45,315 nucleotides of DNA, taken from assembly GCA_040143965.1 (NCBI GenBank), contig JASJQH010000026.1:1-45315 (forward strand), in the 5' to 3' direction. Both the position numbers and the translations under genes were made by a program. Positions 1-45,315 of this stretch are shown one piece after another. This stretch comes from Basidiobolus ranarum (Eukaryota). The notes beneath the pieces are model-generated. The model saw only the letters and a list, made by a program, of their open reading frames with translations, made no database searches and was not told the origin of the DNA. Numbering within the stretch: the first letter of the stretch is position 1; every line of letters starts with the position of its first letter.

Positions 1-374
1 ATATAGATTTCTAGCAGCGATATGCGCTCATAATGTTTTTCGATATTTGACTGTCAATTAGTAATCTATGCTAGAAGCTTCATCTACGGATTCTTGGGCC
101 GAATCCCGAAACGGTCAAAACTATGATCTCTGCATAGCATCATATCCATAGATCTGGAGATTAAGAAATTTTTTCGCTTCACTTATTACAGTGCCAATTT
201 GGTTAGCATATCCATGATGCAATTAATGATTAATACTGAAATTGTGCCATGACATTATACAAATGAAGCAAAGTGATATTACGTGAGTTTGAGATATATA
301 AATATAGTTATATCATAGCCAGCCAATTGAGTATTTTTTACAAGTTTATTTATTCAATAATACAGTGTTTAAAT

Positions 375-1427
375 TTAGTTTTCAAGTACAACTCTATAGC
401 GAACCTTTCCATCACGTACATGTTTAAGACCCTCATTTACTTTATCCATGGGGAATCTTTCAATCATGGGACGGATGTTGTGTTTGGCAGAGAACTCAAG
501 AGTGGCCTTTTGATCCTCAATTGAACCAATAATACTACCTACCAGAGTGATATTTTTAGGGATTAAGCTCATAGGACTGAGTGTGATGTTATCTTCGGGG
601 GCAGCTAGCAAAACGAGCTTGCCAAAAGTGTCCAATAGACTGGCATACTTGTCATATGGTGCGTTGGAGGCATTAGAGGTAATGAACAAATAATCTAAGG
701 AACGAGAAGCTTTCTTCATATCCTCTTCATCTCTTAGATTAACAAAGTGAGTAGCCCCAAGTTTCTGGGCCTCTTCTTTCTTGTTAGTGGATGTAGAGAT
801 GGCGGTAACTTCAGCACCAAGGGCTTTGGCGTATTGAAGGGCTAGATGACCAAGTCCACCAATGCCCACAACACCAACACGTTCACCAGCCTTAACACCA
901 TGTCTTCTCATAGGAGTAAAAACGGTGACACCGGCACAGAGAATGGGAGCAGCCTCTGCTGAATCAATAGCATCAGGAATTTTGAAAGCGTAGTGAGAGA
1001 GAACTCTGATTCCCTTGGAGTATCCACCATAAGATTTGGCACCATCAGCATATCTGCTGTTATAGGTCCCGACCATGTTGGGGCATGTAGCATCGTTCTT
1101 TGAACTGCAGGCCTTGCAATCATCTTTAAGACAAGCAAATACTTGTGGTCCAACACCTACTCTATCACCGATTTCCAAACCAGCAACTCTAGGACCTTTG
1201 TTGACTACTTTGCCAACAATCTCATGACCAACGACTACAGGATAGTCCGAGGCACCCCATCCTGAATCCAAAACATGAATGTCGGATCCGCAAAGACCAC
1301 AATGTGAAATAGCAATTTCAACATCGTCTTCTCCGAGAGGGCGAGGTTGGTAGGCCCAAGGGGTCAAGGCCTGATCTTTGCCGTGACAGGCATAACATTC
1401 AAAACTAGTATCGTTGGAGCTTAACAT
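375..1427 (-). CDS. Zn-dependent NADP(H) alcohol dehydrogenase, cinnamyl-alcohol dehydrogenase (Adh6/Adh7-like) family
   Basis: Intronless 350-aa ORF with CGLCGSDIH (catalytic Zn Cys), GHEIVG, a structural-Zn Cys cluster (CLKDDCKACSSKNDATC), APILCAGVTV, the Rossmann motif GIGGLG and a C-terminal VRYRVVL. Confidence 0.95.
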   Translation of the reverse strand: MLSSNDTSFECYACHGKDQALTPWAYQPRPLGEDDVEIAISHCGLCGSDIHVLDSGWGASDYPVVVGHEIVGKVVNKGPRVAGLEIGDRVGVGPQVFACLKDDCKACSSKNDATCPNMVGTYNSRYADGAKSYGGYSKGIRVLSHYAFKIPDAIDSAEAAPILCAGVTVFTPMRRHGVKAGERVGVVGIGGLGHLALQYAKALGAEVTAISTSTNKKEEAQKLGATHFVNLRDEEDMKKASRSLDYLFITSNASNAPYDKYASLLDTFGKLVLLAAPEDNITLSPMSLIPKNITLVGSIIGSIEDQKATLEFSAKHNIRPMIERFPMDKVNEGLKHVRDGKVRYRVVLEN

Positions 1428-2516
1428 GGTGTATATGAGGTAATTGTAACGAGGCAGAGGATACTCTTATATAGCGACACACAAATGAAAATTGATTAGT
1501 AATGGAAGGTTAACGAATTACTCGTAGAAAGGAATAAAGATACTCCTTACATTCCGATAGATTCATCTAAAAAAGGGAATAGCAAGTTGTATCAACAAAA
1601 TATTGAAGTCAAAAACTGGCTGCGTAAGTGTACTTCTCAGTGATTGGTACCAAAAATGATTTTTTTTGCTTGACAGTCACTGGGAAAATATCGTGACGTA
1701 TTCCGGTCCATCATGAATCCCTAATAATAAAACACTACAGCTTAGAGACACGCGATTGTTTTTGTAATAAAATAATGAATCAATCTTGGCCATTGGAACT
1801 CTCGGAGCACGTGTTACCAGCTCGATCGGAGATATTGGTGTGTGGGTATTGCTTTCCTAATATGGAATTAAATTGCGGATTGTGGATGTGTACATCTTAA
1901 TCGATACATTTCCATCGAATTCTTTGTTTTAAACATCGAGCCCCCTTACCTTATCTCGATCAAGAGTCTGCATCTGCTTATGATCTAAACTCGAATTTCA
2001 ACAGACATTGTAGTAAATCGTTATTGGCCAAAACATTGAGAGTTACTTGAGATGCTGTATGTTGATCGTTGAAGATTCTTAACTATTGTCATTTATGGTC
2101 AGGGCGTCAATCCCACTTTAAAACGCCACCATTTCAGATAATGTGGTGGTGAATGTATATGAATACACACATACGTTCTAACACTGGTAAGATCCAATCC
2201 TGCGTCTTGCCTATATTCCATCTTGACGAGACTTTGCCAGGGAAAATCCATGCAACAATCAAACTTCAAAACAACTATTGATGCATGGATTTTATAACCA
2301 TAGCGTAACAAAAAAACCGATCGGAGAATAGCGACTTGATTTAAGTTCTATTTACCATGACAACTATTAAATGGCAGTTCTTGGAAGTCATGTATTGAAA
2401 TAGTCATTTGTCCATTGCATGCTTTCTATTTAATTTTTCTTTCCTTGAAATCAATCTTTTGAACATTAACCTATCTTTACAGACAAGCCTTTATTGGCAT
2501 AGATTCACCTTTACCA

Positions 2517-3810
2517 ATGTGTAGCTCTAAAGTAATCCTGTTGATTCTCGGTATTTGTTCGGTTTTTGGAGATCAGCTTCCCATATCACAAAACTCTATT
2601 CCAGCACACCCTACCTCACCTGCGGGCTCTATTCCACCACATCCCACCACATCTTTGAGTTCCACTCCACCACAAGCGATACTACCTCCAGGATCCTTAC
2701 CAATTGGCGTACTTGCCCCCATAAACTCGGAGGTGGTCAGTCAGATCGATCTTTCACGGGTTCCTAATATACCCGTAAAGCTACCTGGCACTGGAACTTG
2801 TCCAGGGATATGCAAGCCAGATGGTTGTGAGAATTGTTGGGAATCATGTGGAATTTGTAAAAGACCAACTGATATTTGGTCATGCCCTATGGCGAACAAT
2901 TTAGGACTTACCTTTGACGATGGCCCAGGGTATATTTTCGTAATCAATTAATGTGAGGGGAGTGAAAGCAGTGACTACAAAGATCTAATTCATTTACTTG
3001 AATATAGTGATGATACGCCTAAACTTTTGGATATTTTGGCGGCTGAAGGAGTTAAAGCTACCTTCTGCGTAATTGGTGTATTACTACAAAGCCCTAAACA
3101 TGCTGAAACTATGCGTAGAATATATAAAGAAGGACATACCATCTGCTCTCATACCTGGTCACATCCTCATCTTATGTCACTTACGAATGAACAGATAGTA
3201 TCCGAGATGAAGGCCACTGAGGATATTATAATTAAAACGATCGGCGTGAAGCCACGGTATCTCCGTCCCCCATGTAAGGACTATAATATTACTCATATCA
3301 GACTATTATTTACACGATACTAAATAAGTCTTCGAACATACCTAGTTGGTGAAGTCGATGATCGAGTTAGAGCAGTAGTGGAAGCTATGGGATACAAAGT
3401 TTTAATGTGGAATTTGTAAGTAGATGATAATGGATTCTGTTGTATCTCAACTAATGGTGATTAATAGGGATACTTTGGACTGGAAGTTTTGGCAAACAAA
3501 TGCTAGTGCAATTGGCGATTCGATAAATCAGAATCTTGCTTCAACGGCTAACCCAACGCGAAGTTGGGTAACTTTAATGCACGACATTTATTCAGCTTCA
3601 GTTTCACAAGTCCCCGGAATGATCCGTACAGCTAAAAGTATGGGTTTGGAGTTACAATCAGCAGGGCAATGTTTAGGTGACTCGTGGGTACCGGTGCAAG
3701 TCTCTACTCGAGAGGTACACTCTACCTCATCCAGCCCAAAACTCCTGACCTATGAAATTTGGACGATTTCTATTATTTATGTAATCTTCTCCAGTATTGT
3801 AGTAGACTGA
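2517..3810 (+). CDS. Chitin/polysaccharide deacetylase (CE4, NodB domain), secreted and probably GPI-anchored
   Basis: Exons ~2517-2929, 3008-3273, 3346-3415 and 3468-3810 join in frame across GT-AG introns. All five CE4 motifs are present: TFDDGP, HTWSH, RPPFG, DTLDW, LMHD. It has an N-terminal signal peptide, a Pro/Ser/Thr linker, a Cys-rich CWESCGIC..DIWSCP segment, and a Ser-rich then hydrophobic C-terminus. Confidence 0.92.
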
Positions 3811-4285
3811 TATTCCACACGTTGGGTTCTAGGAATCGTATCAACGTATTTATTGAATTTTTGAACCATTCTATCATTAGATTAATAAGCTTATTTCATA
3901 TCCTACTTAAATGGCATACTTCTTCGGTTGACTTAGACACGCCAGTTGGCAAAGTCGTTAAGAGAAATAAATTACAATAAACCGTTACATTTATCTAAAG
4001 CTTATCAGTTTTATTGTAGTAAAATACGATATATAAATAGCAAGGTTATGTATGATGTATTCCCGTTCATTTAAAGCTTTAAAAAAAACCAAGGTGTGTA
4101 CAAAGAGAGATGTTCAAGGGAGAAATTACAAAGAATGCAAAATTATGAGGGATTGGGATACTGTCAAAAAAACAAATACGACTATTTTCTAGAAGAAAAG
4201 TTGAGTAGCAAGAGGTTGATAGTACATATTGCAAATCTAACGTTTGTTTTCTATATAAAAACGTGCAGAACCAAACTGAACATTC

Positions 4286-7200
4286 TTATTTTGTTTTGAA
4301 GTAAAAGTCAGGATTTCCCCAATAACAGGTGATCATGTTCCCATTGATGGTATTAGGCTCGCAAGTTTCAAAAATTCTGGGCTTCGAGAATAATGTGACT
4401 TTTGGAGGTTGAATAATGGCTTTCTGTTGAATAGCTCCTCGTGTAACTAGTACTTTCAGAACATCTTGTAGTTCACATCGAGACATGACCAGTGAGAATT
4501 TACGGTGAATATTTGCTTCGTACACACCGGGTTTTTGAATGACATATCCTAAAACTGCTTCAGAGCAGGCCCGTAAAACAGTTTCAACGATGTTTCCATT
4601 GATATCATACCACATTCTGGCTGGTGCATATCTGTGAATGGTGATCCGTGACAATGGGTCACGCAACCTAGGAGTTCGTTCTAATGAAGACAAATCTAAC
4701 TCGGGCCCGGGGGTCCCCGTGGATCTCAATGGAGTTTGGCTTCTAGAGTAAGAACAGACTGTACGTTGCGCCGTGTCAATCATCCAGAATGAGAGAAATT
4801 CTTGAGTCACGTATCTAAATGTATTGAATCCAACACGACCAACTAAAGGAGGGCGGGATGATTCAAGTTTGCTCAGGTAAGCTTGAAGTTTTGTGTCATC
4901 CATGGTTGCATCTTTCTCGTTCCTGATGGTATTCGCCAACGACAGTAAAGTGGTTCCAAGGTTGCCGCTACTGTTGATGTAGTCATACACGAGTTGGACA
5001 TTAGCTTTGTCATCATCAGTCGAATATTGGCTCTTTATCTCTTCGATAATGATATTCGCATCGATATCAGGAACATCTTCCTTCGAATTATCAGCAAGCG
5101 ACGGTTTGTATCGCTTGGGCGTTGAACATTCTAAATCTGGAGTATCTTCCAGAGGTCGCTTTGTAGCCAGGCTAACTGTACCGGAGATAACTCTCGTAGG
5201 CTCCGATAATTCAGTAATTTCAGCAATATTTTCGGTTGGAGTGATACAAACAGAAAAATCCAATCTTCGATGATCAATCTTTCGACTCTTGTGATTAGGG
5301 ACAATCTGAGATTCATTTACAGATTCTGGGTACACTGGTGAAAGAGAGATCTTGTTATTTGAGAGCAAATTTAATAGGCAGGCCATAGTTCCACTATTGG
5401 CCAGGGGAGAGAACACCAAAGGGCCCTTAATGTGGAAGTGAAAAGCTGTAGCCTGCGGAAGCATCCGTTCGGGGAATGTTCCAGTTAAAACAGAGAGAAA
5501 CTTATCCGAGACATGAAATCCACGTCCAGGTATTCTTCTGTTAAATCCACCCTTGACTTTTACTATGGTTCCAGCTTCTTTAGCATCTTCCAGAGCTTCC
5601 ACAATCTGGGTATGAGGGAAGATATTTAATATGGAGAACGCATGCGAGGAGTCGTATTGATCTTCCGGAGTCATCAAAATCATTTTAACTAAGGCCTTGA
5701 TAAGCTCTTTTTGAATCTTATTTTCATCAACATCCTCCACTACCATATTGAGATTGTTGCAAAGTTTGGTGCGAAGAATGAAAGGATGAGCATACATGAC
5801 TGTCATCTTCCCACGAAGGGATACCGCAAATTCTACTTGATCTTCGAAATAAATATCTTCGCTATGGGTTGAAGACACAAACGAGGGATCAAAAACAGAC
5901 TCAAGAATTGCAGGGTTTTTAGGGAGAGGATAAGAAGGGATAGGGTCGTGGGTAGGTAGATTTCTTAATGCACTCATAAAGTATTCCAATTGTCCTTTCA
6001 AATCGAAATCTATCATATCTACATCATCCTCATCGACAAATCCACCTGTCTTGAGACCCTCATGATACAAGGCCTCCCAATGAATAACAAGAGAATTGAC
6101 TCTATCTTGGTTTCGAGTGTTTCGAAGCAATACGTTAATCCTGCGTCGACAATTTTCACTTACGCGTTCAGGAAAGACCTGTATAATGGATGCCCAAAGA
6201 AACTTAGACCTACGTGCTCGGTATCTTAGGATGACATACGCATGAAGTAACATCTCATCTTCTTGAGGAGACCAGTATGAGCGGTATCTTCTAGAGATGG
6301 ATTCATACTGCGACTCGAATCTCTCTTCATCTCCAATAACTGGAAGATTCTCCTCATTCTCCATGAGACCAGGGTTTGTAATCGGCTCTTGCTGCTTTCT
6401 CAGTTTTTCTCTTTGAGATTTTCTCCCGATCGAAGAATGTGATGACTCGCCTTGACTATTTTTCCCCTTTCTCTTATTCTTATTAGGAGGCGTACTATCT
6501 GAGCCAAACGAAGCAGAAGCTGCGTTTTTTAACAATCTCTCTCGAATAGTCTCTCTACGCTTCTTTCGGAAAGCGGACTCTCCATCCGGTACCTTGGAGC
6601 TAGCAATCAATCCCTCATGACTAGTATGCTTTTTCGTTGCTTCCAGAGCAGCAGATGCTTGTCTCTCGCGTTTCTTAATCAACTTGCGCTCATGATCATC
6701 TTGAATTCTTTTGAAAAAGAATTTCACCCGTTGAACATGAAGGCTAAGTTTAGCAGCAATTTGACGGCATTTGACTTCATCTTCAAGTGGTGTTAATCCC
6801 TTCCGACGATTGACATAAGACTCCAGCACGGACCTTTGGTGAGTGGTAAACGGATACGACGACTGCCAGTTACGAGGGTTTGTGATGTGAAATAGAGGGT
6901 CGTTTCTTCCGTCCCCTTCTTCTAATTTTTCAGACTTGCATTGTTTAGGAGTCTTGGAGTTTTCTTCGTAACTCTCATCCGCACTTTCACCGCTGTTTTC
7001 ACCTTCATTATCACTTCCGATGTTGGTTCTTTCCGCGACTTTTTGAAGAGCCACATATTGTAATTCACTCCAATATATCGTAACATCCTGGATGGTTTCC
7101 AAAACGTACTCACGAATGACCATTCGGTTGGTCCCAGGAAAAGAATAATCGAACATTCGGACATGTAACGGAAGTTGATAAGCAGAGCTAACAATTTGAA

Positions 7201-10200
7201 AGGACGCTTCAAAATCACTGTCGTTCATATCATCAAGACCCTCATATACAACGTTTCCCAGTTCATCGAAATCTCTAGCAACCGGTTTTAAGATTTCAAG
7301 TGCGACCAAGATATCTAAGAGCTGCTTGAGTTGACGTCTATATTTATAGTTTCCACCAAAAATAGCCGCTCGAATAGAGTGTGGTAGGTCAACCACCCGA
7401 ATTGACAAATCTTTGTTCCCTTTGATGTAATTTGTCAGTTCAGTATTTTGAGTGGTGTGACCAATGATCTTCAAGTAAAGATCCAAAGTAAGGTCAGTGA
7501 AAAGCATGGATGTCTGGAATACTCTTGAAGAATCATCAAGTTCATTTTCTTCAGCTTGACCGTTGATTTTGCTAATTAAAAATTGATGGAGAAGCTTTGC
7601 ACGAACCATCTTGGCATTTATCCAGCCGTAATCCTGAGCTGTTGAAAGCCACCACATATCGCTAGAAGGGTTTGATTTTGCAGGAGTCGTGGGACTAGTA
7701 TCTATACGTGGTTGTGAGGTAGAGGGTGTCTGGACTGAGCTGCCTATCCTCTTTCTCATATCTTCCAGCCTTTCCACTTCTATATTCTCTTCTTCGATCT
7801 TGGGTGGTTTAAATGTACTTCCAACCAGCATGATACGGTCGCGCATCAAAGCCACATACTCTTTGACCTCCGGGCTTTGTGGGGTCAGTGAAGGGTGGAG
7901 AAACAGTATTTTTGTGTTGTATGTTCCATTAAGAAGAGGAAGTCTTACTGTATATTGAGTGAGAAGATTCTCTTCCTCTAACGATGTGGCAGTTCGGGCC
8001 AGAGTTCTCTTGTCTATCGTATGAGGTAAGTGAGCTCCAGTTCCTAGTTGAGCGGCCAAGAGGTCTTGATAGGATTTAATGAGTAAGTAACTTAATTCAA
8101 GAATCTTCTTTTCATCCAGAAGTTGAAGGAGTAGCTTTCTGCGTCTAACGGCTGTGATGGACTTCAAGTGAGACGCACTGTTGGTGCTTGGTGTGGGGAT
8201 GGCTTTTCGATCAGGGGTAACAGGAATTTTATCCTCTGTGATGTCACCCTTAATCTCCACGGGTTCCTCGCTCTCATTTTCGTTGACTGCCGGTCCTTTG
8301 CCTTTACATTTTCTACTGCAGAACCAATTACCTTTGGGTATTGCTTTGAGAGGTGGATTAGAGCAGTATGTATGCTGGCCTTCGTTACAATGATCGCAGA
8401 GGAGTATTTGGCTATCATCATCACCTTTATGGCAAACTTTACAAACAATCTCATCTACATCCATACCATCAGGTTGAGGTGTAGATACGATCTCGGGGGT
8501 AGATTCAATCACGTGTCTGGAAGAGTCGCGACGATTACGTGTGGGCGTGTTTCCGTTCAGAACTCTTCTCATTTCAGATGTGATACCGTCCTCCTCCTCT
8601 AACCTTTTAAAGGATTCAGTGGAGTAATACCGATACCGTCTTTCACGCCCAACAAATTCTGCGACGCGACAGATCCCCACTTGGTCTACATTCGCTGGAG
8701 GCTTTAAGAGTCTAGTTAGAATCTTCTGTAACAGACGGTTATTGATATTGCTTAAAGATTCTTGGATAGCCTATAGAAGAAATAATGATGAGTATTGGAT
8801 TGTTTTCTATTCAGGTATAGATAAATCATAATTACTCCTGCTGTTATTCCGTCGTCACCAGACAATTGAATCAGTCGATAGACCTGATACTCAAAAGGTA
8901 AATCCGCAAGAACACCACGTTGAATGGAGGGGACGACTGGATCTTGTGTTGGTGATTCTGGAACGAAATCTTCACTAATATCCACAAGTCTTTCTCGAAT
9001 TTTAAGTGCTAAGATTATGAAAAGAAAGTTAAATTATTTCTGCTACCATATCAAAAAGGATCTCACTAGCCCACCTTGAGGTTTTGAAGGAATCAACGGA
9101 CTGGTATTGCTCTGCGAATTGGGTACATAGGGTCTTAACAGTCTAAAGCATCTATCATAGCCCTTATCTTTTCTTGGAACATTGATTCTCTCGATATATT
9201 TTTGCTTTACTAATATATCAATAGTACGGTTGAACCATTTTCGTTGTTGCTTAACAGTTGCTGTATCTAAGCCCTAGTTTAAAAATTTAAATTAATTAGT
9301 ATTCCTAAATGAACTCGGAATAGTTGGCACTTACTAAAGCATCCATCAAATCTTGAGCGACCATAACTTTATTCAACGCCTGTCCCAGTATCTCTGTTAG
9401 CTTTTGTCTTACAAGATCACTGTGAAAAGAAACGCCTGTATCAGGAGATGATGGACTATTTTCAGTATTTTCATAATGAAAGCGTATTGAATCCTTTTCT
9501 GCCTCAAGGGTAGAAGCAGGATCACTTCGTTCACAATTTGATGGCATTGTCGCCAAATAAGCGGGATTTAGATGAGCATAACGAATATGAAGACACAGAT
9601 TAGTGTATGTTCCTCGTGTTACGACGGGGCACTTGACTCTATGAGAAAAGAGGACATTAGTATCTAACGGTGATAACAAATATATACAATGAAGAATTAG
9701 ACATACACAAGTTTCATTTCACACAAGACTTTGATAAAATGAAATACAGATCGCGGATCCATTTTCAAATCTTTAGCAATATCCGCCTGTGTTGCACCTA
9801 ATACCCGGCCACGAGCAATACGTCGTAAAACCGAGGATATCATTGAAGAGAATTCCTTGCTTGGCTGTGATACGGAATATTAAATATCGTAAATAACGTT
9901 GTAAACTTGGACTTTTATCGATAGAATGAGAAAATACCCACACCTTGGTGTCCATAGAGGGCTTTTCTTTGTAAATCCGAGCTAGCTATTACTTTCAGTT
10001 TGCTCCCGTATTTTTGTTCCACTTCTTCTAAGCTAGCTACCCCAATTTCTGTCCTGAGGGAGTTTCCGGAATTTTGGTGAGTAATTTTATCGGGTGATTT
10101 CTAAAGGATAAGAGTAAGAGTAAAGGTTAAAAAACGCTTGTTCAATACTAACTATGGGTAAAATATCAACTATATAATGACATACTGAATGTTGAGTTTT

Positions 10201-10531
10201 TTTCCCTCGTGTTTTCCCCTTGTTGTGTATATCTTGTTCAACAATCACAAAAGATACCTCCTCCATTTTACTTAAAATTCCCCATATATAAGCCTTCATT
10301 GATTCGTCAAACACTTGTGGTCCCTCTGGATCTGAACCAAACTTTTTTCTACGTAAATTCGTGTATGTTGCATTATAATATTCTTCAAAGAATTTCCAGA
10401 TGTTCGGTAAAGGGCAGCCTGAAGACAAAAAGTTTGTATGGGAGTTATTGGAAACCTTAAAAGTGGTTTAACTTACCACCATCACCTTCCACGCCGATTT
10501 CTTCCAACACGTATAGCAATAGATCATCCAT
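4286..10531 (-). CDS. TFC3: RNA polymerase III transcription factor TFIIIC large B-block-binding subunit (Tfc3/Sfc3/GTF3C1 family) with an internal PHD finger
   Basis: ATG at 10531 gives MDDLLLYVLEEIGVEGDGGCPL, a typical family N-terminus. A B-block winged-helix segment (VLRRIARGRVLGATQADIAKDLKMDPRSVFHFIKVL) lies at ~9710-9835. Several short introns precede a ~4.5-kb terminal exon (8770-4286) containing EFVGRERRYRYY, HTIDKRTLART, homeodomain-like and Myb/SANT-like segments, and RRIPGRGFHVSDKF. Confidence 0.88.
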
Positions 10532-11129
10532 TGTCTAACAGGTGTTGAAGGAAGAGTAAATTCGAATCAGATGAATAAAGTGTAAGAATTGTGGGTAAAA
10601 ATTCCAAATTAACAATAAATTTAATGAAAAATATCCAAACGCTTTGGATCTATGCACACATAATCATCCCTTAGCATATGAATTAGCAGTCCACTCTCAT
10701 TTGCCCAATTGTATTTTCTAAATCCCAGATATTGCATACAACCATTTCCGAATAACATCATTGGCTTACTTCGATATATACATTCGTTCAGAAAAAGAAA
10801 AAAAATCGTTCGTGATCAAGTCTAGCATAAGCTGGTCATATATAACATGTCAAATGCAAGAATTGTTAGGAAGGTCAGTGCGATGTAGTAGAGAATTATG
10901 AATTTACTTCATGGACTGAATAAAAGTTCCGTATATTTATACTGCTTTCCAGATCTAGGCGAGTCAGCCATGATAGGAATGAGTGGGTGAAAATGTGGAC
11001 TAGAGAAGATATAATATACATGTTGTGGTAACCAAGTACGAATGAAATGGTCTAGCAAGGAAAGGTTGAAGAAAGTTGTTTCCAACAAATTACAGATAAA
11101 AATCATAAAATAAGTTTCAATCCTCTGAA

Positions 11130-14100
11130 TTAGTCGGCCCACTGATGTGCGATTGACTTGAGAGCATTTTGTGTTCTTGGGTTATCAATAGATCCTAATT
11201 TCCACAAGAATGCGAAGTCACTTTGCGCTGCTAAAGCTGTTTCATTTTGGATACTAGTGACAGCTTGTTTGGAATGCTGATTCTCTTCAAACTTCTTGGC
11301 TGCCTCCTCAGCTTTGTCTACAATAGCTCTAGGCACACCAGCCATATTGGCAACATTCATACCGTAACTCTTTGGACAAGATCCTTCTTGAAGTTTATAA
11401 AGAAAAGTGACTTCTTTCCGCTCCTCATCAACTTGACAACTCATATGCATTAAAGTGATGTTTTTTGTTTTTTCCATTTCCGTCGTCAGCATGCCATAAT
11501 GTGTAGAGAAAAGTCCAAGGCAACCAACATAAGTTGCCAAGTAATGAAGTACAGAGTAGGCAATAGCATATCCATCAAATGTACTAGTACCACGACCCAA
11601 TTCGTCTAAGATGACCATAGATCTTGGCGTAGCTTCACGCAGAATTTTAGAGGTTTCACTAAGCTCTACCATGAAGGTGGATTGTCCAGCAAGAATATTG
11701 TCATTGGCACCAATACGCGTGAAAATTCGATCGAATGTAGTCATACGGCAACGACGTGCAGGGACATAACATCCTAATTGAGCCATGATTATAGCGACAC
11801 AAGTTTGTCTCAACAAGGTAGATTTACCACCCATGTTAGGGCCTGTTAGTAGAATGATGTTGGATTTGGAACCTCCAAGGTAAGTATCGTTTGGTATGAA
11901 GTCGGTAGCTACACCAGGAATAACACATGGATGGCGAAGTTCTTCAAATTCCAAGATGCTTTCGGGGCTATCCACAAACTCTGGCCGTGAGTATGGCTCA
12001 CCTAATGAGATGGAGCTCTTCGCTAGACTGAATAAACAATCTAGCTCCGCAATGACGCTAACTGCCTTATTCCACTGAGGGTAATTGGTGTCGAACTTTT
12101 GATACATTCTGCTTTGGATGTTACTGAGGATATTGTTACGGGTTTCCTGTGCTTCATTCAAAGATTGAACCAAGGATTTCGTCGTGGTATTCCAGTAGCG
12201 ATTCACGGCTTTAGTCTGGGAAAGTTTGATCCAATTGTCAGGAACTTTGATGTTTTTGGGAACTTCGATCTGGTAGAGCTCCTTTCCAAGATCTTTGTAT
12301 TCAACTTTAGGGCAATTTAGTTTTTTCCTACAGTCCTTCAAGTGGAAGGCAAATTGACTTTCGATTTCTTGGAGTTGCTTAACGACTTCATCATAATCAT
12401 CTTCTACTCCAAGATGAGGAATCACATTGCCTTCTTTTTCTGCTACCTCATGATCAAATGCTTCGTTAAAATATTTGATTCTTTCGGTGAGATCAGGATA
12501 GGAATTCAATAAATATATCAATCTCTTGGAGGTGAAATTGGTTGACTTCTGCTTCATTTTGTTCATCACTTCGTTGATTGCTTCAAATGAATGGAGCACG
12601 CTCAGTAGCTCTTTGAGTTTACAAGTACCAGCATGGATACGACTAATGATACGCTCGAGATCAGGGAGAGATGAGAAAATGACTGAAAGTTCATCTTGTA
12701 ATTCGAAATCCGTGTTAATAGTTTCAATGGCGTCTAAACGTTCGTTAATCTGCTCAGCAGAGCGAAGTGGATGGCATAGCCACTTTTTGAAAAGTCTTTT
12801 CCCGAAAGGAGTGGAGCATCTATTCAAGAGTTTAAATACGGTTCCTTCTTCACCGCCATCAAAACTATTTTCGAAAATCTCCAGATTAACTAGAGTTTGT
12901 CCATCCAAGATCAATGATGTAGTTTGATGGATGGGATCGTAGGCATGTATATTTTTGAGGGATAGTAGTTCCTTATCAAGCTTAAGTGAACGAAGATACC
13001 ATGTCAAGCCACCAAGGGCGGATATGGCCAGATGTTTGTCCTGGAATGTCAGAAGTGCGGCAGGCCACTTGCCGGTATCTTGATCTACTGATGATTTATT
13101 TTCCTCGCCAGTTTGATCAAAGTAGCCGCCACGGCGCAATGCGTCCATTGTTGTAACGCTATCCCAAAACTCTGTTTCGGGAGTAAGATAATTCCATACT
13201 GGAGCATTTACGGAGTTCTTAAGCACTTTTAAGGTACGTGGGCTAATCCCACCTTTTTCTAGGATCACCTCCTTCGGTTTGATTTGAAGAACCAACGTTT
13301 CGAATCGAGTTCTTTCGAGATCGTCTTCAAAAGAGCAGATGTAGAATGCTGCGGTAGCAGTATCAACGAAGCAAATACCTAAAGAAGGTAATGAGCTATC
13401 ACCGGTACACTCCTCTTTGATGGCCATACAATACGTAGACATCTCGTTATTTAAAAGTCCGGAATCAACCAGTGTACCAACTGTTAAAATACTAGAGAGT
13501 TCGCGTCGTATAATCTTCTCTTCTTTCTTTTGACTGGTACGCTCACGCATAGTTTTACCAAGGGCCGTTTCCATTTGCTCCACTTTAGCAACCTTATACC
13601 CTTTAGCGAGAAATTGAGAGGCCCAATGGTGAAATGAAGATTCGGGGACTCCAACCATACGCATATTAACTCTGTCGGTCATTTTCAAGTCGAATTCCTG
13701 ATGTCCAATGTCAGCATCTTTTTCGTAGAGTTCGTAGAATTTCCCTTTTTTGAAAAAAACAACAGTATCAAAATGTTTCGATTTGATTTCCCAAAATTGC
13801 TTCTCGAATGGAGTGAAGACATTCCAAGCGGACGATGGTACTTTTAAAGTACGAGGGTCGTAATCAGGATGGCCTACTGGGTTTCCGTTGGCATCTTGAA
13901 CATTGACCAACCAGTGATATCTGGTCTCGTTCTTTTCTTTTTTCTTGTCGCTACGCATAGGACTGGCCTTAGAAGGTGAGTCGAGAAAACTGGCGGCACG
14001 ACGTCCACAGGAAGGCGACATGAACTGTTGGAATTTAGCTTTAGTAGTTCTAGGAGTAGTAGGCGTGCGAGGAATAATGGTAGTGATTTTTTTCGAGTCT

Positions 14101-14612
14101 TCAATGGACTCTGGGCTAGAAACTATATCAGCATCCATTTGTGGATCAGGTTCAGGCTCGGATTCTTGTTCTTCTGGTTTGAAAGTATCTTCGTCGTCAG
14201 AGTTGACAATTCTTCGAAGTTTACGAGATGAGCCTCTTGGAGTCGATACTTTGATAGCCTGAACTTCCTTATCCTCTTCGTCAGATTCGTAGTAGGTTAC
14301 CCTTCTTTTGGTTCGTGACAAGGATGCAAGAGGTACCTCCTCATCTATATCCATATCATTAGCAGTTTTACTGGGTACTTTCCCGACTGGACTTGAGTTT
14401 TGGGTGCTAGGAGAAGAATCCGTATTACTCTTTGAACGAGGTACAATACTTTCGGGTAAGGATTCCTTGATTTCAGCTGAGATCACCTTGTCTTGAGCAG
14501 GCTCACATTCTGAGATAACAGAAGGGATTTTATCGGAGGACTTGGATTCCTTTGCAGGTGTCTTGAAAAAAGAAAACAGTGTTCTCTGAGTTTTGGGTGT
14601 TCGGTTACTCAT
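11130..14612 (-). CDS. MSH6: DNA mismatch repair protein Msh6 (MutS-alpha subunit)
   Basis: Intronless 1160-aa ORF with an N-terminal PIP box (QRTLFSFF), YDPRTL, the mismatch-binding motif FFKKGKFYELYE, Walker A TGPNMGGKST, STFMVELSET, DELGRGTST, and a C-terminal HTH (KSYGMNVA). Confidence 0.97.
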   Translation of the reverse strand: MSNRTPKTQRTLFSFFKTPAKESKSSDKIPSVISECEPAQDKVISAEIKESLPESIVPRSKSNTDSSPSTQNSSPVGKVPSKTANDMDIDEEVPLASLSRTKRRVTYYESDEEDKEVQAIKVSTPRGSSRKLRRIVNSDDEDTFKPEEQESEPEPDPQMDADIVSSPESIEDSKKITTIIPRTPTTPRTTKAKFQQFMSPSCGRRAASFLDSPSKASPMRSDKKKEKNETRYHWLVNVQDANGNPVGHPDYDPRTLKVPSSAWNVFTPFEKQFWEIKSKHFDTVVFFKKGKFYELYEKDADIGHQEFDLKMTDRVNMRMVGVPESSFHHWASQFLAKGYKVAKVEQMETALGKTMRERTSQKKEEKIIRRELSSILTVGTLVDSGLLNNEMSTYCMAIKEECTGDSSLPSLGICFVDTATAAFYICSFEDDLERTRFETLVLQIKPKEVILEKGGISPRTLKVLKNSVNAPVWNYLTPETEFWDSVTTMDALRRGGYFDQTGEENKSSVDQDTGKWPAALLTFQDKHLAISALGGLTWYLRSLKLDKELLSLKNIHAYDPIHQTTSLILDGQTLVNLEIFENSFDGGEEGTVFKLLNRCSTPFGKRLFKKWLCHPLRSAEQINERLDAIETINTDFELQDELSVIFSSLPDLERIISRIHAGTCKLKELLSVLHSFEAINEVMNKMKQKSTNFTSKRLIYLLNSYPDLTERIKYFNEAFDHEVAEKEGNVIPHLGVEDDYDEVVKQLQEIESQFAFHLKDCRKKLNCPKVEYKDLGKELYQIEVPKNIKVPDNWIKLSQTKAVNRYWNTTTKSLVQSLNEAQETRNNILSNIQSRMYQKFDTNYPQWNKAVSVIAELDCLFSLAKSSISLGEPYSRPEFVDSPESILEFEELRHPCVIPGVATDFIPNDTYLGGSKSNIILLTGPNMGGKSTLLRQTCVAIIMAQLGCYVPARRCRMTTFDRIFTRIGANDNILAGQSTFMVELSETSKILREATPRSMVILDELGRGTSTFDGYAIAYSVLHYLATYVGCLGLFSTHYGMLTTEMEKTKNITLMHMSCQVDEERKEVTFLYKLQEGSCPKSYGMNVANMAGVPRAIVDKAEEAAKKFEENQHSKQAVTSIQNETALAAQSDFAFLWKLGSIDNPRTQNALKSIAHQWAD

Positions 14613-15185
14613 TGTGTCAACTAATATGCTGAACCGTGAAGTTGAATGAAGAGTTCCTAAATTGTATGATGACTTTTACCTTATTATCTTTATGTTTTGA
14701 AGACTTGAGAAATGTATTTTTTGTTTTGATTTTAAAATCATGATCAGACACGACTATGTTTATTTAGAGTGGTTATCAACCATTGGCCAGAAATTCGATG
14801 AATTGCGGTAATGAGGATTTAACTACAATTAAATCGTCGACAAATGGTTGTAGATAAATGCACTATCAATGCCGGTCAATATAAATCAGATCAATTAATA
14901 ATCAAACGACTTGTGTTCTCTGTCCCTTGATCAGTCATTTTACGCCCAAGAGTCAAACTACACGGACCTAGTTTATTGAGACGATAGATTGTGAAGTAGA
15001 GGACTCGGACTAGTTTTCCAAATGACAAAATAAAAAGCAGCGATGTATAGATTGCTGAACCAAATGTATCTATGAAGTAGGCAAGGTAGAAAGGCTAATA
15101 CGTTAAGGGGTAAAATACAACATTGAGAAAGGCAACATTAATAATCCGCACCGACGTGAGAACTTGAAGCAGTCTTCGGAACGGG

Positions 15186-16943
15186 TTACTGCAGCAACTC
15201 TTTGATTTCTATAGTTCAAAAGGTATTAGCACATACATGTATTTACAAGATAAAAAAAGCATCAAATTTATTGGCAGTATACTTACTTTGCTTGACCTCC
15301 TCAGTTAAAGAAGTTGGGAATTGAACCGAGTACTCCACAAATAGGTCGCCCTTTTCCTTCGAATAATTTGGATGAGGCATGCCTTGTTCAGTAAGTGTCT
15401 GGACAAAACCTGATATAGAGTGGTAGTTTTAGTTCATATACTTTGGCTGTGGTAAAGTCAATTAGATGTGGCTAAAAACGAACCTGAAGGGGTAACTCCA
15501 TCGCGTTTCAAAGTGATAGGAGCACCGTCCAAATGATCGATTGTCTTCTCAAAGCCTGTAAGAGCCTATAAGTGATCACAACAGCTTAGTTACTACGACA
15601 TCTACTGGGGAAAGTATCACGATAGACACTTACCTCCACAAGGGTGATGCTCTCTTTGGCGTACAGGTCATGTCCTTGACGCGTGAACCTCTCATGAGGA
15701 GCAGTACGAATAGTAAAAACGACATCTCCAGGGGTAATATCAGGATGTTGATCACCCTCTTTCTCGTACACCTATATCAATTACAATTAAATGGCAATCA
15801 CAAGCATAAAAAAGAATCCTTTAAACTTACAAGTTGATGATTATCAGCAGTACCCTTTTGAACAATAACAGTGATTTGCTCATATCCACGTTCGACCTTA
15901 TTACCGTGACAATGAGGACATTGGGTCTTGATGACTTTACCCTTGCCATGACAGACATCACATCTAGAGAATTGATAGAATTCTTTTTTAGACAAGCCCA
16001 CGAAGCATACAATAATATATATAACCGTGTAGTGAACTTACTCAGTCTGCATGATTTGAATGGCAGGCCCAAATTGTTGACGAATTGTTCGAATACCACG
16101 ACCATTGCATGTTGAGCATACTTGAACATCAGAAGGATCTTTAGCACCAGAGCCATGGCAATGATGGCACACTACTTGTTTGGCAATATCGATCTAAGCA
16201 ATCGAGGTAAATGGCTTGTTCAAACAGAATCGAGAATGAACCAAAATAATCACCTCTAAATCAACACCAAGATACAAATCCTTTAGGTCAACTTCCAAAT
16301 CCATATTAATAGAGGGGCCTTTTCTCTCCGGAGGTTGGAAGAATTCTTCAGAGGGAATGGAATGGATCAGTCACCACATTAGAATACAAAAATCCGAACG
16401 GTTAAGACTTACCATCGTGGTTGTTACGAGAACCGCTGCCACCAAAAAACCTATTCAAATGAAAGTGTGTTTCCAAAGTCAGAATTACACTATCCTATTT
16501 ACACTAGCGAAGTGAAGCACTTACTGAGAAAAGAAATCAAATGGGTTATGAGAACCGCCTCCCTGTTGTCCTTGCTTTAAACCCTCTTCTCCATATCTAT
16601 CATAAATTCTTCTCTTTTCGTCGTCACTTAATGCCTCGTAAGCTAGATATGATAGAAGTTATATTTATCCACCGAGTGATGAATAATAATGTAAGCGGAC
16701 CAACATACCTTCATTTAATTCCATAAATTTCTTCGAGGCTTCTTTGTCGCCTGGGTTTTTGTCAGGATGATATTGTTTGGAAAGCTTACGATAAGCCTTC
16801 TTTACTTGATGCAATGTAGCGTCTCGAGAAACTCCAAGTACCGAATAATAATCAGCTCCGGCTTGAACAACAACAAGTAAAATCGACACAGTAAACACTG
16901 AAAGAGCCACCAGAGTAGCGGGTGAAAAGTGGGACAACCGCAT
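15186..16943 (-). CDS. SCJ1: ER-luminal type I DnaJ/Hsp40 co-chaperone (Scj1-like)
   Basis: Multi-exon gene with a signal peptide, a J domain with HPD (YHPDKNPGD), a G/F region, four CxxCxGxG-type repeats ([32 protein letters not shown]) and DnaJ C-terminal domains ([18 protein letters not shown]). The last exon ends KIKELLQ-TAA at 15186. Confidence 0.88.
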
Positions 16944-17456
16944 AATTTAATAGTTAACTTTGGATATCACTATTGAATAGATAAATCAGTGTGAGCAAAG
17001 AGTAACTGTACGGTCAATAATAATAATCAGCCTTTACCAGAAGGTCTCTTGGCTCTCAAATGTCCTATATCTTTTGGCGTTATCTTACTAGTGAGAACTG
17101 ACGCTAACCAATTGCTCTAACAAATCCATATAACCCATTGAACCTTTTGCTTTTGTGCTCCCAAGATGAATCCACATTAAGAAAGATTTGGCAAACGCCG
17201 ATTGGTCAGTCATGTGGTCAACCAAACAGACCAGGCCAACACTGCTCAGAATTATTGTAGATTACCGAACAGACTGCTTTTGTTCACCACTAGTATTTGC
17301 ATGTACTCCTGGATTTGTGCTATCGACTGTTTATAATTATATTTTAATTGGTTTGCTTAGTTCCATGCTGGAAGGCGACCTTTATTTTTTATGGTATTTA
17401 TAAATAATACACACCAAATTATATACAAAATCCTCTATTTAGAGAATAAACAAAAT

Positions 17457-19443
17457 CTATATGCATAGTTCATCGATTTGCGTTGATGGCAGTGGTCTAA
17501 CTCGTTTCGCGTTTACTGCCGACGTATGAACCATAGTATTTGAGACTAGTTTATGGTTTTCAGTTTGGTGTTTATGATTTAGAAGCCTGCCTTTATCTTG
17601 AGTGGAGATGCGTACAGGGGGTACAACCCAAAATTTTCCCACACCGTTTCCAGCATTCATACGTCGAGATCGAGTAGGAACATTAGATTTTGAAGTAATG
17701 TTACGAAGAGGATTTCTTTCCCTAGATGCGGTCTTAGTCTTGGACTTTTTGAGGATATTTGGAGAGTACTCCTCATCGCTATGGTTTTGGTTCGAGATCT
17801 TCCGTTTAGCTCCAAAGATACTTTTCTCAAGTCTCTTGTTTAGACTACTTTCCGCTTTAGAAAGAAGTTTTCTTTTGTCTTTATTGGAGACCCCAGCAAT
17901 TTGCCGAGGACATGATAGACCGTAAGCGAAAGATTGCTGATTAGGGATGTTTTTTATCCTCTCGATTGGTTCCAGCGAGGTTTTGGAGAAACTCCTTTGA
18001 TTAGACACGCATTGTTTCTCCAATTCTCTTACTACTTCGGTTAGTTGCGATACGGTAGGACATGTGTCTAAATCGGATTCTTGACGAATTTCATCATATC
18101 GACTAAGCGAACAATTAACAATATCCATCGCTAATGAATGTAAATTGAACTTTTGACAAGTGCGCCCCAAAGCCAGTAAATTTTGATGAGTTTTGTAAGA
18201 GAGAATGATTATATCAAGGTTGACACGACCACTTCCAAAGAGAAGTTTACGAATCTGATTGACCCAGTATTTGGTATTGAGTTTAGGTTGAGATCCACTA
18301 TGAACGAACGAATAATTCAACAACACTAAATCCAAAGCTAGACAACATGAAGTGAAAGCAGGTATTCGTGCTTGTGTCAACTCGTTCGTTAGCTGCGCAA
18401 TCAAGGTGCCACAATGCTCAGTTTGAGTAGAGTGAGATGTATCTTGATCATCTTGAATGGACATAAATTTGGCAACAATGGTAGAAGTCCATTGTTGAAT
18501 GCGCATCTGAACTAATGCATCTTTGGCAACTGACCTTCCGACTTTTGTTCTTTGGATCAATGATTTCCATGCAATTGTCAATAATCGAATAACATGATGT
18601 GAGGAAGATATCTTCTCAACATACTCAGTGAACCCCGAACACAAGTACTGTTCGATGGACATGGTTTGATCTAGTTTGTCAATTAACCGATTGACACAAC
18701 CGTGGTTCACAGACATCGTGTAGGCAAAATGAAACTCTTGATGTAATCCCAGTGGGCGTAACTCAGTTAAATAATCCAGTAACTCAATTACCTATAATGA
18801 TGAGGATATCAATAAAGGTGATCCACATTTACAGAAATGTAGACTCTGAGCTCACCTGAAGAGTTAATTTACGTTCACAATAAACTTCCACTAGTATTCG
18901 ATAGAAATTATACGACCTAACATATTGTTTACACTCCTGAACGAGATGTGCCACTAGAACATCTCGTCGGAAGTGACCTGGTATCATTTCATAATATTTT
19001 TCCCTTCTTTTGTGACATTTTTCCTTTCCTAGGTGTTTACCGAGAACTTGTGAAGCAAAGACACCCAAGCTCGGAGGCCCGAAATTGGCCCCGGGTTTCT
19101 CTCTCGTTGATTTGGGCCACAGTTTGACTAACAAATGTCTGTAAGCCTCGACTAAAGACGCTTCATGTTTTATGATGGTCGTTTCAAAAGGTCCTCCAGT
19201 GTTAAGACTATAAGAGTTATAACCTGACCTTTTACTCTTTTTATCATAAGCTGCCATATCACTATATGTTGTACTCGTCTCCCCTGAAATATATGCAGCA
19301 AAAGCACTTGGTGAAGACTTTGCGTGATTAATAATGGCGTTAAGTTTGGAACGATAAGAACGCAACATTTTGTGCATTTTCGATAGTTCCAAGGTGTAGG
19401 TGATGTCAACGTATCTAGGGGATTTCTCCGTGAAGAGTTTCAT
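17457..19443 (-). CDS. Hypothetical protein (~640 aa, two exons); helical N-terminal part and basic low-complexity C-terminus
   Basis: ORFs 18829-19443 and 17457-18716 join in frame via an intron at ~18855-18792 (CAG|GTGAGC ... TTATAG|GTA). No family motif recognised. Confidence 0.7.
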
Positions 19444-19949
19444 CTTTTAGACTTTGGTTGTTCACGAATAAAGACGAGTACTTTTACTAAACTGAGAACT
19501 GTGACAGTTAACAATTAATTCGAAGACTTCGTTAGAGTATAAACCATCATCCCTTTACTCGTATTGATTATGGTGTATTCATTGTCCAATGAAAGTGATT
19601 CTAGTGGATAATTCGATGTTGATCATGAGTATAAGGGTGTCGTATATATGGATCATAAAAGTTTTTTTATTTTCTATCCGCTACGATTGGTTCGATTAGA
19701 AGTAAACAATCTCGATGTTTGGTTTCAAGAAATAAAAAAACATCGAATCCGAATCTGTAGGTATAAATAATAAATATTCAGGCATGAGATATTCAAGAAT
19801 GAAGTGGAAGTGAATGAAAAGTTATATGTATACAAAGGTGTGGGTGAATATATAGGTAGTAGAGGAATTCAGAGTAAACATGGAGTGGGGAATGTATTTT
19901 ACGATAGTTGATCTCTCCAATTGCATGTTGGGAAATAAGTCCAAACTAT

Positions 19950-22000
19950 TTAGTGACGATGAAAGCAGTTGTTGCAGTTATCTTTTTTGAATACATTAGG
20001 TGTGTATTCTTCGCAACCACAATGATCACATGGTCCTATTTCATCCCCTTGATTAATTGAGCTCTCAGTGCGATGGGTACGAGGTTTAGCAATAGCCGGT
20101 CTGCATACGGAAGGTGCTTGTTTGGGGGCATTCATAGCTCTATTCAGGTTGTTGGCCGAGGCCATTCGAGGTATGGATTTTGGTGCAGCCACAGTAGACT
20201 GACTGCGGGGACGAGGAGGTGGGGGTGCTTTTCTACGACTGGGAGCTTCTAAAGATTCTGGAGTTTGCGTATTCATGCTGGCACTTTCATAGTCGACTGA
20301 AGACGAGTAATTGTTGCTATTGTATTGTCTTTTAGGAAGAGGGGGCTGTTGCTGTTGGGGTTCCATAAAGATCTCTTCTACGTAGTTTGAAGGAAACATG
20401 CCAACTCTTTTACCATTATCATCAACAGTTTCCCCAACCCACCAGCCGTCATCAATCTCCTCAATCACAGTGACAATATCCCCTTTGCGAACAGATAACT
20501 CCTCCTTTGTTTCTCCATCAAATCCATATAATACGCGTACTTGTTTTCTACTGGTGATATTGGGTAGTGTTGTTGAACGTCTTAACGGTGGCATGGATTC
20601 GGGAGGAGATGCTCTATTGGTAGCTCTAGCGAAGGTGTTTGATCTTTGCAATGAGCTTGGGTTAGGGGTGTAGTCATTGTAGCCACTGTTGCTCCTTGGC
20701 ATGTCAAAGTATGAGTTATTGTTTCCACATAAGCTTTCAGGAGTTCTCGGGGCTTGATCGTAGCTACTGTAGTTATTTTCATAGGTATCGCAGTCATCAT
20801 GACCGCTGGAGCCTGTGGAATGGTAAGATCTGGCACGATAGGTAGATCCATTGGATTCACCACGAGCACCAAAGCTCTGTTTTCTATGAACCGTTTTAGT
20901 GGAGTAGTATTCCTTGAACGCTCTTTCATCGAAAGCGTCTTTGATTGAAGAAATGATCTCTACCCCTCGTTGGAAGTAAGCAAGTTGGGATTCGTAGAAA
21001 CTATACAAATCTTTCATGCTGAGCTCCTATGAAAATCACACGTTAAGCAATGATCGGCGAAATATTAAGTACTACGTTGAACAAACCTCGTTATTACCAA
21101 TATCGACCATTCTCGAGTGCACGTCGTCCATCGTCTCATGAAACTTCATCTCCGCTGTTCTCATTTGATCCTCTAGCTCTGGTTTATCTTTCTTGGTTTT
21201 TTGTACCGTGTTCAGCTTAGCATTGTAATCCAATCTACGAGATTCAAGTTTCTTACGTGATTGCTGATGGCAAAGCAGATTAGTTATGATATTCACGTCA
21301 ACAGTATAGTAATATGGTGGTACTTGTAATTCTTTCATATCTGTGAGTGTTCTCTCCAACCCATTAACATAGTCTTGTCGGAATCGCATAGCCTAAGGTA
21401 GATAAACTTTCGTTAAGATCCAAACGACTCTGGAGTTATATATGAATCAATTCTTACAAACTCCATCTGGGCACTGGCTAACTGCTCTTGAACTTCACCG
21501 ACTTTTATCATGGCTTTGCCTATTAACACACAAATGTTAATAAAGAATATCTAAAGTATTCAGTATCCTAGAATGGCTCACCATATGGCGATTCTCTAGG
21601 TAGTAACTGGCCATGAGCAACCATAGCATGTCCTAAAGCAAGGACTGGAACGATCTTATTCTTTTCGTCGGCGATTTTCTTCTTTTTTTCTGTGAATTTA
21701 ACTGAATTAAAACCAGGTTTTCACCTGAATAAGAATGGTTAGAAACGTACCAAGGGTATTGAGGTACATCTCGGAAGTAGTATAGAGTCTTTCAAAGTTC
21801 TCTCTTTTAGTATCCGTTTCCTGCTCAAGTTTCTGAAATTCATCACTGCATTCAGTCTTTGTGGCTTTACCGAGTTTTTCACCGGTCCACTGCCAAGTAC
21901 AGAGAAGGGAGTAAGTAATGGTTATATTGGAATAAGTTTCGCACTAATATCCTTCTACCTGTTTGAATTTACCAAGGTTTTTACCGATAGCAGCTGCCAT
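19950..22000 (-). CDS. Endophilin-like N-BAR + SH3 protein (Mug137-like BAR) with a C-terminal Cys/His motif
   Basis: ATG at 22000 gives MAAAIGKNLGKFKQ|WTGEKLGKATKTECSDEFQKLEQE. BAR signature RKKLESRRLDYNAK; SH3 domain VRVLYGFDGETKEELSVRKGDIVTVIEEIDDGWWVGE...GMFPSNYVEEI; Pro-rich motifs. Several short GT-AG introns. Confidence 0.88.
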
Positions 22001-22551
22001 TGTGAGTAGATACTATAATAACGATTTTAGGAAAAGAGGGAATGCCTCACGAACTATGAGGTGGGTATATGTTGTAGGAAGGGCAAGAGCGTGAACCAGC
22101 GAGTTCTTTGAAGTCTCTGGTATAGTAAACCTCTCAAGTTTTAGATAAAAGTGGTAAAATGTTGAATGGACAATTTATACCTACGAAGGTCGGGTAACCA
22201 AGTACAAAAACGGCTATCACTACCTACAATATAGCCAAAACCTTGGGAAATTGCTTAAAGATCAATTACAATATATATGATGATCTTTACAGAGCTAGAC
22301 CTTTCTCGGTTCTCAGTTTAGCTTTAATGTCAATATTCTGGGATCAACAGGATGTCAGTTCGAATCTAAGATGATTTTATGGAGCTTATTTCTACACAAA
22401 AGGCGGTATTCGTTTATAACCAATGACCTTTTGTCAAGCTTACTAGAAATTGCACTATAACCCAATCAAGTGGTCGACTCATATAGCTTCATATGGAGGA
22501 TTTCTCACTCAGAGCCTGTATCGGTGGCTCAACTCTGCGACCTATCAAGTA

Positions 22552-22599
22552 AATAGATAATACATAATAGAATAGTGAATAGATAATACATAATGGAAT
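22552..22599. repeat. Direct duplication of a 22-nt unit (period 26)
   Basis: AATAGATAATACATAAT(A/G)GAAT at 22552 and 22578. Confidence 0.8.
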
Positions 22600-22882
22600 G
22601 CCTTCCCATAGATTTTGTATAGATGTGACTAGTCCAATCTAAATACGACGAGCTGGATATAGACAGGCGAGAGGATGACCAGTAGTCCCAATTGAAATAA
22701 AGAACTTGCTAGGTAACCTTCTCACATACACAAATCTGTATCTACCCGATTTGTTATTTGGCGAACATTAATGCAATATGTAGCCCAATTAGGACAGTGG
22801 AAGAGCATAGTTGAAACCCACGCCTATGCCCAAAAGCTCAGATAGATGACGCGTGAAGTTCGAGATTCTCTTGAAGGGGTGT

Positions 22883-22940
22883 GGATAGTACATATTAGTA
22901 TCGAGGCGGATAGTACATATTAGTATTGAGGCGGATAGTA
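22883..22940. repeat. 25-bp tandem repeat (~2.3 copies)
   Basis: GGATAGTACATATTAGTAT(C/T)GAGGC starting at 22883 and 22908, with a partial copy at 22933. Confidence 0.9.
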
Positions 22941-23406
22941 AGAACAGTCAGTACACAATGACAGTGGAGTTGTTTATACACCTATTTGGTAATAACCGGC
23001 AATAACAATCTATAAATTCTAAAAACATCGAGTGGAATTAACTGTGGTCGGACTACCATCGTCATACATACTGAAGAAGAACTGATTGAAGAGTGTAGAA
23101 GCAAAGAATGGAAACAACGAATGCTAGGTCAATAAAGTGAATTTATTTTCGATAGTTCGCTTCAACTACCGGTGGCGTGCATAAAGCGCACTTTGGCTGC
23201 CGATGAACAGAACCGTGGCTATATGAAGAGAGATTTGTCATAGAATATTTGTAGTACAACAGTAAATAGAGCGAAATGTAAAATAGTGTCCAAAAGAAAA
23301 TGTTCAGTTATGAGAATGAATTAAGAAAATATTGTCCATTGATAGATAGATAGATATGAAAATGTCCATTATAAACAACTTGATTTCGATATATATATGA
23401 AATAAA

Positions 23407-24748
23407 TTACTTTTTCAAGAAGCCTGCAGTATGAAGAGCATCGGCGAGATCCTCAATTAAATCATCAGCATCTTCAATACCGACACAGAGGCGGATTAGA
23501 TCTTCTGGTAAAGCTCTCTCTTTTCTAATATGTGCAGGGATGCTAGCGTGAGACATACGACATGGCATACTATAAGAAATAAGGATTAGTTCGCGTGTCT
23601 ACATTGTCAAATAAATACCCACTCCAACACTAACCTAATCAAAGAATTAACGCAACCAAAACTAACGCTGATAGCCCATAACGTAACGGCCTCAACTATA
23701 CGTTCACTCATCTCAACATCTCCGGTTGTAAAACTAAGTACAGCTCCAGCACCTCGAGCCATTGTATGATGAAGATCATATTGGGGGTGGGAACGTAACC
23801 CAGGATACAGCACCTTGAGACCCTTGTTCTCAAGGAACTCTGCTATACGCATGGTATTCGCTTGCTGTCTATCCATACGTAAGCCCAATGTTTTGATTCC
23901 ACGTAAAAGTAGCCAACAATCGAATGGAGCTAAACCGCAACCAGAAGAATTGATAACAAAGAAAACTCTCTTTGCAACTTCTTCATCTTTCACGCCGATG
24001 ATACCTGCCATTAAATCATGATGACCGCTGAGGTATTTTGTGCCCGAGTGATAAGATATATCGGCACCCAGCTCCAAAGGCTTTTGCAAGTAAGGAGACA
24101 TCATGGTGTTGTCAACAACTACCAGAGCATTTGGACAGTAGCGATGAACCATTTGCGAGATAGTAGGAATATCGGCAATTTTGATCAAAGGATTGGTGGG
24201 GGTTTCAAGAAGGACTAGACGAGTTTTCTCGGGGTTGAGAACTGGCTCGATACATGCAGGATTAGTGGTATCAACGTGATGCACTGTAATGTTCGAATGC
24301 TCCTTGAGATAAGTAAGCAATCTGTTACTGCCACCATACAAATCATCCCCTGCAATAATCTCATCGCCAGAATTTACCAAGCGAGTAATGACGTCTAAGG
24401 CTGTCATGCCAGTACTAACTGCGAAAGCTTTCTTTGCGCTCATAATTTTAGCCATGTGTCTTTCTATTTGAATTGGAAATATTTAATATCAACAGATGAT
24501 AATCCTAATAAAGATAAAATATACCAACCTAATTGTGTTCTAGTAGGATTACCAGAACGGGTGTAATCATACTCCCCCATATCATGAATGGAGGGCTGTT
24601 TAAATGTAGCAGTCTGATAAATGGGAACGGAAGCAGCGTGGTATGGATCACGCACACCATTGCCATCTGAATTGTCAATGAATACCAATTCAGTAGCAGG
24701 CTTGTATTTCTTCGGTGCTATGGTATTGCTGGACGATGCGACAGTCAT
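23407..24748 (-). CDS. STR3: Cystathionine beta-lyase (Cys/Met metabolism PLP enzyme)
   Basis: Exons ~24748-24529, 24463-23635 and 23569-23407. Motifs SVPIYQTATFKQ, YDYTRSGNPTR, GDDLYGG, ETPTNP, DNTMMSP, the PLP-lysine motif SGTKYLSGHHD, ISVSFGCVNSLISMPC and LIRLCVGIED. Confidence 0.92.
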
Positions 24749-24868
24749 GGTTTAGTAATAATGAAGAGTGTGGATATAGCAATCAAGTACCAGTCCATCA
24801 ACTTATACCTCAATTCGTTCGGAATCTTGCGAATTTTTCTTACTTGGGATTGGCTGGCTCTCATGCTG

Positions 24869-25183
24869 ATGACTCCGATGTTCAACTTCAAGTAACATTA
24901 CTATGTTGAAGCCGTATATGCATCTAGTTCTACGTTGAAATCATTGAGTAATCTATCTGAAAATATGATCATGGTGAGTCAAAATTATTGCAAATTGATC
25001 AGATTAAGATTGATCATTTTGTTTCATGTGATCCGACATCTTTCCTGTATTTTGTAGCGAATTGCTGTCATTCATGGTAACGACTTTTTCTCTAATCACA
25101 AATAGGTTAATTGAACATCATATTCGTCATCGCTCAAGCCTCATCATCCACATTAAGGGTTGAGTATAATGAAAGTGACTCAT
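24869..25183. promoter_or_regulatory. Cluster of Gcn4/CpcA(AP-1)-like bZIP sites upstream of cystathionine beta-lyase
   Basis: ATGACTCC at 24869, TGAGTCA at 24975-24981 and GTGACTCAT at 25175-25183, all within ~440 bp of the ATG. Confidence 0.45.
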
Positions 25184-25965
25184 ACTCCCTCTTGTCAAGC
25201 TTGTGTTACACTCCATTACCTACTATACACACCCCTTGAGGACCAATTCTTTTTTTCACCATATATCCAATACACAAAAGCTACGACAAGGTAATTTACT
25301 TTATGGAACTTTATATCTTACCACATCCTACGACAGACGTAGTAGGACGAGATAAAGACTAAAATTTATTATTCTAACAGAACTTCAAGGATGATAAAAT
25401 CGTCCAGGAAATAAAATTAGAAGTTATTACGACAGTAAAGAAATTCAGGATCAAATATCTTCACGCTGATGTTACTAGGGCAAGGGAGTTGTGATACTCC
25501 AAGCCAAAGTAATGAAGAACAGAGAATTTCGCACCTCAGTGAGCACAGTACGAAAAAATTATCTGGTAAACAGATAATTCGGAGGGACTTGGTGTGAACC
25601 GGGCTTGGACACCTGGCTCAGACTTGAAAAGAAGGGGGACAAATCATCTAACTCACTAAAAGTAAACCCAAATATTACAGAAATGTCCGGGTCAAAGAGA
25701 TCGTAAGATAAAAGAGGAACAAAAATATGACATAGAAAGAAATCTGAGAAAAAGTCAACTCAGATACCAAAGAGTCTAAAACTCACGAATTAAAGAGAAA
25801 TAAAAATCAAACATATACTACTTCTTCTGTAAAGAGAGCATGTAATATAAACATTGACGAAGCAACAAATATTCATGTAGGGCAGTAGGCACTACCACCA
25901 CAGGAATTAAACACAAAGAGATTCATAAGGACAGTATATATATACAGATTCCCTTGGGAACCCCT

Positions 25966-26859
25966 CTAAGCCGGAACGAAGATGGAAGTTTGAGGCAAGC
26001 CTAAGGAATCCGGAGGGAAACCCTGGTAATAGGGCAGATTATAGGTGGGGTAGTACTGATCATACACAGGACGAACCTCCGGATAATAACAAGGAGCAGT
26101 ATTATACACTTGAGGGGCTGATGAAAATCCGTTACTGCCACCGTTCAAGAGACTTAACAATTTTTGTGATCTGAGACGAAGGTCATTCTCAGGTACAAAA
26201 GGTTGAGGAGAAACATTAATGGTAGATTGTTGATAAGTAGAGGTGAGACCCAGCTCGTTGTAGGTATGAGTTGAGGTGGAAGGTGATTTATGTACAGGAC
26301 TTTTAGGGCTGGACAAACGACCATTGAACACTGGTACGGGTAGCGCATCTGGAGTAGGAGCGTTACTGAAAGTAGGACCAGCATAAAGACCTTTCTTGGA
26401 GTCCCGGTTTGGGTTGCGACGAGGTGAAAGTTCTTCGTCGGAAATTAGATCTGGAGTGGTTTCACGGCTAATGTTTCTAGGACTAGCACCAGATTTATGC
26501 TTTCTATAAATGTCATCTGAGAGAAAAGAATTACGTGGGGGAGTAGAAACTTCAAAACTATCCGAGTCAGATGAGTAGGGACTGATGCCTTCTTCCTTGG
26601 AAACGAGAATACGACGAGGTGATTGCTTATTGCCATTGAATTTTGTTGATGGCGAATGAGGAGTGGGCAAAAATTTCCTCTGAGGACTGGTATAGTCATT
26701 GTTCTTGGGGTACGAAATTTTAGGGGGAGTTTGGGGAGCGTTTCTTGGACGACTTGTGTTCTCATGCTTTGGTGAAGATTGAGCCTGATGGTTACGGCGA
26801 GCATGATTTTTCGTGGGTGTTCTTGGGGAAGAATGCTTTTGGAATCTTGAAGTCTCCAT
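25966..26859 (-). CDS. PNRC/Edc1-motif protein (probable mRNA decapping activator), intrinsically disordered
   Basis: 297-aa Ser/Pro-rich ORF containing YAGPTFSNAPTPDALPVPVF, which matches the YAGxxF...LPxP motif of PNRC2/Edc1 proteins. A probable 5'-UTR intron lies at ~27047-26931. Confidence 0.8.
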   Translation of the reverse strand: METSRFQKHSSPRTPTKNHARRNHQAQSSPKHENTSRPRNAPQTPPKISYPKNNDYTSPQRKFLPTPHSPSTKFNGNKQSPRRILVSKEEGISPYSSDSDSFEVSTPPRNSFLSDDIYRKHKSGASPRNISRETTPDLISDEELSPRRNPNRDSKKGLYAGPTFSNAPTPDALPVPVFNGRLSSPKSPVHKSPSTSTHTYNELGLTSTYQQSTINVSPQPFVPENDLRLRSQKLLSLLNGGSNGFSSAPQVYNTAPCYYPEVRPVYDQYYPTYNLPYYQGFPPDSLGLPQTSIFVPA

Positions 26860-29556
26860 TATGCGATCAATAAGTTTTAATAATTTGATAAGTGGTAAAC
26901 GAACTGAAGTTCAATGTCATAAAACGCCAACTAAGGTTGAACGGGTGCGTGTGTAGAACCAAAAAAGAATCAAGAGCGTTGTTTCGTTGTTGCGTTAACA
27001 ATACAGTAAAATCGCCAGTTTAAAGGGTGCCTTGGAACGAAACGTACGCGAAAGTAGAATAAAAATTAAATTTACACTACAAAAGGGAACGCAAGAAAAG
27101 GAACGAGGGAGTTTTTTTGGATTTTTTTTTAACTTTTAAGAGTAAATGAGGAAAAGTTATGGTTGTCTAAAGTATAGACTGAAGAGTCAGCGAAAGAGGA
27201 CGGAAAAAAGATAATGAAGCAATATCACAAGAGAAAATGCAGAGGAGGATTAGTATTGCTTATATCTAAAATGATCCGACCTTCAAACGATGGTGATTGG
27301 ATGAAGAGGAGTATTGATCTAGTCAATTCCAAAGTAAAACCAAGAGGTGAAGAATCTGTATTCATTTGCTATATTTAATTTTACTCTATATATATTATCC
27401 GTAGAGTGATTTCAATATATTGCTAATCTGAAAGAAATACCCCAATTTTAGGGCTGTATATAGACTTTTTATTTGCAGGATTGAGGTTTGATATGTACCC
27501 ATTATTTTATTCATCAGATGATTGCTTATCTTGGATCCGATCATATTTAGCTAAAAACCATTATATTTATAATCGGAAGTGGAAGGAAGCCTTTCTGTTG
27601 AGATTATCACCAATCCTGGGTTTCTGTACACATTTGGCTGAAGATGATCGAATGAACTCCATTTTTGAGGAAATCATATAGGACTGCGTGTACAGCTTCA
27701 GTACGAGTGATTGGAGCTTAGCAGGAGACTCGATCCATGATTTAATCCGAAGGTTCTTTATAGTCCTTCTTGAAAAGGACTTACATTGAACTTTTGGACT
27801 AATCCCCATTCTTCGTAATCCTAGTGCCACCAATGGGAGTAGCCAATGGCCAGCTGCGCCAAACATTTTTAAAGGATATCAGTAAAGTAAAGATATATTG
27901 ATCATTTGTAGAGTCTCAGGCATTGAAACACTTTGGTTTATCGTTTCAGCTCATATATATTAGATACAAGTTTAACTTGACTGTAGTAGAATGTGTAACT
28001 GATGACTTGCACGTCGCATTGATGCATATGACTAGGGATTAGTTAAATGCAACTAAACTCAGTGTGAGTAAGTTTACTTAAATTCATCAAGCGCTGAGTG
28101 ACACGCAAGAAGGCCAACACCACAATCACGCCCGCGAGTCATGAGATGTTGGAGAGTTCATGTCATGACATCAACTGTGAGTTCCGGTCTGGTGGAGAGC
28201 ATATACTTGAACCATTATGGCAAGTATCGAAACGTTCCAAACGTGAAATCAATGTGGTTATGTGTTCCACATCTTGGAACAATGGATACCAACAGGAGGG
28301 GAATGCATATATTCGACCGAGATAGTCTCTCCCGCATATACCTGTCCCCCCATTTCCATTCTCATTGAGGCGAAAAAAAAAGTAGGAGGATGGAGACGGG
28401 TAAATTGGGAGCTTTCAAATAGCTTGTGCCACTGTATACACGTTAAGCAGGTTCTCAAGAGTGAAAAAATTTACCATTGGTCACGTCCCTTAAACAGAAA
28501 GCTGCTGTGTATAAAATAAAAACCATTTTGTTTATTAAACAAATTCATTCAACATTTCAATTGGCCCCAACCACAGTCACGGCTTAGCGGAGGATTTTGT
28601 CATGTCCGTACAATAACTGAAACGCGAGTATTTGGGGAAGTGATGACTCATGATACTTTTCTTTTCATCTCGTTTATCATTTATACAAGCTAATCATATC
28701 CCATTCATGTGATATGGCGAGATTTCGAAGCCTCGTTTCTATTTTTGGCAATTTACATCTTTTGCGAGTGGCAGAACTTTATCCGCTGAAAGGTTCCCAT
28801 ATGAGCGTTTACTAGTAGCTGAAGGGTTCCCAAAGGAGATTCATTACACAAGCACGGAAATGGTGGGATTATAAGGAATTCAAATAGTTAGATCTAGGGT
28901 GCGGAAGGATTAGGATTAGGGTTAGATTCATGAAATTAATTAAACTAGAATCAAATTAATTAACCCTAATGGTGCCTAGGATTAGGCCATATCTATGTTA
29001 CCATACTATGTTTGATGTTCCAAGCGGTCTCATATAGCGCTTAAAACCGAAGATCATTGGTATTGCATAGCCTATCACTGGTGCAACCATAGCTCTACGT
29101 AATGAGCAGTCCCTGCGTCTAGTCAAGGGTTGGCAAGTGTACATTGAATACATCATGCCTAGTGTTACATCCTCAGTTTGATCAGTTATGACATATTCTA
29201 CGGAGTTGAATCGTTGTATAGAACCATATTTTCTACAAGTGGCATTTGCTTTTGACAGAAATATATTAATCAGGGATTATCTATGACAAATTGATATGAT
29301 CTTAGAAGGGAAGTAGATTTTAGGCTCAATTTGGTGAAAAGTCATTGGCAATATAAACAACAATAAGATATATACACTTCTATTTGATCTTTCAGCTGCT
29401 TTGTTGCAGATGTAACTAATGAGAATAGTATGATGAGAAAAGTAGCAAAAACCCGAACGATATGGTGGTGAATGGGTAATTAATTTTGGAGCAGAGGAAT
29501 TGTCCCATGATGCTTATACATCTGTCATATGGAATACTAACCAACGCAAGTAACTT

Positions 29557-30966
29557 TCAAGCAATCTCTTTAATGGATGTTTCTTGGTCTTCTATATTGG
29601 ATAGCATGGTGGTTGAGTCTGCAGCGTTGAGTTCTTGATTATTATGAATGCGCATATGTTGGTGGAGATTGTCAGAGCGAGAAAAGCCTTTGGCACAGCC
29701 CTCCAAAGGGCAGACGTACGGACGTTCACCTGTATGGGTGCGGACGTGGCGTTTAAGATGTTCATAGCGTTTAAACTTGCGCCCGCACATGTCAAATGAA
29801 CACACATAGTTCCGTTTGTCTTTATTTGGTGGCTGATTTTTTGTTTGATTAGGAGTGGCATACGGCTTGCCCATAGTCCATGTACAACTATTCAACATCA
29901 AATTTCGGCGTCTTTGTTTGTACGCTGGCGAACCCTCAAATAAATTCATCACATTTAGTAGTTGTCCCATTTGTCCCTGTGACGAGACACCATATGTTTT
30001 CATTTCTTCAGATAGAGACCAGTCATTGGGTGCAGTAGTGACTTCTTCCTCGAATAAATTTGATTCCAACATAAAGTGCGACGAGCTCAATAATGGTTTG
30101 CTTGTTATTTCCGCATTGGATTGCTTTGAAATCTCCATATTCGGTAGATATACAGGCTCAGGAGTAGGGAAGAAGTCGCTGTGTTGTGCTTGAGTGGACG
30201 GTGTACTGGGACTTTGTTGTTCGGCCACAAAGTTCAACAGTGAGTCTTGTGAAAGAGGTCCTAAATCTTGGGGATTATTGAGGTGTTCCAGAAAAGAAAA
30301 TGATTTTGTTTCGTCACAGATGTTATCAGAGATCCAGTTGTCAATAAGGGAATCTCCATCCTGAAAGAAAATTCGCGAATCCGTTTGAGCAGAAGCTGAA
30401 ACTGGAGTCTGCGCTTCGTTCATGTCATCCGATGACTCACTTACTGAGGGGTTCATGGTAGGCGGGGGGGAGGATAGTGTACTTATCGTACTTGGATTCT
30501 GAGGAGTCAGTGCGGCAGTTGTAGATTCCATTCCCAGTGCCTCTCGTTTAAGGTCCCGTTCTAAAGCGTCCATAAAGAGGCGGTCATGCGGAACAGAATA
30601 CCAAAAGAACACCTTTTGCTTCTTCTGAGTTCTAATGGAGTTATTTTTATACAACATCTCTAAAAATTCCGATCGTGGTTCTTCCAACGTTGCATCCATA
30701 CCTGGCTTTAAGTTGCGTAAATCACTAAACACCCCTTCTTCGAACTTTTTCATATTCTTCACTGGCCTGTTGAAGACTTGGAAACGAAACACCAAACAGC
30801 GAACAATATCAGTTCCTGTGATATGGAAAAGGTTGTTCCAGAGCACACAAGATATATATTCGCCATTGGGCAACATAAATCTTCGAATCGGTTGTTCAGG
30901 GCTCCAATTAGTAGGAGCGGTTGCTAAGAAATATTTTAGTTGTTCTAAAGCAGCCTGATTTTCCAT
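29557..30966 (-). CDS. STE12: Ste12/SteA transcription factor (STE domain + two C2H2 zinc fingers)
   Basis: Intronless. STE domain [12 protein letters not shown]...ITGTDIVR...[17 protein letters not shown]...[32 protein letters not shown]; conserved [13 protein letters not shown]; two C2H2 fingers joined by an HTGERPY linker. Confidence 0.96.
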
Positions 30967-32435
30967 GGTTGAGATTGTTTATCGAGAGAGTTTGAAACAA
31001 GATAGGAAGAAAATGGATAGAAGGTTATTTTAAAACTCAAGAAACGTCTATTTACTATACAATGGATGGGACGAAGAACCATAGAAGTGAGTCTACTAAA
31101 GCCGAAACATGAACTATTTATGAGAACATGGGAGACAACCCGTATGTAAGTAACCCCGTGGTTAAACACTAGGATTTACATACATGACTTCGCCTGCTTA
31201 TGCTCTTCAAATTTAACATTGCTACAGACATAAAACAAACATGACCAGTATCGCTGATTCTTGTTTAATATGGACTGATTGTTATGTTCTACTGAAGATG
31301 CTATTCCTATGCGCAATCCTAATGGTAATGTAATTAGCAGCATTTAGCAAAGGTTCGACTTGAGTGGCATTCTTCGCAGAGCGTGAGGGTAGGAGTGAGG
31401 GTTAGATCATAGTCATTCTATTCGCTTTTCGCATAGGTTAGATGAAAGTGTGTCGATCTGCTAGCTTTAATGCAGCACGACATACATGCAGTTCAACAAA
31501 CACCGATCTGCGAGTTGTACATCTAGTGATTTCCACCTTTTCAGGGCCAGTAGTGCAGTTTGATCTCAATCAGCTTAGAGGGGTTTTAATACTTCCATAC
31601 TTGTACATCACACGTGGATATTAATGACTTCCTGAGGGATAGGACCATGTTCCTAGGGGCTTGAAAGGAAAGTGATTTTATAGGAGGAGTTTATCAGGAG
31701 TCATACAACTATGACCAACCCTAACCCTATCGTTGTATAGCTTAAATGCTGTATTATGCCTACAAATCATCTGTCACAACCTTTCTATTCAGTTTGTCTG
31801 CATTCCAATTTTATATTATATGATGATGGTAAGAAGGTCTGTACAGTAAGTTACTCGGATAGAATACGCCACTCATAAGTAAATAGAATAACAATAAGCC
31901 ACCTTGGTGGGCAAACAATCAGAATAATGGTCACATACCCGTATCCGTACCCGTTCCCGTCCTTACTAAGTTGATGCTGAACGAATAATAAAACAGGCGG
32001 ATATTTCCCTGGAAGCACGCATGATTCCGGTTTGATATCATTGCCGTTAGGACATTTATTCAATATTTTCATGTCGTTGTGTTAGCTCATGTATAAACGT
32101 CCATTGAATGTTTAGGCCGATAATTTCCCGTTCACACCACTTTTACTGCTTTTGATAGTAAGGTCGCTCAGTTTCTTGTTTATCGTAGGGTGTAAGGTGT
32201 ATGTTTAACGTCATGGTGATCCCAAAGACATTCACTTGCTTAATGACCAAAATATTTCCTCAAAGTCATTGTGGTCAGATGAATTCGTGGTGCATCGTTT
32301 CTATGTTGATGCAGTTTCAACCTATTGATAGGCGATGATAGCCATACTAACACAAACGAATAAATACTGTCAAATCGTCTATTGCTGTCCAATACTTTTC
32401 TTTATCAAGTGATTTATTCGCAAGCAAAATACAAC

Positions 32436-33489
32436 ATGTCTAAACTTCATCTCGTATCCTTTCTGGTTGCTGGCTTTTTGAGTAGCTGTGTTCACTCTGG
32501 ACCAATTTACTTCGCTACTAAAACTCCTGCTTACTATCCTTTAAAAGATATATTTATTCCTCCTTCGAAAGACTCTTCGACTGTACAAATCCAAGAGTTT
32601 GAGCTTGATGGTGCTACCGATAGATTGATCGTTGTAGGGGACTTGCATGGTAGCCTTGAGTACTTCAATGATCTTTTGAAGAAAATCGATTTTGATCCGA
32701 AGATTGACAGAGTTGTCCTAGCTGGCGATATCACATTCAAGGGGCCTGATTCCCTGGGAGTGTTGAGAAGAGCAAAGGAGATCGGCGCCAAATGTGTACG
32801 TGGTAATCACGACCACGCATTGCTTCAATGGAAGAACTTTCTACGTAAACTGTCCCCAACGGACAACCATGCTGAATATGAATTCCCAGCCGACTTAACC
32901 CTAACACAATACTATTCTATTGCAGCGTATGTACTTGACCATTATTTTACTTTGTGATGACTTACTTCTCCCTGTTTATGATTTGTGAATTCCACACCCT
33001 TCACTTTTTTTAGCTAACAATGAGTGTACGTTCGGAACTAATCATTCAATATCTTTTCCTGTATCTAGTGAGATGGATCAGGAGCTTTATGATTATCTTC
33101 TGAGCTGCTCCATCATTCTTTCCGTTCCGAAGTACTCGGTTTATGTAATGCATGCTGGGGTAGATCCCTCGAAGCCACTAGAATCTCAGGATCCGAATGT
33201 TGTGATGAATATTAAGAATATCCTAGCGGACGGAACTCCCACACGAGGAAAGTTCGTTGGGGAGAATTGGTCGGTAGCATGGAACGCAAAACAAAGTAAA
33301 TCCAAGAATCCAGTCACGATAGTGTACGGGCATCAGGCATCACTCGGCTTGAATATAAAACCGTACTCCAAAGGTTTGGATACCGGATGTGTGTATGGTG
33401 GTCAACTGACAGCTATGGTCTTTCCCGGAGAAAAAATTGTAAGCGTGAATTGTAATCGCACGCAAGCGGTATTGGAGTACAATGATTGA
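32436..33489 (+). CDS. Calcineurin-like metallophosphoesterase, Ppn2/ApaH-like (endopolyphosphatase or Ap4A hydrolase-like)
   Basis: Exons 32436-32926 and 33069-33489. Motifs GDLHG, GDITFKGPDS, RGNHD, HAG, YGH and LDTGCVYGGQLTA. Hydrophobic N-terminus MSKLHLVSFLVAGFLSSCVHS. Confidence 0.88.
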
Positions 33490-33693
33490 TGATTTTGCAC
33501 ATGCTTGTTTCACCTCCCCTTCTTACTTATACTATAGAATACTAATAGAGTCGATATAATCTAGATGAACTATATATAATCCCCACTTGCTTTATTATTC
33601 GTTGTTTAGTTGGAACCTTGCTATATATACCCTAATAAAATCCTTATTACCTGAGATTGCCACTACAACATATATATATATATGTAATGATGT

Positions 33694-33752
33694 ATTTAGT
33701 CGGCGTTGGAAATATAGCATTTAGCTGGTGTTGGGAGTATAGCATTTAGTCA
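33694..33752. repeat. Degenerate 25-bp tandem repeat (~2.3 copies)
   Basis: ATTTAGTCGGCGTTGGAAATATAGC / ATTTAGCTGGTGTTGGGAGTATAGC / ATTTAGTCA at 33694, 33719 and 33744. Confidence 0.7.
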
Positions 33753-34005
33753 GTAAGACTGCCATCCACTTGCCATTCTCATTCAAGTGGGTCAGTTCCG
33801 TGACTGCACCTCATGACTAGTTGTCATCATAAATATCTAGCCTGAAATCATTGATACACAGCATATTTGATATCGCCCCAATTTTTAGTCAATAGCTTAA
33901 CTCCATATATGAATAAAACTGTAGATGAAAGCAAGTCTTCGTTTCTCTTCGATACTGTCTGCTCTATACTCTTCATCACGTTGAACTAGACCTAGTGTTA
34001 AGAAA

Positions 34006-35839
34006 ATGTTTCGTAGATTGCCAAGTATCTCCAATTCACTCTGTAAACATGCCTTTAGTGGTGTTAAAGTTCCAACTCGAGGCTTAATAGTAGGTTTTAT
34101 CTTATTGTATCAAATCTATCGGTTTTCTCATTTATGAAGAATTTAAAAAAATAGAATACTGCCGGTATTGAAAAAGCTCATTGTGCCTTGTTATTCCCTG
34201 GTAAATAGAAGTCTTTACTCTCCCGAAACTCGATCTCTTGAACTGTTAGAGTAAACATTAGCTACTTTATAGGTCAAGGAGCTCAATACATCGGTATGGG
34301 GAAAGATTTATATAACGAATTTCCAGCAGCGAAGAGAGTATTTGACGAAGTAAATGATACATTGAGTTTAAATTTGAGCGAATTGATGTTCGATGGAGAA
34401 GCGGTATGAGATATTAAATTCAACTTCAACTTTACAGAAGCTCTATCTTCATTAATAAACTGACATTAACAACCGATTTTAGGAGGAGCTCACACTTACC
34501 AAGAATGCACAACCAGCTATCCTAGCACATTCTATTGCGATATTGAGAGTTTTAGAGGTAACTTAATATCTCCTAAATTTTGCTTCCACCCCAACTCGCC
34601 ATTTATATATATTCAACCATACCTCTTCCTCGGCTTTTCTTTCTAGGAAGAATTCGCGTTTAAAATTGAAGAAATTTCCTCATATGTATTAGGTCACTCA
34701 CTAGGTGAATATACTGCTTTGGTTGCAGCTAAATCACTATCTCTAGCCGACGCAGTGAAGTTGGTAGTACGTACCTTACTTCACACTTGATATTGTCTAA
34801 ATCTCTCTTGGTGTAAATTAACAGTAGTTTAACTTAAAATTTTAACATACATTTTCAGAGGCTAAGAGGTCAAGCGATGCAAGAAAGTGTTTCAGGTCAA
34901 AACCCTACCGCCATGTCCGCACTAGTCATTCGTAAAAAGAAGATAGAAGAGATTGAAGTAGCTTTGGAGAACTTTAGAAAAGAGTTACCTGAAGGTGAAC
35001 ACGTTCAATTAGCCAACATCAACTCGGTATGTGAATATTTCTTGCGAAATATCTTTGAACTCTTTTAACGTTGACAACTAACCTCCGGGGGACTCACTGT
35101 TTTTTTATCGTTTATATATTTAGTCTTTCCAAGTAGGTCACTTTAATTTATTTTTGAGAATATTTCATTGAACATCATATCCATATACATACAAAGGTGG
35201 TCATCAGTGGCACAAGTAAAGGTGTTGATGCCGCATCTCACTACCTTCAGGTAGAAAGAATGGCAGCAAGAGCAGTCGATCTTCCAGTCTCGTAAGTCAC
35301 GTGGTTCATCATAATATTAACCCGCCGCGATATTTAAATGAATTATCTATAGGGCACCCTTTCATTGTGATTTGATGAAGCCAGCAGCTGAGGTGATGAA
35401 AGAGGCATTAAAAGCCATTGAATTTAAAGAGCCGATAGTCAATGTGATTGCCAATGTCACTGGAAAACCGGTAAGAACGAACCAATGAAATAATCCAACA
35501 CACATATATCTATCTATGGACCTTATTCTACTCCCTATTTCTTGAAAAGTCCACTCAATTAACCGAAGGAAATTTCAATAACATCCGAACTAGATAAAAT
35601 CCAAGGAGGAAATACCAGAACTATTGTATCAACAAGTCACCGGTACCGTTCAATGGCATCGTAGTATTCAATACTGCAAGACGGCTGCGATCGATGATTG
35701 GGTTTCTTTTGGACCAGGTAGAGTGTTAGCGAATTTGATAAAAAAGGAACACCCTTTGGATAAGATTAGACCAATCACTTCAGCGGATGACATATTTACC
35801 CATGCTGAGTATTTTAAATTGGCAACTAAAAGCACTTGA
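34006..35839 (+). CDS. MCT1: Mitochondrial malonyl-CoA:ACP transacylase (FabD/Mct1)
   Basis: Ten exons: 34006-34089, 34155-34200, 34273-34403, 34483-34557, 34647-34766, 34859-35026, 35124-35132, 35197-35291, 35353-35470, 35594-35839. Motifs LFPGQGAQ, NAQPAI, catalytic GHSLGEY, RLRGQAM, ANINSSFQVVISG, VSAPFHC and FGPGRVL. Arg-rich presequence-like N-terminus. Confidence 0.93.
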
Positions 35840-36425
35840 GCGATTCGTCTAGAAGAGGAATCATGCTAAGAATGTTGGCTTGAATCTAAGATGCCTGAAT
35901 GTGCCTCAAATCACTAAATGACCATCCCCTGACTACTTTCATTAAAAGCATTTTCATCCTGCTGCTGTTGCAGGAAGCGAGAATACACATTGATGCGAAT
36001 CTGAATACAAATATGGCCACATTCGAGCCCATACATAAGGAGCATTTGGTCTAGATTCCGTGAAAGATATATATTACATCGGTCTCAGTTCAAAATCCGG
36101 ATTATTCACCTAATGTATTGAAGTGCATAAGGTGTGGGTTGGGTAATTAACCAAACTAAATTGCCATAGAACATAGAAGTCGTGATGAGATACCAAAAGA
36201 AGGGAAATTTTTACATGAGAGTTCGAGAGCGAAGCCAGGAAGAATATTAAACATTAAAAGAAGGGGAGCCGCCCAATAAAATATATATCTTAGATTACAC
36301 TCAATTGGGTAGGGAGGTGGGATGTGCGTCTGCATCAACATCAGCTTCAGCATGGATGATGATTATTAGGGTGTATTTGATATACTGAATCTGGATGTGA
36401 TGAAGCCGATAAGAAATGGTGGGGT

Positions 36426-37823
36426 TTAGTGAGTGGCTTCTACCGCGGAAAAGGTTAAGTTGTTGCGCGGTATAGTGTCGATTAATTGGGAAGTGTTGGT
36501 TTCGATCATTAGAAGTTGATTAGTAGAGCTATGGCTTGTTTGGAAAATCCCTTTTCCAGGCAAAGTTTTCACTCGTTGTAATGGGCTACGATGGGGTGGA
36601 AATTCGGTGGGTGAGGTGTAGGAAGGAAAGCGGTGTAGAGTATGCTCTTTGTGTGTTCCATTCGGTATGGAGGGTGGTGGGTATTTTGGCATGGGTGTTT
36701 GTGCGGGTATCTGAGAGAAATCGATCTCGGTTGCCTTTGTAGTGTATCGACTTCGAGTGGTACTAGAGGCAGAGGATGTTGTGGAAGAAGTGGCAATAGA
36801 GTCCCGGGAGGCTTTGGAGGCGGATGGATGATTGGGGTATTTATTTTGAATAATCGCTGATTTGATACTGCTTAACCAAATCTTTAATTCTTCAAGACTT
36901 TCAACTTGAATGTAACAAGTGGAACGACTGGTATTGTTAATCTCAATAACCCAACGACGTGCGGGGAACTTTTCCGAGACACAGGCTGTCGTTTTATGGG
37001 ATATTTCGATAGGCTCTAGGGATGCTGCACTGGGTGCTGACGATTTGAAACGATATAATGCCTTAGGTGTCAACACGAAGAACCGCCGTTTCCAGGTCTT
37101 ACGTGTGACAAATAAGGGATTACTAACGTATAGTTTGGACACCCAACCAGCCCACAAAGCAGCAATATAAACCTCACTGAGAGTAACAGGCTGCTGTTGT
37201 ACAAAATTGGGTAATTTCCGAGGAGCAACTGGTGCGGAATTCGACACTGGATCTGGAGTAGAGGATTTGAAGGAAGTGGCAAAACGAGCAGATACTTTGG
37301 CAATACTTTCTTGACTTAACCATAAGTTACGTGATTTTACTTCGACCTCATTGTTCTCAGAAACCTTATCTTTTCCACCCTTGGATTTGACTGCCTCTTT
37401 TTCATTCCCTTTTTTGTTACGATATTCACGGCATTTCTTCATATTCTCCAGACAATCGTCCAGTTCCCTCAGTAGGAAGGATATATTGGTGGGTAGGGCC
37501 CTCCTCTCCATCGGATCATTCTCCTCCGTATCCAAGTCATCTTCTACTCTGGAGGCATTCGTATTGATAGAATCGATAGAACCTCGACGTTCGAATGTTC
37601 GTCGTTGTAAAGCTATTCTACCAAGGCAATTTCGCATAATTTCCAACTCCAGGGTAACGTCGATTATGGGCTCGCCATGGTTATTTCGATATACCAAAGG
37701 AGCAGGACTAAGGGTGTCTTGGGGATTTGCAGTTAAAGAAATAGCGAGACCATCTTCACTGCTACGAGGGGTGGAGGGTACCGAAGGGTTGGTCTCGACA
37801 CAACCGGAAAGAGTAGAGGTCAT
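36426..37823 (-). CDS. PH-domain-containing protein
   Basis: The first ATG in the ORF is at 37823. PH signature WAGWVSKL...KTWKRRFFVLTPKALYRFKS...YIQVESLEELKIWLSSIKSAI at ~36850-37165, flanked by Ser/Pro-rich disordered regions. Confidence 0.85.
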   Translation of the reverse strand: MTSTLSGCVETNPSVPSTPRSSEDGLAISLTANPQDTLSPAPLVYRNNHGEPIIDVTLELEIMRNCLGRIALQRRTFERRGSIDSINTNASRVEDDLDTEENDPMERRALPTNISFLLRELDDCLENMKKCREYRNKKGNEKEAVKSKGGKDKVSENNEVEVKSRNLWLSQESIAKVSARFATSFKSSTPDPVSNSAPVAPRKLPNFVQQQPVTLSEVYIAALWAGWVSKLYVSNPLFVTRKTWKRRFFVLTPKALYRFKSSAPSAASLEPIEISHKTTACVSEKFPARRWVIEINNTSRSTCYIQVESLEELKIWLSSIKSAIIQNKYPNHPSASKASRDSIATSSTTSSASSTTRSRYTTKATEIDFSQIPAQTPMPKYPPPSIPNGTHKEHTLHRFPSYTSPTEFPPHRSPLQRVKTLPGKGIFQTSHSSTNQLLMIETNTSQLIDTIPRNNLTFSAVEATH

Positions 37824-38954
37824 TATCGAGTGGAATGGGTATTGTATAATAAACGCAACGTTCAAAAATAATTACTTGTCAATAGAAATGGAGTGAGAAA
37901 AGTCAAGAAATTCCAAATAAGCCAGCTTAAGAGATAATATAACAATCCTAGATTCACGTGGATATGTGCCAAGATATGGATAGTAAGAAAAACCTAAATG
38001 CGGTTTTGGCACACGAGACTATTCACACTGTTATCAATTGAAGGAGAAATTGTGTGGATATGTCAATATTTATATTCGTAGGGTCCCGAAAAAAGAAGCC
38101 ACTAAGTTAGATCTTAATCGAGGTTAAAAGGTGTCTTGGGGTGTGTGCTGGTCCTAATTTGGATAGTGATAAATCCTCAATCAAGAAAAAAGGGGGCTTC
38201 GGGGGAAAGGAAAGATTGTCATGACCATGAGTGTAACATCGCAGAACATCGCTGACCTTAACTTTCACTGATTAATCACTAAACCCTGTGGAATTCTCCA
38301 TTAAAAACATGATTTTCATATAACTACATTAGGAGCCTTGCTGCTTTGGCTTGGACAACAAGTCCAATGTTAACTAATGACAATAAACTCAACGTGACTC
38401 TGCCCATATATTCTAATCTCCCAAAACCGAAACCACTTATTTGGAGAAATTGAAATATGCCTAGTGGATATCCATCCCTTCCCTTCTCTAGCCATACAAC
38501 CCTACCATCTAATCTGGCTACTCTGAGACCACTAAAAGGTTCCAGTTTGAGAAGTAAGTCACTCACTACACAACCCCTTAGCCTTGCCCTAACCCTTGCT
38601 CTAACCCTACCATCTCGATGGCTTCAGTATTGCTCACCAAATACCAGCAGTGGTAGCGTACGACTCTAGGGAGGCATCTCAAAATTAGTTATCCCATGTT
38701 TGGTATGCTCTGCTCCTGTTAGTTAACCTGGCCATGGCATTACACAAGGTGAATTGGTGTTATTAATGGGGTAGGCAGTGTAAGCAAGTGTTCAGTTTTC
38801 TTTAGATCGACATCATGTCCACATACTTCAAAAACAAACCATTGGGAGGGATACGAAAAGCCACCTACGTAGTGGTTTCATTTCAATAATCAAGTACAAA
38901 AATAGCCGACGAATGGATGTTTCTCATGATTAAACCAACATCGTTGTGGTCACC

Positions 38955-38985
38955 AACTGATGCAAACTGATGCTAACTGATGCTA
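38955..38985. repeat. 10-bp tandem repeat x3
   Basis: AACTGATGC(A/T) at 38955, 38965 and 38975. Confidence 0.85.
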
Positions 38986-40016
38986 TTTTCTTCATGGATT
39001 TCGGATAAATCATGTTCGGATAAATAACAAGCGCTATTTAAGCTTTGTTCAATGGCAAGGGTCGGGATAAATGATCAAATATGGAGTGCGGGCCTGGGCT
39101 TGAATGTTGCTATGACAAAACGATGCTACCATTACAAAGCACTTATCGGTTCATCGGAAGTCTAGACACTTGCACTTGCACTCGCACCTGTGTACTTGTC
39201 AACCGATGATGGATATTATGCGTGAGATCAATCAACGGAGGCGCATTGTCCAGTTCAGGTTTGGACCTGTTCGACTGTTAGGTGCTCAATGATGGCATCC
39301 AATAGGACCGGTGAAGCGCTATTTTTCTTCTGAAAACCTTAACCAGCTGCTATCAGGATTTTCATCAAAGATTATATTCGATCTATAGTGGACAGAGGTA
39401 ACACCTACATGGGTAAGGAGAGGAAGGTGTGTCATAGTCATGTATCCTGGGTTTCAATTCAATCTTCTTACAGTACAATGAGGGCTGACTGTGAATTATA
39501 AGTTAGGTGTAAATGAACCCGGCACTGGATACACTTTGCTAGCACTAAATCAGTTTCCGAAACATTCAATACCAATGGAAGGGTAAGTTTTGGCGTAGTC
39601 GTACTCGTTCCATTATTGTGCGTCACTAACTAATTATGTGAGTATTGATGCTTACTTAATATGTTTGTAATCCAGCCTTTGCTAGTAAGACACCCAATTT
39701 GTATTCCCCTGATAACATCTCTCGCCAACTGTCTCAGATGTATAATCTCACATTTGTTGAACACTGGTTGAGCTGTGTAATACACCCATCTCCTTTCACT
39801 CTTTGCTAGGATTGGGTTGGTGTTGGCCTAATTATGTATCAAATGTGTTTTTGGTTCTTGACTTCTTTACTCTCGATGTTATGAAGAGATTTCACTTGAA
39901 TAATAACCGCAAAAATTGGAATGAATAGATGTTATTTTGATTTGAAATATTCCCAAAGAGACTACAAAATGTTTAAAAAAGAATGTAAAAAGGGTCCCGG
40001 ATTACGAGATAGAGGA

Positions 40017-41761
40017 TCATCGGGAATAAGGATGATATCCATGACGTGAAGAGTGACCATTGGAGGGGTTCTGGGAATTGGGGTTTCTTGGGGAGGAGCT
40101 GGATGGACCTCGAACTGCACCCGTACCACGACTGGAGGAGCGGGCGGACTCTTGAGGGTACTCCTGCTCACGGTAGGGTGCTGCTGCTGCTCCTCTGCTA
40201 TCATAGTTGTCATATGCTGGTGCTTGTCCATACCAACCACTGGTTCTACTCATGTCAGATTGACCATAACTGCTGTATCCACGGTTATAGTATTGCGACA
40301 TAGAGGGATCATAACCTCTACTATAGTTTCCGTAGCTGCCATAGTTGTAATTTCCTCCATAGCCGCCTCCGCCTCCTCCGCCGCCACCACCATACATACC
40401 ACCATATCCATAATTCATATTTCCACGACTGGATCCACCAAGTCGGTCGTAGCCATCAGCTCCTCTGCTACCTCCTCTGCCACCGTAAGAGCCATATCGA
40501 CTTTGCTCATACCCACCTCGACCACTGCGTGCGGAACCACCCATGTAACGCCCTCCACCCTGATACATATCAGGTGCGGATCGGCCCGGTGTTTTGTGTT
40601 TTGGCATGGCGCGTTTGACTTCGATCTGTAGGATATTACCAGTGGTAAGTGGGACAACACATACAACACACAATACAAAGAACTATACGATTACCATTTT
40701 CCCTTGAATAGCAAGATCTCCCCGTTCTAACGATCTCTCTACACCATCAGATGATTCGAAAGTTACGAAGCCAAATCCTCGTGGGCGACCAGTTTCCCGA
40801 TCAGTCATCAAAGTAGCATCGATCACTTTACCAAATTGTTCGAAAAAGGCTCGGAATTCTTCTTCATGTACTTCTGGCGCTATTCCACCTACGAATATTT
40901 TCTCGGTTTTCTCTTGTTCATCTCTAGGCACTGCTCTTTTCGGATCCACCTAGGGTAATGAATTAAACCAATGCTACAAAGTGCTCTATATGTTCCTATT
41001 CTTACCAGTTTGCCATCCAAATGATGGTCAGTTTTGAGTACTTCATCCACCACCGAGGGGTCTACAAATGTTAAAAATCCAAATCCTCGAGATCTACCGG
41101 TCGCCGAGTCTCTCATGACTACACAATCGGATATTTCTCCGTATTTTGAGAAGTAATCTTGGAGTGTTGCTAATATTAAGAAATGTAAAGAATGAATTGG
41201 AATTCAATAGTCTATATTGAACAAAGTAAACTAGTGTATACCATCCGAGGTTTCCCAATTCAAGCCACCAATAAACACTTTTCTAAGAATGTTCAAGAAT
41301 AAGTTAACAACAAGTCAAAGGAAACACTCCTACCACCCGAGTCACCATGTGAAAATAGCAATATAGTTAATTCAAATTGGGCTTATTTCACGCGTGTTCT
41401 TTCGAATACTTAGGGTTAGGTTTTCCGACGTGAAATTACCTTATGAATGGAGAAGAATAACTTCGACTCCTTTGCTTTTCACTGGACTATTATGAAGCTC
41501 GAGGTAAAAGAATTGGATTCAAAATAAGACACGAATATATACTAACCCTTCGTCTAAAGAGTTATTCATGTTTGAGTGATGGTGCATCTGTCCATTAGGG
41601 TCATGATTCTCTTTGTTATCATAGTAATTCAACTCTCTTGAAGTCATATTGTCGAGGGAATATTGATGTTCCGTGGGGTTAGGTAACATGATTCCTTCTT
41701 GGGCGGGGTGGTATCCGTCTCCAGAGTAATCGACGTTGTTACTATACGTTTCTTCGGCCAT
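40017..41761 (-). CDS. HRP1: Hrp1/Nab4-like (hnRNP A/D, Musashi-type) RNA-binding protein: 2 RRMs, Gly/Tyr/RGG tail, PY-NLS
   Basis: Spliced exons give RRM1 ([11 protein letters not shown]...[10 protein letters not shown]) and RRM2 (KIFVGGI...[10 protein letters not shown]), then IEVKRAMPK, an RGG/YG-rich tail and a C-terminal RHGYHPYSR (PY-NLS). Confidence 0.88.
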
Positions 41762-42789
41762 GGTTTCAATATATCAAGGTTTCACTCTTTCTTTTCTAAC
41801 TTGGTGTTTCTTCTCTACTTTTAATGGAAGGCTAGATAAGATTTCTAAGTGAGTCACTAAGCGAACTGAGTATCATCTACTCCCCATATTATTATATGTA
41901 TGTATATATACATATATCTATATAGAGGAGAGTTAAGTACAAATTTATCTAGTTAATAAAGACCTACACTAAGTTTCTTTACTCTCCTAAAAGTAAGCAG
42001 CTATCTGTAAAGTAGTGGTATCAAAGTTCACGTTCCCCCAAAAGTAGTGGTCATCAAGAGATAGTACAGTGGTAGAATAGATAAAAGAAAAAAAGGAGTT
42101 GAGTTCAGATAGATGCTTAATACTTAATAACCTTATTTGAGTAGAAATTTATGTTGCTTTCAAACTTTCGTGAAAAAGTACTTTCGGATAGGGTGATCTC
42201 TCATAAGTTCACAAGAAATAAGTGGAAATGTTGACTACTTCTTACCTAACAATAAAACGCTATAGTCTAAACCTAAACTGCGAAGAACTGTTCAATATCT
42301 CTAACGACTAACCCTAAAATAGGATAAAATTAAAGGTATAATACATGGTATTGGTAAGGGCCGAGTACAGCATTCATATATACTATTAAATGTCACTAAC
42401 TTAAGTCTTTTAAATAGTTCTTTCTGTGGTTAACTCGTGTGTTGTAGTTTTGGCTCAGCAACAAGAATAGTCAAAGTAACACTAACTACTATTATCACTA
42501 ATATGCGGCACAAAATGGAATTTCCCTGATTGAAAACGTACTTTGGAGTTGGAAAATTTTCCTCACCCGAGAAAAAATATTGGATTATTTATTTGGATTC
42601 GTGGATGGTTAGGTGTTGGGTCAGTAAGCCAATCTAATTACGAATCAAGGGTGAGTATGTGTAGATGTATATATATGGATCTAGACTTTGTGATGCAAAT
42701 GGAGGGTGAGCAGGGTGAGGCCAGAAAAGGGCCAATCTATATCGAGGATCGCTGCCATACTCCAAGCTGGCATGTTCAATAGAATAGGC

Positions 42790-44507
42790 TCACTCAAGAG
42801 TAAAAGATTGGCCATCAAAATGATCATCCAAAACTCGCAAAAAGTGTTTGGGAAGGGGTGCATTGATGACAATAGGATTAGTGTCATTCTAGAGTGGAAT
42901 TCTTTGTTAGCATGCATAAGCGGATATCTGTATATATATCTGCACTCGCAGAGCCCTTACCGGAAGCGTCAGTTTATGCATATGTAGAAATAACCTAGGG
43001 GGATTTTCAGCGTCGCATACTAAGCCCTAGAGTGGATGATTTGATTCAGATGCTGGGTTCTTAGGGTTAGGGTTAGATGAAAATAATGAACTACCTTTGG
43101 AGAGCCTTTGCCGTACTTAAGGTCACCTAGAATGGGTGCTACAATTGCGTACGAATCCTGTCAGATATTCAAGTGGCTTCTGGTCAAACGATAATTAAAG
43201 ATGCTAGTTACTGTAAAGAACTTGAGCACAGTGGACTCGAAGCTGATGCTTCCTACCGGTATGAGGGCTCAGTCTCAAGAGGGATAGGCAGGGCTGATAT
43301 AGTTGGTTTCAATATTGTTTGATGTCGAAAAGCAAGCAAAAAATAAACACTTACATTTTGATTGGATTTAGCTATCACTTGATACTCGGTAATGGCAGAC
43401 TGTGTTTGTATGGGTGATGTTGCAGTGTTTGATAATGGTGAAGTGTTTTGGAGATCGCCATGAACAGTACGATAGTCATGGCTTGAACTGGTGACTCTTG
43501 AAATTCCACGATCAATTATACCGTTATCGGTGCCTGTACTTCCTGTGACAATGGCTAAATACTTGATAATGTTAGACTCATGAACAACACGTGTTAAGCA
43601 TAGACGCAGCAACTACTTCTTTTTTGATCTGGTTCTCACGAAACTGCCTGGTTAGTTCGATGGCTGCCTGTCTAGTTCTAGCAAGAATTAATAGCCCCGA
43701 AGTACCCTGATTTTGTAATCGTTTTAGTTTCTATGTTACCGCAGGACAAGTGAAGAGCTACCTTATCTAATCTGTGGACAATACGAGGAGTCTCGGGGCA
43801 GTCAAATTTTAGGGCTACAGTATTCAAGGAATGAGATAGGGAACAACATTAAGTACCTAGTAGCAAGTCATAAATCACCTGAAAGAACTTTGTCGATGTA
43901 TCTCGTTGTATTGGTTCCTCCTATTCAATATTCGACTGGTTAACGTAAACAATAAAAGACATTGGCAAAATGCTATGACCTTGAACCGCTACACCACTGG
44001 GTTTATCAATAATGAGAAGTGTCTCACTCTTGTATTGGATATTACTTTTTAACTCTTCAATAAGCTCTAGGTCAGTCTTATGGTATATTACTGGTTAGCC
44101 TTCAGCGGCAGATGGCTCTTTGCGTCGATACTTTCGAGAGTTTAAACAAACCTTGGTAATATCTTGGAACTTATCAACTCGCAATTTCAACTCGCTGTTT
44201 ACTTGAACAACATCGTTTTCGTTTAGTCTAAAACCAGGTGGAATCTTCCCTTTGGTCTCTTGCTCTTTACCAAAAATGCAAACCTTGATGTAAATATAAT
44301 AAAAATATGCTCTCTTCCAACTAACCCGAGTGTTTCACTTACTTTTTTTGTTCGCAGTAACTTTTGAGTGAGTGCCTTCGAGAGATCAAAGTTAATATTG
44401 AGGAATCTATCTAGACGAACATCGTTGAACTCAGCAGGTACACGTAGTGTGTGAAAATTGGCGATACTTCCAAGTCTGATACAGTGCTGCCTTCCAAATA
44501 ACAGCAT
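42790..44507 (-). CDS. RluA-family pseudouridine synthase with an N-terminal S4-like domain (RluC/RPUSD-like, probably mitochondrial)
   Basis: Multi-exon gene with VRLDRFL (S4), IIDKPSGVAVQGG, catalytic HRLDKGTSGLLILAR, KEYLAIV, SPHTGRKHQLRVH, PILGDLKYG and LFLHMHKLTLP. Stop TGA at 42790-42792. The start codon is uncertain. Confidence 0.9.
43061..43076. repeat. Short interstitial telomere-type tract (TTAGGG)2.7 in an intron of the pseudouridine synthase gene
   Basis: TTAGGGTTAGGGTTAG read directly from the sequence. Confidence 0.85.
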
Positions 44508-45315
44508 CACAAACTGTTACAATGGTTAGTTCTTCCTTCGTCCTCGTTCCTTTCCCCTTGTTGAATCAATTACCACGTGATATACACCAGTTAAAAATAA
44601 AGCAATTTTGTAAGAAATTGTATATTTTCATGGAGGTATTGTCTGTTTCACCAATAATGAACAAAGCAGTAGTGGTAAAGTCAATGATATCACTCCACCA
44701 TATGAGTTTTATATAACGATCTAGTGATGTATGGCATACATTATTAAGTCACAAAGAGCAACAGCAAGTAATCCATCACCAAGTACATCACCACCTGTTT
44801 TGATCTTAGAGGAAATGGGTTGAGTTAGATCCTCGTGCAGATTTAGTTTGCTGCATGAAACAATATGCTCTAGGATATATAAAAACTTGTTAATTTCCAT
44901 GAATATAAAGCAGAAAGTAAAATCAGATGAAAAGTCCAATCAATGAAAAAGAGTACATGTATGCATTGAAATGTTGACAATGAAAGCAGGATAGTAGTAT
45001 GAGCAGAAGAGAATAGAAATTACTGTTGAAGAAAGCTGCCAATCTAGGGAAGGCAAATGCACAATGCTGACTTTTGCACTATCTATCAGTGAACCAGACT
45101 ATACACTGTTGAAATTAACACAATCTAAGCATATATAGTCATATATAGCTTTGCATTTAGTTATTCCATATTGAACTAAGATATCACCCATTACTTTTAA
45201 TTGGGATTTACTTAGAACATTTTTCAAACTCAAATACTCAAGTACATGAAGTACTTGATGGAGCAAAGCTGAGAACATATGATGAATACTTAAAAGCAGG
45301 CATACAACTTGTATA

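What the first reader, a model, noticed from the sequence alone, without database searches (positions are those of the whole stretch)
8306..8449. PHD finger embedded in the TFIIIC B-block-binding subunit (Tfc3/GTF3C1)
Seen: an intact C4HC3 finger, EIVCKVCHKGDDDSQILLCDHCNEGQHTYCSNPPLKAIPKGNWFCSRKC, lies in the same uninterrupted 4.5-kb exon as the Tfc3 sequence. It sits in a low-complexity linker just after the GRERRYRYY winged-helix segment, so it is not a gene-model fusion artefact. Established: yeast Tfc3, S. pombe Sfc3 and human GTF3C1 are winged-helix-rich, and I do not know them to carry a PHD. Acidic residues before Cys1, LLCD, PKGNW and the lack of an aromatic cage resemble unmodified-H3-tail readers such as KDM5 PHD1 and BAZ PHDs. 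Inference: this lineage may couple tRNA-gene/B-box recognition or TFIIIC boundary function directly to histone H3K4 state.
Basis: partly seen in the sequence, partly recalled or inferred. Interest (0 to 1): 0.8.

Follow-up and report, generated by a model that had tools for sequence, protein, structure and literature searches.

The report
Histone-reader finger inside fungal TFIIIC subunit
The protein that anchors the tRNA-gene transcription factor TFIIIC to DNA carries, in Basidiobolus and many chytrid fungi, a built-in PHD zinc finger that closely resembles known readers of the unmodified histone H3 tail, so these fungi may link tRNA-gene recognition directly to chromatin state.

Summary
On the minus strand, window 8306-8449 encodes a C4HC3 PHD finger (Pfam 39.3 bits, cutoff 24). 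It lies in a 4485-nt exon of an 8-exon gene whose product is identical to the deposited 1921-aa Basidiobolus ranarum protein.

The host protein is the TFIIIC B-block subunit. It has B-block_TFIIIC and eWH_GTF3C1 domains above cutoff, and a homologue profile hits human GTF3C1 at E=4e-60. The PHD sits in the flexible linker between the DNA-contacting WH4 and eWH domains.

Its closest solved relatives are BAZ2A/B and KDM5 PHD1, which read unmodified H3K4. It lacks the methyl-lysine tryptophan. The 'acidic wall' column is Ser, preceded by DDD.

The insertion is not specific to Basidiobolus. The same slot holds a PHD with a rare CX3C ending in many chytrids, while named Glomeromycota, Mortierellomycota, Mucorales, Blastocladiomycota and Basidiomycota lack it. 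The backbone tree groups Basidiobolus with PHD-less Glomeromycota. This points to an old gain followed by repeated loss.

No paper describing it was found. Histone binding and transcript continuity remain untested.

The parts
4286..10531 (-). Whole CDS of the TFIIIC B-block-binding subunit (tau138/Tfc3/GTF3C1 orthologue), 8 exons, 1921 aa. Exons: 10531-10477, 10418-10186, 10100-9942, 9864-9707, 9638-9335, 9273-9075, 9008-8836, 8770-4286 (stop included).
   Evidence: Splice model has seven GT..AG introns of 58-85 nt and one open frame. It is identical to deposited protein P0004, Basidiobolus ranarum K7432_001226. Profile A1 hits human GTF3C1 8cli_A at E=4.4e-60 and yeast tau138 at about 2e-17.
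9707..9864 (-). Exon 4, carrying the B-block_TFIIIC winged-helix domain (PF04182)
   Evidence: Pfam E=8.3e-10, 39 bits, cutoff 22
9075..9273 (-). Exon 6, DUF7599 (PF24538), a further N-terminal TFIIIC domain
   Evidence: Pfam E=1.3e-10, 41.2 bits, cutoff 27
8624..8650 (-). GRERRYRYY motif, end of the WH4-equivalent winged helix. It aligns with human GTF3C1 ~GRQRTTKY, ending at residue 437.
   Evidence: E38 and R47 are invariant and G41, R42, R44, Y48 at least 90% conserved in 29 sequences. Profile stretch 369-476 aligns to human 334-437; it is weak alone (i-Evalue 2.1) but colinear. Human WH4 is 367-437, with R422/Q423 contacting DNA.
8450..8623 (-). Linker 1 between WH4 and the PHD, low-complexity and predicted disordered
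   Evidence: pLDDT below 50 for model residues 73-104. 66.7% identity between the two Basidiobolus species, against 93.8% for the PHD.
8306..8449 (-). PHD finger (protein residues 535-582). Zn ligands: C537, C540, C552, C555, H560, C563, C578, C582. The last pair is CX3C.
8156..8305 (-). Linker 2 between the PHD and eWH. It starts with a basic KGKG stretch; the rest is predicted disordered.
   Evidence: pLDDT below 50 for model residues 165-170, 172-181 and 191-202. 66.0% identity between the Basidiobolus species. Consensus 'FCSxxCxxKGK'.
7835..8155 (-). Extended winged helix (eWH_GTF3C1, PF24101), a B-box DNA-contacting domain
   Evidence: Pfam E=2.1e-9, 37.5 bits, cutoff 30. pLDDT 94-98. Fold hits to human tauB-DNA 8cli_A (108 columns, rmsd 2.9) and the tau138 eWH crystal 5aim_B.
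5225..6292 (-). DUF6581 (PF20222), the conserved central region of TFIIIC B-block subunits
   Evidence: Pfam E=1.5e-55, 189.2 bits

Best explanation
The window encodes the Basidiobolus ranarum orthologue of the TFIIIC B-block-binding subunit (yeast tau138/Tfc3, human GTF3C1/TFIIIC220). A complete, independently folding PHD finger of the BAZ2/KDM5-PHD1 type is inserted in the flexible linker between its WH4 and eWH domains, the two winged helices that clamp the B-box of tRNA genes. This part is shown. The insertion is not a Basidiobolus novelty. The same slot in many chytrid TFIIIC subunits holds a PHD with the same rare CX3C last Cys pair, whereas the named Glomeromycota, Mortierellomycota, Mucorales, Blastocladiomycota and Basidiomycota lack it. 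The best reading is one ancient gain early in fungal evolution followed by repeated loss, with Basidiobolus keeping the old state (inferred from trees and a shared derived character). Mechanism (inferred, not tested): the PHD hangs on about 50-residue disordered tethers beside the B-box-bound tauB module. There it binds the N-terminal tail of histone H3 on a flanking nucleosome, preferring unmethylated K4. This would add a chromatin contact to sequence-specific B-box binding. TFIIIC residence at tRNA genes or extra-TFIIIC sites would then be stabilised, or biased, according to the H3K4 state of the neighbouring nucleosome. The confidence of 0.6 is for the whole statement: about 0.95 for the anatomy and host identity, about 0.7 for ancient gain with losses, and about 0.55-0.6 for reading of the unmodified H3 tail.
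For: Identity of host: B-block_TFIIIC 39 bits (cutoff 22) and DUF7599 41.2 bits in upstream exons. eWH_GTF3C1 37.5 bits (cutoff 30) and DUF6581 189 bits. Profile of 17 homologues hits human GTF3C1 at 4.4e-60 in 6 colinear stretches and yeast tau138 at about 2e-17. The context model's top fold hits are yeast and human tauB and the tau138 eWH.

Real, translated PHD: the model is identical to the deposited protein. All 8 Zn ligands are invariant in 22 of 22 sequences. AF2 core pLDDT is 88-91 alone and 93-96 in context. The PHD is 93.8% identical (45 of 48) between the two Basidiobolus species, against 66-67% for the flanking linkers.

Position: between human-equivalent residues 437 and about 612, the WH4-eWH linker. 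Yeast has the same layout, WH4 334-416 and eWH 550-640.

Reader type: the best PDB sequence hits are BAZ2A (62.5 bits), BAZ2B, Lid, KDM5B PHD1, KMT2D and KDM5A PHD1. The best fold hits are BAZ2B/BAZ2A, including complexes with unmodified H3 (5t8r, rmsd 0.9 over 45 columns). The equivalents of the BAZ2A H3 backbone-contact residues D1688, L1692, L1693, P1714 and G1716 are D, L, L, P, G in the alignment. The methyl-K4 Trp is absent in 0 of 26 TFIIIC PHDs.

Single old origin: same slot in all carriers. CX3C ending in 23 of 26 TFIIIC PHDs, against at most 3 of the 92 regex-readable PHDs among 112 hit in non-TFIIIC proteins. The nearest PHDs to the Basidiobolus one are chytrid TFIIIC PHDs, and one clade of 19 is not rejected (p-AU 0.68). 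With PHD and linker columns removed, Basidiobolus groups with PHD-less Glomeromycota (support 100*).
Against: No binding data of any kind exist. The BAZ2A 'acidic wall' column (E1689) is Ser in both Basidiobolus species and acidic in only 14 of 26 TFIIIC PHDs. The adjacent D1688-equivalent is Asp, and DDD precedes it. The CX3C spacing alters the second Zn site relative to every characterised reader among the hits, with unknown effect on the peptide groove.

Transcript continuity could not be checked. The PHD label needs 11 changes on the backbone tree, 8 forced by well-supported branches. That is many losses, though some absences may be gene-model errors (P0025, P0023). The PHD tree has only 45 columns and 5 of 112 well-supported branches, and six long-branch TFIIIC PHDs were left out of the clade test.

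The Basidiobolus PHD is about as similar to human BAZ2A/B (44-52%) as to chytrid TFIIIC PHDs (27-52%). Sequence identity alone therefore does not prove common origin. Only the best 150 of 5464 hits were seen, and most PHD-bearing representatives are unnamed, so the taxonomic range is a lower bound.
Confidence: 0.6

Rival explanations
1. The PHD is functional but its ligand is not the H3 tail. It could bind DNA, or another protein with an H3-like N-terminus, or another TFIIIC/TFIIIB/Pol III component, and so tune B-box clamping by WH4 and eWH.
For: It sits between two DNA-binding domains. A conserved basic 'KGK' stretch follows the finger. The listing includes an abstract stating that the BAZ1A PHD binds DNA. 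PDB titles show the UHRF1 PHD bound to PAF15. The acidic-wall column is not acidic in B. ranarum, and the CX3C ending is atypical.
Against: All the closest sequence and fold relatives are H3-tail binders, and the H3 backbone-contact positions are retained. The loop before beta1 is acidic (DDD), which is unfavourable for DNA contact.
Confidence: 0.2
2. The finger is a structural or vestigial zinc module with no ligand, retained only as a folded spacer in the linker.
For: It has been lost many times without loss of the essential gene: the label needs 11 changes. Several carriers have degenerate versions (P0058, P0072, P0142, P0143, P0021).
Against: It is under strong constraint where present: 8 ligands invariant in 22 of 22 sequences, with P41, L43, P47 and F52 at least 90% conserved. 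Identity between Basidiobolus species is 93.8% against 66% for the flanks. Surface positions used for H3 contact are conserved, not only the Zn core.
Confidence: 0.1
3. Basidiobolus acquired the PHD separately, either by independent domain shuffling from a BAZ/KDM5-type gene or by transfer of the segment from a chytrid, rather than inheriting it from an early fungal ancestor.
For: Its closest backbone relatives, Glomeromycota, lack the PHD. Its identity to BAZ2A/B is as high as to chytrid TFIIIC PHDs. The PHD tree is poorly resolved.
Against: The carriers share the same linker slot and the same rare CX3C ending: 23 of 26, against at most 3 of 92 regex-readable PHDs in non-TFIIIC proteins. The nearest PHDs by path are chytrid TFIIIC PHDs, and the constrained single-clade tree scored 11.8 log-likelihood units higher than the free search. 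No intron flanks the finger to make it a mobile exon.
Confidence: 0.15
4. The finger is an annotation artefact: it is not part of the mature protein, being spliced out or belonging to another gene.
For: No transcript data could be consulted.
Against: It lies within a single 4485-nt open frame containing TFIIIC domains on both sides. The same architecture appears in independent annotations of more than 10 named species. Conservation at the protein level matches that of the neighbouring domains.
Confidence: 0.03

Closest known systems
TFIIIC B-block-binding subunit: S. cerevisiae tau138/Tfc3, S. pombe Sfc3, human GTF3C1/TFIIIC220 (PDB 8cli, 9gc3, 8ffz, 5aim)
   Same: Same domain order: N-terminal winged helices including B-block_TFIIIC, WH4 with the GR.R wing, eWH, central DUF6581 and the C-terminal tauA-anchoring region. 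The match is colinear along the whole length. A long unmodelled linker separates WH4 and eWH in human (437-612) and yeast (416-550).
   Different: The human chain shows no profile stretch over the PHD positions. Neither TFIIIC structure paper, nor the 2014 paper on the evolution of this subunit, mentions a PHD or zinc finger in it (passages searched). Here the WH4-eWH linker carries a folded 46-residue PHD.
BAZ2A (TIP5) and BAZ2B PHD fingers (PDB 4q6f, 5t8r, 4qf3)
   Same: Best sequence hits (62.5 and 59.4 bits) and best fold hits (TM by target 0.77-0.81, 44-52% identity). There is an acidic loop before beta1. The LL of beta1 and the P.G of the N-terminus cage, which BAZ2A uses for H3 A1-K4 backbone bonds, are conserved. 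There is no K4me Trp.
   Different: The acidic-wall residue E1689 aligns with Ser in B. ranarum. The last Cys pair is CX3C, not CX2C. The finger is not next to a bromodomain or in an ISWI-type remodeller; it sits inside a Pol III general factor.
KDM5A/KDM5B/Lid PHD1 (PDB 7klo, 2mny, 2miq)
   Same: Next-best hits by sequence and fold. The BAZ2A paper describes them as reading unmodified K4 and as having the acidic wall and no Trp.
   Different: KDM5 PHD1 is coupled to a demethylase catalytic domain, which it regulates (recalled, not from a call). No enzyme domain is found here.
TFIIIC-embedded PHDs of chytrids (e.g. Spizellomyces punctatus P0009, Borealophlyctis P0042, Zopfochytrium P0046)
   Same: Same host protein, same linker slot, same CX3C 'FCSxxC' ending, and a conserved PPL..IP.G.WF core.
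   Different: Most chytrid versions have Asp or Glu at the acidic-wall column, where Basidiobolus has Ser. Their TFIIIC backbone is not the closest to that of Basidiobolus.

Membership tests
TFIIIC B-block-binding subunit (tau138/Tfc3/GTF3C1) | B-block_TFIIIC winged-helix domain (PF04182) above Pfam gathering score | tested here: met
   Exon 4: 39 bits, cutoff 22, E=8.3e-10
TFIIIC B-block-binding subunit (tau138/Tfc3/GTF3C1) | Extended winged helix (eWH) that contacts the B-box | tested here: met
   PF24101 37.5 bits, cutoff 30. Fold hits to 8cli_A and 5aim_B.
TFIIIC B-block-binding subunit (tau138/Tfc3/GTF3C1) | Colinear full-length homology to experimentally defined subunits, including the C-terminal tauA-anchoring region | tested here: met
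   Profile A1 against human GTF3C1: E=4.4e-60, six colinear stretches, the last covering profile 1520-1924 and human 1423-2062. Yeast tau138 at about 2e-17. P0004 alone matches human 1984-2083.
TFIIIC B-block-binding subunit (tau138/Tfc3/GTF3C1) | Binds B-box DNA within the six-subunit TFIIIC | not testable with these tools
   Needs biochemistry. Only the conserved GR.R wing motif was seen.
PHD finger (PF00628) | Profile match above gathering score | tested here: met
   39.3 bits, cutoff 24, profile positions 1-46 of 47
PHD finger (PF00628) | Eight Zn ligands in C4HC3 order | tested here: met
   C537, C540, C552, C555, H560, C563, C578, C582, invariant in 22 of 22 sequences
PHD finger (PF00628) | Canonical CX2C spacing of the last ligand pair | tested here: not met
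   CSRKC is CX3C. CX3C occurs in 23 of 26 TFIIIC PHDs, while 86 of 112 control PHDs have CX2C. This is a variant spacing; the fold prediction remains confident.
PHD finger (PF00628) | PHD fold (two-strand sheet, interleaved Zn sites) | tested here: met
   AF2 pLDDT 88-96 in the core. Foldseek probability 1.00 to BAZ2A/B and other PHDs, with 33 hits at E<=0.001.
PHD finger (PF00628) | Binds two Zn ions | not testable with these tools
   Models carry no metal
Unmodified-H3K4 reader PHDs (BAZ2A/B, KDM5 PHD1 type) | Absence of the conserved Trp that forms the methyl-K4 cage | tested here: met
   The residue two before the His ligand is Gly. Trp is found at that position in 0 of 26 TFIIIC PHDs. Criterion from PMC5415848.
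Unmodified-H3K4 reader PHDs (BAZ2A/B, KDM5 PHD1 type) | Backbone-contact positions for H3 A1-K4 (BAZ2A D1688, L1692, L1693, P1714, G1716) | tested here: met
   They align with D, L, L, P, G in the HMMER alignment. Residue list.
Unmodified-H3K4 reader PHDs (BAZ2A/B, KDM5 PHD1 type) | 'Acidic wall' Asp/Glu at the BAZ2A E1689 column (helical-H3 subclass) | tested here: inconclusive
   Ser at the strictly aligned column in both Basidiobolus species, with Asp at the three preceding positions. Acidic in 14 of 26 TFIIIC PHDs. I therefore do not file it in the acidic-wall subclass.
Unmodified-H3K4 reader PHDs (BAZ2A/B, KDM5 PHD1 type) | Measured binding to the H3 N-terminal tail, weakened by K4 methylation | not testable with these tools
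   No H3 sequence was available in-session for a complex prediction. Peptide assays are needed.

The most novel reading that the evidence does not exclude
A histone-tail reader built into the B-box-clamping module was the ancestral state of fungal TFIIIC. Early fungi, and still chytrids and Basidiobolus, would gate TFIIIC residence at tRNA genes and extra-TFIIIC boundary sites by the H3K4 methylation state of the flanking nucleosome. This direct link between a Pol III promoter factor and chromatin would then have been lost at least eight times, including in the lineage leading to all model fungi, which would explain why it has never been seen experimentally.
Probability: 0.3. Interest if true: 0.75.

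Novelty: new variant of a known kind. Interest (0 to 1): 0.55.

Why it matters
TFIIIC has long been linked to chromatin. The cryo-EM paper's introduction cites insulator and boundary activity at extra-TFIIIC sites, reported histone acetyltransferase activity, and links to cohesin and condensin. Yet no subunit of the yeast or human complex is known to carry a dedicated histone-reader domain (my knowledge, and no mention in the passages I searched).

A PHD of the unmodified-H3 type, wired between the two winged helices that close on the B-box, would be a natural experiment. It gives a defined, deletable module for asking whether nucleosome state feeds directly into Pol III promoter recognition or TFIIIC boundary function.

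It also adds a clear case of an ancestral feature kept by early-diverging fungi and lost in model species. The CX3C PHD variant is a testable structural oddity in its own right.

Tried and rejected
1. Plus-strand reading of the given coordinates gives no finger. The feature is on the minus strand.

2. The first Pfam scan of exon 2 used the wrong frame (error) and was corrected.

P0047, 49, 50, 52, 53, 55, 56, 59, 61, 62, 71, 72, 88, 99, 132 and 143 therefore remain unnamed.

5. PHD-H3 complex prediction could not be set up. No genome is held for the window, no H3 tail motif is encoded in the window, and reference proteins are limited to prokaryotes and phages.

6. Earlier scan notes: three look-ups gave nothing relevant.

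7. Whole-gene transfer from a chytrid is rejected, because the backbone groups with Glomeromycota.

8. Gene-model fusion is rejected, because there is one exon with TFIIIC domains on both sides.

9. H3K4me3 reading is rejected, because there is no cage Trp.

10. Literature searches that found no description of a PHD in TFIIIC:
- 'TFIIIC'+'PHD finger': 31 papers, 15 listed
- 'GTF3C1'+'PHD': 24 papers, 12 listed
- 'TFIIIC'+'chytrid': 3 papers
- 'Tfc3'+'PHD': 8 papers
- 'TFIIIC'+'H3K4me0': 5 papers
- 'PHD finger', 'TFIIIC220', 'Sfc3', 'B-block binding', any two: 4 papers
In PMC11811891 and PMC11724288, 'PhD' refers to a graduate programme. In PMC5575660, the 'Tfc3' and 'TFIIIC' passages I read concern a table of acetyltransferases and a reference-list entry, not a PHD in TFIIIC.

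Full report
**1. The observation**

The stated coordinates read on the plus strand give nothing. On the minus strand, 8306-8449 translates to IVCKVCHKGDDDSQILLCDHCNEGQHTYCSNPPLKAIPKGNWFCSRKC. The finger lies in a stop-free frame, 4286..8770(-), of 1494 aa.

Pfam scores a PHD at 39.3 bits (cutoff 24, E=6.8e-10, profile 1-46 of 47) at residues 110-153 of that frame. The finger is real and not a chance Cys pattern.

**2. The gene**

Reading upstream on the minus strand, I built an 8-exon model with seven GT..AG introns of 58-85 nt and consistent phases, giving 1921 aa. It is letter-for-letter the deposited Basidiobolus ranarum protein K7432_001226.

- Exon 4 carries B-block_TFIIIC (39 bits, cutoff 22) and exon 6 carries DUF7599 (41.2 bits, cutoff 27).
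- The large exon carries eWH_GTF3C1 (37.5 bits, cutoff 30) and DUF6581 (189 bits).
- A profile of 17 homologues hits human GTF3C1 (8cli) at E=4.4e-60 in six colinear stretches, and yeast tau138 at about 2e-17.
- A 335-residue AlphaFold model of the region has yeast tauB (9gc3), human tauB-DNA (8cli; 108 columns, rmsd 2.9) and the tau138 eWH crystal (5aim) among its best fold matches.

The host is therefore the TFIIIC B-block subunit. The neighbours are ordinary fungal genes: an MSH6-like MutS, an ADH, a Ste12-like factor and others.

**3. Where the finger sits**

In an alignment of 27 homologues, the PHD always lies between the conserved ...AEFVGRERRYRYY motif and the ...SITAVRRRK..LLE..KILE motif.

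The profile alignment puts the first motif on human residues up to 437 and the second at about 615-640. The first stretch is weak alone (i-Evalue 2.1) but colinear with the rest.

The human cryo-EM paper defines WH4 as 367-437 and eWH as 612-714. Both contact B-box DNA, WH4 is part of the rigid tauB core, and eWH becomes ordered on DNA binding (passages). Yeast has WH4 at 334-416 and eWH at 550-640 (passages). The PHD is thus inserted in the WH4-eWH linker of the DNA-clamping module.

In the context model the PHD (pLDDT 93-96) and eWH (94-98) are confident. They are joined by segments with pLDDT below 50, and pTM is only 0.41. This describes a folded bead on flexible tethers.

**4. What kind of PHD**

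phmmer against PDB sequences ranks BAZ2A (62.5 bits, 3.5e-16), BAZ2B, Lid, KDM5B PHD1, KMT2D and KDM5A PHD1 first.

The PHD-only model (pLDDT 81.2; core 88-91) matches BAZ2B and BAZ2A best by Foldseek. The matches include BAZ2A complexes with unmodified H3 (5t8r: rmsd 0.9 over 45 columns, 51% identity). They are followed by Lid, ATXR5, KDM5B PHD1, UHRF1, DPF, ORC1b, BHC80 and AIRE.

The BAZ2A structural paper (PMC5415848, passages) gives these criteria:
- H3 A1-K4 makes backbone bonds to D1688, L1692, L1693, P1714 and G1716.
- An 'acidic wall' E1689 (with D1688) supports binding.
- The acidic wall is largely mutually exclusive with the Trp that reads methyl-K4.

In the HMMER alignment the five backbone-contact positions are D, L, L, P, G here. 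The Trp position is Gly. The wall column is Ser, preceded by three Asp.

Across 26 TFIIIC-embedded PHDs:
- the wall column is acidic in 14;
- the D1688 column is acidic in 18;
- the Trp is present in 0;
- P.G is present in 17.

The finger therefore works most probably like an unmodified-H3 reader. I do not file it in the acidic-wall subclass.

**5. Constraint**

All eight Zn ligands are invariant in 22 of 22 aligned sequences, and P41, L43, P47 and F52 are at least 90% conserved.

Between B. ranarum and B. meristosporus the PHD is 45 of 48 identical (93.8%). That is similar to WH4 (93.5%) and eWH (97.2%). The two flanking linkers are 66.7% and 66.0% identical.

**6. Distribution**

An exhaustive phmmer of the 600 residues around the finger found 5464 proteins at E<=0.001. 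The best 150 were returned.

Of the 98 that are at least 1400 aa, 25 do.

| Group | Named species (taxonomy) |
|---|---|
| With PHD | B. ranarum, B. meristosporus, Spizellomyces punctatus, Geranomyces variabilis, G. michiganensis, Fimicolochytrium jonesii, Borealophlyctis nickersoniae, Zopfochytrium polystomum, Nowakowskiella sp. |
| With divergent PHD | Gaertneriomyces semiglobifer, Blyttiomyces helicus, Entophlyctis helioformis |
| With partial PHD in the deposited model | Powellomyces hirtus, Thoreauomyces humboldtii |
| Without PHD | All Glomeromycota seen (Ambispora, Diversispora, Cetraspora, Funneliformis, Rhizophagus, Glomus, Geosiphon); about 25 Mortierellomycota; Helicostylum; Allomyces, Blastocladiella, Paraphysoderma; Hyaloraphidium; Quaeritorhiza, Clydaea, Irineochytrium; the basidiomycetes Vararia, Marasmius, Auricularia |

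Human GTF3C1 shows no profile stretch over the PHD positions.

**7. Origin**

The TFIIIC PHDs share a rare ending. The last Cys pair is CX3C ('FCSxxC') in 23 of 26. Among 112 PHDs in the 48 non-TFIIIC proteins most similar to the query, 86 are CX2C, 3 CX3C (2 look like regex artefacts), 3 CX4C and 20 unreadable by the regex.

In a 115-row, 45-column PHD tree, the nearest neighbours of the Basidiobolus finger are the Spizellomyces and Nowakowskiella TFIIIC fingers (path 0.38 and 0.45, against 0.72 or more for others). Holding 19 TFIIIC PHDs as one clade is not rejected (p-AU 0.68). I left out six long-branch rows (P0143, P0142, P0058, P0021, P0072, P0059), and the tree is poorly resolved.

A FastTree of 98 backbones, with PHD and linker columns removed (1531 columns), puts Basidiobolus as sister to Glomeromycota (100*). 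The PHD label needs 11 changes, 8 of them forced by well-supported branches. That tree also flags long-branch joins, and it places Entophlyctis next to Blastocladiomycota, which is probably an artefact.

Together these results favour one early gain and many losses over whole-gene transfer. A separate acquisition by Basidiobolus is not excluded.

**8. Mechanism and status**

*Shown:* a conserved, foldable, BAZ2/KDM5-PHD1-like finger tethered inside the tauB DNA-binding module.

*Inferred:* it contacts the H3 tail of a nucleosome flanking a B-box-bound TFIIIC and prefers unmethylated K4, so that it modulates TFIIIC residence or boundary function.

*Untested:* Zn content, peptide binding, any in-vivo role, and transcript continuity.

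**9. Novelty**

Six literature searches and passage checks in four papers found no description of a PHD in any TFIIIC subunit. The papers checked include two TFIIIC structure papers and a 2014 paper devoted to the evolution of this subunit, which has 0 occurrences of 'zinc' or 'PHD'. Supplements were not available.

Automatic annotations do register the domain. Precomputed Pfam lists include it, and one UniRef name reads 'Zinc finger PHD-type domain-containing protein'.

I rate it a new variant of a known kind. It is of moderate-to-good interest to Pol III and chromatin specialists, but it is not unique to this lineage.

Noticed in passing
window 8306-8320 (-); also P0009, P0018, P0022, P0026, P0042, P0046 and others: The TFIIIC-embedded PHDs end in CX3C ('FCSxxC') instead of the canonical CX2C. 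This occurs in 23 of 26, against at most 3 of the 92 regex-readable PHDs among 112 hit in non-TFIIIC proteins. It is a family-specific change at the second Zn site with unknown structural consequence.
   Followed up: partly
window 8294-8305 (-), residues 583-586 (KGKG): A basic 'KGK' stretch directly after the last Cys appears in the majority consensus of PHD-bearing TFIIIC subunits (consensus 'FCSxxCxxKGK'). It could be a DNA or acidic-patch contact.
   Followed up: no
P0025 (Thoreauomyces humboldtii) and P0023 (Powellomyces hirtus), linker region: Both deposited proteins show the start of the PHD (for example '...IVCRICNIDD...LLCDSCDDARRVWPV') and then diverge. This probably reflects gene-model errors rather than true loss, so absences in the survey may be overcounted.
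   Followed up: no
P0026 (Nowakowskiella sp.), P0020 (Geranomyces variabilis), several Mortierella proteins (P0064, P0177-P0179, P0181, P0187): Misleading automatic names and likely fused models. The Nowakowskiella TFIIIC is named 'Annexin A2' and lists an annexin domain. A Geranomyces copy is named 'Methyl-CpG-binding domain-containing protein 9'. Six Mortierellaceae TFIIIC entries list a synaptobrevin domain (PF00957).
   Followed up: no
window 6134-6283 (-), residues 830-879 of the large exon: There is a weak Myb-like DNA-binding match (20.2 bits, below the 24.4 cutoff) at the start of DUF6581. This is presumably why UniRef names the protein 'Myb-like domain-containing protein'.
   Followed up: no
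whole window: All 11 stop-free frames of 200 aa or more lie on the minus strand. They include an MSH6-like MutS (11133-14675), an ADH (378-1466), an SH3 protein (19953-21026), a Cys/Met PLP enzyme (23610-24482), a Ste12-like STE+C2H2 factor (29560-30978) and a PH-domain protein (36429-37871). This is a striking one-strand run of genes over 45 kb.
   Followed up: no
window 17460-18791, 18832-19446, 40020-40682 (-): Three long open frames (444, 205 and 221 aa) have no Pfam match at E<=1e-5.
   Followed up: no
P0071 (2349 aa, unnamed, PHD hit at 1019-1066): Its length is close to the 2346-aa Batrachochytrium dendrobatidis B-block subunit mentioned in PMC3945056. If it is a relative, the amphibian-pathogen lineage would also carry the TFIIIC PHD. 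This rests on a length coincidence only and was not tested.
   Followed up: no
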